A stretch of DNA of 60,649 nucleotides, the filler included. It is 7 parts of 7 records of this genome, joined end to end, with 100 filler letters (N's around TTAATTAATTAA, not from the genome) between each part and the next. Parts side by side here need not be neighbours in the genome. Positions count along the whole stretch, not along the records: positions 5,246 to 16,185 come from DRR723986_17073; 6 more parts are not named here. The stretch is one strand, 5' to 3'. A model generated the notes under the pieces. It did not search any database and was not told the DNA's origin. It worked only from the letters and a program-made list of their open reading frames with translations. This document shows positions 1 to 60,649 of the stretch, piece by piece. Within the stretch, counting starts at the first letter, position 1, and each line of letters opens with the position of its first letter. A program made the translations under genes and the position numbers.

Positions 1-1
1 T

Positions 2-484
2 TGGTACAACCGCGCCGGAGTTGAGCGGGTGATGGGTTTTGCGACCGAGGATCAGGTTGAATCGTTTTTCCGAGATGTGCCGGAATTTGAGCGGATGCTG
101 GTGCGCTCGGGCACGATCGTTCTGAAATACTGGTTCTCGATCACCGACGAAGAGCAGCAGTTGCGATTCCTGATGCGTATTCACGATCCGATGAAGCAGT
201 GGAAGCTGTCGCCGATGGATCTGGAGAGCCGCATTCGCTGGGAGCAGTACACCAAAGCCAAGGAAGAGATGTTCGCACGCACCAACATCCCCGAGGCCCC
301 GTGGTACATTGTCGAAGGTAACGACAAGAAGCGCGAGCGGTTGAATTGCATCGAGCACCTGCTGTCGCAGATTCCGTATGAGGATGTGCCAAGCGAAAAG
401 GTATCGTTGCCCGATCGGAATTATAACCCTGAATACGAACGTCAGGTACTGCCCGATGAGCTGTATGTGCCCAAGATCTATTGA
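2..484 (+). CDS. ppk2: Polyphosphate kinase 2, C-terminal part (5' truncated at window edge)
   Basis: Frame is open from position 2 (WYNRAGVERVMGF). Contains PPK2 motifs KYWFSIT, KQWKLSPMD, W.QYT.AKE.MF and APW..VEGNDKKRERLN. Confidence 0.93.
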   Translation, partial: WYNRAGVERVMGFATEDQVESFFRDVPEFERMLVRSGTIVLKYWFSITDEEQQLRFLMRIHDPMKQWKLSPMDLESRIRWEQYTKAKEEMFARTNIPEAPWYIVEGNDKKRERLNCIEHLLSQIPYEDVPSEKVSLPDRNYNPEYERQVLPDELYVPKIY

Positions 485-993
485 TCTGAGGCGTTGAGCG
501 TTTCTAGGTTTTCAAGGAAGCGGCGCAGGTAGCCGGTAAAGGCTTCGACCTCGGAGGGGTCGAAGCCCTTTAACAAGTGGCGTTGGCGTTCCAGCGCCCG
601 TGCAAGGATACGGGCGTGCAGGTCGTGGCCTGTTGGTGTCAGGGTCCAATCCTTGCGCCGGTCATCTTTCAGCAGCGTTTCGGATGTGACCAGCCCGGCC
701 TTTTCCATCCGTTGCAGGGCGCGGCTGACGGCGGCCTTGTCTATGCCCATGGTTTGGGCCGCGTGCGAGACCGAGCTGCCGGGTTCACGGGTCAGCATCA
801 CCAGCACACGCCAATCCATCACGCCAATCCCGAATTTTTCCAGATAATCCTTGGTCGCGCTGCGGGTGAACCGATTGCCGGCAAAGGTCAGCAGAACCGT
901 GGGCGTGCGGGTAAAGTCGAGCGTAGGTGCCGCGGGGCTGGTGGTGCTGTCGTCGGGATGGATCAGGAACAGGTCATCGGTGAGGTCGGTCAT
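478..993 (-). CDS. MarR-family transcriptional regulator
   Basis: wHTH motifs DWRVLVML, IDKAAVSRAL and DDRR...LTPTG. Start set at ATG 993 (MTDLTDD) because the longer start at 1044 falls inside the operator. Confidence 0.88.
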   Translation of the reverse strand: MTDLTDDLFLIHPDDSTTSPAAPTLDFTRTPTVLLTFAGNRFTRSATKDYLEKFGIGVMDWRVLVMLTREPGSSVSHAAQTMGIDKAAVSRALQRMEKAGLVTSETLLKDDRRKDWTLTPTGHDLHARILARALERQRHLLKGFDPSEVEAFTGYLRRFLENLETLNASDQ

Positions 994-1034
994 GAGGGGC
1001 CTCTGGCGCAGGTTTGGTACAGCGTAGCGGCTAT

Positions 1035-1083
1035 GTGTTGACATGACAACACGGCGTGTGATTACGTGTTGTCATGTCAACAC
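1035..1083. promoter_or_regulatory. Twin palindromic operators between marR and the P450 gene
   Basis: GTGTTGACATGACAACAC (1035-1052) and its exact reverse complement GTGTTGTCATGTCAACAC (1066-1083). Each carries a TTGACA hexamer, on opposite strands. Confidence 0.8.
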
Positions 1084-1098
1084 GTAAGGAGGTGTCAA

Positions 1099-2259
1099 AT
1101 GTCGAATGCCATGGTTTACGAGATCGACCCACAGGTGTTCTGGCGCGATCCCTATCCTGATCTCAAGCGGATGCGGGCGTTGGCGCCGGTGGTGTTTGTG
1201 CCGCAATTGGGGGCGACTTTGATTGTACGGCGGCAGGATATTTTCGAGCAGGAAAAGAAGACCGAGGTGTTCTCATCTGATCAGCCCGGCGGATTGATGA
1301 CCGTGTTGATGGGGCAGAATATGATGCGCAAAGATGGGGCGGATCATCTGTCAGAGCGCAAGGCGATCTTTCCCACGGTGTCGCCCAAGACGGTGCAGCG
1401 GGTGTGGACAGATCAGTTTCGTGCGGCAACTGAACGGGTGCTGGATGGGCTAGAGGCGCAGAGTGGCTGCGATCTGGTGCGGGATTATGCGCTGCCGGTG
1501 TCGGCTGAAGCACTGAAGGCGATGACGGGTCTGACGCAAATGTCGGCAGCAGAAATGGACCGGGTCAGTCAGGGTATGATTGATGGCTGTGCGAATTATG
1601 CGGGTGATCCTGAGGTCGAGGCCCGGTGCCACGATTGCACAGCATCGATTGACCGTCATATCGACGAGATGATCCCGCTGGTGGATGCGTCGCCGGATCA
1701 GTCTCTGTTATCGGTACAGCGGCAGGCAGGCATGGACGATGCGCAGGTGCGAGCGAATATTAAGCTGGCCATTTCCGGCGGTCAGAACGAGCCGCGCGAT
1801 GCGATTGCCGGAACGGTCTGGGCCTTGTTGCAAAATCCGGATCAGTTGGAGCTGGTGCGGGCCGGGCAGGCAACGTGGCGGCAAGCGTTTGAGGAGTACG
1901 CGCGCTGGATGTCCCCGATTGGGATGTCGCCACGCCGGGTGGCACAAGCGTATGAGCTGCATGGGGTGACGTTTGAACCAGAGGAGCGCGTATTTCTGAT
2001 GTTTGGATCAGGCAACCGGGATGAAACGGTGTTTGCGAATCCGGGTGTTTTTGATCTTACACAGGACAGTTCAGCGGCGATTTCGTTTGGGGCGGGGCCG
2101 CATTTCTGTGCAGGGGCATGGGCCGCCAAGGCGTTGATCGGGGATGTGGCGTTGCCGATGTTGTTTGAGCGATTCCCTGATGTGCGGCTGGATGGTGCGG
2201 CTGAATTTGGCGGCTGGGCGTTTCGGGGGCCGTTGCAGATGCCGGTGCGCTGGGATTAA
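1099..2259 (+). CDS. Cytochrome P450
   Basis: Heme motif FGAGPHFCAG, K-helix EEYAR (ExxR), NRD motif. Strong SD AAGGAGGT precedes ATG 1099. Confidence 0.95.
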   Translation: MSNAMVYEIDPQVFWRDPYPDLKRMRALAPVVFVPQLGATLIVRRQDIFEQEKKTEVFSSDQPGGLMTVLMGQNMMRKDGADHLSERKAIFPTVSPKTVQRVWTDQFRAATERVLDGLEAQSGCDLVRDYALPVSAEALKAMTGLTQMSAAEMDRVSQGMIDGCANYAGDPEVEARCHDCTASIDRHIDEMIPLVDASPDQSLLSVQRQAGMDDAQVRANIKLAISGGQNEPRDAIAGTVWALLQNPDQLELVRAGQATWRQAFEEYARWMSPIGMSPRRVAQAYELHGVTFEPEERVFLMFGSGNRDETVFANPGVFDLTQDSSAAISFGAGPHFCAGAWAAKALIGDVALPMLFERFPDVRLDGAAEFGGWAFRGPLQMPVRWD

Positions 2260-2837
2260 TCCGTTGCTGTGTTGAGAAGCACGCGCTGGGCGCAAGTGAT
2301 CAGGTCTGGGCCGGCGGTGCGCGGGTCCTCGGTGCTGCGCCCGGACAGCCATGCGCGGCAATAGATTTGCGCAGGGCCGATCAGTTGCGCGAAAAACATC
2401 GGGCTGGGCATGGGGTGCAACTGGCCTGCTGCGATTAGCGGCGCGCGCCATGTTTCGATGTGCTGGGCCAGTTTGGCATTCTCGACCTCTTGCGCGTCGC
2501 GGATGGTGCTTAGCCACTCGGAGCGCGCGTGTTCAAACAGAAACCGCCCTTGCGCGCCTGAGGTGGCGACCCATTCCAGATGCGCGGTGAGCAGGGTGGC
2601 GATGCCCTCGGCCGCTGTATCAGGCAAGCGGTGCAGCAAGGCGGTGTGATAGCTGTGCAGGCAGGTCAGAAAGAGATCGGCACACAGGGCGTCGCGGTTT
2701 TTGTAGGCGTGAAAGAAGCTGCCGTTTGACACCCCGGCCTGTGCCCGGATTTGGGCCACCGACGTGCCGCTGACCCCGTTTTCATCAAATAACGTCAGGG
2801 CAGTCTGCCGGATGAGGTCCTTGGTCGTGGCGGTCAT
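2256..2837 (-). CDS. TetR/AcrR-family transcriptional regulator
   Basis: N-terminal HTH ALTLFDENG..GTSVAQIRAQAGVSNGSFFHAYKNR. Confidence 0.9.
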   Translation of the reverse strand: MTATTKDLIRQTALTLFDENGVSGTSVAQIRAQAGVSNGSFFHAYKNRDALCADLFLTCLHSYHTALLHRLPDTAAEGIATLLTAHLEWVATSGAQGRFLFEHARSEWLSTIRDAQEVENAKLAQHIETWRAPLIAAGQLHPMPSPMFFAQLIGPAQIYCRAWLSGRSTEDPRTAGPDLITCAQRVLLNTATD

Positions 2838-2862
2838 GGCTAGGCGTCCTGATATTTTGAAT

Positions 2863-2892
2863 TTAGAGTAATGCTCTAGAGTTATTCTCTAA
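2863..2892. promoter_or_regulatory. Overlapping palindromic operators (probable TetR sites)
   Basis: TAGAG-TAATG-CTCTA (2864-2878) overlaps TAGAG-TTATT-CTCTA (2877-2891) in the AT-rich gap between the divergent tetR and amidohydrolase genes. Confidence 0.7.
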
Positions 2893-2925
2893 CATGACAT
2901 ATGCCATCAGGAGCCCGCCGTTACC

Positions 2926-3732
2926 ATGATTATTGATGCTTGGGGTCAGCACCCCACTTTGCGCCATGCCCAAGATCCGATGTTTGACTCGTTGCGCCGT
3001 TGGACCAAAACACCGGCCCCGACCGAAGAGCTGCCGGTATCAACCACGGTGGCGTTGATGGATCAGGCGGGCGTCGACAAGATGTTGATCAGCGCGTGGG
3101 AAGCGCCCCGCAATTCGATGATCTCGAACGATGAGGTTGAGGGGTTTGTCGCCGAGGCGCCGGATCGGTTTGTTGGGGTCGGCTCGGTCGACATTTCCAA
3201 ACCGATGGAAGCGGTGCGCGAGGTGCGGCGCTGTGTGCAAGACCGTGGGTTCAAAGCGATCCGTGTGTTGCCATGGTTATGGGAGGTGCCGCCAACGGAC
3301 CGCCGGTTCTATCCGGTGTTTGCCGCCTGCGTCGAAGAGGGCGTGCCGTTTTGCACGCAGATCGGCCATACCGGCCCGTTGATGCCATCCGAGGTGGGGC
3401 GACCGCTATATCTGGATCAGGTTGCGTTGGATTTCCCTGAACTGGTGATCGTGGGCGGACATATTGGTTATCCGTGGACCGAAGAGGCGGTGGCCGTCGC
3501 GACCAAACACGAGAACGTCTATATCGATACCTCGGCCTATACGGCGGGGCGGTACCCGCCGGAATTGGTCCGGTTCATGCAGGGGCACGGCGCGGCCAAG
3601 GTGCTGTTTGGCACCAATTATCCGATGATGCCACCGGCGCAGGCGTTGAACGGGTTGGACAAGCTTGGCTTGGCCGAGGACAAACAGGCGCTGTTTCTTG
3701 GCGGAAATGCGCAGCGAGTGTTTGGTCTGTAG
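2926..3732 (+). CDS. Amidohydrolase family protein (Amidohydro_2-like)
   Basis: IIDAWGQH N-terminus, GHTG, GHIGYPW, NVYIDTS, KVLFGTNYP, GGNA.RVF. SD AGGAG upstream. Confidence 0.9.
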   Translation: MIIDAWGQHPTLRHAQDPMFDSLRRWTKTPAPTEELPVSTTVALMDQAGVDKMLISAWEAPRNSMISNDEVEGFVAEAPDRFVGVGSVDISKPMEAVREVRRCVQDRGFKAIRVLPWLWEVPPTDRRFYPVFAACVEEGVPFCTQIGHTGPLMPSEVGRPLYLDQVALDFPELVIVGGHIGYPWTEEAVAVATKHENVYIDTSAYTAGRYPPELVRFMQGHGAAKVLFGTNYPMMPPAQALNGLDKLGLAEDKQALFLGGNAQRVFGL

Positions 3733-3746
3733 CAATCGGGTGAGAG

Positions 3747-3770
3747 GCCAAGCGCGAGGGCGCGCTTGGC
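3747..3770. terminator. GC-rich hairpin between convergent genes
   Basis: GCCAAGCGCG-AGGG-CGCGCTTGGC, a perfect 10-bp stem. No clear U tract. Confidence 0.55.
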
Positions 3771-3796
3771 TGGTGGTGTCTGAGTGGTGTTGCGGC

Positions 3797-4708
3797 TTAG
3801 AAACAGAACGCGTCGAACCCAGTGTCTTGGAGGGGTTGGCAAATGAACACGTCGTCCAGTGCGGCGGTGTCGACCCATTCGGTTGGGGTCGTGGGGGCCG
3901 TATCCAGTGGCCCACGGGCATTTTGAAAGAAGACGGCGAAATCAGCGGGGGACGACCATGGATTGGTGTTTTGATCCGTCGTGACAGTGCTGGCCCAGTC
4001 AAAGGTGAATTGTTCGTCCTCCCAACAGGTAAAGATGTCTTGAATGCTAGGGCCCGTGCTTGGGTCTGTCGTTGGGGTCTCTTCGGGTGTTGGATCTGGT
4101 TCTGGTGTTGTTGTGTCCTCGGGCGGTTGGGGGGCGACGACAGGTGTGACGGCAGGTGTTTCCGGAGGCGTGGTATCGGGCGTTTCCGGCGGAGTGGAGT
4201 TGTCGGTTGTTTCAGGCGGCTCGGTTGGGGCGGTTGGCGGTGTCGCGCCTTGATCCAATTGCAGGGGCGCGCTGGTGCGGGCAAAGTTTTGCGTGACCAT
4301 CACCGCCTCGTACCCTTGGTAATCGCCGGTTTCGATGCCGATCCCAATCACGGTGACATCAGGGTTGAGGATATTGGCCCGGTGGCCGGGGCTGTCCATC
4401 AAACTGTTGTGCAGGTCGATCACGTCGTCTTGGAGGCCCGGCGCGCCGCGTTCGCTTTGCCATGCGATGTTTTCGGCCCAAGTTGCGTTGCCCGAAAACT
4501 CAAACTGGGCTTGTTCCATCCGCTCGCCGGCGGACGATCCGTTTTCACCGGTGTGAGAGAATACATCCTGTTGCAGCATCCATTGGCTGTGATCCTCGGA
4601 GGCGTCGTTCAATCGCAGTTCCAATTGGACCGGTTCGAGCCCCCGGGATGTGCGTTCATTGTTAATCAATTCAAGCATTTGTTGTTCGAGTGTGCTGGCT
4701 TGTGACAT
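3797..4708 (-). CDS. CAP (SCP/Tpx-1/Ag5/PR-1) domain protein with Pro/Thr/Glu-rich linker
   Basis: EQQMLELINNER..GL, HSQWM, FSHTG, AENIA, SPGHRANIL, IGIGI, TQNFA. SD AGGAG before ATG 4708. Confidence 0.9.
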   Translation of the reverse strand: MSQASTLEQQMLELINNERTSRGLEPVQLELRLNDASEDHSQWMLQQDVFSHTGENGSSAGERMEQAQFEFSGNATWAENIAWQSERGAPGLQDDVIDLHNSLMDSPGHRANILNPDVTVIGIGIETGDYQGYEAVMVTQNFARTSAPLQLDQGATPPTAPTEPPETTDNSTPPETPDTTPPETPAVTPVVAPQPPEDTTTPEPDPTPEETPTTDPSTGPSIQDIFTCWEDEQFTFDWASTVTTDQNTNPWSSPADFAVFFQNARGPLDTAPTTPTEWVDTAALDDVFICQPLQDTGFDAFCF

Positions 4709-4977
4709 CTGCGTCTCCTGTATGATGAGCGGTCGGAAAATTCCGTTCGTTCGGCATAGAGGGGGCGGGGGGACAACGAGAATAGCGCGCAAACTTAGGC
4801 GTGTATTCGGGCAGGCCCTCGCCTGTTGGTTGCGTTTACGTAAGCGGGAATCAGTATGGGAAAACGGCGAACCTGCCACGTGGCTGGAAAGAGCCGAGCG
4901 GCAATGGGCAAATCAGCAAGATTTGTCCGTTTGGCGATGTCAGGAGGGGGAGTTGGGGAATCGGGAGACCCCAGAAA

Positions 4978-5012
4978 CGACAAACCCCCGCGGCTGGGCC
5001 TCGGGGGTCGTC
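4978..5012 (-). terminator. Probable intrinsic terminator of rpsU
   Basis: Minus strand GACGACCCCCGAGGCCCAGCCGCGGGGGTTTGTCGT forms a hairpin about 30 nt after the rpsU stop. Confidence 0.55.
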
Positions 5013-5042
5013 AAATAGCGTCTGAAAACAGCTACGGTGTGC

Positions 5043-5144
5043 TTAGAGCATACCTTCGCGCTGTGCTTTCTTACGTGCCAGTTTACGGGCACGACGGATC
5101 GCCTCAGCTTTCTCACGCGCTTTTTTCTCGGACGGCTTCTCGAA
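5043..5144 (-). CDS. rpsU: 30S ribosomal protein S21, C-terminal part (not in the ORF track)
   Basis: Manual translation gives [33 protein letters not shown], the alphaproteobacterial S21 C-terminus. Cut by the spacer. Confidence 0.93.
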
Positions 5145-5145
5145 A

Positions 5146-5245
5146 NNNNNNNNNNNNNNNNNNNNNNNNNNNNNNNNNNNNNNNNNNNNTTAATTAATTA
5201 ANNNNNNNNNNNNNNNNNNNNNNNNNNNNNNNNNNNNNNNNNNNN
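5146..5245. other. Artificial contig spacer
   Basis: N44-TTAATTAATTAA-N44, stops in all six frames. Confidence 0.99.
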
Positions 5246-5273
5246 CAACAACAACAACAACAACGCCAACAAC
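5246..5273 (+). repeat. (AAC)n microsatellite, poly-Asn, at the contig start
   Basis: caacaacaacaacaacaacgccaacaac. Confidence 0.85.
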
Positions 5274-8200
5274 GTCGTGTTCGAGGGCCAGCTCGTGGTC
5301 TCGCCCAACGTGGCCCACGCCGCGAACACGGTCGTGGTGTCGGCGGCGTCGTCCGCCGTGGCCGGCACCAACGTGGTGTTCTCGGTCACGCCGCGCGACG
5401 CGTACAAGAACGTGGTGCCGTCGGACAGCAACAGCGTCGTGCTGGGGGCCACGCTGTCGGCCGGCGGCGTCTCGTCGCTGTCGCCGCTGGCGGACGGGGG
5501 CGTGGCCGTGGCCGCGGGCGCGGGCGCGGGCTTCGCCGTGACGTTCCGCCCCACGCTGGTGGGCTCGTACGCGCTGGCGCTGTCGGTCAACGGCGACGAC
5601 GTGGCGTGGGCCGCCACCGAGAGCGCCACCACCCCCACCGTCGACGTCACCTTTGCCGCCGCCAGCGCCGCCGTGTCGGTGCTGACCCTGGAGACCGCCG
5701 CCGCGTTCGCCGGCGACGACGGCCTGGTGGCGATCGAGGCCAAGGACAGCTTCGGCAACGCCGTGCTCGGCACGGACGAGGAGTTTGTGGTGACGCTCGT
5801 CGAGGCCAGCGGCGCCGAGGTCCCCCTCGCCCTGGCGGCGCCCGCGGGCAGCGGGTCGCGCTACACGTTCGCGTTCGTGCCCACGGTGTCGGGCGAGCAC
5901 TCGGTGCGCGCCTCGCTCGGCGGCGCCGCGGTGGGCGGCAGCCCCGTGACGTCGTCGTGCACCGCCGGCCCCGCCGTCCACGCCGCCTCGGTGTTCACCG
6001 GGGAGGGGCTCGCGGCCGCCGTCGCCGGCGCCCAGGCCACCTTCCAGCTGCTCGTCAACGACGCCTACGGCAACGCGCGCTCGCACGTGGTGGACACGGT
6101 GGCGGCGCGCGCGGTGGGGCCGTCGGCCTCGTACGATGCCGCCGTCACGTCGCTGGGCGCCGGGCTGTACTCGCTGGCCTGGAGCCCCACCGTGGCCAAC
6201 GCCGAGTACGCCTGGACCATCACCGTGGGCGAGGGCGAGGACGCCGTGGCGTTCGGCGGCGACCGCGTGGCGTGGGTGTCGCCCGGGCCCCTCTCGGTCC
6301 CCGACTGCCTGCTCGACGCCTCGCACCCGGGCACCGTGGTCGCCGGCGACACCATGTCGTTTGTCGTCTCCACGCACGACCAGTACGGCAACCGTATCTT
6401 CGAGTCGCGCGGCGAGAGCTTCTCGGTGAGCATCGCCCTGGACGGCGGCGCCCCCTCCTCCTCCGCGTCGGCGTCGCCGGTGGTGGCCGAGTTTGACGAC
6501 CAGCAGGACGGCACGTACGTGGCCACCAGCGTGGTCACCCTCGCCGCCCAGCACGTGGTGTCGGTGACGGCAACATCGTCGGCGCAACACGTGGGCGGGT
6601 CGCCGTTTGGCCTCCTGGTCACCCCCAACGTGCCCCACAGCCTGCACACGGTGGTGGACGCCGCGGCGGCGACCGTGGTGGCGGGCGAGGCGCAGCAGTT
6701 TAGCGTGCTGCCGTTCGACGTGTACGGCAACGACGCGTCGTCCACGAGCGTCGACGCCCAGGTGGCGGCCGTGCTGGCCACCACGGCCCAAGCCCAAGCC
6801 CAAGCCCAAGCGGCGGCGGTGGTGGTGCCGACAATGACGCGCGATGAGGGGACGGGCGCGTTCGTGGGCACTTACGAGGCCACGGTGGCCGGCTCGTACT
6901 CGCTGCAGGTCACGGTGGACGGCGCGGTGCTGGCGCAGGCCGCCCAGGGCGTGGAGGTGGTGCCCGCCGAGGCGCACGCGGCCACCAGCTCGGCCGAGGG
7001 CGCGGGCCTGGAGACCGCCGTCGCCGGCGAGGGCGCGTCCTTCCGCGTCACGCTGTTCGACCGCTTCTCGAACCTCATCCCCTCGCCGCAGGCCGCCGAC
7101 GTGGCGGTGACGGTGGCGAAGGTGCCGCTGCCGTCCCCGGCCGTGGCCGCGCCCACGGTGGAGGCGGCGGCGGACGGGGCGTCGGCGCTGGACGTGGCGT
7201 ACAACCCCTTCATCATCGGCGACTACCGCCTGGTGGTGCTCGTGCGCGGCGACGAGCTGGTGAACACGACGGTGACGGTGCTGGCGGCCGGCACGCACCT
7301 GCCCAACTGCAACGTGCTGGGCTCGGGCTACTACGCCGCGTCGTCGATCGCCGGCCAGACCCTCACCTTCTCCATCGCCACGTTCGACCAGTACGGCAAC
7401 GAGCGCAGCACGGGCGGCGACGCGTTCGCGGTGACCGTGGCGTCCAAGGACGACGGCGGCGCCACCGTCGTGCCCGCGACCGTGCTGGACCTGGCCACGG
7501 GCGTGTACCGCGTGTCCTTCACCCCGACGCGCGCCACCAACTACTCGGTGAGCGTCGAGCTGGACGGCGAGACGCTCCACGACGCCAAGGGCGAGGCCGC
7601 CGGCGCGGCGACCGTCCGCCCCGCCGCCACGGACATCCAGCGCAGCGTGCTGCGCGGCCCGGGCGCGCGCGGCGCCGTGGCCGGCGACGCTGCCAGCTTC
7701 GTGGTGGTGGCCAAGGACCGCTTCGACAACCTCCGCCTGGTGGGCGGCGACGCGCTGTTCGCCGTGCTGACGGGCCCCGACACGCTGGTGGTGGCGGCCA
7801 CGGACGTGACCGACCACGGCGACGGCAACTACACGCTGCCCTACACGGCCGTCGTGTCGGGCGTGTACTCGGTGCAGCTGTACCTGGGCCGCAACCTCAA
7901 GACCCCGCAGCCCTCCATCGTGGTCGCGGTGGGCGGTATGGAGCCGACCATGACGCTGGCGTCGGGCAGCGGGCTCAAGGGCTCGGTCGCCGGCGTGGAG
8001 GCCGTGGTCTCCCTGCAGGCGCGCGACGCGGGCGGCAACCTGCTGGGCGCCGGCGGGGACACGTTCTCCGCGTCGCTCGTCGACCCCAGCGACGACAACG
8101 CCGTGGTGGCCACGGCCGTGGTGACGGACAACGAGGACGGCACGTACGCCCTGCGCTACACCACCACGGCCGCGGGCGACTTCCTGCTGGTCGTCAAGGG

Positions 8201-11200
8201 CGCGTCGGCGACCGCGGCGGCGGCGGGCGAGGCCGAGCAGAACATCCTCGGCGGCGGCGACGACCAGGGCGCGGGCTTTGGCGTCACCATCCTGCCCGCC
8301 CAGCTGGACGGCTCCAGCAGCCAGTGGACGCTGGGGTCGACGGCCGTGGGCGCGGGCGAGCTGGGCTTTGGCAGCGTCACCGGCTTTGACGCGTACGGCA
8401 ACGCCCAGGTGGAGGGCGGCGACCTGTTCGTCGTCACCGCCGTGTGCGTCAGCGGGTGCGCCGGCGACGACAAGGGCAACAAGGACGGCCACCACGACCT
8501 GGGCTTCCAGTTTGTCGCGCAAGAGGACGAGGACGACGGCCAGTACCTGCTGGGCTTCGAGTTCACGCAGGCCGGCCGCTTCCAGGTGTGCGCGTCGGTG
8601 GTGGGCAAGCGCGGCGACGGGGCCGAGTACGACGAGGCGGTGGGCGAGTGCGTGGAGATCTTTGTGCTGCCCGGCCCCGCGCACGCCGACAACTGCTTGG
8701 TGGCCCTGCCCAGCGCCTCGCTGCGCGCGGGCTCGGCCGGCAGCGTGGAGGTGACGGCGTACGACCGCTACGGCAACCTGCGCGTGGCGCCCGAGGGCTA
8801 CGAGGGCGACGCCTTTGACCGCACCAGCGAGAACTTTATCGTGTTTGTGCGCGACACGGTCGGCTACTTTGGCTACACCACCGAGTCGCAGGCGCGCGAG
8901 GGCGCCACGTACGCGCTGCAGTTCACGCCGTACGGCGCGTCGCCCGCGTACTCTGTGGACGTGTACCTGGGCGGCGACCGCGTGCCCGGGGCGTGGACCG
9001 TGGAGGTGCTGCCCGCCGTGCTGTCCGCCGCCAACTCGCGCGTGGTGTCCCCCGACGGGTACCAGGCCGTGGCCGGCGAGCCGTTTGCGGTGCACCTGGT
9101 GCCGTACGACGCCTACAACAACCGCATCGCCGCCGCCGAGGGCGACCTGGCCGCCGACGGCGCCACCCCCGTGGTCGACCTCGTGGGCCTGCGCGTGGCC
9201 ACGGCGTTCGAGAGCGGCGACGCGCCGTACGTGCCCCTGACGCCCGTGGTCTCGCTGGGCAGCGCGGACGACGCCGACTACGTCGTCACGTTCGCCCAGC
9301 CCATCGCCGGCGTGTACATTTTGCAGTGCACGTACGACGACGCCGAGGTGCTGGGCAGCCCCGTGGCGCTGGCCGTGGCCCCCGCCGCCGCCTCGGCCGA
9401 CAACTCGTACGTCGTCAGCGACGAGCTGCGCGTGGGCACCGTCAGCGACGCCGCCGGCGGCGAGGTGTACAGCGTCAACGGCACGCTGACGTTCAGCGTG
9501 CAGGCCGTGGACCGCTTCGGCAACCTGCTGACCCAGGCCGGGCCCTCCACCCTGTTTGGCGCCACCGTCTCCGCCGACGGCACGTCTTCTTCTTCGTCGT
9601 CGTGGTTTGCGGCCGCGGACGCCGGCAAGGGCCTGTTCTCGATCGAGGTGGCGCTGGGCACGGTGGCCGGCGACGTGGTGGTCAGCGTGCAGCTGCAGCC
9701 CGAGCCCTCGGCGCAGGCGTCCGGCGTCGCCAACTCGCTGGTGCACGAGGAGACCGTGGCCGTGGCGCCCGGCGAGGTGAACGCCGCCCAGTCGGTGCTC
9801 TCGTGCCCCCTGCAGGAGGTCACGGCGGGCGACGCGTTCGCGGCCGCCATCGCGGCCAAGGACTCGTGGGGCAACAGCCTGCAGGAGGGCGGCGAGCCCT
9901 TTGTGTGCACCAGCTCGCGCGACGCGGTGATGGGCGTTGTGGCGGACAACGCCGACGGCACGTACGACGTGGCCTACTCGTTCACCGTCGCCGGCGCCGC
10001 GTCGGTGGCGTGCTCGCTGGGCGAGGCGGGCGAGGCGGGCGAGGTGGGGACGTGCGCGCTGACGGTGGTGCCCAGCGTGCCGTCGGCCGCCAACTCGCTC
10101 GTGCGCGGCGACCCCGCCGAGCTGCTGGCCGGCGAGTCGCAGGTGCGCGAGATCGAGGCCCGCGACCGCTTCGACAACGTCGTGTCCACCGCCGTGCCCG
10201 GCTTCTCCTTTATGGTGGACCTGCTGCGCACCGTGGTCGCGCCCAGCAGCACCAACGGCGGTGGCGTGACCACCACGCAGGAGCTCGCCAGCAAGGCGCG
10301 CGCAATGTTCAACCCCGCCACGGGCTTCTACGAGTTCAGCGTGGGCAACACGGTGGCGGCGCAGTACACGGCGGTGGGGCAGCTCAACGGGGCGACCATC
10401 GGCACGCAGCTGTCGGTGCGGGTGTTCCCGGCGGCCCTGTCCCCGGCCATGTCGGTGGCGTCCGACTGGGACTTTGGCACGTACGCGTGGGCCGCGCTGG
10501 GCCGCACCTTCAGCCTCCTGCTGCGCGACGCGTACGGCAACGTGCTGCTGGGCGACGCCGGCCTGGACGCCTACGCCCTGCAGCTGCAGGTGGAGGTGGA
10601 CGGCGCCGCGCGCGAGAGCGAGCACGGCACGTTCCTGGACTTCCGCAACGGCACCGTGCAGGCCAACATCAACACCACGGTCTCGGGCCACTACTCGGTG
10701 CGCGTGCTGGCGCAGGGCCAGGAGCTCCAGAACTCGCCGCTGCAGTGGGAGACGGTCCCGCGCGCCCTGTTCTTCACGTTCACGCAGGCGCACTGGGAGC
10801 ACGTGTCGGCCACGCTGCAGGAGACGCAGCCGCTGCGCTTCAACCTCACGGCGTTCGACCAGTTCGGCAACGCCATCGGCACGCACATGGACTACACGCG
10901 CATGATCGACATCAAGGTGGACGGGCCGTTCGTGTCGGCGGCGGCCGCCGGCTCGGGCGCGCACGTGTGCCCGTCGGTGGGCGGCGGCTGCCCCGACCTC
11001 GTGGTGGACTACGACCACGACCCGTCGCTGAGCTTCGACATGGCCACGGGCGAGTACCTGCTGGGCTGGCACCCCGTGGTGGAGGGCGTGTACCGCACGT
11101 ACGTCACCGTGCTGGGCTACCCCGTGCAGGGCAGCCCGTACGACTTTGAGGTGCAGCCCTTCGTGTGCCCGGACCAGGGCGTGCGCTGCTCGGACGGCAC

Positions 11201-14200
11201 GTGCGCCGCCGCCTACGCCCAGTGCCCCGGCGCCGACGCCCACTGCACCGAGCCCGGCACCGTGCTGTGCGCCACCACGGGCGAGTGCGCCCCGGCCGCG
11301 CAGTGCCCGTGCGAGGAGGGCCACACGCGGTGCGCCCTCACCGGCGCCTGCGTCGCGTCGGCGTCCGAGTGCCCCGCGGCCGCGGCCCCGTGCGACTCGT
11401 CGTCGTCGTCGTCGTCGTCGTTGACCGTGCAGTGCTGGGACGGCACGTGCGCCGCCGCCGAGGCCGACTGCCCCGCCCGCCCCGTCTGCCCTCCCGGCCA
11501 CACGCTGTGCCCGGACATGGTGTCGTGCGTGGTGGACGCGGGCGCCTGCCCGCGGGCCTCGCACCCGGACGCCCTCGTGGCGTGCCCGTCGTCCGCGCCC
11601 GTGCGCTGCGCCGACCTGACGTGCGCCGTGTCGCTGCGCGGCTGCCCGACCCTGACCTCGTGCCCCGACGGCGGGCTCGTGTGCCCGGACGGAAGCTGCG
11701 CGTCGACGCAGAGCGAGTGCGCCGTGCCGTCGCTGTGCGAGGGCGCGCTTTCCGTGCGCTGCCCCGACGGGTCGTGCCGCGCGGCGCTGGCCGACTGCCC
11801 CACCCAGCTGTCGTGCCCGCCCGCCCTGCCCGTGCGCTGCGCGGACCTGGCGTGCGTCGCGTCCGTGTCCGAGTGCGCCTCGGCTCCTGCGGCGACGGCG
11901 GCGGCGGCGACGGCGTTCGAGGCGTGCGGCTCGGCGGACATGTTCCGCTGCCCCGACGGGTCGTGCGCGCGCAACGTGCTGTTCTGCGCGACGCGCACCA
12001 CGTGCCCCGCGTCGTCGCCGGTGCTGTGCCCCGACGGGTCGTGCCGGGCCAACGCGCTGGAGTGCATGGCGGGCGTGACGCTGTCGGCGTCGGGCGCGCT
12101 GACCACCCAGTGCCCGGCCGGCTACACGCGGTGCCCGGGCGGCGCGTGCGTCGCGGCGTCCGAGGACGGCACGGTGGCGTGCCCGTCCGGGGTGGTGTGC
12201 CCGGCGACGCACCCCGTCAAGTGCCCCGACAACCAGTGCGTGGCCAGCGCGGACAAGTGCGCGGCCACCCCCAAGTGCCCGGCCGCGGCGCCGCTGCGCT
12301 GCCGCGACGGCACGTGCGTGAGCTCGCTGGACGCGTGCCCGACCACCATCACCTGCCCCGCGGAGGCGCCCGTGCTGTGCCCGGACCTCGTGTGCCAGCC
12401 CCTGGCGTCGATGTGCGCGGACCCGGACGCCAACGCCTGCGCGGACGGGCTGGCGCGCTGCCCGGGCGGCGAGTGCGTGTCGGCGCTCGCGCTGTGCCCG
12501 CAGGCCATCACGTGCCCGGCCGGCACCGTGCGGTGCTGGGACAAGAGCTGCGCGGCGTCGCTGGCCGTGTGCCCCGTGCGCGAGGTGTCGGTGCCGTGCC
12601 CCGCGAACGTGCCGGTGCGGTGTGCCGACAGCAGCTGCCGCGAGCGCCACGAGGACTGCCCCACGGCCAACCTGTGCCCCGCCGAGCTGCCCGTCAAGTG
12701 CCACGACCGCACGTGCGCGGCCACGGTGGAGCAGTGCCCGCAGTGGGACGCCGAGTCGTCGGTGTGCACGTCGGGCTTCAGCATGTGCCCCAGCGGCCTG
12801 TGCTCGCTGTCCGAGTGCGGCACGCCCGTGACGTGCCCGGCGACCACGCCCTTCAAGTGCCTGGACGAGACGTGCCGCGCCCACCCCGACGACTGCCCGC
12901 CGCAGCCCGTGTGCCCGCCGCAGCTGCCGTTCCTGTGCACCAACGGCCTGTGCGCGCCGTCGCGCATGGCCTGCCGCCGCATCGAGGGCTGCGCCGAGCC
13001 GTCCACGCCCGTCAAGTGCCCCAGCGGCGAGTGCGTGGCCCACGCCGAGCAGTGCTCGGCCGCGGCCAACCCGCCCGGCATGTGCCCGCCCGAGAACCCC
13101 GTGCGCTGCCACGACGGCAACTGCGCCCACGAGCGCTGGCGGTGCGCCCAGTTCCTGTGCCCGGCCGGCTACCACCGCTGCTCGGACGGCTCGTGCGTCG
13201 CGTTCGAGGGCGACTGCGAGCTCCCCGACGAGTGCCCCTACGACGACACGCGCATCACCTGCCACGACGGCTCGTGCGGCGTGGACAACCCCTACTCGAC
13301 GCGCGCGTGCCTGCCCAGCATCAACCTGTGCCCGGCGTCCATGCCCGAGCTGTGCGCCAACGGCAAGTGCGTGGGCGCGCCGCAGGACTGCCCGGACCTG
13401 GACACGGGCTGCCTCGAGTACGAGTCCAAGTGCTTTGACGGGTCGTGCGCCGCCGAGTGCCCCGACCCCTCCACCGACGACGAGTGCGTGGGCGCCAACG
13501 AGGAGCGGTGCGCCGACGGGTCGTGCCGTCGCCTGGGGTCGTGCTCGCTGCTGGCCAACGGCTGCGACGGGGACGTGCCCTACCGCTGCGCCAACGGCCG
13601 CTGCGTGGACAGCTGGGACGACTGCCCCCCCACCAGCTTCTGCCCCGAGATGGCCTACCCCTGCGAGGGCGACGTGTGCCTCGCCGCCGCCGTCAAGTGC
13701 CCCGACGGCACGTGCGCCGCCAGCCTGCTGCACTGCCCGCAGCCCACGTCGCTGACCGCCCCCGACTTTTGCCTCACCGCCACCCCCATCCGGTGCGCCG
13801 ACGGCACGTGCGTGGCCGCCGCCGACGAGTGCACGGCGCTGGCGACGTGCGGCCTGGTGGCGACCGACGCCGGCGGCGTGCGCTTCCAGGTGCGCTGCCC
13901 CGACGGCACGTGCCAGGACGACGCCATCAAGTGCCCCACCGCCAACACCTGCCCCTCGGAGTTCCCCGTGCGCTGCTTCAACGGCGCGTGCGCCGCCGAC
14001 GAGGGCGACTGCATGTGCACCGACGCCGACTACGAGTGCGTGGCCCTCCAGGAGGACGGGTCGGAGCGCGTGGGCCCCAACGGCTGCCGCCTGTCCGCCC
14101 CCTACCGCTGCCTGGACGGCTCGTGCATGGCCTCGGGCGACGAGTGCCCCTCGTCCGCCGGTGCCGGTGCCGGCCAGAAGAGCGCCGTGGCCCACGCCAA

Positions 14201-16185
14201 GCGCGCGTCGCTCAAGGCGCTGGTGACCAGCACGCACGCGGCCAACGGGTGCCCCGCGGCGCAGCCCAACAAGTGCTGGGACGGGTCGTGCGTGGCGGCC
14301 ACCCCGCAGTGCCCCTCCACCAACGGCTGCCCCGGCGCCCTGCCCTACCGCTGCGCCGACGGCCAGTGCATGCTGTCGCCCGCGGCGTGCTCGGCCTCCA
14401 CCGAGTGCGCCGTGGACGGCCACGTGCGGTGCGCCGTGGACGGGTCGTGCGCTGCCTCCAAGCTCGACTGCCCGGCCGCCAACAACTGCCCCCTGTCGTC
14501 GCCCGTGCGCTGCGCCAACGGCGAGTGCGTGCGCTCGGGCGCGGCGTGCGACCCCGTCAGCGCGTGCCCGGCCCAGTCCCCCCACCGCTGCGCGTCCGGC
14601 CTGTGCGCCGCGTCGCTCGCCCTGTGCCCGGGCCTGCAGGTGTGCTCCGACGGCATGGTCATGTGCCCGCAGGACATGGTGTGCCGCGAGAGCGAGGACG
14701 CGTGCGAGGCCGCCCTGGTGATGGGCAGCGGCGGCGCGGCCGCCTGCCCGTTGGTGGCCCCCCTGCGCTGCCCCACCGGCGAGTGCGTGCCCTCGGGCGC
14801 GGACTGCCCCATCGCCACGGCGTCGTGCCCCGACGGCGAGTTCCTGTGCGCGGACGGCGCGTGCGCCACCACCAGCGCCGAGTGCTGGCAGCGCCTGGGA
14901 CGCTGCGGCTCCGGCTCCGGCTCCGGCTCGGACTCGGACCCCAGCGCGTGCTCGTGCGCGGTGGAGGGCGAGGCGCTGTGCTTTGACGGCCGGTGCCAGG
15001 AGCAGTGCGACGACCCCTTGCCGGCGTGCGGCGGCGCCAAGCCCTTCCGGTGCGACGACATGTCGTGCGCTGCCGACGCCGCGGCGTGCGAGGGCCGCAC
15101 GGCCGAGTGGGTCCCCTCGTCGGCGACCTCGTTCCTCGGCTGCACGGTGGGCGAGCGCCTGTGCTCGGACGGCTGCCGCGTGGGCGACGACTGCGCGGAC
15201 GCGCCCGCGGGGTGCTCGCCCTCGCTGGCCTACACGCTCAAGCCCATGGCCATGGAGCTGACGGTCAACCCGCTGGAGACCGCGTCGACGCCGCTCAAGA
15301 CCAGCGGCGGGGCGTACGTGGGCGAGGTCAAGATCAGCCCCGGGTCGCTCGCGTCGTACGAGGACCCCACGCGCCCCTTGACCCTTCGCCTGGCCCACGT
15401 CGCCGACTCGGACGTCCGCGAGTCGCGCTACTCGACCGGCGACCCCGAGCCCACCGTGCTCGGCCTCCGCGACGTGGTGTCGTCGCCCGTGGTGTCGCTG
15501 CAGGTCGTGGACGCCGGCCAGTCGGGCTTCACCCAGGTGCTGCGCAGCCCCATCGTGGTCGACCTCGCCTTCCGCACCGTGTGCCACAACGTGCCGGAGG
15601 AGGAGGAGGACGGCGGCGACGCCAAGGAGGCCGCCGCCAAGGCGCACGACCCCGCCTCCACCGACACCGAGCTGTGCCTTGCCGTGTTGGACGAGGCCAC
15701 GGGCGAGTGGGAGTGCCGCTCGTCCAGCGTGGTGGAGCTGCGGTCGGGCGTGTACCGCACGCAGATCTCGCAGCTGTCGTCCGGCAGCAACAAGATGGCG
15801 GTTTTGCAGAAGCCCAAGGACAAGCAGGCAACCAACTCGGGGTCGGGCGGCACGGGCAGCTCGGGCGGCAGCGGCGACAGCACCCAGGTGGACGGCGGCG
15901 CCGTGTCCGGCGGCGTGCTGGCCAGCGCCTTTGTGCTGTTCGGCGGCGGGTACGCCGTGTGGCGCCTGCACCGCTACAAGGTCAAGTACAGGGCGTGGAA
16001 GGCCGAGAGGCGCGACCAGGAGGAGATGGTGGACATGGGCGACCAGCTCGAGGGCAAGGCCCAGCTGGTGGTCAACCCCATGTTCCTGGCCCAGCAGCAG
16101 ATCCTGCAGAAGCGCATTGCCGACGTCGAGGGCGAGATGCACCACCAACCTCACGACCACGGCGAGGGCGAGGGCGAGGGCGAGG
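5247..16185 (+). CDS. Giant single-pass surface protein: filamin-type Ig repeats, Cys-rich repeats, GPS-like domain, TM (partial at both ends; probably eukaryotic)
   Basis: No stop over the whole contig. Extreme G/C bias at third codon positions. About 17 D-x-[YF]-G-N repeats with DGTY motifs, then CP..P.RC.DG[ST]C repeats, then hydrophobic GGVLASAFVLFGGGYAVW followed by basic RLHRYKVKYR. Confidence 0.85.
11160..15225 (+). repeat. Coding tandem array of Cys-rich modules of about 25 aa
   Basis: Recurrent DNA motif tgccccgacgg(g/c)(t/a)cgtgc. Protein consensus is roughly CP-x2-3-P-[VY]-RC-x-DG-[ST]-C-x5-6-CP. Confidence 0.85.
16161..16185 (+). repeat. (GGCGAG)n hexamer repeat, (GE)n, at the contig end
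   Basis: ggcgagggcgagggcgagggcgagg. Confidence 0.85.
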
Positions 16186-16285
16186 NNNNNNNNNNNNNNN
16201 NNNNNNNNNNNNNNNNNNNNNNNNNNNNNTTAATTAATTAANNNNNNNNNNNNNNNNNNNNNNNNNNNNNNNNNNNNNNNNNNNN
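16186..16285. other. Artificial contig spacer
   Basis: N44-TTAATTAATTAA-N44. Confidence 0.99.
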
Positions 16286-17074
16286 CGAGATGAACCCCAC
16301 GGTGTCCGACAGGATCACCTCGGCGCCGGTGGGCAGCCGCACCGCGCGCATGGTCGGGTCGAGCGTCGCGAAGAGCATGTCCTTGGCCATGACCTCGGCG
16401 CCCGTCAGGCGATTGAACAGCGTGGATTTTCCGGCGTTTGTGTAGCCCACCAGCGCGACGATCGGATAGGGCACCTTGGCCCGCGCCTTGCGGTGCAATT
16501 CGCGCGTGCGGACGACCTTGTCCAACTGGCGGCGCAGGCGCACCATCTGCTCGTCGATGGCGCGACGGTCGGCCTCGATCTGGGTCTCGCCGGGGCCGCC
16601 GACGAAGCCAAGCCCGCCGCGCTGCCGTTCGAGGTGGGTCCATGCGCGGACCAGCCGCGTGCGCTGGTAGGACAGCGCCGCCATCTCGACCTGCAGCACA
16701 CCCTCGCGGGTGGCGGCGCGATCCGAGAAGATCTCGAGGATCAGCCCGGTGCGGTCCAGCAGCTTGACCTTCCACTCCTTCTCGAGGTTGCGCTGCTGCA
16801 CCGGAGAGACGGGACCGTCCACCAGCACCAGCTCCACCTCGGCGTCATGGAAGCGTTGTTTCAGTTCGGCGATCTTGCCCGTGCCGAAGAGCGCGCCCGC
16901 GTGGGGGCGCGGCAGGGGCACGACCTCGGATCCGGCAACCTCGAGCCCCGGCAGGGCATGGGCCAGCGACACGGCCTCTTCGAGGGCCATGCGCGCGTCC
17001 CGACGGTGCGGATCGCTTTTGATGTCCGGGTGCAGGACCCAGGCGCGGGTCACATGCGCAGCGTGTTCCTTCAC
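16286..17074 (-). CDS. hflX: GTPase HflX (3' truncated)
   Basis: [28 protein letters not shown]1 [22 protein letters not shown]. Lies directly after hfq. Confidence 0.96.
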
Positions 17075-17310
17075 GCGTCCCCTTCGCCGTCATACAGATT
17101 GATCGGCTGGCTGGGCATGATGGTCGAAATGGCGTGCTTGTAGACAAGCTGCGACTGACCGTCCCGGCGCAGCAGCACGCAGAAATTGTCGAACCAAGTG
17201 ATGACGCCCTGCAGCTTCACCCCGTTGATCAGAAAGACCGTTACCGGAACCTTCGTTTTGCGGACGTGATTGAGAAACGCGTCCTGAAGGTTCTGTCTGT
17301 CAGAAGCCAT
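17071..17310 (-). CDS. hfq: RNA chaperone Hfq
   Basis: [31 protein letters not shown]. Confidence 0.98.
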
Positions 17311-17448
17311 TGACTTGCCTTTGTTCTTGCCTCGCGCCCCAGCCTTGGGGCCCCCTCGTCGGAATGGAGTATGAAGCGCCCGGCGGGGAGTTTCCAGCCG
17401 AAAAAGCGCAATTCCGCGGCAAGGACCGGCGCTGTGACCGGGAAGCGG

Positions 17449-18960
17449 TCACTCGCGCCAGCTGTCGGGGGACAACATGACGATGACCGCCAGCAGTTCC
17501 AGCCGCCCCAGAACCATCGCGAGGCACATGATGAGCTTGGCGTCCCAGAGCCACGCGGCCATGTCGACGGGCTCTGCGGCGGCGAATTCCGCCAGCGGGC
17601 CGGTGTTCGACAGCGCGACGATGGCGGCCACCGTCGCCTCTTCGAAGGTCAGCCCGTAGCTGCCGAAGATCAGCGTCAGCGCGGCGATCATCACCGCGAA
17701 GAGCATGAAGACCACCCATGCGATGAAGGCGCCCTCGCGCCGGGTGCGGCGCCCCATCAGCCCCGCGCGCCCCACCGACGAGGGGTGGATCAGCTTTTCC
17801 ATCTCGCGCACGCCGTTGGCGTAGAGGGTGTAGACCCGCAAGAGCTTTACCCCGCCCGCCGTGGTCGCCACGCCGCCGCCGATGACGGCGAGGCCCATGA
17901 GGATGATCCCCGGCGTCGGCAGCCCCGACCACGCCCGCGCGGTGTCCCAGTCGCCCGACAGGAAGCCGGTGGTGGAGAGGAAGGACATCGCCGTGAAGAG
18001 CGCGCCCCAAAGCGCCCGGATGCCCGTCACCCAGTCCTGCTCCTGCCCGACGTCGAAGGCCCCCGCCCAGTGCCGCACGAACAGCGAGGCGGGAACGGCG
18101 CCCACCAGCAGGATGCCAAGGCGGAACTCGGGATCGTACCAGAGGCTCTGCCCGTTGCGGGTGTCCGAGGAAAAGGTCAGCCGCGAGAGCGCGAAGAACA
18201 GGAAGCAGAAGAGGATCATCTCTCCGGCAAGGCCGCTGGGCGCGGCCCCCAGCGAGGCCAGCGGCGTGATGCCGGAGGTCGAGAGCACCGCCATGGCATG
18301 GCTGATCGCCACCAGCGGCGGGTCGCCCGCCACCAGCAGCATGACCGCAAGCCCGAGCGTCAGGCCCGCGTAGATCGGAACCAGCACCTCTGTCGCGCGC
18401 CAGACGCGGCCGCCCGGCGTGCCCTGCGCGCCCCGGTTGGAGCCTTCGAGGATGGTCTGCCCCGGTTCTCCGCTGGCGGTGACCTCGAAACCGCCAAGCG
18501 CCAGCGGCGCAAGGATCGACGAGGCGGCGATCCACATGAGCAACCCGCCCATCCAGCCCACCTGCGCGCGCCACAGATGTTCCGGCCCCGACAGCCGCGC
18601 CGCGTCGAACAGCGTCGCGCCGGTGGTGGTCATGCATGAGACCATCTCGAAATAGGCGCTGACGAAGGTGGTGTTGCGCAGCGCCTCGTGGAAGGGGATC
18701 GCCATGAAGAGCGGCAGCACGAGGAAGCTGGCCGCCAGTTGCAGCAGCAGGCGCACGGCGGAGCGGTTGTGGTCGCGGTTCGCGAGGGCCAGCCCCAGCA
18801 GCGCCGTCAGGGTCAGCCCGAGGATCGCGCCGTAGAGAAAGCTGCGCGCGTCGTGATGTTCCTCGATCGCCAGCGCATAGGCGGCAGGAACCAGCATGGA
18901 GGCGAAGGCCAGCCCCATGATCGACAGGAAGAACGGCAGGCGCGAGAGGGTGCGCAGCAT
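17449..18960 (-). CDS. trkH: TrkH-family potassium uptake membrane protein
   Basis: Multi-TM protein with pore motifs TTTGAT, STSG, STTGF, SNTGP, plus TAGGVK and LGRLE. Adjacent to trkA. Confidence 0.9.
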   Translation of the reverse strand: MLRTLSRLPFFLSIMGLAFASMLVPAAYALAIEEHHDARSFLYGAILGLTLTALLGLALANRDHNRSAVRLLLQLAASFLVLPLFMAIPFHEALRNTTFVSAYFEMVSCMTTTGATLFDAARLSGPEHLWRAQVGWMGGLLMWIAASSILAPLALGGFEVTASGEPGQTILEGSNRGAQGTPGGRVWRATEVLVPIYAGLTLGLAVMLLVAGDPPLVAISHAMAVLSTSGITPLASLGAAPSGLAGEMILFCFLFFALSRLTFSSDTRNGQSLWYDPEFRLGILLVGAVPASLFVRHWAGAFDVGQEQDWVTGIRALWGALFTAMSFLSTTGFLSGDWDTARAWSGLPTPGIILMGLAVIGGGVATTAGGVKLLRVYTLYANGVREMEKLIHPSSVGRAGLMGRRTRREGAFIAWVVFMLFAVMIAALTLIFGSYGLTFEEATVAAIVALSNTGPLAEFAAAEPVDMAAWLWDAKLIMCLAMVLGRLELLAVIVMLSPDSWRE

Positions 18961-20336
18961 CAGAAGAAGTCGATCGAGACCTGCAACAGGCGCTCGACCT
19001 CCTGCACGTCGCCCGACAGCGCGAAGATGACGATCTTGTCGCCTTCCTCGATCCGCAGCGCGCCGGTGGGTTTCAGCACCTCGTCGCCGCGCCCCACGGC
19101 GCCCACCAGCACGCCTTCGGGAAAGTCGATCTCGCGGATCAGGGAGCCAGAGATCGGCGAGGTCGACATGACTTCGGCCTCGATCACCTCGGCCTCGGCG
19201 TCGCCGATGGAATAGACCGCGCTCACGCGGCCATGGCGGATGTGGCGCAGGATCGAACTGACGGTGGTGGCGCGCGGGTTGATGTAGGCGTCGATGTCGA
19301 GCGCATCCATCAGGGGCACCAGCGTCGGGTCGTTGATGAGCGCGATCACCATGGGGCAGCCCGCCGCCTTGGCGCGCACGGCGGCCAGCGTGTTGACCTT
19401 GTCGTCGTCGGTCACGCAGAGCGTCGCATCCGACCGCGACACGCCCGCCTCGGCCAGCAGCGCCGAATCGAGCCCGTCGCCATGCAGGACGATGGTGCGC
19501 TCCAGTTCCTCGGCGGCGCGTTCGGCGATGGTCCGGTTGCGCTCGATCACCTTGACGCGGATGCGGCGCGGCCCCTGCTCCAGCCTGCGGGCCACGGCGA
19601 GGCCCACGTTGCCGCCGCCGACGATCACCACCCGCTCCTGCTTGCGCTGCGACTTGCCGAAGATCTCCAGCGCGCGCTGCACGTCGTCGTCATGGACCAT
19701 GATGTAGCAGGCATCGCCGACGAACAGCTGGTCGGCGGATTCCGGCGCGAAGAGCGTGTCGTCGCGGCGGATGCCCACGACCACCGCGCGCAGGGTGCTG
19801 AAGAGGTCTGTCAGCTGTCGCAGCGGCGTGTTGACGATCGGACAGTCGTCTTCGATCTGCAGTCCCATCAGATGGGCCTTGCCGCCAAGGAACTGTTCCG
19901 TGTCGAAGGCCGCCGGGGCCGACAGGCGGCGGAAGGCGGCCTCGGCCACCTCGCGTTCGGGGTTGATGACCACGTCGATGGGCATGTGGTCGCGCCGGTA
20001 GAGATCGGAGTAGAGCGCCTTCTGGTAGCTGTCGGCCCGCAGGCGGGCGATCTTGCGGGGCACGCTGAAGACCGAATGCGCCACCTGACAGGTGACCATG
20101 TTCACCTCGTCGGAATGGGTCGCGGCGATGATCATGTCGGCGTCGCCCGCGCCCGCCCGGTCGAGCACGTCGGGATAGGAGGCGAAGCCCGCGATGCCCT
20201 GCACGTCGAGCGTATCGGTGGCACGGCGCACGAGGTCGGGGTTGTTGTCCACGACGGTGACGTCGTTGCGCTCTCCGGCAAGGTGGCGCGCGATCTGCCA
20301 GCCCACCTGTCCCGCGCCGCAAATGATGACTTTCAT
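18960..20336 (-). CDS. trkA: Trk potassium transporter NAD-binding subunit TrkA
   Basis: MKVIICGAGQVG and second RCK domain VVIVGGGNVG. Start set at ATG 20336. Confidence 0.95.
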   Translation of the reverse strand: MKVIICGAGQVGWQIARHLAGERNDVTVVDNNPDLVRRATDTLDVQGIAGFASYPDVLDRAGAGDADMIIAATHSDEVNMVTCQVAHSVFSVPRKIARLRADSYQKALYSDLYRRDHMPIDVVINPEREVAEAAFRRLSAPAAFDTEQFLGGKAHLMGLQIEDDCPIVNTPLRQLTDLFSTLRAVVVGIRRDDTLFAPESADQLFVGDACYIMVHDDDVQRALEIFGKSQRKQERVVIVGGGNVGLAVARRLEQGPRRIRVKVIERNRTIAERAAEELERTIVLHGDGLDSALLAEAGVSRSDATLCVTDDDKVNTLAAVRAKAAGCPMVIALINDPTLVPLMDALDIDAYINPRATTVSSILRHIRHGRVSAVYSIGDAEAEVIEAEVMSTSPISGSLIREIDFPEGVLVGAVGRGDEVLKPTGALRIEEGDKIVIFALSGDVQEVERLLQVSIDFF

Positions 20337-20517
20337 GCACCGTCCCCGATGATCCGTGATGCTGGAGTGGCACGGCCCGCGCGGCGGGTCAACGCCGGGC
20401 ATGGCCGCGCACCCTGCCCCGTGGCCGCCGGGCCGCGTGGGGCGGAAGCGCCTTGGCCCCGAACGCGGCGCGGGGCGGGCCGCTCCGAAGGCGCTTCCCC
20501 ACCGCCCGCGGCGGGCG

Positions 20518-21138
20518 TCACTGTGCCTTGATCGCGGCGCGCGCCTCGCCCTGCCACTGGCGCTTCCAGGCGAAGACCTCTTCCCGACGCTCCCAGTCGT
20601 AGCGCGGGTCGTCCATCACGCCCACGTAATACAGCCGCCCCTGCCCCTGCCGCCACGGATCGAGCACGAGGCCCTGCTCCATCGGCGCACCCTTGGCGCT
20701 CAGGATCAGGGTGGAATGCTCCAGTCGCACGTTGCGGGCATTGGCGATGGCGCGATGCAGGTCGATGGTCTGAAAGCGCTGCGCCTTCATGTGCATCTCG
20801 AGATCGTCGGCCCAGTCCTTGCAGAGCCCGCGCGGGCGCATGCCGTTGTTCACCTTGGTGTTGTGGATCAGCGGCGGGTCCACGACCTGCCACTCAACCG
20901 CCCATTTCAGCGGCTCCAGCACCGCGATCCGCGCCGCGCGGTCCGCCTCTTCCGGGGACACCCCCGGCCCAAGCGCCAGCAGCCGCTGCGTCAGATCGGC
21001 GATCTTGGCCTCTTCGGCGCTGCGCCCCTCGGCAAAGGCCATGACGGCGCGCGACTGCGCCATCTCGTCCTTGGGCATGGTGCAGCCCGCCACGAGGGCG
21101 CTGCCCGCAAGCAGCCCGCAAAACCGTCTTCTGTTCAT
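20518..21138 (-). CDS. Putative lipoprotein of unknown function
   Basis: MNRRRFCGLLAGSALVAGC has a twin-Arg-like signal and a lipobox (LVAG-C). Codon usage matches neighbouring genes. Confidence 0.75.
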   Translation of the reverse strand: MNRRRFCGLLAGSALVAGCTMPKDEMAQSRAVMAFAEGRSAEEAKIADLTQRLLALGPGVSPEEADRAARIAVLEPLKWAVEWQVVDPPLIHNTKVNNGMRPRGLCKDWADDLEMHMKAQRFQTIDLHRAIANARNVRLEHSTLILSAKGAPMEQGLVLDPWRQGQGRLYYVGVMDDPRYDWERREEVFAWKRQWQGEARAAIKAQ

Positions 21139-21166
21139 CGCTACGCGCCCCCGTGGCCCCTTGGAA

Positions 21167-22582
21167 TCAGGACACTTCCTGCATGGCATCGTCGACATGG
21201 GCAATACGCCCGCCGGACTTTGCCGAAGTCACGACGCCCAGCGACTTCAACTTCCGGTGAAGGGCCGAGCGTTCCATCCCCACGAAAGACGCGGTCCGAG
21301 AGATGTTGCCGCCGAAGCGGTTGATCTGCGTCAGCAGGTACTCGCGCTCAAAGGCCTCGCGCGCCTCGCGCAGGGGCATCGTCGCCAGAGTCCCCGACAG
21401 CACCACGCGCTCTTCGCCGTCGTCGCGGGCGGAGGTCTCCTGCGGGAGTTCGCGGGCCTCGATCGGCCCGGTGCCGTCGCCGAGGATCAGCACCCGCTCC
21501 ACGAGGTTCTTCAACTGGCGCACGTTGCCGGGCCAGGTCATGGTCTGCATCAGCGCCACCGCATCCTCGGTCAGCGCCCGCACCGGCAGGCCCTGCGTGG
21601 CGTGGCAGGCCTCGATGAAATGCTGCGCCAGAACCGGGATGTCCTCGCGGCGCTCGGCCAGCGAGGGCACGGCGATCGGCACCACGTTCAGCCGGTGATA
21701 CAGCTCTTCGCGGAAGCGCCCGGCCTGAATTTCCCGCTGAAGGTCGCGGTTGGTCGACGAGATCACGCGCAGGTCCACGCGCACCTTGTCGTTGCCGCCG
21801 ACGCGGGTGAACTGCTGGTCCACCAGCACGCGCAGGATCTTGGACTGGGTGCCGTTGGGCATGTCCGCGACCTCGTCGAAGTAGATCACCCCGCCATGCG
21901 CCTGCTCCAGCAGGCCCGGCTCCACCCCGCGTTTCGAGGATTCGCGGCCGAAGAGCATGGCCTCCATCATCTCGGGTTCGACACCGGCGCAGTTCACCGT
22001 CACGAAGGGCGCATTGGCCCGCCCGGACTGGCCGTGGATGTAGCGCGCCGCCACCTCCTTGCCGGAGCCGGCGGGCCCGGTCAGCATCACCCGGCCGTTC
22101 GACTTCGTCACCTTGTCGAGCTGGCTCACGAGGGTGCGGAAGGCGGCGCTGTCGCCGATCATCTCGGCGGCCTTCACGTCCCCGCGCTTCAGCGTGGCAT
22201 TCTCGCGCCGCAGGAGAGAGGTCTCCATCGCGCGGCGGATCACCACCAGCAACTGGTCGATGTTGAAGGGCTTCTCGATGAAGTCGTAGGCCCCCTGCTT
22301 GATCGCCGCCACGGCGATCTCGATGTTGCCGTGGCCGGAGATGATGACGACCGGGATGTCCGGATTGTCGCGTTTCACCGCCTTGAGGATGTCGATCCCG
22401 TCCATCTTGCTGTCCTTCAGCCAGATGTCGAGGATCAGCAGGGCGGGCGGCTCGGTGTTGATCTCGGCCATCGCCTCCTGGCTGTTGCCGGCAAGACGCG
22501 TCGTGAACCCCTCGTCCTCGAGGATGTCGCCGATCAGTTCCCGGATGTCGCGCTCGTCATCGACGATCAGGATGTCACTCAT
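21167..22582 (-). CDS. ntrX: Response regulator NtrX (REC-AAA+-HTH)
   Basis: ILIVDDE, LDIWL, ISGHGNIE, Walker A GPAGSGKE, FREELYHRLNV, GGNISRTA..VGMERSALHRKLK. Follows ntrY. Confidence 0.95.
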   Translation of the reverse strand: MSDILIVDDERDIRELIGDILEDEGFTTRLAGNSQEAMAEINTEPPALLILDIWLKDSKMDGIDILKAVKRDNPDIPVVIISGHGNIEIAVAAIKQGAYDFIEKPFNIDQLLVVIRRAMETSLLRRENATLKRGDVKAAEMIGDSAAFRTLVSQLDKVTKSNGRVMLTGPAGSGKEVAARYIHGQSGRANAPFVTVNCAGVEPEMMEAMLFGRESSKRGVEPGLLEQAHGGVIYFDEVADMPNGTQSKILRVLVDQQFTRVGGNDKVRVDLRVISSTNRDLQREIQAGRFREELYHRLNVVPIAVPSLAERREDIPVLAQHFIEACHATQGLPVRALTEDAVALMQTMTWPGNVRQLKNLVERVLILGDGTGPIEARELPQETSARDDGEERVVLSGTLATMPLREAREAFEREYLLTQINRFGGNISRTASFVGMERSALHRKLKSLGVVTSAKSGGRIAHVDDAMQEVS

Positions 22583-22605
22583 GGGTGCCTCTCAGGTTAT
22601 CTTTA

Positions 22606-24894
22606 TCAAACATCTTCCAGTTCCCGCCCCTCTTCGGGGGCTTCCCGGACCGCGCGGGTCAGGGGCAGTCGGATCAGCGCCATGGCGCCGGGATGCGCCT
22701 CTGGCGCAAAGGCCGGCGCGTCCTCGAGGGTCAGCGTGCCGCCGTGTTCCTCGATGATCTTCTTGACGATGGGCAGGCCAAGGCCGGTGCCGCTGTCGCG
22801 CGTGGTCACATAGGGCTCGAACAGACGGGCGCGGTCCTCGGGCAGGCCCACGCCGTTGTCCATGATGCGGATCTCGGCGCGGCCATCCTCGGCGATGGCG
22901 GCGCTGACGCGGATCTCGGGGGCATGGCCCTCGGGCGCGCCGCGTTCCTGCAGGGTCACGATGGCCTCGCCCGCGTTCTTGATGAGGTTGGTCAGCGCCT
23001 GCCCGATCATGGTGCTGTCCAGTTCGGCGGGCATCGGGTCGCGCGGCAGGTCGGTGACGAAGGTCACGTCGGGCTGGCCGGTTTCCTGCAACAGCACGGC
23101 CCCGCGCAGGATCTCGCCAAGGTCCTCGGGCTTGCGCTCAGGCTCTGGCATCCGGGCGAACTTCGAGAACTCGTCGACGATGCGGCGCAGGTCGCCGGTC
23201 TGCCGGATGATGACGCCGGTCATGTCGTCCAGCTTGGCGGCGTCCTCCTCGGGCAACTGCCGCCCGAACTTGCGCTTGATGCGCTCGGCCGACAGCTGGA
23301 TCGGCGTCAGCGGGTTCTTGATCTCATGCGCGATGCGCCGCGCCACGTCGCCCCATGCGGCCATGCGCTGCGCGCTGACGAGGTTCGTGACGTCGTCGAA
23401 GGCCACCACGAAGCCCTCGAGAGAGCGGTCGGCCCGGCGCCGGGTGGACAGCCGCACCAGCAGATGTTCCAGACGGCCCTCGCGGCTGACCTTTACCTCT
23501 TCCTGCGCGGTCTCCAGCGCCTCGGCGCGGACCCTGTCGAACAGCGCGCCGAACTCGGGCACCGCCACGCCAAGGGGCACCGACCGATGCGTCTCGTGCC
23601 AGGCCAGCAGGCGCTCGGCAGAGCGGTTGACGAAGGTCACCTTGCCCTCGGCGTCCAGCCCCACGACGCCCGAGGTGACCGAGGACAGCACGGAATCGAA
23701 CAGCCTCTGGCGGCGTTCGATCTGGCGGGTGTTCTCCAGCAGGGTCTCGCGCTGCGCCTTCAACTGGCGCGTCATCTGGTTGAAGTAGCGCCCCAGCATG
23801 GAGATCTCGTCGTCGCCGTCGTCTTCCTCGATCTGCACGTCGAGATCCCCTGCCCCGACCCGCTGCGCGCCATCCGTCAGACGCCCCACCGGGCGGCTGA
23901 GGCGTTCCGCGAACCACAGGCCCGCCCATGTCGCCGCAAGGATCAGCAGCAGCGCGAAGCCAAGGTAAAGCAGCGCGAAATCGAACAGACGGCGCCCACG
24001 CTCGGTCTCCTGCTGCTGGTAGAAGCGCGCGGTTTCCTGCGTTTCGTCCAGCAGGGTCAGCAGGTTGCCGTCCACCTCGCGCGAGACGTAGAGGTAGCGG
24101 TCCACGAAGGCCGCCAGCGGCAGAAGCGCGCGGTATTCGCCGTTGTCCCAATCCGGGACCAGCGCAATGCCCGCCTCGTCCGCCGTGGCGAAATCGCTGG
24201 GCAGCGGCTGTTCGTAATCGAAGAGATAGGACCGTTCGCCGCGCGCCCGGATCGCGCCGGTGCCGTCGATCACATAGGCCTCGCGCAGCCCGCGCTGGAT
24301 CTGCGCCTGCCCCTGCCCGAGCAGGCGGCGCAACTCTCCGTCGTCCATGACGAAAGAGGCCCGCCGCCCGGCGTCGAGGAAGGCGCCGAGCGCCACGGCA
24401 TCCTGCTGCAACCCGGCGCGCGCCTCGGCCTCATAGCTTTCGGCAGCCTCCAGCGAGGCGCCGACCACGTTCTGCACCCGGCTGGAGAACCATGTCTCGA
24501 GGCCGATGTTGATGGTCAGCACGGCAAAGACCGCGACGGTCACGGTGGGCAGAAGCGCCACCATGGCAAAGCCCAGCGTCAGCCGCAGATGCAGCCGGGA
24601 GCCCGCGGATTCGCGCCGCCGCGCCGCCACCATGCGCGCGACGCGGGCCAGCACCAGCGCCGCCAGCAGCAGCACGTAGACAAGGTCCGCCAGCAACACC
24701 AGCCGCAGCGACAGCGAAGAGCCGCCCTGATCGAGCGGCCCCAGTACGAGGAAGGTACAGAAGGCGAGGATCGGCCCCAGCGCAACCAGCGCAAGAGTCA
24801 TGAGGTTGTGAAACCACCTCTGCCGACGCAGGCGCATCAAAAGCGCCCAGGTCGGCGACCGGAACATGGGTCGTGCCCTGGATGCCACAACCAC
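22606..24894 (-). CDS. ntrY: Sensor histidine kinase NtrY
   Basis: TM segments, HAMP, PAS, H-box AWGDVARRIAHEIKNPLTPIQL, N-box LTNLIKNA, G-box GTGLGL. Confidence 0.95.
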   Translation of the reverse strand: MVVASRARPMFRSPTWALLMRLRRQRWFHNLMTLALVALGPILAFCTFLVLGPLDQGGSSLSLRLVLLADLVYVLLLAALVLARVARMVAARRRESAGSRLHLRLTLGFAMVALLPTVTVAVFAVLTINIGLETWFSSRVQNVVGASLEAAESYEAEARAGLQQDAVALGAFLDAGRRASFVMDDGELRRLLGQGQAQIQRGLREAYVIDGTGAIRARGERSYLFDYEQPLPSDFATADEAGIALVPDWDNGEYRALLPLAAFVDRYLYVSREVDGNLLTLLDETQETARFYQQQETERGRRLFDFALLYLGFALLLILAATWAGLWFAERLSRPVGRLTDGAQRVGAGDLDVQIEEDDGDDEISMLGRYFNQMTRQLKAQRETLLENTRQIERRQRLFDSVLSSVTSGVVGLDAEGKVTFVNRSAERLLAWHETHRSVPLGVAVPEFGALFDRVRAEALETAQEEVKVSREGRLEHLLVRLSTRRRADRSLEGFVVAFDDVTNLVSAQRMAAWGDVARRIAHEIKNPLTPIQLSAERIKRKFGRQLPEEDAAKLDDMTGVIIRQTGDLRRIVDEFSKFARMPEPERKPEDLGEILRGAVLLQETGQPDVTFVTDLPRDPMPAELDSTMIGQALTNLIKNAGEAIVTLQERGAPEGHAPEIRVSAAIAEDGRAEIRIMDNGVGLPEDRARLFEPYVTTRDSGTGLGLPIVKKIIEEHGGTLTLEDAPAFAPEAHPGAMALIRLPLTRAVREAPEEGRELEDV

Positions 24895-24989
24895 CTCTCA
24901 CCATGATGTGCTGCTCGTTGGCAGCGACCGCCTTATGCTGTGGCCTTCTCCTGCCCTTGGGGCAACGGGGTCACAGTCCTGTGGTCTTT

Positions 24990-26051
24990 TTACATCAACT
25001 TGCGGCGGCGTGTCACGCGAATATCGAGGTCGGTGATCTTCTTGCGCAAAGTATTCCGGTTGATGCCAAGAAGGTCCGCGCACTTGGCCTGATTGCCCCC
25101 GGTCGCCTCGAGCGCGATCTCGATCAGCGGCGCCTCGACCTCCTTCAGGATGCGCCCGTACAGACCCGGCGGCGGCAGCATGGCGCCGTGCAGGTCGAAA
25201 TACCGCCGCAAATGACGCGAGACGCTGTCGGACAGCTTGTCGCCATCGCCGCCGCGCAGCACGGGGCCGGTCTCGGGCTGGTTGCCCAGCACCGCCTCGA
25301 CCTCGGCGCGGGTGATCTCTTCGGAGCGGCTGGTCAGCGACAGGCGCCGCACCGCGTTCTCGAGCTGGCGCACGTTGCCGGGCCATGAATAGACGCGGAA
25401 CAGCTCTGCCGCGCCCTCGGACAGCCAGCGTTTCTGCGCGCCGTCGCGCTCTGCCCGGTTGAGGAAATGCTCGGCCAGCAGCGGGATGTCCTCGACCCGC
25501 TCGCGCAGACTGGGCACCGCGATCGCGGCCCCGTCGAGGCGGTAGAACAGGTCGTGCCGCACCTTGCCGGTCTCGGTCAGCGACTGCGGATCGTATTGCG
25601 AGGAGGCAAGGAAGCGCGGCACATGTTCGCCCGGCACATCCATCATGCGCACGATGCGGCCCTGCACCTCGTCGTCGATATCGGCGATCTCGTCGATCAG
25701 CAGCGTGCCGCCCCTGACCCGCGCCAGAACCCGCGCCGGGCCGTCGAGGTCCGACAGGTCGGAGCCGGTGACGGTGACGAAGGGCAGCGTGCGCCGGTCG
25801 CTGAAATCATGCAGGGCGCGGGCGATCAGGCTTTTGCCGGTGCCGCTTTCGCCGGTGATCATCACCGGCAGGTCGGTGTTCATGACCTTGGCCACGAGGC
25901 GATAGAGCGCCTGCATCGCGGGCGTCTTGCCCACCAGCGGCAGCTCGTCCGGCTCGTCCGCGCCCACCACCGGCTCGTCCCGGCGGGGCTGCTTGTTGCG
26001 GTTCTCCAGCGCGCGGGCGGTGCGCTTCATCAGGTCCGGCAGGTCGAAGGG
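24990..26051 (-). CDS. ntrC: Nitrogen regulator NtrC (5' truncated)
   Basis: [18 protein letters not shown], Fis-type [23 protein letters not shown]. Sits upstream of ntrYX. Confidence 0.92.
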
Positions 26052-26151
26052 NNNNNNNNNNNNNNNNNNNNNNNNNNNNNNNNNNNNNNNNNNNNTTAAT
26101 TAATTAANNNNNNNNNNNNNNNNNNNNNNNNNNNNNNNNNNNNNNNNNNNN
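26052..26151. other. Artificial contig spacer
   Basis: N44-TTAATTAATTAA-N44. Confidence 0.99.
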
Positions 26152-26154
26152 TCC

Positions 26155-26181
26155 GGCTCACAGCACTTAGGGCTGTGAGCC
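26155..26181. other. Inverted repeat / hairpin
   Basis: GGCTCACAGC-ACTTAGG-GCTGTGAGCC, a perfect 10-bp stem near the contig start. Confidence 0.5.
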
Positions 26182-26527
26182 TGAATTCTACACCTCTGAG
26201 AATCTGAGACTTGTGGCGGCTGAATGACTTCCGGCTGACGCCTCAATGCCAAGCATAAATAAACAGCAAGCCCAACCACAAAGCACAAATTTACATGCAG
26301 GGCTGCAGGGGGAGGCGAAGCGCTCATGCCAACACGCCAGGATGTTACAAAATGGTAATCGTGACGCCCGGAGCACCATGATCTACGCCGAAATTTTGTC
26401 GCTTCAGGCCCATAAAGTGTGTAGCAAATTTCGATTAGTGTAAATTTATCTCACGTGATTGGCAGATGCCAACGATGCGACCTTGAACATCTTTTGGCAT
26501 TTTTTGCAGCTCTAAGAGTACAGTATT

Positions 26528-28263
26528 ATGCCTGACAATTCTACGGGTGAAATCAACCCGGAAGACAGCCCGCCCAGTATTACACGAGAGACGCGCAAGC
26601 GGAACGGCTCCAGTATATCAACACTTTCAAAAGCCGGTAAACTATCGGCCGCAGCAATTTGTCTGGACGGCACGCTGATCACACTGCTCGCCTGGCAGTA
26701 CCTGAGTCAACAGGAACAGAACCTTCTCCAATCTCAGGTTAAAATTGAAACCGAATATATTGCCAAACTTGTTAAACACGATCTGGAGTCGCGTTTGCTG
26801 GCGTTACGACGTGTGACGAACCGCTGGGAAACCGGGAATGGCACACCAAAAATGCTCTGGATGCAGGACGCAAGTAATTATTACCACGACTATCAAGGCT
26901 ATCATGCTATCTACTGGATAGATTCAACCTACCGCATCCGCTGGGAAATGCCGCAGCATATAACTGACGCAGACCAGACTGAGTTTAACAGTCAACAAGC
27001 CGAAGTCCACATGGCCGAGATGCTGCGAGCGCGCAACCTCAATCTTTCAACGTTTGGTGCGCCTTTTGAGCTTGCGCATGGCAAAAGTGCATTCCGCGTA
27101 TACTGCCCAATATTTATCGATCAGGAGTTTCACGGTTTTACAGTTGGTGTATTTGTCAATAGCGAGTGGCTCACGAGTGTTTTGCCCGCAGATATCACGA
27201 GCAGGTTTGTAGTTCAGCTGCGCCGCGAAGAGTCGATTATGGCCGAATTTGCGCAGCCGCAGATACAATACAATCCCAATTTTGCAGGCACGGCCCCAAT
27301 TGAACTGGCCAACGTTAAGTGGAATATTCACATTAAACCGAGCGAACAATTTGTACAATCCGAAATGAGTGACATCCCGGGCCTGGTTCTCGGTTTTGGG
27401 CTGGGCTTTTCCTTCCTGCTCGGTTTAAGTTTTTACGGAATGGCAAAAGCCATGGAAGCCGGGCGGCGCCTGCGCGAGTTTAACAGTCGTCTGGAACACA
27501 CAGTTAACGAACGCACAGCCGCATTGCAGCGGGCGCATGATACGCTGGAAGACAAAGTTGAATTGCGGACGGCACAGCTCCAGGCCAGCGAACGCCATAT
27601 TCGCCAAATGACTGAGGATGTGCCGGACTACGCTATTCTGCGGATGGATGCTGCGGGGACGATCGAAAACTGGAACCTGGGAGCCCAGCGAATCATGGGT
27701 TGCACTCCCCAGGAAGTCGTCGGTAAACATTTCCGGCTGTTTTTTTACGCCGGCGGACTATCTGGAGAACAAACCCGAAAAATTTGCTGGATGGTGCCGA
27801 CCGCGACAGACGCGTGCAGACCGAATGCTGGTTAATTAACAAAGACGGACAGAAGTACTGGGCCGGAATATCGATAGCAGCGATCTACGACGACGCGGGA
27901 AGCCTGGCGGGGTTCAGCAATATTACGCGCGACCTGACGAAACGCAAACTGGCTGAGGAGGCGCGCGAACAAAATGCACGCCAGCTGCAAGCCAAGAACA
28001 AAGAACTTGAGCAGTTTGTTTATGTAGCCTCACACGACCTGCAGTCTCCCCTGCGCACCGTTCTGGGCGTAATCATCGCACTAACGGAAGATCACGCAGA
28101 CGAAGTGAGTGAGGAAGCTGCCGAGTACATTGGATATATTAACGACTCAGTTAACCGCATGCTGGAATTGATCCGGCACCTGCTGGATTATGCGCGTCTT
28201 GAGAATGAGTTAACACGCTCAACAATAGATTGCAACCGCATTCTGGATACAATTCCGGCTTAA
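26528..28263 (+). pseudogene. CHASE-like/PAS/HisKA sensor kinase, frameshifted twice and lacking the HATPase domain (pseudogene or sequence error)
   Basis: TM-periplasmic-TM, then PAS (DYAI..MD..G.I..WN.GA) continuing across three frames via T7 (27740-27746) and A5 (27778-27782). H-box ASHDLQSPLR is present, and the stop at 28261 comes before any N or G box. Confidence 0.8.
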
Positions 28264-28407
28264 GATCAGGTTTTCCGGTGGCCCCGGCCGGCGGCTGGTT
28301 GGCTGGTTGGCTAGCGGCTTTGGCTGGCGACTGGCTGATGCCCCGGTTACCGCCGGGTTTTGCCTGTAAACACTCACCGCATTCTCAATAAAAAGCTTTA
28401 AAACACA

Positions 28408-28441
28408 AACGGATCGGAAACACGAGGGTTTCCGATCCGTT
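28408..28441 (-). terminator. Intrinsic terminator after the DEAD-box helicase
   Basis: AACGGATCGGAAAC-ACGAGG-GTTTCCGATCCGTT, a 14-bp stem followed on the minus strand by TGTGTTTT. Confidence 0.75.
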
Positions 28442-28469
28442 GTAGTTTAGTCTATCCGACCCGCAGCGC

Positions 28470-30164
28470 TTATGAGCGTTTCTTGCGATGGATCTTCTTG
28501 TGCACGCGTTCCAGGCCGTACTTTTCACCACCCTGCCCACGCGCGGCACGTTCGATGCGCAGCTTGGAGCGTCCGTTCCCGCTGCCGCGGCTAAACGCCG
28601 AGAGAATTGTCTCAGCATCCGGTTCCGGCACGGAGATAATTGAGTGTGTGTCCATGATGTCAATTTTTCCAACCGAGCGGCCGGAAACACCATAGTCATT
28701 TTCAATCATCTGCAGGATGCGGCCTGGGTTGGCTCCATCCTTGTATCCGATCGTCATCATCAGGCGCGTCTGATCCATGCGATTGCGGTAGCGCTCGCGC
28801 GGACGTGAACCGCCGCCTTCACCTTTGCGGAATTCGCGTGTTCCGCGAATGTAGGTGTATTTGCTTTCGTCCAGCGTCTCTGCGTGGCTTTGTTTCAGCA
28901 GCGCAGCGATGATGTCCTGAGGTTCTTTTTCGGCAAACATCTCAGCTGCCAAAGTTTTGAAGGACGCGAGTCCTTCGGTATCGGCAATCAGAGCATCGAC
29001 GTCACGCATGATCTTGCGTTTTTTGAGCTCAACCATTTTGGAGCCGTCGGGAATAAACTGCTTGCTGATTTTCGCTTTGGCGTGATGTTCGTACATGCGC
29101 AGCTTGCGGTATTCAGCCGGACTGATAAGCGTAATCGCTTTTCCGTCCTTGCCGGCGCGGCCCGTGCGGCCAATGCGGTGCACGTACGTTTCGGAGCTCT
29201 GCGGTAGTGAGTAGTTGACTACATGTGTTAAGTCTTTAACATCAATCCCGCGTGCAGCTACGTCGGTAGCCACCAGAATCTGTGTGTGACGCTGACGGAA
29301 GTTCTCCAGAATTGTCTCACGACGATCCTGTGAAACATCACCGTGGCAGGCTTCAGCACGATATCCGGCTCTGTTTAAGTTGCGGCTTACCGAATCACTA
29401 TCGATTTTGGTACGGCAGAAGATAATTCCATAGAACTCTTCTTCCATGTCGATAATGCGGCAGAGCGCATCAAACTTATCGCGACCAGGCACTTCAAAGT
29501 AAATCTGGTCAACGGAGTTATTTGCAATTTGGTCGGTCTCAGTTTTAATACTGACCGGATCATTCATGTACTTCTTGGCCAGGTCGGCAATTCGGCGCGG
29601 CATTGTGGCCGAAAACAGAAGCATCTGACGCTCACCTTCAACGTAACCAAGAATGGTCTCCACGTCGTCAATGAAACCCATGTTTAACATTTCGTCAGCT
29701 TCATCCAGCACGAAATATTCAATGGCGTCAAGTTTAAGTGTACCTTTTTGCAGGTGATCCATCACGCGGCCGGGAGTTCCGACTACGATGTCAACACCCT
29801 GCCGGAGGTGACGCTGTTGCACACCCCAGGACTGCCCACCATAAATAGGCACGATTGAAAATTTCTTGGATCCTTTGAGCGTATCAAGCTCTTCGGCCAC
29901 CTGTATGGCCAGTTCACGTGTAGGCGCCAGAACAATCACCTGTGGTGATTTTGACTTGCCCGGTGTAAGCTTATCGGTGAAAACCAGCCCAAATGTCGCT
30001 GTTTTCCCAGTACCGGTTTGTGCCTGCGCAATTACGTCCGTGTTGCTTTCCAGCAACAGAGGGATTGTCTTTGCCTGAATAGCAGTGGGCTCCGTAAAAC
30101 CTTTTTTGGCGATTGCTTCAAGCGCCAATGGCGAGAGGCCCAGCTCTTCAAATGTTTTTGCCAT
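28470..30164 (-). CDS. DEAD-box RNA helicase, DeaD/CsdA-like, with C-terminal DbpA-type RNA-binding domain
   Basis: Q motif, AQTGTGKT, PTRELA, TPGR, DEAD, SAT, ARGID, HRIGRTGRAG. C-terminal region IG.KDG..P / VGKIDI. Start set at ATG 30164. Confidence 0.93.
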   Translation of the reverse strand: MAKTFEELGLSPLALEAIAKKGFTEPTAIQAKTIPLLLESNTDVIAQAQTGTGKTATFGLVFTDKLTPGKSKSPQVIVLAPTRELAIQVAEELDTLKGSKKFSIVPIYGGQSWGVQQRHLRQGVDIVVGTPGRVMDHLQKGTLKLDAIEYFVLDEADEMLNMGFIDDVETILGYVEGERQMLLFSATMPRRIADLAKKYMNDPVSIKTETDQIANNSVDQIYFEVPGRDKFDALCRIIDMEEEFYGIIFCRTKIDSDSVSRNLNRAGYRAEACHGDVSQDRRETILENFRQRHTQILVATDVAARGIDVKDLTHVVNYSLPQSSETYVHRIGRTGRAGKDGKAITLISPAEYRKLRMYEHHAKAKISKQFIPDGSKMVELKKRKIMRDVDALIADTEGLASFKTLAAEMFAEKEPQDIIAALLKQSHAETLDESKYTYIRGTREFRKGEGGGSRPRERYRNRMDQTRLMMTIGYKDGANPGRILQMIENDYGVSGRSVGKIDIMDTHSIISVPEPDAETILSAFSRGSGNGRSKLRIERAARGQGGEKYGLERVHKKIHRKKRS

Positions 30165-30385
30165 GCTTATCTGATCGAGAAAAAACTTAAAGTTACGCAA
30201 AACTCGCGCGTTGGACAAATATTCCGCGTTGACCTGGCGCCGCCTTCGCGGAAACATACAATGAGGCCGTACGGATACTATCCGAAAATGAATTCAAGAA
30301 CTGCGATGACGATCGTAATGTAGATTTAGCGCCTGATTCACTTAAATACTTTCATATTAGTCTTGGCCAAGAGCTTTTTCCCCTC

Positions 30386-30937
30386 TCAAAGCAGTTGCGC
30401 ACGCCAGACACGTGCAGCGCGGTAGAGCGGTGCATCCGTCGTAGCCAGCGCCGCCAAACTCATCGCTCCCTCAAAGGACGCAAAAATCGTTGAAGCCATG
30501 CTGATACTAACGTCCTCAGGCAAAGGCGCTTTAGAGCGCGACAGCATCTGATTTAACCAGGTCGTGTTGCGCATCGCAAACTCACGCAGCAAATCCTGCG
30601 TCTTTTCTGTCAAAATGTGCGCCTCACTCATCAACATGCCGCAAAGGCAATGGCACTGGCGCGGCGCAAAGGCCTGTATGTAGGATTCGGCATATGCATT
30701 CAACAGTTTTCCCAGGCTGTTATCCGAGTTCTCCGCATCCGGCAGATGCGTAAAAAAACGCTCGGAGTAATCGGCGATCACAGTATTAACGAGCGCTTCC
30801 TTCGTCGCAAAATGGTGATGAATCGAGGCACTTTTGATGCCAATCTCCGCCGCTATCTCACGAAAACTGAAGCCACCATAGCCCTTATCGCGTATCATCC
30901 GCTCGGCTATCATCAAGACCTTTTCTCTTGTACTCAT
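30386..30937 (-). CDS. TetR-family regulator
   Basis: GYGGFSFREIAAEIGIKSASIHHHFATKEAL, with a CLCG motif in the C-domain. Confidence 0.9.
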   Translation of the reverse strand: MSTREKVLMIAERMIRDKGYGGFSFREIAAEIGIKSASIHHHFATKEALVNTVIADYSERFFTHLPDAENSDNSLGKLLNAYAESYIQAFAPRQCHCLCGMLMSEAHILTEKTQDLLREFAMRNTTWLNQMLSRSKAPLPEDVSISMASTIFASFEGAMSLAALATTDAPLYRAARVWRAQLL

Positions 30938-31122
30938 CCGTCATCTCACTGTAATACATCACGACAAATCTGATCGACTGCTGACTCTCTCCCCTGCTCG
31001 CCGCTTTTCCCCCGGCACTCTTCGCTGACCAATCTCCAGCATCCGCATGCAGACGCGCACATGTGTTTTTTATTCCAACGACTGCTCCAATCTAGAAAGT
31101 ATAGTCTCAAATAAAAACCAGC

Positions 31123-31140
31123 CTACCTATTGATAGGTAG
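31123..31140. promoter_or_regulatory. Palindromic operator upstream of the SDR gene
   Basis: CTACCTAT-TG-ATAGGTAG, perfect 8-bp arms, 23 nt before the SDR start, between divergent tetR and SDR genes. Confidence 0.75.
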
Positions 31141-31163
31141 TTTTCTTTTCGTAAGTTTGGGAC

Positions 31164-31928
31164 ATGAATACAAACACATATCTGATCGGCGGTAGTAAAG
31201 GCATGGCCCTTGAGACCGCAAAACTCTTGGTTTCCCGTGGACAATCCCTAACGCTTGTTGCGCGTAATGCAGCTGATTTACAAAGCGCAGCCGCGACTCT
31301 CGCAAAACTTAACAATGACGTCACAATCAACACCAAGGTCGTAGATTTATACGACCAGGCAGCGGTTGATGTTTTGATTGCGGACATTAACGCCGAATCG
31401 CAGCACATCAACGGTTTGGTGAATGCAGCTGGATATTTTGCTCCCAAACCTTTCCTGGAACAGGATCGTGGCGACTATCACAAATACCTGGACATTAACG
31501 AATCACTCTTTTTTATTACGCAGGCAGTCGCAAAAAACATGCAGCGGCATGGCGGTGGTTCAATTGTTAACATCGGTTCCATGTGGGCGCGTCAGGCCGT
31601 TAAAGCCACACCGTCCAGTTCGTACTCCATGGCCAAGGCCGGAATTCATTCGATGACGCAACATCTGGCAATGGAACTGGCAGATGCCAATATCCGTGTT
31701 AACGCGGTCGCCCCCGCAGTTGTTGTTACAGGTATTTATGGCGCATTTATTGAAAAGGACAAGATCGAGGAAACATTGGCCGGATTTAACAGTTTTCATC
31801 CAATCGGTCGCGTTGGACGTCCGGATGACGTCTCTACCGTCATCGACTTTTTGTTAAGTGACAAAACAAGCTGGGTAACCGGCGCAATTTGGGATGTGGA
31901 TGGTGGTGTAATGTCCGGCCGCAATTAA
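31164..31928 (+). CDS. Short-chain dehydrogenase/reductase
   Basis: GGSKGMA, NAAG, NIGS, YSMAK (YxxxK), IRVNAVAP, TGAIWDVDGG. Confidence 0.93.
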   Translation: MNTNTYLIGGSKGMALETAKLLVSRGQSLTLVARNAADLQSAAATLAKLNNDVTINTKVVDLYDQAAVDVLIADINAESQHINGLVNAAGYFAPKPFLEQDRGDYHKYLDINESLFFITQAVAKNMQRHGGGSIVNIGSMWARQAVKATPSSSYSMAKAGIHSMTQHLAMELADANIRVNAVAPAVVVTGIYGAFIEKDKIEETLAGFNSFHPIGRVGRPDDVSTVIDFLLSDKTSWVTGAIWDVDGGVMSGRN

Positions 31929-32170
31929 CTTAAACAGACGACTCATCACTCTTATGTAGTCGTGTATTGAGCAATCTTCCAGGGCCGTATTGAAGTTGTA
32001 ATCTGAATCGCACTTTTGGATCAGGACTGCATTGCGGCCCAATTGATTGCATAATGTTTGTTTAATGTCTGTTTAATCAATATTCAGCGATTGTAAGCGC
32101 AGGTTTGTGCAATCACAATTGCGGGTTCAACTTCCTGAGGCTTGAGCGCTTCGCCCCTCTTCCCAGCTCT

Positions 32171-32270
32171 NNNNNNNNNNNNNNNNNNNNNNNNNNNNNN
32201 NNNNNNNNNNNNNNTTAATTAATTAANNNNNNNNNNNNNNNNNNNNNNNNNNNNNNNNNNNNNNNNNNNN
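32171..32270. other. Artificial contig spacer
   Basis: N44-TTAATTAATTAA-N44. Confidence 0.99.
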
Positions 32271-32271
32271 C

Positions 32272-32556
32272 GCCCGCCAAGGGGTATTCAACCTGCTGCT
32301 AAGCAACGGCGACTGGCTGTTTACCTTTTGCACCACCAAGATGGCCAGTATTACCCGACGGGCGCCGTTTGGCCCCGCCCGCCTGAAAGATGCCGACGTT
32401 ACCGTGGATTTTGAATCGGAAACCACACCCAACGACATTGTCAGCGTCATCGTGACCGAACCCCTCACCAGCGACGAAACCTGGGATATTTACAAGCCGG
32501 GTGAATGGCGTTTGTGGCGACGGGGCGTTGTGGTGATGCAGGGCTCGGAATTGTGA
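32272..32556 (+). CDS. Class II glutamine amidotransferase (YafJ-like), C-terminal part
   Basis: GVFNLLLSNGDWLF...TRRAPFG.A.L.D.D...DF...TTPND.V.VI.TEPLT.DE.W. Frame is open from the contig edge. Confidence 0.85.
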   Translation, partial: ARQGVFNLLLSNGDWLFTFCTTKMASITRRAPFGPARLKDADVTVDFESETTPNDIVSVIVTEPLTSDETWDIYKPGEWRLWRRGVVVMQGSEL

Positions 32557-32675
32557 CCCAGTTCCGGTGGGGCGCCAGGCACTCAACCCTTTGACCGATG
32601 GCCGGCCGAGGCACGGCCTTTAGCATTTGTTCTGAACACAGGAAAGCGGTATCAGAACAACAAAGGGAATGACCC

Positions 32676-33746
32676 ATGCCTGCCTCTCATCTGTCTGCGG
32701 CGGTGGCCCCGGCTGCCGATGACCGGAATATCAACTCGAGTGTGCCGGACCCCGGGCGTTGCCATGAACGCACCGCCGAGCACCTGATCCGTCTGCACGG
32801 GAGCCAGTCCAGCAGCTATTTTGCCTTGCAGCCGGATTGCCGGCACTTTCTCAGCCCCGGTCTCGGGCTGGTACCGTATGTTCCGGTAAAGGTGTTGGGG
32901 CAGCGGGTAAACGTGGTGCCCACAAGACCCCTGGCGGGAGCACAGAGTATGGGCCGGCTACTGCAGGCGTTCGAGCAGAGTGTGCCCGGCCCCTCACTGT
33001 ATGTCGGCGTCGATCAGTCGCTCCTGGGGCCGTTGGGCGAGCTTGGTTACGATGCCACGGTGATGGGTACGGAGTTCTCGGTTGATCTGACGAGGTTCTC
33101 GCTTCGTGGCAAGGCGATGAAGCAGCTGCGCCATGCCCGCAATCTGGACAGGCGGTGTCGAATCGAGGTGCGGGAGCAATGTGGAGATGAGGTGAACTGG
33201 CACAAGGTGGCGGGTATCTCGGAGCGCTGGCGCCTGGGCAAGGCGGTCAAGGAACGGGAATTGGGTTTGCTCACGCGGCCACCGGTGTTTGCAGATGAAT
33301 GGGGAGTGCGCAAGTTCTACGCCTATGTGGAGGGCGAGCTGGCCGGATACGTGTTCTTTGATCCTTGGTACCGTCACCATGAACTGGCGGGCTATTGCGC
33401 CAATATTCTGCGGGCGTCGCCGGAAATGAACCGGCTCGGCGTACTCGACCACATTATTCTGCAGGCCTCCAGTCAGTTTCGTGAGGAAGGCGTGCCTGAG
33501 CTGTCGCTGGGCATTGCGCCCCTGCACGGCGTCCGCCACTGCCCGGGTGACCGGCCGGGCCTGCGCCGCCTTCAGAATATCCTGTATCGCTATGGGAATC
33601 GCCTTTACGCCTTCCAACCTCTGGCGTACCACAAATCACGCTACCGTGGCCGGGAAACTCCCTGGTTTGTCTGTGCCCGGGAACTGGGCAGTACCCGACT
33701 GGTTGCCACGCTGATGAAGGGCACGGGTCTGCTCGCACTGCCATGA
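32676..33746 (+). CDS. DUF2156 / MprF C-terminal-like aminoacyl-tRNA-dependent transferase domain protein, no TM region
   Basis: G.E..VDL..FSLRGK.M.QLR.ARN, IS..WR..K...E.ELG, F..EG...LSLGIAP, Y.FQ.L..HKS.Y. No hydrophobic segments. Confidence 0.8.
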   Translation: MPASHLSAAVAPAADDRNINSSVPDPGRCHERTAEHLIRLHGSQSSSYFALQPDCRHFLSPGLGLVPYVPVKVLGQRVNVVPTRPLAGAQSMGRLLQAFEQSVPGPSLYVGVDQSLLGPLGELGYDATVMGTEFSVDLTRFSLRGKAMKQLRHARNLDRRCRIEVREQCGDEVNWHKVAGISERWRLGKAVKERELGLLTRPPVFADEWGVRKFYAYVEGELAGYVFFDPWYRHHELAGYCANILRASPEMNRLGVLDHIILQASSQFREEGVPELSLGIAPLHGVRHCPGDRPGLRRLQNILYRYGNRLYAFQPLAYHKSRYRGRETPWFVCARELGSTRLVATLMKGTGLLALP

Positions 33747-36490
33747 CCCGGATTTCTGAACAGGCCTCCCAGTTTGGAGTGCCGGGGCTGGTTGATAACA
33801 CCGGCACTGACTATGCTGAAGCTCATTTGCCAACGGTAGTGAGCTCCATGGTTGCCGAAACCAAATTAACCCGTCCCGGGCTGCCTTCCGGCTTGTTGCT
33901 TGAGCCCTCACGGTTGCAGGCCCTTGATTGTATTGAACAGGTGCCGTTTGTACTGGTGTCGGCACCGGCCGGTTTCGGCAAAACCACATTGGTCAGTCAG
34001 TGGCTGGAACAGGAAAAACCGGTGCATGCCTGGTTGACGCTGGACCATAGGGATAACGCGCCGGCCCTGTTCTGGAATGCCGTGGCCAGCGCCCTGGCGC
34101 GGGTGAACCCACGATTTGCCATTCGCGAGAGCACCTTGTTAGCCGCGCTGGAACCGGGTGCCGCTGTTGACCCGGTGACCATGCTGATCAACCGCCTGGC
34201 GGATTATTCCCGAACCTGGCAGGCACCCAGCCGCCTGGTTCTGGTGCTGGATGATTTTCACCTGCTTGACCAGCAAGTACTACTGGAGCAGATCCGGCGC
34301 TTTATCGACTTTGCTCCGGGTTTTTTGCGCATTGTCTGTATCTCGAGGCTGGATCCCCCTATTCGCACCGCGCAGTTACTGGCTCGGCAACAGATGGTTC
34401 GGCTGGGGCCGGAGGTGCTCCGTTTTGATCTGGCGTTGACGCGAAAATTCGTCCAGGCCCGCCGGGCTGATCTCTCCGAAGAACAGATGTTGCAGTTGCA
34501 TCAGCGCACCGGCGGCTGGCCAGCGGCGTTGCAGCTCTCGGCGTTGTCGGAAAACCCGTTAAGCCATGTACCCGGGCCTGGTCAGAGAGCCCTGAGTGAC
34601 TATCTGCTGGAGGAAGTGTTCGCTGGCCTTGAGCCCGGGCTACAGCAATTTCTCCAGGATATGAGCCTGCTCCCTCTTTTCTCACATGAGGTTGCTGATG
34701 AAGCCCGGAATGGTAGCGATGCAGCGGACTGGATCGCAGTCATGCGCGAACGCAATCTGCTGTTCCAGAGTTACGGAGAGGGTCACTACTGGTATCGCCT
34801 GCATGATCTGCTGATCGACTGGCTTCAGGCGCAGGATCGGGAGCCTGAAGGGGAAAGCTCCATACGAATCAGGGCGGCCGAGGCATTCCGCCAGCGGGGC
34901 CTGATTGTGGAGGCCCTTGAGCTTTTTCTGGCCGAAGGCTGCTATGACCAGGCGGAAGCCCTGGTACCGTTGCTGTTGCAGGCGGAGGACCTGAGCGGCT
35001 ACCGGTCACTGCCTTCGCGCTTCCCGGACAGTGTTCGGATGTGTTCTCCCGCGCTGCTTCTGCTGCAGGCGCTGTTTGCCTTCATGGATGGTCAGTACGG
35101 AGCAGTGCTTGAGCATCTGGCCGCGGCCGACCGGCTTCTGCAGTCGACAGACCCATCACCGGACACCGAGGCTCTGCAGTTTGTCTCCATGTTGTTGGGC
35201 TGGCCCTCGGCACGGTTTGCCGGCCACCGTGCAGAGGCCGAGCAGTCCCTGACTCAGATACAGGCCCGGTTGGCCAGCGCTCCAGCCGGCCTGCAACACT
35301 GGGGGCTGTATACCCTCGGTACTGAAGCCTTTATGGAGGCACGATTGGGGCCGGCGCGCACCTTGTTGACCGATGCGCTGGCAGGGGCCCTGAAGAGTGG
35401 CGATAACCCCTGTGCCCTGCGCTGTCTGGTCATGCTGGTTCCGGCCCTGGTGCAGGGCGGTCGCATTGGCGATGCCCGCCGCTGCTATGAACAGACCCGG
35501 TTGAAGCTTGTCAACGGGCCCGTGAGTAAGGAGCAGGTTTGCCTTCTGGCCTATCTGGAGGGCTTGTTGGCGCTGGAGCATCATGATCTTGCATACGCCG
35601 CAAAACGGCTGGGCGAGGCCGGTCTGATTGCCGACCAGCATCTGACGCCGCTGGATCAGCTTTACCTAGCGTTTGAGCGGTTTCGCCTGGGCATGGTTTT
35701 GCGAGACTCCGAACTCTGGCAGCAGGAACTCAGCCGGATTGAGCAGTTGCACCAGGTTATGGGCCAGTTGCGCTGGCACCATAACATTCCGCGCCCGGAG
35801 GTACTGGAGGCGTTGGCGCGATTGACGGAGGGTAACGCCTTCCCTTTGATTCTATGGGCCCAGAGCGATCCGGAACCGGTTGTAGGTAATCGCTTTTGTA
35901 CCCTGAACGAAACCTTGTTGAAACTGATCGGTCAGTTGCTGGCGGCGTCGCCGGTGGCCCGGGAACTGGCAGCCCTGCGAACTGAGGCGGAAGAGGCGGG
36001 GTTGCTTCAGCTGGTGTGTCGTCTTGATCTGGTCAGTCTGATGGTTCAGGCCTTCGGGGATCAGGATCCTGAGGGAGCGGTGAAAAAGCTCGATGCACTG
36101 TTGGCGCTCTGGGTGCCCCGTGGTCTGGTGCGCCCCTTTGTGGATGCGGATCCCCGGCTGGATAGTCTGCTCGACGCCTGTATTACCCGCGGCTGGTCGG
36201 AAGTGGAAGCCAGCCGGATACTGGCTCTCCGGCAGGCCCGGATGGAGCCGGAAGCCGAAACCTGCGCCCGCACCCCGGAAGTCGCTGGTCCTGATGAACC
36301 GTTAAGTGATCGGGAACAGGGGGTGTTGGATCTGCTGGCAGAGGGACTCAGTAACAAGGCCATCAGCAAACAGCTCGGCATCTCAGTGGCGACGGTAAAG
36401 TCACATTTGAGCAATATCTACGGCAAGCTTCAGGCCGAGAACCGGATGCAAGCGGTTGCTCGCGCCCGGGAACTCGGCCTGATGTCATAG
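33743..36490 (+). CDS. MalT-like LuxR-family (STAND) transcriptional regulator
   Basis: ETKL..P, Walker A APAGFGKTT, AWLTLD..DN, LDDFH, GWPAAL, YRLHDL, and C-terminal LuxR HTH LSDRE...GLSNKAI...TVKSHL.NIY.KL. The true start may be later (MVAETKL). Confidence 0.92.
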   Translation: MTRISEQASQFGVPGLVDNTGTDYAEAHLPTVVSSMVAETKLTRPGLPSGLLLEPSRLQALDCIEQVPFVLVSAPAGFGKTTLVSQWLEQEKPVHAWLTLDHRDNAPALFWNAVASALARVNPRFAIRESTLLAALEPGAAVDPVTMLINRLADYSRTWQAPSRLVLVLDDFHLLDQQVLLEQIRRFIDFAPGFLRIVCISRLDPPIRTAQLLARQQMVRLGPEVLRFDLALTRKFVQARRADLSEEQMLQLHQRTGGWPAALQLSALSENPLSHVPGPGQRALSDYLLEEVFAGLEPGLQQFLQDMSLLPLFSHEVADEARNGSDAADWIAVMRERNLLFQSYGEGHYWYRLHDLLIDWLQAQDREPEGESSIRIRAAEAFRQRGLIVEALELFLAEGCYDQAEALVPLLLQAEDLSGYRSLPSRFPDSVRMCSPALLLLQALFAFMDGQYGAVLEHLAAADRLLQSTDPSPDTEALQFVSMLLGWPSARFAGHRAEAEQSLTQIQARLASAPAGLQHWGLYTLGTEAFMEARLGPARTLLTDALAGALKSGDNPCALRCLVMLVPALVQGGRIGDARRCYEQTRLKLVNGPVSKEQVCLLAYLEGLLALEHHDLAYAAKRLGEAGLIADQHLTPLDQLYLAFERFRLGMVLRDSELWQQELSRIEQLHQVMGQLRWHHNIPRPEVLEALARLTEGNAFPLILWAQSDPEPVVGNRFCTLNETLLKLIGQLLAASPVARELAALRTEAEEAGLLQLVCRLDLVSLMVQAFGDQDPEGAVKKLDALLALWVPRGLVRPFVDADPRLDSLLDACITRGWSEVEASRILALRQARMEPEAETCARTPEVAGPDEPLSDREQGVLDLLAEGLSNKAISKQLGISVATVKSHLSNIYGKLQAENRMQAVARARELGLMS

Positions 36491-36503
36491 AGCGGGTGCA
36501 CGA

Positions 36504-37397
36504 TTACTGCAGCGTGCGCCGATTGCCGTTCTTGTACTGGGGCGCGATGTAGTCCTGGATCTGTTCCTTGAAACGACCGATCAGCTCACTGTTGTCCTTG
36601 TCCCAGGGATGGAAGCCGGGCTTGAAGTACTCCAGCCAGGTCGGGATCAGACTGGAGAAGGCGCCGTTTTTGCCCCACATGCGCCACATACCTTTGGCGG
36701 CGTCCTTAACGGAGAAATGGCTGCGGTCCTTCAGGGCCATGCGGCCGGTATACCAGGTGCCGACAATACCCAGGGCTACGGTACTGAAGACCTGGTAAAA
36801 CGCCCGCTCGGTGTAGGTACCGCCAGCCTGGAGGAAAACGTCATAAGCAACGGCCTTATGCTCGGTTTCCTCAATGGCGTGCCACACCCACAGCGGGCGC
36901 ATGGATTCGTGCATGTCTTCGCGTATATCGTCACGCTCCAGCAGCATGTCGGCCATCATGGCTGTGATGTGCTCCAGGGCGCAGGTAATGGCCAGCTGGT
37001 GGCGTTTGGGCAGCTTCCGTGCCACGTCCAGAATCACTTTCAGATCCCGCTCCATCTCTTCTACCGGCATGCCCTGGTCGCGGACATGCTGGTTCATGGC
37101 GATGTGCTCGAGCGAGTGCATGGCTTCCTGGCCGATGAAACCGCGCACGTCCTCTTTCAGCTTCTTGTCCTGGATCTGGTCTCGAAACGCCCGGACCGAG
37201 TCCACAAAAAACTGCTCACCCTCGGGAAACAAAACAGACAGGGCGTTCATGGTATGACTGATCAGATAGTTGTTATCCACCCAGTATCTGGGGACCTGTT
37301 CGCCAAACTCGAAACCCATGCGCTGGGGTTTGATGGAGACATTGTCCGGGGTATGGGAGGCCTTGCCCGGTTTGTTCGTTTGTGTGGTGGTCAGCAT
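36504..37397 (-). CDS. Predicted metal-dependent hydrolase
   Basis: FPEGE.FF..SVR, FIGQEAMHS.EH, LEH.TA, WHAIEETEHKAVAYDV, YFKPGFHPW. SD AGGAG before ATG 37397. Confidence 0.9.
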   Translation of the reverse strand: MLTTTQTNKPGKASHTPDNVSIKPQRMGFEFGEQVPRYWVDNNYLISHTMNALSVLFPEGEQFFVDSVRAFRDQIQDKKLKEDVRGFIGQEAMHSLEHIAMNQHVRDQGMPVEEMERDLKVILDVARKLPKRHQLAITCALEHITAMMADMLLERDDIREDMHESMRPLWVWHAIEETEHKAVAYDVFLQAGGTYTERAFYQVFSTVALGIVGTWYTGRMALKDRSHFSVKDAAKGMWRMWGKNGAFSSLIPTWLEYFKPGFHPWDKDNSELIGRFKEQIQDYIAPQYKNGNRRTLQ

Positions 37398-37624
37398 GGT
37401 TCTACTCCTTTGCGACGGAACGCTTTGGCTGATGTCATGAAGCCAGTGTGGCGGAGTCAATCCGGATACTGAATGCGCGAAGGGGACGGGCATCGTCCAC
37501 AATGGGACAGGGGATTGGCCCGGGCGACAGCGGAGTCGGGGCAGCGGGCCCCACTGTGGCGGCAATCCGGTTCTGATAGAGTCAGAAACACGATAAATAT
37601 CAATCAGGGACACACTATGGCAGG

Positions 37625-37724
37625 NNNNNNNNNNNNNNNNNNNNNNNNNNNNNNNNNNNNNNNNNNNNTTAATTAATTAANNNNNNNNNNNNNNNNNNNN
37701 NNNNNNNNNNNNNNNNNNNNNNNN
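37625..37724. other. Artificial contig spacer
   Basis: N44-TTAATTAATTAA-N44. Confidence 0.99.
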
Positions 37725-38369
37725 TCCACCTGGATACAAGCTTCGGGAGTGCAGGCGTTCGAAATACTGGTAACACTTGTCGAGGTACTTCTCTTCGATA
37801 CCGATTCCGTTGTCCATGAAATCAATCGTCACCGATGTATCATCCTGACGAGTGGTTACGTTCACCTCAAGTGGGCGTTCGCTATGTCGAAACTTAAAGC
37901 AGTTGTCGATGATGCACTGAAAGCAAATATCGAGCACTCGATCATCGGCCTGTAGCGTCAAGTCGCCGCAGTCTGCGGATAGGTGGGCGGTTGCATCGTA
38001 GCTCGACTCTATGGCCAGCCAAGCCTTCTCGATCGCGGGGCGGACTCGTACTTCCGCGATGCGTTTTTCGTCTTGAGAGTGCGCTAGTCTAGAGAGTGAC
38101 CGAAGCAGGACACGCAATTCGTCTGCCGAATTGCGGATCATCTCCAGGTTCTCTTTTGCCTCAGCGGTTAACTGGGTCGCTTCCAAAGAATCAGTAAATG
38201 CTTCTAGGAAGTAAGTGATCGCGTGAGTTGGAGACCGGGTCTCGTGAACCAATCGCGGTAGAAAGCGATTCGCAAATTCTGGCTGCTGACTCGATGAAGC
38301 AACAAAACTTGGATGCGGAAATACAGATAACGTCCGTTCTGAATTGGGCGTGTCGGAACTCGAAGTCAT
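37725..38369 (-). CDS. Histidine kinase (HisKA + HATPase) without an evident sensor domain, 3' truncated
   Basis: H-box LVHETRSP, N-box IIDNCFKF, DNGIGI, FERLH. Confidence 0.85.
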
Positions 38370-38490
38370 GATGGTGACTCCTCTTATCTATAGGCGTGGG
38401 CGTTTTCGTACTTCGAATACCTAGGCGTTCGCACCTACGTATAGGAAGTAGAACACTACCCCCCGGGCGATGGAAGGTGTGCATAAAGCG

Positions 38491-38529
38491 ACCCGCGAAG
38501 AATGGCGAACTCTCGCCATTCTTGCGGGT
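38491..38529 (-). terminator. Long hairpin downstream of rpsA
   Basis: ACCCGC(G)AAGAATGGCGA-ACTC-TCGCCATTCTTGCGGGT. Confidence 0.65.
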
Positions 38530-38568
38530 TAGATTCAATTATCGACTCTACTGCTTTTGGACTAGAGG

Positions 38569-40392
38569 TTATTCCTCACTAGGGGAGCTTTCGTCCTCTC
38601 CAGCAGTCGGTGGTGCAATCAAAGGTCCACCGGAACCGAGTCCACCCTTAAGATCCTGAGGCTGCTTGGCTTCTTGAATCTGCTGCTGGCGAGCTTCCTC
38701 GCGTGCGGCGGCTTCTTCTTGCTCTTCAGCCCAATCGACTCGTTTACGGCTCAGGCCAATCTTTCGCTCATCGGAATCGACTCGCAAGACCTTAACCTCG
38801 AGTTCGTCACCGACCTTCACGAGATCTTCAGGATTCTCAACTTTGTCATCGCTGAGTTCTGAGATGTGAAGTAGGCCTTCAAGCCCATCTTCAAGTCCGA
38901 CGAACACACCAAAGTTGGTGATCTTGGTGACGTTACCTTTGACGAGTTGCCCCGGCTGGTACTTGTCTGGGATGGTGGTTGCCCATGGATCATCGTCAAG
39001 TTGCTTGAGACCAAGTGCGATTCGGCGTCGGTCTTGATCGACCGAGAGAACGCGGCACTTAATTTCTTGACCCTTCTCAACGACCTCACTTGGGTGGCTA
39101 ACCTTGCGTGTCCACGACATGTCAGAGACGTGCAACAGGCCATCGATGCCTTGTTCCAATTCGATGAAGGCACCGTAGTTGGTCAGGTTGCGAACCTTCC
39201 CGGTAACCGAGCTGCCCTCTGGGTACTTGTCGAGAACTTCGTCCCATGGATTGGCAACGGTCTGCTTCATACCTAGCGAGAGTTGTTGTTGGCCAGCATC
39301 AACGCCCAGGACTTTGACGTTGATTTCATCACCGGTTTGAACGAGTTCGTTCGGGTGATTGATACGTCGCGTCCAAGACATCTCACTGATGTGAACAAGG
39401 CCTTCGATGCCAGGCTCGAGCTTAACGAATGCACCGTAGCTCATCACGTTGACAACTTCGCCCTTGATCGTCGTACCAACTGGGTACTTCTCTTCGATGT
39501 TGTCCCAAGGGTTGTTTTCCTTCTGCTTCAGACCGAGAGCAATCTTTTGCTTTTCGCGGTCGATTTGCAGAACTTTGACTTCGATCTCTTGATCGATGGA
39601 AACCATCTCGCTTGGGTGGCCGATACGTTCCCAGCTCATGTCGGTGATATGGAGCAGGCCGTCGATACCGCCAAGGTCAACGAATGCACCGAAGTCAGCG
39701 ATGTTCTTGACAACACCGTTGCGAAGTTGGCCAACTTCCAATTCGCCGAGCAAGTGCTCGCGGTCTTCTTCACGCTGCTTCTCGATGAGCGAACGGCGAG
39801 ATACGACGATGTTACGACGTGTTTCGTCAATCTTGAGAACTTCGCACTGTACGACGCGGCCGATGTAGTCAGCGATGTCGTTGGGACGTCGAATGTCGAC
39901 TTGGCTAGCTGGCAAGAAGACATTCACACCAATGTCCACCAGTAGACCGCCCTTGATTTTGCGAGTCACTGTACCGGTGACGACCTGGCCTTCGGAGACC
40001 TCGGCCATCATCTTTTCCCACTCGAGGATCTTCTCAGCCTTCCGCTTGCTAAGCGCGATCATCCCGTGGATGTCATTTGCAGGGCCAAGGGCGTCTTCCA
40101 TCTCTTCGATGAGCACCTTGACCGTTTGACCGGGAGCAGGTGGCTCCTCGGTTTCATCCCATTCGTCACGCCCGATGGCGCCTTCACTTTTGAAGCCAAC
40201 ATCAATAACGACGAAGTCGCCGTTCACTTCTACGATTTTGCCGTCAACAATTTGATTGACATCAAACTGCTGATCCATGCCCTCGAGACCTTCGAGGATC
40301 ATCGTGTCGAACTCTTCGAATGGAAGTAGCTCTTCTACTTCGTTCGAGATGGAGTCGTCTTCAAGGGAACGAATGAGGTTACGATTGACCAT
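38569..40392 (-). CDS. rpsA: 30S ribosomal protein S1
   Basis: Tandem S1 domains (FGAFVDLGGIDGLLHITDMSW, YGAFV.LEPGIEGLVHISEMSW). N-terminus MVNRNLIRSL resembles Planctomycete S1. Confidence 0.97.
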   Translation of the reverse strand: MVNRNLIRSLEDDSISNEVEELLPFEEFDTMILEGLEGMDQQFDVNQIVDGKIVEVNGDFVVIDVGFKSEGAIGRDEWDETEEPPAPGQTVKVLIEEMEDALGPANDIHGMIALSKRKAEKILEWEKMMAEVSEGQVVTGTVTRKIKGGLLVDIGVNVFLPASQVDIRRPNDIADYIGRVVQCEVLKIDETRRNIVVSRRSLIEKQREEDREHLLGELEVGQLRNGVVKNIADFGAFVDLGGIDGLLHITDMSWERIGHPSEMVSIDQEIEVKVLQIDREKQKIALGLKQKENNPWDNIEEKYPVGTTIKGEVVNVMSYGAFVKLEPGIEGLVHISEMSWTRRINHPNELVQTGDEINVKVLGVDAGQQQLSLGMKQTVANPWDEVLDKYPEGSSVTGKVRNLTNYGAFIELEQGIDGLLHVSDMSWTRKVSHPSEVVEKGQEIKCRVLSVDQDRRRIALGLKQLDDDPWATTIPDKYQPGQLVKGNVTKITNFGVFVGLEDGLEGLLHISELSDDKVENPEDLVKVGDELEVKVLRVDSDERKIGLSRKRVDWAEEQEEAAAREEARQQQIQEAKQPQDLKGGLGSGGPLIAPPTAGEDESSPSEE

Positions 40393-40754
40393 GTTTGTCC
40401 TGAAAAACCTTCTGCAGCCAACGGTGCGCTCAAGGTTCGCGTTCCTTGCCAGAGCAAAGAACCATCGATGTGCCACACACACATCTGAGCGGGCTGGGAA
40501 GGACCTAAAAAAAGAGTCTTCGATTGAGCACTCGACACCAACACTCGGCGTCGACATTAATGCACAATTTTCTAAGCGGAAATCTAACAGCACAGGCCAT
40601 TTACAGCAACAGCAGCCACCCCGAAATAAGGGTGAGCCCATCGGATTAGGGGCAGCCCCTAATCGACCTTACGCAAGGCGGATTTCAGCTCGCGAGCAAA
40701 CTTGCTTCTGCCACCGCATTACAAGGAGCCGAATGCGGTGAGTCCGACGAGATT

Positions 40755-41291
40755 TCACTCGTTGCGAGCCCGATTGTCCTGAGCCAAAAGGGCGTCGATC
40801 TCGTCCCGAACTGCATTCTGCCTACTGTGAGCCTCGCCCGCCTCTTCGAAGGCTTGATTCTCGACGCAATTTTCCTTAACCCGTTGGAGCCGCTCGATTT
40901 CAGCGAATCTTTCGTGAATCTGTGCGGGTGATTTGGCGTAAGGAAGCAGCAAATCTCGTTCGTGCTGAATGTCGTCTGGCAGCACAGTGCATCCGAACTC
41001 CTCAAGCACGCGCGTGATACTTTCGATTTCGGCCTCGACAGAAATCTTCCCCAAGTCGTGATCGATCTCGCCGTTGTAAAAGAACTTGTGTGGGGAATGA
41101 ACCACCACAATCTCTGGTACATGCCGCGTTTTTCGCCAGAAAATGGGAATGCTTGGCACTTCGACTGCTGGCGCTCTTACGGTAATGTCGTGGCCCTCAG
41201 GATCAGCCTTGGCACTCAATCCAGCGATATTCAAAGCGGCGGCGATCGCGTCTGACGACCATTTTTGATTGGGTGGACGGTGGAATCTCAA
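40755..41291 (-). CDS. Hypothetical protein with C-terminal UvrB/UvrC-like coiled motif
   Basis: C-terminal KE.CVENQAFEEA...QNAVRDEI resembles the UVR motif. Start uncertain. Confidence 0.6.
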   Translation of the reverse strand: MRFHRPPNQKWSSDAIAAALNIAGLSAKADPEGHDITVRAPAVEVPSIPIFWRKTRHVPEIVVVHSPHKFFYNGEIDHDLGKISVEAEIESITRVLEEFGCTVLPDDIQHERDLLLPYAKSPAQIHERFAEIERLQRVKENCVENQAFEEAGEAHSRQNAVRDEIDALLAQDNRARNE

Positions 41292-41722
41292 GCGGTAATC
41301 CTGTGCAAGATTGATTTCGCGCGTGCAGGAAGGCGTGTACGAAACAGTAGAAGTCAGCTTTCGCGTTCGTCAATCGCCAATTGAGACACCAGTTGAGACA
41401 AGCGCCGACGCCTTAAGCTGAACCGCCACACTGGGTTACGTACTGCTATCCAGACCTGCGCCCAGGGACGCTGCCGATTCTGCTCTAGCTTCTCGGTGGC
41501 TTGGTTTGGTAAGCAAGCTAACAGAGACAGGCTTTGCGGAAGTGGAAATCTAGGAAAGTGTGAAAGGCCTCACCGAGCACGCTCCAAACTTTGTACGATA
41601 ACGCCCCTATGCGGATGGTTCTGCGGTGAACCACACGCGGATGGCGCACTCAATTCCCCTTGAAGCGGTTTCATGGGAGCTGGGTTCGCTCTTATCTTTT
41701 TATTGGTGAGGGAAACACTAGG

Positions 41723-42199
41723 ATGCAACTTGTTCAACAACTGGCGTCACGGAAGACCATCTCGGCCACAACTATGCTACTAGCTAGTTTGGCTATTTTG
41801 TCCATTCCAACAAAGTCCTACGGGCAGCAGATTCGGTGGCACCGCTCTGCATCCGCGGCCGCGAAGGTCGCTGCTGAAACGGGGAAACCGATTCTTGTCT
41901 ACGTGCGAAGTGCTGGTTGCATCTATTGCGACAAAATGAATCAGAACGTTTGGCACAATGCCACGGCAGCGCGACAGGTCACACAAGACTTCGTGCCACT
42001 TAAGCTGACGCGAGAGGAAAACGCCGAGGCGATCAAGTCGCTTGGGATCAAGGGTTTTCCAGCAACGTTTGTGTTCTCGCCGACACGTCAGTTCATTGGC
42101 AGAATTGATGGCTATGTTGGGCCTGAGCAATTCGTTTCGGCGATGAACGTTGCCAAAACCGCTCGCACCAAAACAGCGCTACTACCCACGATGCGATAA
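41723..42199 (+). CDS. Exported thioredoxin-family protein
   Basis: Signal-like N-terminus, GKPILV, CIYC, cis-Pro motif GFPAT, GY. Confidence 0.85.
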   Translation: MQLVQQLASRKTISATTMLLASLAILSIPTKSYGQQIRWHRSASAAAKVAAETGKPILVYVRSAGCIYCDKMNQNVWHNATAARQVTQDFVPLKLTREENAEAIKSLGIKGFPATFVFSPTRQFIGRIDGYVGPEQFVSAMNVAKTARTKTALLPTMR

Positions 42200-42421
42200 C
42201 ATCAAAATCGCATCGCTGAAGTTCAACTAGAGTTTAAGCGAGCCGTGGTATGTGCATCATGGCCGCTTCACAGGCAGCGGCGGTGAGTTCCTTCACCGCG
42301 CGTCAGCCAAACCTACCCACGGGTCGCACGGACGTGCTGCGTTCGGTATCCGGAGAGATCCCCAACAAACTATGGCGGGGACAGTTTTGCGAAGGGGCGC
42401 TACACGGTGCCTTGAACCGTT

Positions 42422-43141
42422 CTAGGCAGGTTTCTTGAACCAGAAGCAGCCGCACCCGTATTTCTGCTCGCAGACGAAATCGTCACTCGGATTTTCAATC
42501 AGTCCAGCCGAGTGATCGTCTGGCAGCACTGCAAGCTGCTTTAACTCAAGAGGTTCGAGCATGCTACGCACCATCTGTGGCGAGTAGATTCGATGAGCGT
42601 TGAACTGAATGCGCGGTCGCCCCACGGGCACCACGACTAGCAAGTCGCCTCCAGGGGCAACAACGCGTTTAAGTTCATTCAATGCGCGTCGGTCGCCCTC
42701 GGGGTCGATCGGGTCACCATAACGCCCGAGACCAATGTGTTCGATCGTGTGCATGCACGACAGGCTTTCAATACTGTTGTCTGCAAACGAAAGATCGCAC
42801 AGATCGGCGGCCTTTGACTGTAGATCGCTCAGCTTGATATCTGCAGGCCGATAGTCATAGAAATCGACCGGCACGAAGGCCGAAACGATCGTCGCAAAGA
42901 AAGTGTACGAGCTGATATCAACATGCTTTTGCGGACGAGTCTCGGCAACGACACGAGCCGCCCAGGCGGTGTGGTAACAATAGTGAGCATCAAAGGGAAG
43001 ATGCCCTGTGTCGTCGTCTAGTCTTGGCCAACGGTCTTCCCAGTTGACCGAAAACTCGGGACGGGCCTGAGCGTTCAGCGTCGCAAACTGACGCAGCTCC
43101 TTGCTAAAGAACAGCTTCCGAAGAACCCGAGATAACCTCAT
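42422..43141 (-). CDS. DUF268 / SAM-methyltransferase-like protein
   Basis: HVDISS, SLSCMHTIEHIGLGRYGDPIDPEGD, PGG.L..VVPVG...I.FNAHRIY. Confidence 0.8.
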   Translation of the reverse strand: MRLSRVLRKLFFSKELRQFATLNAQARPEFSVNWEDRWPRLDDDTGHLPFDAHYCYHTAWAARVVAETRPQKHVDISSYTFFATIVSAFVPVDFYDYRPADIKLSDLQSKAADLCDLSFADNSIESLSCMHTIEHIGLGRYGDPIDPEGDRRALNELKRVVAPGGDLLVVVPVGRPRIQFNAHRIYSPQMVRSMLEPLELKQLAVLPDDHSAGLIENPSDDFVCEQKYGCGCFWFKKPA

Positions 43142-43249
43142 GTTTCTTACCTCCGAACGGCAGCCGTTTTCACTGCAGCCGTAACTTCCGTGTGCAGAAC
43201 ATCCACTTGCATTCCTTGGGGCCTTGCGGGATGGCTCAGCGTTGACTTC

Positions 43250-44653
43250 TCAAGGCCCCGACTTCAACCAGGCGATTCCACTCGGGATCCCTTCGTCGAT
43301 CATTGACTGATAGTGATCACCGCGAAGTGCCCACTCGTGATCATACACCTTGTTCGCGCGATCCAGCGCAGCCGCGTAGGCTGTGGTGTCCTGAAAGGGC
43401 ACGTTGCTGTCATCGCGAGCATGGAACAAGAAAATCGGACACTCTATGTTCATCACTTGTTGGTCGGGCGAATAGACATTCGCGTACGTCGTGACACCGG
43501 GCAGCAGACGTTTGAAGCTAGGATCATCGAGAAAATCACCGAACCGCTTACGTAAGCTACATGCGGGGGCATAGGCGATGCACTTCTTCAAACGGGGCTC
43601 TGATGCTGCGAGCATAAGTGAGAGCGTACCCGCCGAGCTGTGGCCGGTCGAATAGATCTCACGCTGATCGATCTCTGGGAAAGTTGCCAGGCAGTAGTCC
43701 AGCGCGATCTTCGCATTGAGAACTCCCCACTTGGCCGCCGAGAACTCCTTGTAGGCCCTCGCCAGCTCTAGCCCGGCCTGGCGGTCGGACATCTTCTGAA
43801 AATCACCTGCCCAACCATCAAGCGAATACTGAATGACAATCATGCCTTCCATTACGTAGGGCATCGTTTCATCGTGGTAGTCACTGTTGCCAAGGTTGAT
43901 GTCAGTACCAGTCATCAGGTTCGTGCCAGCGGGAGCGATCAAGACGCAGGGCGTTGAATTGCGCGGCAGACCTCCGGAAGGGACGTACACTCGTAACTGC
44001 GTCGTACTGCCCGGAGTGCCCGATCGATTGACTGCACCAAAATCAATCTCATATACATCCGCTGTCGCCCCTTTGTAAGACAGTACCGTGGGCGAACCGC
44101 GTCGCGGAAGAGTCAGTGCGGGGGACTCTACTTCCAGCTTGCTACCCGGGGTGCTGTCTACGCCCGAGGCGTCCGCGCGTTCTCTAGCGGCCCGCAGGAA
44201 AGCGAATGCTCCGATGGAAATAAAGCCGAACAAGAGCAAGGCCGCCACGACGCTGCCGCCGATGATAAAGACGGGCATCATGCTTTTTTGCGATGCTGCT
44301 CTCGGCTGCTGACTTGTCCGCGGTTTCGGCTGCGAAGGGCGATTGAGTAGGGCGGGACTTATTCCTATGTCCGGTCGTCCAATCGGTGCGCTGAGCGGAT
44401 CATGCTGTGGTTCGTCGCTGAACTGCGGCGCAGCGGCAGCGTTGAAGTCGGGTTCTGCGTCGAAGCCCGTGCTCGATTGCGGCTTCCTGGCTGGTGGCGG
44501 CTGCTGAAGTGGTTTACCAGGTGTGACCACATCCGCCTGCACAAGCTTTGGCACTCGTTGCTGGCTAGAACACCGTGGGCATTGGATCAGTTTACCCGAT
44601 GCTGAATCGGGGACTTCCAAAGCCGCCTGGCATTGTGTGCATTTCAGTTTCAT
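43250..44653 (-). CDS. Zn-ribbon, Pro-rich linker, TM, alpha/beta-hydrolase (S9 peptidase/esterase-like)
   Basis: CTQC...CPRC, one TM helix, nucleophile elbow GHSSAG, FHARDD.NV and GDH triad residues. Confidence 0.82.
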   Translation of the reverse strand: MKLKCTQCQAALEVPDSASGKLIQCPRCSSQQRVPKLVQADVVTPGKPLQQPPPARKPQSSTGFDAEPDFNAAAAPQFSDEPQHDPLSAPIGRPDIGISPALLNRPSQPKPRTSQQPRAASQKSMMPVFIIGGSVVAALLLFGFISIGAFAFLRAARERADASGVDSTPGSKLEVESPALTLPRRGSPTVLSYKGATADVYEIDFGAVNRSGTPGSTTQLRVYVPSGGLPRNSTPCVLIAPAGTNLMTGTDINLGNSDYHDETMPYVMEGMIVIQYSLDGWAGDFQKMSDRQAGLELARAYKEFSAAKWGVLNAKIALDYCLATFPEIDQREIYSTGHSSAGTLSLMLAASEPRLKKCIAYAPACSLRKRFGDFLDDPSFKRLLPGVTTYANVYSPDQQVMNIECPIFLFHARDDSNVPFQDTTAYAAALDRANKVYDHEWALRGDHYQSMIDEGIPSGIAWLKSGP

Positions 44654-44771
44654 CCGCCTCTGCCTAACTTAACGCCCTTCGAAGTTTGCCGAAGCCACCC
44701 GGTTCCGTAGTGGAACTTACACGGCTCCTGTTAGCATTTTCGCGAGGGCGGAATGCTTTCCTACCCTTCCG

Positions 44772-45959
44772 CTACTTTTCCGGCCAACCCGGCAATTCAA
44801 ATTTCTTGACAGTATTGGCGGTATGCTCATCATAGTGCCTTTCCATTTGACGCAGCAATGCACCCAGTGATGGCCAGCGGCTGCCAGGGGCTCGTTTCCC
44901 TAGCTCTTGCCCGTCAAGCAAGTAGGCAAATCGCCGTGTGAAGTCGCTAACGCGTTGCATTTGAGCCGCTTCTTCGATGCCGCTCCAATCGGGGTGCGCG
45001 AATTCATAATCGGGTGGCATTTGCTTTGGATTCAGGTTCATTACCGGCATCGTTGGATCGATGGCGTTGTAGATCTGTGAGAAGAACCCGAGTTGTCGCC
45101 CCATCATATGCTCACAATTCCACCGCGGAGTGTGAGTGCCATTGGCCGGTTTGAAGTTTAATTGCTCTGCGCTTAATTTGGCAAAGACTTCCTGCGATCT
45201 TTCGCAAGAAGCTGCCATCTTTTCGAACATCTCCAGCATATCCTTAGGCATTTCCCACTCCTTTTCGGAGAGGCCCGTTACTGCCAGTCTTTTATCATCG
45301 TAGGTTGCCGATGTGGCGTTGTGTTCAACAATCGAAACCAGTTTCTCGACTCCATCGCGTGCCTTGATCGAGCCATTCTTAATGGACTTCAGGTCACCAG
45401 CTACGACGATCTTCTTCGCTTTGCAGTTGCTTACAACTAGACCAAGCTCAGCCTGGGCATCAACAACGGCCCCGCACGCAACCAGTACATCGCACTCGGA
45501 GAATTCGCCAACCGATCCTTCCGCAGAGAATTCAATCAACTGAATCGTCACTCCAGCAGCATTGACGATCACGACGTGCTCGCCAGTCGACTGGACCCGA
45601 AGCGCGTACTCCGACTGATCTTCCGACCAAGGCTTCCACGCAAACTCCATTTCGTTGGGCTTGCGATCCAGCCCGTGGTCTAGCGTTTGCCCAAAGCGAA
45701 TGTTCTTCGTTCCAAGAGGGAGTTTCAGCCAGTCGTCTTTCTTTTTCGCAGAATCACTGAACCCAACAACCAAAGACTGGCCCCAGTGCGTCTCAAGCTG
45801 AATTCCGTCTGGCAGACGTTTAATCAGAGTTGGGCCGTAGCCAGCGCTCTTATCTTGAGCACGCGCCAGGGGTTGTGAACCTAGAAGCAGGCTACACGCA
45901 AGTGCAAGAACGCCACCCCACGTACAGCGGCGTATTCCAGCATGAAGTAATCGATTCAC
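44772..45959 (-). CDS. Exported protein with C-terminal DinB-like domain
   Basis: Signal peptide. C-terminal L.F.P.NGTHTPRWN.EH...HY.EHT matches the DinB His pattern. Confidence 0.75.
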   Translation of the reverse strand: MNRLLHAGIRRCTWGGVLALACSLLLGSQPLARAQDKSAGYGPTLIKRLPDGIQLETHWGQSLVVGFSDSAKKKDDWLKLPLGTKNIRFGQTLDHGLDRKPNEMEFAWKPWSEDQSEYALRVQSTGEHVVIVNAAGVTIQLIEFSAEGSVGEFSECDVLVACGAVVDAQAELGLVVSNCKAKKIVVAGDLKSIKNGSIKARDGVEKLVSIVEHNATSATYDDKRLAVTGLSEKEWEMPKDMLEMFEKMAASCERSQEVFAKLSAEQLNFKPANGTHTPRWNCEHMMGRQLGFFSQIYNAIDPTMPVMNLNPKQMPPDYEFAHPDWSGIEEAAQMQRVSDFTRRFAYLLDGQELGKRAPGSRWPSLGALLRQMERHYDEHTANTVKKFELPGWPEK

Positions 45960-46226
45960 AGTAAGCCCTTTGCCGAGTGTTGATTCCTTTCGCAGTCCGG
46001 CAGAGGTATCTTCCTCGAGCCGCCCATACCGCGAAATTCACCCATTAGCATAGCTGTACCGCCAGCGACGGACCATCGGTCTAGCCCTGTAAGAAACCAA
46101 GCAGGGGAGGCTATTCGTTCCTCGCAGGAATCGCACTGGTAACGAAGCTCTGACCTCGAAAATCTGAAGGCATTGGCGACTGGCGGTGTCCGTAGATACC
46201 CCACAAGGCGCCAGTACGGCGTCGAG

Positions 46227-47318
46227 CTAGTTTGCGGGGGCTGGCCGTGCAGCTCCAGGTCGGGTTGGCCGCGGGTACAAGCAACAGTCGGCAGGGCACG
46301 CATCATGGCTAGGTCCATAGCTGCCACAGCTTGGCCGATCGGCAGAGCCGGTAATGCGTTCTTCAATGAGTTCTCGGATCATGCGAACGAAACTCGGGTG
46401 CACGCCCGTCGTAGGCACCCGCGTGAATCCGATGTTATGCTCAGCGCACGCATCCTTGGCCTCAGTGTCCAGGTCGTAAAGCACCTCCATATGATCGGAG
46501 ATGAACCCGAGTGGAACGACCAAAACGTGCTTGACTCCTTCCGAAGCTGCTTCAGCGATGTGATCACAGACATCGGGCTCTAACCATGGCTGGTGCGGTG
46601 GACCACTGCGGCTTTGGTAGACCAACGTCCAGTTTTCGTGCTCAAGTTCTGATGTGATGACACCAGCGGCACTGCGAAGCTGTTCTTCGTACCGGCTGTT
46701 GTCGGCCATCGACATCGGAATACTATGAGCAGTGAATACAACACGACTAGCGGCTCTTGTTTCAGCGTCTAGTTCACCAAGAGCTTTGCCAATGAGATCA
46801 ACCTGGGCTTCAATGAAAGATGGGTGGTTGAATCCCATCCGCACTTTTTGGACTAGCGGGGCACCTTCGCCGACTTCCTTCTGCGCTTCGTCAATGTTCT
46901 CTCTGTACTGCCGACACCCCGAATAGCAACTAAACATGCTTGTGAAGAATGCGATTGCCCTCTTCTTGCCGTCGTCTTTCATCTCCCGCAGCGTGTCTGG
47001 CAAGAGTGGGTGCCAGTTCCGATTTCCGAAATAGATTGGCAGGTCTATTCCAGAACGGTCGAGTTCTTCACGAAGAGCCGCGATCAGGTCCCGGTTCTGT
47101 TGTGTGATCGGGCTAACGCCACCGAATCCGTTGTAGTGCTCGGCTACTTCAAGCATCCGTTCATGTGGAACATTCTTTCCACGCAGCACGTTCTCAAGAA
47201 AGGGCATCACGTCATCAGGCCCTTCAGGACCGCCGAAGGAAACTACCAAGATGCTGTCGAAAGGTGGCAGATCGTCTGAATCGGCTAAGGCAATCGGTTC
47301 CATGATTTCGTTGCTCAA
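46227..47318 (-). CDS. hemH: Ferrochelatase
   Basis: SFGGPE, HY..FGG.SP, GNRNWHP, FTAHSIP, YQSRSGP...WLEPD, GFISDHMEVLYDLD.E. Confidence 0.93.
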   Translation of the reverse strand: MSNEIMEPIALADSDDLPPFDSILVVSFGGPEGPDDVMPFLENVLRGKNVPHERMLEVAEHYNGFGGVSPITQQNRDLIAALREELDRSGIDLPIYFGNRNWHPLLPDTLREMKDDGKKRAIAFFTSMFSCYSGCRQYRENIDEAQKEVGEGAPLVQKVRMGFNHPSFIEAQVDLIGKALGELDAETRAASRVVFTAHSIPMSMADNSRYEEQLRSAAGVITSELEHENWTLVYQSRSGPPHQPWLEPDVCDHIAEAASEGVKHVLVVPLGFISDHMEVLYDLDTEAKDACAEHNIGFTRVPTTGVHPSFVRMIRELIEERITGSADRPSCGSYGPSHDACPADCCLYPRPTRPGAARPAPAN

Positions 47319-47472
47319 GTGTGTATCGTTGTTGAAGGTCGTTTTCTGACAGGAAGCTCTTGTGAAACTAACTATACGGTGAGTGCAAGCAAGTCTCCCC
47401 GCTTGAGGAAAACGCGCTTAGGAAACACCATCGGTGGCGCACCATCGCGGCCCTCATTTATGCCAAGCGGGC

Positions 47473-48255
47473 TCAAAGACTACGCAAGAAGCTCATTGCG
47501 TCGGTCAGCTCGTGCTCGATCCGCTCCGATGCTGCCCGGTCGACGATGAACCAACCGCGATAAGGAACATCTTCTAGGTTGGCGAGGATGTGTGGAAACT
47601 CCGCCTGGCCCTGCCCAAGCTGCACATGGACACCTCTACCTCGGGCCAAGTCGCCGGTGGCGTCAATCGCTTCGACCACCAACGTGCGACCAGCGCAACT
47701 GGATATGGATTGCTCGTCGTAGAAGTCGTTCACGATTAAGTTGCCGGGATTGAACGCGACGCCAATGGCCTGCTCCGGAAGCGAGTCCAGCAACTCAACC
47801 AACTGTGGAACCGGCTCGGTACCAGTCTCGCAGGCTAACATTGCGCCGACATGCTGACCGTAACGCGCCAAGTCATTCAGGCTTTCACGCAGTTGAGCGT
47901 ACTCGGCGGACTCCTTGTCGGCCGGAACATTGCCAATCGCATTGACGACATGACGCGTCCCCAAGCTGTAGGCGACACGCATGGCTTCCTTCGTGGCGTC
48001 AATTCGCCGCTGTAAGTCTCGCGGTTGACCGTAGCCGTGACGCGTCGGAAAGCGGACCGATGCGACCCGCAAATTCAGATCATCCATCATCTTCCGCAGT
48101 TGCCGGCGTCCTGTGTCGGAAAGATCCCGCGGCCAATCACTGTTTCGAATGTCTATTTCGATGCCGGTCGCGCCCAAACGGGCTGCCGTGTGCAAAGCTT
48201 TCTTGAATGGTTGCCTTAGGCAAGATAGGCCGATTCCAATGTTCAGTTCTGGCAA
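47473..48255 (-). CDS. Sugar phosphate isomerase/epimerase-like TIM-barrel protein
   Basis: AARLGATGIEI, LACETG.E, F.PGNL, LGQG..EFP..L..L....Y.GW. TTG start with GGAG SD. Confidence 0.82.
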   Translation of the reverse strand: MPELNIGIGLSCLRQPFKKALHTAARLGATGIEIDIRNSDWPRDLSDTGRRQLRKMMDDLNLRVASVRFPTRHGYGQPRDLQRRIDATKEAMRVAYSLGTRHVVNAIGNVPADKESAEYAQLRESLNDLARYGQHVGAMLACETGTEPVPQLVELLDSLPEQAIGVAFNPGNLIVNDFYDEQSISSCAGRTLVVEAIDATGDLARGRGVHVQLGQGQAEFPHILANLEDVPYRGWFIVDRAASERIEHELTDAMSFLRSL

Positions 48256-48289
48256 AATGAATACTCCACTAACGCTAACTCAAAACGGG

Positions 48290-51052
48290 ATGGGGCTTGC
48301 TCGCGTTTTGTTGACGTTTGCATGCGCGAGTCTGCTCGCGGCCCCCAGAGTAACCACTGCCCAAGATCTGCTCGCTGAAAAAATCCTGCGGTGGGATTTT
48401 CAGCGCCAACAGGATAGAAATCAAGATAGCAAGCCGGATGGTTGGCGACGAATTCTTGACCGGGACCATCCCCACTACGTTGACCTGCAAATTCATCCCC
48501 GGAATCCAGAGTACGCGAAACCTGCCAAAGAGATGCAGGTTACCCTTGCAAAGCTTCACCACAATTGGAAAGCCGGCCGCATCGACTCCGGTTACGTTCC
48601 AGAAACTGTTCCGGCCGAAGTTGCCGACTTTATGGACAAATACATCCTGCATCGCTGTCTGCGAGCAGAGATGGATGGCGGGGCCGCGGAGCGAATTAGC
48701 CCTGAGTTTCCAATTGATTCTCGTTTCGCCTACAGCTTGCGCGGCGAAATGGCCGCAGCGGACCTTCGCGGACATACCGCCCGCATCGAGCTCCATCTGC
48801 TCGACGATCAACTCAACGTAGTCGAAATCCTCAAGACCAGCACCATCACGGGGACCGTACCGTGGCGGTTCTACAGCACAGAAGTCGCCAGTCTACCGGC
48901 CAGTGAACTGAAGTGGGGACGCATACACGTCATCGTCGAGCCTATCGAGGGCGAGCTGCACTTCAGCGGAGAGGCCTGCTTTGACACCATCGAAGTATTC
49001 CGACTGCCGCGACTGAGTCTAACGACGCAAGTGCCACAACATATGGCTGTGCCAGGTGAGTCGTTCGAGATAGTCTGCACGGCCATGGGTTTGCGACATA
49101 ACAACTCGACCGTCAAATTCACCCTGCACGACAGCACCGGCAAGCAGCTTGACGCTGCGTCCGTTCCGCTGCAAAGCCTGCAATTCGCATCGACTTCTCC
49201 GGTAGAGATCACCGGTGCAGAGCGATATGTAGCCAAACAGACCAAGGTTTACGACGGCGCAGCAGCCTGGCAGGTAACGCTGGACGACCCAGGACTTTAC
49301 CGAGTTCGCGTGGACCTTGGGAACCAACATCGAGACGCCCGACACCGCGAGATCCTACTCGCGGTAGTTGAGACGTCGGACCATTTTGATGCTGGGCCGT
49401 TCGCATGGTCCATCCCAGAATTCAATACCGTTGTTCAACCCGAAGACTTGGTTGGCCTTGTTTCTAGGTTTGGCGCTTCGCGCGTGAAGGTGCCTGTTTG
49501 GATCGAAGATGACGACCAGTCCATGTTTGCTCGCCTGAGCCGCATGGCTGATCAGCTTCAGGTAATAGGCACCGAAATTGTCGGAAAGCTTGACGTCCCA
49601 CCCGCCTCCTCAGGTGAGACCAATCCGGCGCAAACGCTTACACTGTCAATGCTCAGGAATCGAGACAACTGGGAACAACTTGTTGCGCCCGTTCTCACTC
49701 GGCTTGGATTAAAGATCAATTGGTTCCAGCTTGGAACGGATGATGACCTGAGCCTGATGAGTCACCCTGAAGTCGGCGAGCTTATGGCAGATGTCCGCCG
49801 AAGAATGCAAACCTATTCGCAGGATCTGAATCTCTCGCTGGCCTGGACTTGGCAGTCGCCTCTTCCGGAGAGAACCTCCTCTGCTTGGAATGCCGTCCAT
49901 TTGCGAGCTTCTCCGCAATTGACTGCTGATGAGCTATCCGCCTACGTAACGGCAAGTCAGAAACACACTCCACAGTGGGTATCCTTCTCTCCGCTCCCAA
50001 GCTCGCGCTACGGCCTTTTGGAACGCGTGCGTGACTTCACCGAGCGAGCCATCGTGATCAAAGAGACTGGCGTGCAAGCCGCTTTCTTGACCGATCCCTT
50101 TGACAAAGAACAGGGAATCTTTCAACCCGACGGCAGCGTCGGTGAGATGTTACTGCCTTGGCTAACGCTGACACGCACAATTGGCGATGCGGATTACCTC
50201 GGGGCGATCCAAATGCCGCAAGGCAGCACGAATCACATTTTTACATCCGGCGACGAAGGAATCATGTTCGTTTGGAATGACGCCGGAGCCGTTGAGCAGC
50301 TCTATTTGGGCGACAATCCAACGGCGTTTGACATTTGGGGACGCGAGGTCGAAATCACGACAGCTCAGTCGGCCAGCTCCGGTAGTCTCCAGCAGATTAT
50401 TCACGCCACCGCTTGGCCATTGATCATCCGTGGTGTCAACACCGACGTAGCACGATGGCGTCAACAGTTTACTGTACCGGTGACACACTTGGCCAGTGCC
50501 GTTGGCGTAAGTCAGTTGATCCCGCTAGATTTTTCAAATACATTCAGCCAAGGTGTGGCCGGCGAGCTGTCACTGTACAGTCCATCTCTGTTCGCAAGTG
50601 GCAAGGCTCGTGCGCGATTCGAAGTTGCCTCGCAGGGGCGGCAGCAACGCCAGCTATCAGTGGCAGTCAAGAACGACGCCAGCGCCGGACGTCATCCGCT
50701 GACCTTTGATTTCGACGTGAAGGCGGATCGCGAATACAAGTTCAGCGTTTACCGTAGCATCAAGCTCGGACTAGGCGACGTCGAGTTTATTTGGGATGCT
50801 GTTCCCGTAGAAGGCGGTATGATTGATCTGCGGCTAGAGTTGCTCAATCACACCGATCAAGAGGTGAACTTTGATTGCAAGATCTTTCCTGCTGGGCAAC
50901 CCTACGACCGTGTCCAAATCATGAATGCGGCTCCTGGTGCAACCCAGCGTCAGTTCGCCGTGAAGTCACCGACAATCGAGGATGGTGGAATCTGGATTCG
51001 CTGCGAACAAATCGGAACCGGCCGCATCCTAAACTACCGAGTCAAACCCTAG
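48290..51052 (+). CDS. Large secreted hypothetical protein
   Basis: ORF of about 920 aa with signal peptide MGLARVLLTFACASLLAAPRVTTA-QD. Beta-rich ends flank a central alpha/beta region. Start chosen by the signal peptide. Confidence 0.75.
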   Translation: MGLARVLLTFACASLLAAPRVTTAQDLLAEKILRWDFQRQQDRNQDSKPDGWRRILDRDHPHYVDLQIHPRNPEYAKPAKEMQVTLAKLHHNWKAGRIDSGYVPETVPAEVADFMDKYILHRCLRAEMDGGAAERISPEFPIDSRFAYSLRGEMAAADLRGHTARIELHLLDDQLNVVEILKTSTITGTVPWRFYSTEVASLPASELKWGRIHVIVEPIEGELHFSGEACFDTIEVFRLPRLSLTTQVPQHMAVPGESFEIVCTAMGLRHNNSTVKFTLHDSTGKQLDAASVPLQSLQFASTSPVEITGAERYVAKQTKVYDGAAAWQVTLDDPGLYRVRVDLGNQHRDARHREILLAVVETSDHFDAGPFAWSIPEFNTVVQPEDLVGLVSRFGASRVKVPVWIEDDDQSMFARLSRMADQLQVIGTEIVGKLDVPPASSGETNPAQTLTLSMLRNRDNWEQLVAPVLTRLGLKINWFQLGTDDDLSLMSHPEVGELMADVRRRMQTYSQDLNLSLAWTWQSPLPERTSSAWNAVHLRASPQLTADELSAYVTASQKHTPQWVSFSPLPSSRYGLLERVRDFTERAIVIKETGVQAAFLTDPFDKEQGIFQPDGSVGEMLLPWLTLTRTIGDADYLGAIQMPQGSTNHIFTSGDEGIMFVWNDAGAVEQLYLGDNPTAFDIWGREVEITTAQSASSGSLQQIIHATAWPLIIRGVNTDVARWRQQFTVPVTHLASAVGVSQLIPLDFSNTFSQGVAGELSLYSPSLFASGKARARFEVASQGRQQRQLSVAVKNDASAGRHPLTFDFDVKADREYKFSVYRSIKLGLGDVEFIWDAVPVEGGMIDLRLELLNHTDQEVNFDCKIFPAGQPYDRVQIMNAAPGATQRQFAVKSPTIEDGGIWIRCEQIGTGRILNYRVKP

Positions 51053-51143
51053 CTTCCCCACACGTAGTGCAGGCTGCTAGCCTGCGCCGTCAACTGTGTG
51101 TGTCGCGAAAGTTCTCTGAGTTGCCATCCTGAGTTGTCTCATT

Positions 51144-51476
51144 GTGATGAACAAGCATCGACAGGCCGCTGCTGAAATCCTGCAACAACACCTGGATGCA
51201 TATCGACAGTTACCACACTCGGAACTTGCAGCACGCCTAGGTTCACGCGTTGAATCGAACCTCCCAGATGTGCAGCACGGTGTCCTACCCGATGGCAGCC
51301 AATATGCGATCGAGACCAACATTGGCTGGGACGACTTCGCAAAAGGACACATCCGCGTGATGGCGGACATTTCGACCAACGGGCGTGGTTGCCTACTTGG
51401 CATACTCCCAATTTTCTCGCCGGACGCGACTGGCACCTTCATCCTCGCACCGGACGGAACGTTCATCGACGAGTAA
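51144..51476 (+). CDS. Small hypothetical protein
   Basis: 110-aa ORF with plausible composition, ending FILAPDGTFIDE. Confidence 0.65.
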   Translation: MMNKHRQAAAEILQQHLDAYRQLPHSELAARLGSRVESNLPDVQHGVLPDGSQYAIETNIGWDDFAKGHIRVMADISTNGRGCLLGILPIFSPDATGTFILAPDGTFIDE

Positions 51477-51529
51477 TTTGGTTGACGTACATGCGATCAC
51501 TAGTTCGTAGTACCGGCTTCAGCCGGAAT

Positions 51530-51629
51530 NNNNNNNNNNNNNNNNNNNNNNNNNNNNNNNNNNNNNNNNNNNNTTAATTAATTAANNNNNNNNNNNNNNN
51601 NNNNNNNNNNNNNNNNNNNNNNNNNNNNN
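51530..51629. other. Artificial contig spacer
   Basis: N44-TTAATTAATTAA-N44. Confidence 0.99.
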
Positions 51630-53921
51630 AAACTTCGGCGAACGGAATACGTCACGCACATCGGCAATGCCCACGATATCTTCGCGGAATTCCGGCTTGA
51701 GCATGCCTGTCAAAGCCGCTTTCACATCATCAATCAGGTTATAGATGATGCTGTAGTAGCGCAGATCCAGACCTTCCTGCTCAACCAGACGCTTGGATGC
51801 GGTATCCGCACGCACGTTGAAACCGAAAATAACGGCGTTGGTGGCCATGGCCAGGCTGACGTCGGTCTCGGCGATACCGCCAACACCAGACGAAACAATC
51901 TTAACCTGAACCTCGTCGTTGCCCAGGTCCTGCAGAGCCTTGGTAATGGCTTCCAGAGAACCACGCACGTCGGTCTTGAGCACAACGTTGAGGGTCTTGA
52001 CCTCGTCCTTGCCCATATTCTCGAACATGTTCTCGAGCTTGGCAGCTTGCTGGCGCTGGAGACGTTGCTCACGCTCGCGGGTCTGACGGAATTCAGCCAG
52101 CTCTTTGGCTTTTTTCTCGTCTGCCACAGCGAAGAATTCGTCACCGGCGTCTGGCGTGCCGTTCAGGCCTAGAATCTCGACCGGAATCGACGGGCCGGCT
52201 TCTTTCACCTGGCGCCCGGCTTCGTCGGTCATGGCGCGCACCTTACCGAAGAAGGAACCGGCCACCACCATGTCGCCCTGGCGAAGCGTACCGTTCTGAA
52301 CCAGCACGGTAGCAACAGAACCACGGCCGCGTTCCAGGCTGGATTCAACCACAACCCCTTTCGCCGCTGCATCCGGGGACGCTTCCAGCTCAAGGATTTC
52401 AGCCTGCAGCAAGACCGCTTCCAGCAGGTCATCGATACCCATTCCGGTGTGTGCAGAAACAGGCACGAACTGAACGTCGCCGCCCCAGTCTTCCGGAATG
52501 ACTTCCAGAGCCGAAAGCTCGTTCTTGATGCGGTCCGGATCGGCTTCTTCCTTGTCCATCTTGTTGATGGCAACCACGATCGGTACGCCGGCAGAACGGG
52601 CGTGCTCAACGGCTTCCTTGGTTTGAGGCATAACACCGTCGTCGGCTGCCACCACCAGGATAACGATATCGGTACACTGGGCACCACGAGCACGCATGGC
52701 GGTAAATGCGGCGTGGCCCGGGGTATCCAGGAAGGACACCATGCCGTGTTCAGTTTCTACATGGTAAGCACCAATGTGCTGGGTAATACCACCGGATTCA
52801 CCGGCAGCAACCTTGGCGCGGCGGATATGGTCCAGCAGCGAGGTCTTGCCATGGTCAACGTGACCCATCACACTGACAACCGGCGCGCGCTTGATCTTCT
52901 CTTTGCCTTCGTCCGGGCCGGTGATTTCGCTCAGAACTTCCTCTTCGAAGGCATCCTCACTCACCGCCTTGGGCTTGTGGCCCAGCTCTTCGGTAACCAG
53001 GATCGCCGTTTCCTGATCCAGCGCCTGATTGATGGTTGCCATCACCCCCATACCCATCAGGGTCTTGATAACATCAGCGGACTTGACGGCCATGCGCTGG
53101 GCGAGATCACCAACGGTGATGGTTTCCGGAATCTGTACTTCTCTGACCATGGGCTTTGTGGGCCTCTCGAAAGCATGACGCTTTTCTTTCGGTTTCTTTT
53201 TGGCCCGCAGCGGCTTGCGAAGAGTGGTTTCCTCTTCGTCTTCGCTCAGTACTACCGGTTCTTCTACCGGACGGCTGCGAGGACCGCGATGGCCAGCCTG
53301 CTTCTTCTTCGGCTTGCCTTCTTCAATATCATCACCGCGCTCACGCACCTTCTCTTTTTTCTTCTTCGGCTTGCGATCCCGACCTTCATCCTCAGGCGGA
53401 GGCATGGGAATATCCTCCGGCGCGATGGCAGGCTCTGCGGATTCTACAGCAGGTTCCGGAGCAGCTTTGGCTTCGGTTTCTGCTGCGGCCGGAGCTTCCG
53501 TTTCAGGGGCTTCGGCAGGTGCTGCTTCCGCTGCGACCTTCGGCGCTTCTTCCACCGGCGCCTGTTCGGCCGCCGGTGCCTGTACCGGCTCTTCCGGTGC
53601 CGGCGCCTCAGCTTCCGGCTCGGGTTGCAGCTCTGCACGCTTGATATAGGTGCGGCGCTTGCGCACTTCTACGTTGACAGTCTTGGCCTTGCCGGCCTTA
53701 AGGGTCGTTGTAGTCTTGCGTTTCAGTGTAATCTTACTTGGCTCGGCTTCCGCCTCACCATGTGTTTTTCTCAGATAGGCCAGCAACTGCTGCTTCTCAT
53801 CGCTGGTGACAGCGTCGTTTTCGCTCCGGGCTTTCAGGCCCGCTTCCACGATCTGCTTCAGCAAACGATCCACGGGAGCGCCTACATCTGCGGCCAGTTG
53901 TTTTACCGTTACTTCAGCCAT
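51630..53921 (-). CDS. infB: Translation initiation factor IF-2 (3' truncated)
   Basis: [35 protein letters not shown]. Follows nusA. Confidence 0.98.
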
Positions 53922-53941
53922 ACTGGTCCTCCTCTCCCGAA

Positions 53942-55435
53942 TCAGGCCTGGTCTTCAAACCAGGGTGCGCGCGCAGTCATAATCAGCTGACCAGCACGCT
54001 CTTCATCCATACCTTCGATTTCGAGCAGCTCATCAATCGACTGCTCCGCCAGATCTTCCATTGTGCGCACGCCCATGCCCGCCAGCTTGAATGCCAGCGC
54101 ACGGTCCATGCCATCCATGTTCAGAAGATCGTCTTCGGGCTCTGCGCCCTCCAGGGCTTCTTCACTGGCCAGCGCCTGATTCAGCAATACGTCTTTGGCA
54201 CGACGGCGCAATTCAGTGACGGTTTCCTCGTCAAAGCCCTCAATCGCCAGCATTTCTTCCATCGGTACATAGGCTACCTCTTCAATGGAGGTAAAGCCTT
54301 CCTCGATCAGAACACCGGCAAATTCTTCATCCACATCCAGGTGAGCGGTAAAATGGTCAAGCAGGCGTTTGTATTCCTGCTCCTGACGCTCACCGGCCTC
54401 TTCTTCCGTCATCACATTCAGGGTCCAACCGGTCAGCTCGGTCGCCAGACGAACGTTCTGACCGTTCCGGCCAATGGCCTGTGCCAGGTTGTCTTCGGCA
54501 ACGGCTACGTCCATCGTGTGACGGTCTTCGTCCATGACAATGGAGGCCACTTCAGCCGGCGCCATTGCGTTAATAACCAGCTGCGCCGGGTTATCGTCAT
54601 AAAGCACGATATCCACACGTTCGCCGCCCAGCTCGTTAGACACTGCCTGTACGCGGGAGCCCCGCATACCAACACAGGCCCCGACCGGATCAATACGGCG
54701 GTCGTTGGTCTTCACCGCAATCTTGGCCCTGGAGCCCGGATCGCGAGCGGCACCACGAATCTCGATCAGCTCCTCGGCAATCTCGGGAACCTCGATGCGG
54801 AACAGCTCGATCAGCATTTGCGAATCGGTACGGCTCAGAATCAGCTGTGGTCCGCGATGATCGGTGCGAATCTCCAGCAGCAGAGCACGAACCCGATCGC
54901 CCATCCGGAAGGTTTCACGGGGAATCAGGTGCTCACGGGGAAGCAGAGCTTCTGCGTTGCCACCCAGATCCACAATCACATTGTCCCGGGTCACCTTCTT
55001 GACGGTACCGGACACCAGCTCACCGATACGATCGCGGTAGCTGTCGACAATCTTCATGCGCTCGGCTTCGCGCACTTTCTGGAAGATGATCTGCTTGGCC
55101 GCCTGGGCACCAATGCGCCCGAACGCCACAGACTCCACCTTCTCTTCGTACATATCACCCGGCTTCAGATTGGTGTCGATCTCTTCCGCTTCCTGCAGGG
55201 TCAGCTCAGTGCCCAACGCAGGAACGGCATCATTATCGACCACCAGCCAGCGGCGGAAGGTTTCGTATTCTCCGGTGCGGCGATCAATGGCAACCCGGAT
55301 ATCCGCCTCTTCGTCTTCATAACGTTTCTTGGCAGCGGTAGCGAGTGCGAGTTCAATCGCCTCGAAAATCACATCCTTCTCGACACCTTTCTCGTTCGAG
55401 ACGGATTCCACTACCAGCAAGATCTCTTTACTCAT
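53942..55435 (-). CDS. nusA: Transcription termination/antitermination factor NusA
   Basis: [59 protein letters not shown]. Confidence 0.98.
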
Positions 55436-55489
55436 GGGATTGCCCTGCCCTCAAAATAAACGATACATCTATAGATTTATTCGAATATG

Positions 55490-55951
55490 TCACTCGAAAA
55501 CCGGCACGATGTTGGCTTTTTCGATACTGTCGAAGGGCAACAGGTATTCGTGGTCATCTACTACAACTACCACCTCGTCGCCCTCCACCCCTTTGATCAG
55601 GCCCAGGAATTTGCGCCGGCCCTCAAACGCCATACGCAGCTTGATCTGCACTTTATGACCAATAAATGCCTCGTACTGCTCCAGCCGGAACAGCGGCCGG
55701 TCCATACCGGGCGAAGACACTTCCAGCGTATATTCGGTCTGGATGGGGTCTTCCACATCCATCACCCCGCTAACCTGACGACTGACTTTTTCGCAGTCGT
55801 CGATCGCGATGCCGTTCTCGGCATCATCAATAAACACCCGAAGTTTGGAATGGTGTCCATGGGAGCGGAATTCAATTCCCCAGAACTCATAACCCAGACC
55901 CTCGACCACCGGGCGCAGGATGTCTTCCAGTTGTTTCAGTTTGGCTGACAA
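55490..55951 (-). CDS. rimP: Ribosome maturation factor RimP
   Basis: [32 protein letters not shown] start with GGAGG SD. Confidence 0.96.
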
Positions 55952-55986
55952 GTGTCGCCGCCTCCGTTTCCGAATTTTCAGGGTAC

Positions 55987-56021
55987 AAAAACAAAAAAAG
56001 GGCTGTTAATCAGCCCTTTTA
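55987..56021 (-). promoter_or_regulatory. rimP-leader-type terminator hairpin
   Basis: Minus strand AAAAGGGCTG-ATTAA-CAGCCCTTTTTTTG, about 40 nt before the rimP start. Matches the GGGC...GCCC+U pattern of the gammaproteobacterial rimP leader. Confidence 0.7.
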
Positions 56022-56055
56022 TGCACCAGGGCCCTTTGCGCCAGGCCCCTTAATC

Positions 56056-56084
56056 AAAAAGCCCCTGAAACATGGGGCCTTTTG
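56056..56084 (-). terminator. Second terminator-like hairpin in the rimP leader
   Basis: Minus strand CAAAAGGCCCC-ATGTTTCA-GGGGCTTTTT. Confidence 0.6.
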
Positions 56085-56184
56085 TTGCAAGAATTCGCAA
56101 AGCGCCAACCCTTTCAAGCGCTTTGCCGACAGACACCTGGCCTGCCTGGAAGCCTCGATGCTCGCAGGCTCCAATATCCGCGGG

Positions 56185-56213
56185 AGTATAGTGACGCCAC
56201 GCGGACTGGTCAA
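56185..56213 (-). promoter_or_regulatory. Sigma70-type promoter for rimP-nusA-infB
   Basis: Minus strand TTGACC-N17-TATACT. Confidence 0.75.
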
Positions 56214-56222
56214 GGACTGACC

Positions 56223-56252
56223 AAAAAAAACGGCCTGGGTTTGCCAAGCCGT
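56223..56252 (-). terminator. Intrinsic terminator after tRNA-Leu
   Basis: Minus strand ACGGCTTGG-CAAAC-CCAGGCCG followed by T8. Confidence 0.8.
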
Positions 56253-56264
56253 CTTCTTTTAATA

Positions 56265-56349
56265 TGGTGCCCGGGGCCGGACTCGAACCGGCACAGCTTT
56301 CGCTACCACCCCCTCAAGATGGCGTGTCTACCAGTTTCACCACCCGGGC
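56265..56349 (-). tRNA. tRNA-Leu(GAG)
   Basis: GCCCGGG acceptor stem, D-loop TGGTAGA, anticodon arm CCATC-TTGAGGG-GGTGG, long variable arm, GGTTCGAGTCC T-arm, encoded CCA. Follows secG, as leuU does in E. coli. Confidence 0.96.
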
Positions 56350-56357
56350 ATCATTCT

Positions 56358-56741
56358 TTACTCGAGTTCGGGGAGCGCGCCCCCACCCTCTGATTCGCTG
56401 TTGGCTGCAGGCTCATCAGCAGAGAGAGCCTGCTCAGCTTGCGCACCTACCTGAGACGATTCCTGAACAACCGGAATACCTGCCTCGCCAGCCACTTCGG
56501 CGCGCTGCTTGGCAAAAATTGCCAGCGAAAAACTTGTCACAAAAAAGATAACCGCCATAAAAGTGGTCATCCGCGTCAGGAAGCTTCCGCTCCCCTGACT
56601 ACCAAACACGGTCTGGGACGCACCACCACCGAAAGCCGCTCCGGCGTCTGCACCCTTGCCCTGCTGGATCAGAACCAGGCCCACCAGCGACACGGCGATC
56701 ACGACGTGAACAACAACTACCAGTGTTTCCAACCAATCCAT
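56358..56741 (-). CDS. secG: Preprotein translocase subunit SecG
   Basis: LVLIQQGKGADAGAAFGGGASQTVFGS.GS..FL. Confidence 0.97.
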   Translation of the reverse strand: MDWLETLVVVVHVVIAVSLVGLVLIQQGKGADAGAAFGGGASQTVFGSQGSGSFLTRMTTFMAVIFFVTSFSLAIFAKQRAEVAGEAGIPVVQESSQVGAQAEQALSADEPAANSESEGGGALPELE

Positions 56742-56765
56742 ACAGACTCTCGTAAACGTGTCGGC

Positions 56766-57524
56766 TTAGACACCTGCCGGGAAAGACCGGCAAATGCTGA
56801 TAAATTCTTCGGCCTTCAACGATGCACCACCGATGAGACCGCCATCAATATCCGGCTCTGCAAACAAAGCGGCCGCATTATCCGCTTTTACACTGCCGCC
56901 GTAAAGTACCGAAATCTCATTAGCCGGTGCATTCATACCATCCAGCACCTTGCGGATTTCCGAATGCATGGCCTGGGCATCGTCTGCCGTCGCGGTTTTT
57001 CCAGTTCCGATAGCCCAGACCGGCTCATACGCCACAACAACCCTGGACCACTGATCATCAGCCACAACTGACAACCCACTGCGAACCTGCTCGGCAACCA
57101 CCGCTTCGGCTTGACCGGCTTCCCGCTCCGCGAGCGCTTCACCTACACACAGCACCGCAACCAAGCCACTTAACAGAACCTGCTCAACCTTGGCGGCTGC
57201 CACAGAATCCGTCTCACCAAACAACTGCCGGCGCTCGGAATGGCCCACCAGCACATAGCCACAACCCATATCGCGGGCCATTTCGGCGGAGATTTCTCCG
57301 GTATATGCGCCAGATAGCCACTGGGACACGTTCTGCGCACCGGTAGTGATCCGCCCACCTCCCTGCTCGGCAACCTGGCCCAGATAGATCGCAGGAGGGA
57401 TAATAACCACCTCCACATCTTTGCCAACATTACCGGACTGCTCGCAAACTGCGCCAACCAGCTGTTTCACCAGATCTTTCGACCCGTTCATTTTCCAGTT
57501 TCCGGCAACAATTCTGCGACGCAT
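56766..57524 (-). CDS. tpiA: Triosephosphate isomerase
   Basis: AGNWKMNG, GAYTGEIS, GHSERR, AYEPVWAIGTG, YGGSV, DGGLIGGASL. Start set at ATG 57524. Confidence 0.97.
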   Translation of the reverse strand: MRRRIVAGNWKMNGSKDLVKQLVGAVCEQSGNVGKDVEVVIIPPAIYLGQVAEQGGGRITTGAQNVSQWLSGAYTGEISAEMARDMGCGYVLVGHSERRQLFGETDSVAAAKVEQVLLSGLVAVLCVGEALAEREAGQAEAVVAEQVRSGLSVVADDQWSRVVVAYEPVWAIGTGKTATADDAQAMHSEIRKVLDGMNAPANEISVLYGGSVKADNAAALFAEPDIDGGLIGGASLKAEEFISICRSFPAGV

Positions 57525-57561
57525 CTCTGTCCTCGACAGTCCCGAGCAAAAGGGAGGCGGA

Positions 57562-57590
57562 ACTATACAGCAGTCACCCGCGGTACACAA
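57562..57590 (-). promoter_or_regulatory. Probable sigma70 promoter of tpiA-secG-tRNA-Leu
   Basis: Minus strand TTGTGT-N17-TATAGT in the glmM-tpiA gap. Confidence 0.55.
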
Positions 57591-57603
57591 CCACCCTTCG
57601 AAA

Positions 57604-58947
57604 TCAGGGTGTTGAACGCTCCACCACCAGGGCAAGCTCTTCCACCACCCGGGTAATATCGTCCGCGCTCTGGCCCTCGGCCATCACTCTGATCAGCGGC
57701 TCGGTACCGGAGGCCCGCAGCAGAATGCGCCCGGCACCCCCCAGCGAAGCCTCTGCCCGCGCCATGGCCTCAACAATATCCGCCCTACCCAACGGATCAA
57801 ACCGTTCGGCAACGCGTACGTTGATCATTTTCTGCGGCAGCTTGCTCATGCCGGCACGAAGCTCCTCCATAACTTTACCTGAACGCCGAACGGCGAAAAG
57901 AACCTGCAGGGCTGAAACTATTCCGTCACCAGTAGTGGTACAGTCCCGGATCACCATATGCCCTGAACCTTCTCCTCCGATCAACCAGTTGTTGGCCACC
58001 AATCGCTCCATCACATAACGATCGCCAACTTTGGCACGCTCAAACTCCACACCGATCTCACGCAGCGCCAGCTCGACCCCCAGATTGGTCATCAACGTAC
58101 CCACCACGCCACCCCGGAGCCGCCCCTCAGCCTGGCGCTGGGAAGCCAGAATATATAGCAGTTCGTCGCCATCCACTTCGGAGCCGTCCCGATCCACCAT
58201 CAACACTCGGTCGCCATCTCCATCGAAGGCGATACCAAGGTCCGCCTTTTTCTCGGTAACCGCGATCTTCAGGGTGTCCAGGTGAGTAGAGCCAACATTC
58301 AGGTTGATGTTCAGGCCATCCGGTTCGGCGCCAATCACGGTCACCTTTGCCCCCAGCTCTCGAAACACTTTCGGCGCTACGTGATAGGTAGCACCGTGAG
58401 CACAATCAAGCACCAGATGCATACCGTCGAGAGTGAACTCGTTCGGCACCGTACTCTTGCAGAACTCAACATAGCGGCCTGGCGCATCATCTACCCGGCT
58501 CGCCTTGCCAAGCTCTTCCGGCTCACACACCTTGATAGGCTGGTCCAGCCAGCGCTCGATCTCAGCTTCCAGGGCGTCGTCCAACTTGGTGCCGGTGGAG
58601 GAAAAAAACTTGATACCGTTATCATGATGAGGGTTATGGGAGGCGCTGATGACAATCCCCGCAGATGCCCGGAAAGTGCGCGTCAGGTAGGCAATCGCCG
58701 GTGTCGGCATCGGCCCCAGCAACTTCACATCAACACCCGCAGCCGACAAACCCGCCTCCAGTGCCGACTCGAACATATAACCGGATAATCGAGTATCCTT
58801 ACCGATAAGCACGCTGTTGCGCTGGCCCGCGCGCTTGAATGCCTGCCCAGCAGCCCAACCCAGATGAAGCATAAAGTCTGGCGTGATAGGACTATCTCCG
58901 ACCCGGCCACGAATGCCATCGGTACCAAAGTATTTGAGCTGGGTCAT
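57604..58947 (-). CDS. glmM: Phosphoglucosamine mutase
   Basis: [46 protein letters not shown]. Confidence 0.97.
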
Positions 58948-59777
58948 CAGATTGCCTCCTTCACTGCCGTCACGATCCTGACGGCGTCCACAGTTTCCCT
59001 AACGTCGTGCACCCTGAGGATGCTCGCCCCTTTCATGGCCGATATTGTCGCGGCAGCGAGGCTGGCCGGCAACCTTTCATTCACATCGCGACCCGTGACC
59101 GCTCCCAGCATGGACTTTCGCGAGACCCCGACAAGTAACGGGTGTCCGAGAATATGCAACTGCTCAAGGGTAGCGAGCAGCTGATAGTTGTGCTCCACGC
59201 TCTTGCCGAAGCCAAAGCCGGGATCAAGAATAATGTTATCGGCACGAACACCGGCCTGCTCCGCCACCCGCATACGCTCCGTCAGAAAAGAGCTGACGTC
59301 CCGCCGCACATTCCGGTAGCGGGGATCGTCCTGCATGGTATCCGGCTCACCCTGAATATGCATGATGCACACCGGAATACCTGCTTTTGCAGCCACTTCC
59401 GGCGCACCCTCGCGCTGCAGGGCACGAACATCGTTGATCAGTCCCGCACCAAGCCGGGCAGTTTCAGCCATCACCACAGGATTGCTGGTATCCACCGAAA
59501 TCACGGTATCCAGCTCTTTGGCAATGGCTTCGACCACCGGGCATACGCGGTCAAGCTCTTCCTGGGTCGAGACTTCGCTTGCGCCGGGGCGAGTCGACTC
59601 ACCTCCAACATCAATAAAAGAAGCGCCGTCACCGACCATCTGCCTGGCCCGTACAAGCGCAGACTCCCTGGAATTAAAGCGTCCGCCATCGGAAAACGAA
59701 TCGGGGGTGACATTCAGAATACCCATCACGTGGCAACGAGACAGATCCAGTTCGCGACCGGCAAAGTTCATTTTCAT
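58947..59777 (-). CDS. folP: Dihydropteroate synthase
   Basis: [40 protein letters not shown]. Confidence 0.97.
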
Positions 59778-59812
59778 AACGCAGCTTCCACAGACAGAGT
59801 TTTCGGAGAGAC

Positions 59813-59846
59813 AAAAACAAACGCCGCCCGAGGGCCCGGGCGGCGC
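59813..59846 (-). terminator. Intrinsic terminator after ftsH
   Basis: Minus strand CGCCGCCCG-GGCCCT-CGGGCGGCG followed by TTTGTTTTT. Confidence 0.75.
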
Positions 59847-59874
59847 ATTCAGTTACTCAGGCTTTGACGGCGAG

Positions 59875-60649
59875 TCAGTGCTCGCCGGCAGGACGCCCTA
59901 CGCCGGGCTGCCGGCCATCGTCGGAGCTTCTGGGCTCCGGCGCCTGCTCAGGCTCTTCAGCCTTCACGCCTCCGGCGGGACCACTGTCACCCCAGTTTTT
60001 GGGCGGACGAGGCTCCTTGCCAGCCATGATGTCATCAATCTGGTAACGATCGATGGTTTCGTACTTCATCAGCGCTTCGGCCATCATGTCCAGCTTGTCC
60101 CGGTTATCAATCAGGATCTGCTTGGCCTTCTCGTAGCACTCATCAATGATATTGCGAACTTCCTCATCAATCCGCTGGGCAGTCTCTGGCGAGTACACCG
60201 TGTGCGCCTGCCCCGCAGAACGACCAAGGAAGGGTTCCTCACTGTCTGTGTCATACTGGAGAGGACCAAGTTTCTCGGACAACCCCCAGCGAGTCACCAT
60301 ATTCCGAGCCAGGCTTGTCGCCCGCTCGATGTCGTTGGACGCACCAGTGGTGACACCATCAAAACCCAGGGTCAGCTCTTCGGCGATACGGCCACCAAAC
60401 AGACTACAGATCGAGCTGGTCAGATAGCGCTTGGAGTGGCTGTACTTGTCCTCTTCCGGGAGGAACATGGTCACGCCCAAGGCGCGGCCACGAGGAATAA
60501 TACTCACTTTATAGACCGGGTCATGCTCAGGCATCAGACGGCCCACAATCGCGTGCCCCGACTCGTGGTAAGCCGTATTCCGCTTTTCCTTTTCGCTCAT
60601 CACCATGGACTTGCGCTCGGCGCCCATCATGATCTTGTCCTTGGCCAGC
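59875..60649 (-). CDS. ftsH: ATP-dependent zinc metalloprotease FtsH, C-terminal part (5' truncated)
   Basis: TAYHESGH (HExxH), KVSIIPRGRALG, GGRIAEE, TTGASND. Upstream of folP. Confidence 0.97.
   Translation of the reverse strand, partial: LAKDKIMMGAERKSMVMSEKEKRNTAYHESGHAIVGRLMPEHDPVYKVSIIPRGRALGVTMFLPEEDKYSHSKRYLTSSICSLFGGRIAEELTLGFDGVTTGASNDIERATSLARNMVTRWGLSEKLGPLQYDTDSEEPFLGRSAGQAHTVYSPETAQRIDEEVRNIIDECYEKAKQILIDNRDKLDMMAEALMKYETIDRYQIDDIMAGKEPRPPKNWGDSGPAGGVKAEEPEQAPEPRSSDDGRQPGVGRPAGEH

Follow-up and report, generated by a model that had tools for sequence, protein, structure and literature searches.

The window analyzed here, a stretch of 60,649 nucleotides made of seven records of one genome joined end to end, contains a contig (DRR723986_17073, bounded by N-spacers) that can be read without interruption over its whole length. 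An initial annotation had described its product as a giant surface protein with filamin-type Ig repeats, a Cys-rich array, a GPS-like domain, one transmembrane (TM) helix and a short tail, and had inferred for it a role in adhesion, prey capture or mechanosensing. The question raised by this locus is therefore twofold: what kind of protein unites these parts, and which of the proposed roles fits it best.

The reading frame and the protein family

The plus-strand frame, for which more than 3,640 stop-free codons had been reported, comprises 3,646 residues (cf. Table 1) and contains no stop codon, compared with about 53 expected from the base composition. The G+C content of third codon positions (GC3) is 98.1%, whereas that of second positions (GC2) is 56.4%, which fixes the coding frame of the contig, and the codon bias is even throughout. 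A minus-strand frame is equally open because GC3 is 98% and TTA, CTA and TCA codons are missing from the coding frame; it was rejected as a gene and regarded as a by-product of this codon usage. Both contig ends consist of simple repeats, an Asn run and a Gly-Glu run, respectively.

Table 1. Features of the contig and its predicted protein, in positions of the window
Feature	Position	Strand	Basis or remark
Contig	5246-16185		bounded by N-spacers
Single open frame, 3,646 codons	5247-16184	+	internal piece of a larger gene, cut at both ends
Asn run (AAC repeat), contig start	5247-5273	+	
17 filamin/GEX2-type Ig repeats, aa 15-1914	5289-10988	+	Pfam Filamin, Ig_GEX2_N; motifs; self-built HMM
Tail of repeat 17 with insertion and link to Cys array, aa 1915-1973	10989-11165	+	weak partial HMM match
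About 47 units of a 26-aa four-Cys repeat (C-x7-C-x4-C-x6-C-x5), aa 1974-3323	11166-15215	+	cyclic Cys gaps
Membrane-proximal beta-sandwich, 13 strands, aa 3329-3524	15231-15818	+	AlphaFold, Foldseek
C-L-A-x9-W-x-C motif, GPS-like	15675-15716	+	family alignment
S-Q-L-S-S turn and last beta strand	15768-15812	+	AlphaFold model, family comparison
Gly/Ser-rich low-confidence linker to membrane	15813-15899	+	AlphaFold
Predicted Gly-rich TM helix, aa 3552-3572	15900-15962	+	AlphaFold; aligned TMs of relatives
Basic cytoplasmic juxtamembrane motif R-L-x-R-Y-[KR]-x-K-Y	15963-16013	+	family alignment
NPMF, NPxY/F-type motif, 37 aa past tail start	16074-16085	+	
Predicted cytoplasmic helix	16086-16145	+	AlphaFold; extends in relatives as a long coiled-coil-like tail
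Gly-Glu repeat, contig end	16161-16184	+	C-terminus missing beyond
Antisense open frame, 3,656 codons	5190-16160	-	artefact

The C-terminal 747 residues of the contig protein (aa 2900-3646) were compared with 1.84 billion cluster representatives, of which 352 matched at E ≤ 1e-3 and 117 at E ≤ 1e-30. A word search with the contig protein retrieved 17 proteins at E ≤ 1e-3, the best of them covering 62-75% of the query. The same domain order, which the initial annotation had proposed to look for in MMETSP and other collections, was found in full-length relatives from Paulinella (P. chromatophora), Rhodelphis (R. marinus and R. limneticus), Blastocystis sp., MMETSP and metagenomes. Together with the GC3 value, these relatives support a eukaryotic origin, in line with the high-GC protist that had been suggested as the source. 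The architecture is thus not peculiar to the contig, as its designation as unfamiliar might have implied, given the 352 representatives. That no characterised family had been recognised agrees with these results: the relatives are annotated only as "hypothetical" or "fibro-slime domain-containing", and literature searches yielded no description of this protein family.

The membrane-proximal domain, the TM helix and the tail

The beta-rich juxtamembrane domain noticed earlier is present in the AlphaFold model as a sandwich of about 200 residues (pLDDT mostly 85-95), and the Cys array runs right up to it. Foldseek aligned this sandwich with ZU5 and GAIN domains of the PDB (E 4e-4 to 3e-2). The best match was a ZU5 domain (4d8o, E 4.2e-4), and several other ZU5 structures were also retrieved, while the GAIN domains of CELSR1, CD97, BAI2, BAI3, latrophilin and GPR110 matched at E 8e-4 to 3e-2 (probability 0.91-1.00, TMq about 0.3 over the 347-aa query). 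The term GPS-like is therefore justified at the level of the fold but not at that of sequence. Pfam GPS, GAIN and ZU5 gave no match in the contig protein at E ≤ 1, none of the three was detected even at E ≤ 10 in its membrane-proximal piece or in the C-terminal 330 aa of the Rhodelphis marinus relative P0030, nor at E ≤ 0.1 among the 20 members of the family alignment A1, and the contig protein reads Q-L-S in place of H-L-S/T. As for ZU5, which is known from ankyrin, UNC5 and the FIIND of NLRP1, these domains are cytoplasmic, and no UPA domain follows the sandwich of the contig protein.

The resemblance to GAIN raises the possibility of a mechanosensor of the adhesion-GPCR/polycystin type, in which the domain would cleave itself at the GPS-like turn, and the long ectodomain, once put under force, would come off and leave the last strand exposed as a signal. 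The GPS cleavage site consists of an aliphatic residue followed by T, S or C, usually in the form H-L-T/S. Besides the Foldseek matches to GAIN, this is favored by (i) the 13 modelled strands directly before the membrane, the number given for the twisted beta-sandwich of GAIN subdomain B in the available part of its description (PMC3321182); (ii) the conserved C...W-x-C motif of the family, which resembles that of the GAIN/GPS region of adhesion GPCRs and polycystin-1, its Cys pair (C178, C191) being invariant and its Trp (W189) nearly invariant in alignment A1; (iii) the shared L-S turn before the last strand, which is S-Q-L-S in the contig protein and T-H-L-S, directly before that strand, in P0030; and (iv) a protein-atlas lead to GPS clusters (0.83 and 0.80, under the 0.9 level). 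Nevertheless, in addition to the missing sequence-profile matches, ZU5 fits the sandwich as well as GAIN does, and helical subdomain A, with its six helices, is not in the model, where no long helices precede model residue 250. Furthermore, GAIN/GPS has two conserved disulfides and canonical Trp residues, whereas the family conserves one disulfide-type Cys pair and, nearly invariantly, one Trp; a third Cys, found in many relatives 3-9 aa before the last strand, is absent from the contig protein. The contig protein also has no His at P2, only two of 54 members contain H-[LFIMV]-[STC], correctly placed in P0030 alone, and the domain is followed by a single TM instead of a bundle of seven or 11. 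We consider such a mechanosensor unlikely. On the reading favored below, self-cleavage of the membrane-proximal domain is improbable in this protein.

A TM helix had been placed near 15909-15963, with a basic stop-transfer patch behind it, and both were recovered. The AlphaFold model has a continuous helix over the predicted TM (model residues 251-299), the TMs aligned with it in the relatives are clearly hydrophobic, and nine of the 17 residues that follow the TM are basic, with R274, R277, Y278 and K281 invariant in alignment A1. The TM combined with an R-x-x-R-Y-[RK] motif was found in 71 of 165 proteins searched, and many of the rest are presumed to be fragments. The proposed type I topology is supported by the full-length relatives, in which, by eye, the N-terminus is signal-peptide-like, the Ig rod and Cys array lie ahead of the only TM, and behind it comes a conserved tail. 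Of 69 tails from relatives, 63 carry an NP motif 30-50 aa in from the tail start. Its fourth residue is most commonly V (28/63) and is F or Y in only 16, so that reading it as a PTB-type NPxY/F motif fails family-wide.

The four-Cys stalk and the filamin-type Ig rod

The Cys-rich repeats, estimated earlier at about 1,350 aa after the Ig repeats, do occupy 1,350 aa and include 191 Cys residues, whose gaps cycle 7-4-6-5; C-x-D-G-x-C is present in 20 of the roughly 47 disulfide-type units. Each unit was modelled as a hairpin with one helical turn. No Pfam family matched the array of the contig protein at E ≤ 1. Stalk length is conserved: among 68 full-length members, which measure 3,033-5,490 aa, the middle half of the array spans falls within 1,188-1,275 aa (interquartile range).

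The LDL-receptor class A (LDLa) module, known from LDLR, LRP2 and perlecan, has an acidic cluster that binds calcium, with six Cys spread over about 40 aa, and the internalisation signal of LDLR is FxNPxY. By sequence comparison, the four-Cys unit resembles the first hairpin of this module, with which it shares x-C-x-[DN]-G-x-C-[VI]-x5-C. The contig protein could accordingly be imagined as a receptor akin to the LDL receptor or LRP, for scavenging or for the endocytosis of cargo, in which the Cys units would bind ligands and the NPxF motif, NPMF in its tail, would act as an internalisation signal. The Cys-unit profile aligned with a run of LDLa modules in P0171 (hhalign Prob 98.5), the best Foldseek targets of the array were all LDLa arrays (LRP2, LDLR and VLDLR, at a low probability of at most 0.23), and Ldl_recept_a matched weakly in three of 20 relatives (best E 0.0087). 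On the other hand, PF00057 (LDLa) gave no match in the contig protein at E ≤ 1, its unit has four Cys in 26 aa, and the acidic D-x-S-D-E calcium cage, with which LDLa modules bind their ligands, is, by eye, missing from the aligned units. In addition, neither a YWTD propeller nor an EGF module was found in the contig protein with Pfam, and the family keeps the number of units constant, in agreement with a structural stalk. An endocytic receptor of this type thus seems improbable.

Seventeen repeats with D-x-[YF]-G-N-type motifs about 100-130 aa apart had been counted earlier, and a search for D-x-[YFWG]-x-N returned the same number, at spacings of 101-134 aa, compared with a mean of 0.19 and a maximum of 2 in 500 shuffled sequences. 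A self-built HMM likewise delimited 17 Ig domains, with one weak partial match at aa 1930-1955. Pfam Filamin (PF00630) matched the contig protein with 281.5 bits (E 3.2e-85; gathering score 26.9) and was found in all five pieces spanning aa 1-2000, and Ig_GEX2_N matched with 139.6 bits (E 4.8e-41; threshold 27). Filamin proper is a cytoplasmic protein with an N-terminal calponin-homology (CH) actin-binding domain. Such an actin cross-linker was considered and rejected: Pfam detected no CH domain in the contig fragment or in the relatives scanned, and the relatives have signal-peptide-like N-termini and an Ig rod ahead of the TM. Filamin-type Ig domains on the extracellular side, which might have appeared unprecedented, do have a precedent, since Pfam already includes Ig_GEX2_N.

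The Ig_GEX2_N match would also fit a protein for the recognition or attachment of gametes, as represented by GEX2 in plants and FUS1 in Chlamydomonas, which have a single-pass Ig-array build and, in the accounts available to us, act in gamete attachment and adhesion. Like the contig protein, they cross the membrane once and bear filamin-type Ig domains on the outside. However, the Ig_GEX2_N matches coincide with stronger Filamin matches, and the contig protein is much larger, with an additional Cys array, a GAIN-like domain and a tail of its own, none of which those accounts describe for GEX2 or FUS1. Moreover, the heads of the relatives are lectins or VWA domains, each data set contains many copies of the family, and numerous lineages are intermingled in the tree. 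A gamete protein is, in our view, quite improbable.

Finally, the contig could be suspected to hold no genuine single gene, but a bacterial adhesin or a chimera in which assembly joined an Ig half to a Cys half, because the window's other contigs carry bacterial genes, filamin and Big-type Ig domains are known in bacteria too, and one distant match is named "YVTN family beta-propeller protein". This is very hard to reconcile with the same domain order in independent eukaryotic transcriptomes and genomes, with the uniform codon bias, with the lack of any protein or DNA match in the nearest bacterial genome searched, and with single HSPs that span the Ig/Cys junction in five of six full-length relatives (one BLASTP HSP pairs residues 372-3632 of the contig protein with 755-3793 of P0030). 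The contig protein is judged to be eukaryotic and not a chimeric assembly.

Heads of the relatives and the nearest adhesion systems

The N-terminal heads of the relatives are variable, and the contig's own head lies outside the fragment. Among 171 proteins searched, L-type lectin heads were found in 51, fibro-slime heads in 33, Sib-N-like heads in 22 and an integrin-beta VWA head in one. The last is P0030, in which Pfam Integrin_beta matched with 71.4 bits (E 1.3e-19) and the D-L-S-G-S motif is present. The relative P0004 has Lectin_legB, SIBA-E_N (29.1 bits, only just above the cutoff of 28.1) and Ig_SIBA-E_2nd in its head, as well as Fibro_Slime at 61.3 bits.

These observations led us to propose, with a probability of about 0.6, that the contig is an internal gene fragment from an extremely GC-rich eukaryote, that its product belongs to a widespread, undescribed protist family of giant single-pass type I surface receptors, and that it acts in adhesion or particle binding as an analogue of Dictyostelium Sib and integrin beta. 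In such a receptor, the head would bind a glycan or a matrix or particle ligand far from the cell, the Ig rod and Cys stalk would form a long spacer, and cytoplasmic adaptors would be docked by the NPxF motif and helix of the tail. Receptors of the integrin beta/Sib type bind talin or another PTB/FERM adaptor with their tails. On this reading, the protein would act in adhesion or particle capture in the manner of Sib proteins and integrin beta chains.

According to the available descriptions, SibA combines a VWA domain with a Gly-rich TM and with NPXY motifs that bind talin (PMC9197732, PMC12686525). With the Dictyostelium SibA-E proteins ("similar to integrin beta"), as described there, the contig protein shares the type I orientation, the Gly-rich single TM and the NPxY/F-type tail motif, and the Sib-type N-terminal domains of P0004 have a like in the 22 proteins mentioned above. 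These descriptions, on which the comparison is based, assign a VWA domain to Sib proteins but mention no filamin Ig rod, no four-Cys array of this kind and no GAIN-like domain.

Integrin beta is defined, in the part of the source available, by a VWA (beta-I) head with a metal-ion site, and has the same general layout, in which the head is followed by a Cys-rich stalk, a single TM and a short tail that is basic next to the membrane and contains NPxY/F (10.1101/2020.04.29.069435). The contig protein has the Cys-rich stalk, the Gly-rich single TM and the NPMF tail motif of the integrin beta/Sib layout, while the integrin head type is matched in P0030 only. It differs from integrin beta in its LDLa-like stalk of about 1,350 aa and the 17 inserted Ig domains, and no alpha partner is known. 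The I-EGF, PSI, hybrid and beta-tail domains of integrin beta were not detected, nor did any EGF-type Pfam family match the contig protein; assigning the stalk units to I-EGF repeats and the membrane-proximal domain to the beta-tail domain was considered, and both were rejected.

A further parallel is offered by Acanthamoeba castellanii L8HDD6 (ACA1_149410), for which the available part of the report describes a signal peptide, a legume lectin domain, filamin repeats and a C-terminal TM, recovery by affinity to beta-1,3-glucan, and induction by laminarin and curdlan (PMC10880599). Judged by this description, its head-and-rod layout is the same as that of the relatives P0005 and P0011.

Reading frame and genomic setting

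All 3,646 codons of the frame translated from the studied contig (hereafter the query, to which amino acid numbers refer) are free of stops, while about 53 stops would be expected from base composition. At the first, second, and third codon positions, its GC content amounts to 67%, 56%, and 98%, and A or T is the last base in just 68 of the 3,646 codons, a pattern that fixes the reading frame. The opposite strand is also open over 3,656 codons, because GC at the third position reaches 98% and the TTA, CTA, and TCA codons, the sources of antisense stops, do not occur even once in the query frame; ORFs of 414 to 757 amino acids in other frames have the same cause. Since its openness is explained by codon bias and its product is rich in Arg, Ala, Gly, and His, the antisense frame was rejected as a gene. 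The contig starts with an Asn run and ends with a Gly-Glu run, and the gene therefore lacks both of its ends, probably because the assembly broke at these simple repeats.

The window is built of seven contigs with N runs around the TTAATTAATTAA linker between them (cf. table). The studied contig, at positions 5246-16185 of the window, has a GC content of 73 to 75%, and that of the neighboring contigs, which all bear ordinary bacterial genes (those for TrkH/TrkA, DbpA, ribosomal protein S1, IF-2, and a LuxR/MalT-type regulator), is 49 to 69%. The nearest genome among those compared has just 21% of sampled words in common with the window and gave no match to the studied contig by either protein or DNA. 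Taken together, the seven contigs resemble a mixed bin in which one contig is eukaryotic. One of the neighbors, of 68% GC, harbors long overlapping ORFs on both strands, two of which have no Pfam match at 1e-5.

Coordinates of features in the window (nucleotides)
Feature	Position	Strand	Remark
Window	1-60649		seven contigs
Spacer	5146-5245		
Spacer	16186-16285		
Spacer	26052-26151		
Spacer	32171-32270		
Spacer	37625-37724		
Spacer	51530-51629		
Query frame	5247-16184	+	
Transmembrane helix of query	15900-15962	+	aa 3552-3572
Antisense open frame	5190-16160	-	
Contig with GC skew	1-5145		strongly positive, +0.17 to +0.18 across first 4 kb
ORF	1066-2259		partial cytochrome P450 match only (34.6 bits, last quarter of profile)
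Contig with overlapping ORFs	16286-26051		
Overlapping ORF	20789-22813	+	
Overlapping ORF	21167-22582	-	
Overlapping ORF	22585-24906	+	
Overlapping ORF	22606-24894	-	
979-aa ORF	48113-51052	+	no Pfam match at 1e-5; contig has bacterial genes

Relatives, distal heads, and the Ig rod

A word-index search at E≤1e-3 retrieved 17 proteins, the best of which cover 62 to 75% of the query with 26 to 29% identity. When aa 2900-3646 were used in a full HMMER scan, the matches at E≤1e-3 numbered 352 cluster representatives, of which 117 reached E≤1e-30 and many measured 3,000 to 5,500 aa. Named members come from Paulinella chromatophora, Blastocystis sp., Rhodelphis marinus, and R. limneticus, and further ones from MMETSP and EukProt transcriptomes and from metagenomes; none of the database names is informative. 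A word-index search with the membrane-proximal domain, transmembrane helix, and tail only gave nothing at E≤1e-3, which we read as a limit of the index, since the full HMMER scan recovers the family. The query and two fragments, P0023 (43% identity) and P0024 (41%), form a separate branch in the tree calculated from 71 C-terminal regions.

The full sequences of ten relatives revealed a common type I plan. A start resembling a signal peptide and a variable head precede filamin-type Ig domains, the same Cys array as in the query, a conserved membrane-proximal domain, one transmembrane helix, and a tail. The tail opens with an R-x-x-R-Y-R-x-K-Y motif, followed by an NP motif, a long helical stretch, and, in many relatives, a cluster of basic residues that stops three positions short of the C-terminus. 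All elements that the initial annotation had listed for the query (Ig repeats, Cys array, membrane-proximal domain, transmembrane helix, and basic patch) were indeed present. It had also proposed that read mapping might expose the Ig and Cys halves as a chimeric assembly. This was rejected on the alignments rather than on reads: a single BLASTP alignment joins aa 372-3632 of the query with aa 755-3793 of the R. marinus protein P0030, and the Ig/Cys junction is crossed by alignments in five of six full-length relatives (that of Paulinella begins just past it), so that both halves belong to one gene.

The query contig comprises no head region, its N-terminus being cut off. In the relative P0004, the head contains SIBA-E_N (29.1 bits, barely passing the cutoff of 28.1), Ig_SIBA-E_2nd, legume-lectin, and fibro-slime (61.3 bits) domains, and lectin domains are also found in two other relatives, P0013 and P0008. 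The head of P0030 (3,845 aa) combines an L-type lectin with a VWA domain matched by Pfam Integrin_beta over profile positions 6-239 of 248 (71.4 bits, E 1.3e-19), in which D-L-S-G-S occupies what we take to be the place of the MIDAS motif. Among a collection of 171 proteins, local iterated searches detected lectin heads in 51, fibro-slime in 33, Sib-N-like in 22, and integrin-beta in P0030 only.

The Ig rod of the query contains 17 D-x-[YFWG]-x-N motifs spaced by 101 to 134 aa, whereas shuffled sequences averaged 0.19 motifs and never had more than two. A profile made from these motifs recognized 17 domains and one weak partial match, a count that is self-consistent and not independent; independent support was provided by the Pfam models Filamin (281.5 bits) and Ig_GEX2_N (139.6 bits), with Invasin_D3 matching weakly. 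Three distant matches (P0015, P0018, and P0020; 5,249-6,175 aa) are filamin-rich giants with a REJ domain (PF02010, precomputed) and no four-Cys units; they are a separate family in which a polycystin-type module likewise accompanies Ig rods of the filamin type.

Membrane-proximal domain, tail, and Cys array

The structure predicted for aa 3300-3646 from 20 sequences contains 13 strands, with a pLDDT of 85 to 95 across most of residues 30-230. A Foldseek comparison with the PDB matched it to both ZU5 domains (ankyrin 4d8o, E 4.2e-4; UNC5b; NLRP1) and GAIN domains (CELSR1, E 8.1e-4; CD97; BAI2; BAI3; latrophilin; GPR110), in each case with a probability of ~1.0 and a TM-score of ~0.3 normalized to the whole 347-aa model. 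Subdomain B of GAIN is described as a twisted 13-strand sandwich adjoining the membrane (PMC3321182). A C-[LMIV]-[AGS]...W-x-C motif occurs in 54 of the 72 members having a recognizable transmembrane helix, and its two cysteines are invariant in an alignment of 20 C-terminal regions. The site preceding the last strand reads T-H-L-S in P0030, which is the canonical GPS site, S-Q-L-S in the query, and S-D-L-S in R. limneticus; an H-x-[STC] site is present in two of 54 members and correctly placed in one. The domain had been called GPS-like in the initial annotation, and this held as far as the fold resemblance and a degenerate motif go; against it, (i) no Pfam GPS, GAIN, or ZU5 match was found in the query or the relatives scanned, (ii) the helical subdomain A was not seen in the membrane-proximal region, and (iii) the domain has a single conserved Cys pair. 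Protein-atlas leads to GPS clusters (0.83 and 0.80) fell under the counting level. Self-cleavage of the query is unlikely, and a GAIN-type mechanosensor, to which the fold would point and the degenerate site would not, appears an unlikely identity for the family. The domain also occurs in two size classes, an I-P-x-G-A-type motif lying about 180 to 250 aa from the tail motif (210 in the query) versus about 330 to 400 aa in the longer class (P0005, P0006, and P0011 among its members), which bears an insertion with extra Cys.

The transmembrane helix was found where the initial annotation had put it. It is Gly-rich and of moderate hydrophobicity (1.61 over 19 residues, the third highest in the protein); AlphaFold predicts a single continuous helix, and the relatives are plainly hydrophobic at the aligned place. 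Downstream lies a 17-residue stretch with nine basic residues. In the same 20-member alignment, R274, R277, Y278, and K281 of the tail (numbering of the aa 3300-3646 model) are invariant and N311 nearly so. Among the 69 tails of at least 60 aa, 63 carry an NP motif 30 to 50 aa into the tail, its fourth residue being V in 28, F in nine, A in eight, Y in seven, and H in five; in the query and its nearest relatives, the motif is NPMF. The long tails of the relatives are helical, many with a terminal K/R cluster, and the query tail is truncated before that point, after 74 aa. In many tails, such as those of P0004, P0005, P0006, P0008, P0029, and P0037, three residues come after this cluster, and L, M, F, or I is often the final one; its spacing differs from that of canonical KKXX, and it may serve in sorting or docking. 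The tail of P0030 starts with R-L-Q-R-Y-R-R-K-L-H-D-K-R (K-L-H-[DEA]-K-R also in P0004, P0032, and P0042) and recalls the membrane-proximal H-D-R-K-E of integrin beta, as given in a preprint (10.1101/2020.04.29.069435).

The Cys array (aa 1974-3323) contains 191 Cys with gaps cycling 7-4-6-5, that is, about 47 units of 26 aa with four Cys each, 20 of them with C-x-D-G-x-C. A Pfam search with aa 1951-3646 at E≤1 gave nothing except one chance-level line (0.27), and neither the array nor the membrane-proximal region plus tail had a sequence relative in the PDB (best E 1.7). In the structure predicted for aa 3000-3330 from a 26-sequence alignment (mean pLDDT 73, about 80-90 in regular units), each unit is modeled as a short hairpin with a single turn of helix after it. 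The top Foldseek targets in the PDB were all LDLa arrays (LRP2, LDLR, and VLDLR), matches that, with probability ≤0.23 and a TM-score of ~0.1, are not convincing when taken alone. Two other comparisons agreed with them: Pfam Ldl_recept_a matched weakly in three of 20 relatives (best E 0.0087), and the family Cys profile aligned with the LDLa run of a perlecan-like protein with a probability of 98.5% (E 2.8e-15), scores of a kind that Cys-rich repeats inflate. This alignment pairs x-C-x-D-G-x-C-V-x5-C of the unit with the first hairpin of each LDLa module; unlike LDLa modules, however, the units have four Cys instead of six and no acidic calcium cluster. We read the unit as either a putative shortened relative of the first half of LDLa or a convergent look-alike. 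In 68 full-length members (3,033-5,490 aa), the interquartile range is 1,188-1,275 aa for the array span and 202-215 for total Cys, and many Cys columns are invariant over the 26 sequences. This conserved size and these columns fit a fixed-length structural stalk better than a freely expanding ligand-binding array; an LDLR-like endocytic receptor, suggested by the LDLa resemblance, is unlikely.

Proposed function and comparison with known receptors

We propose that the family comprises adhesion or particle-binding receptors working like Sib and integrin beta, a reading by analogy to which we assign a probability of about 60%. The anatomy of the query, the type I layout of its relatives, and the breadth of the family are established; in the proposed mechanism, the distal head would bind glycans or matrix/particle ligands, the Ig rod and disulfide stalk would keep it far from the membrane, and the tail would dock adaptors. 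A role as a gamete adhesion protein seems improbable; an artefact or a bacterial gene, suggested by the bacterial neighbors and opposed by the eukaryotic relatives aligned across the junction, can practically be dismissed.

As a kind, the giant modular adhesion receptor is known; this combination and two of its modules are without description. Full-text literature searches yielded no description of the architecture and no paper with both Rhodelphis and integrin, and, with most subscription journals outside their coverage, this is not proof of absence. The family offers a four-Cys module for which no Pfam model or PDB sequence match was found, as well as a single-pass setting for a GAIN/ZU5 fold. 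Since the contig supplies just one further, incomplete member, the value lies in the family rather than in the contig. We know of no adhesion receptors for most protist lineages, and the family, which occurs in Rhizaria, in stramenopiles, and in the predatory lineage that is sister to red algae, is a concrete candidate for how protist cells grip prey, substrate, or their own coverings. In a preprint, integrin machinery is reported only for animals' relatives and amoebae (10.1101/2020.04.29.069435).

A bolder version of the receptor reading, which we consider doubtful, is that the family is the counterpart of integrin-beta/Sib receptors in protists outside animals, fungi, and amoebae: single-pass, with an integrin-beta-type or lectin head, an NPxF tail to the cytoskeleton, and a true, mostly inactivated GAIN domain. 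If so, one ancient eukaryotic receptor would unite three things so far handled separately, namely adhesion of the integrin-like kind, LDLa-type modules, and the autoproteolytic GAIN/GPS fold that adhesion GPCRs and polycystins carry, and Rhodelphis would retain the integrin-beta head plus the H-L-S site.

The head-spacer-tail logic proposed for adhesion or particle binding is that of Dictyostelium SibA, for which a type I topology, a VWA domain, a Gly-rich transmembrane helix, and talin-binding, force-carrying NPXY motifs are described (PMC9197732, PMC12686525), and also that of integrin beta chains by the criteria set out in the preprint (10.1101/2020.04.29.069435). The published layout of Acanthamoeba L8HDD6 fits this reading of the family as well: its described parts are a signal peptide, a legume lectin, filamin repeats, and a transmembrane helix, and its recovery on beta-1,3-glucan and its induction by this glucan were reported (PMC10880599).
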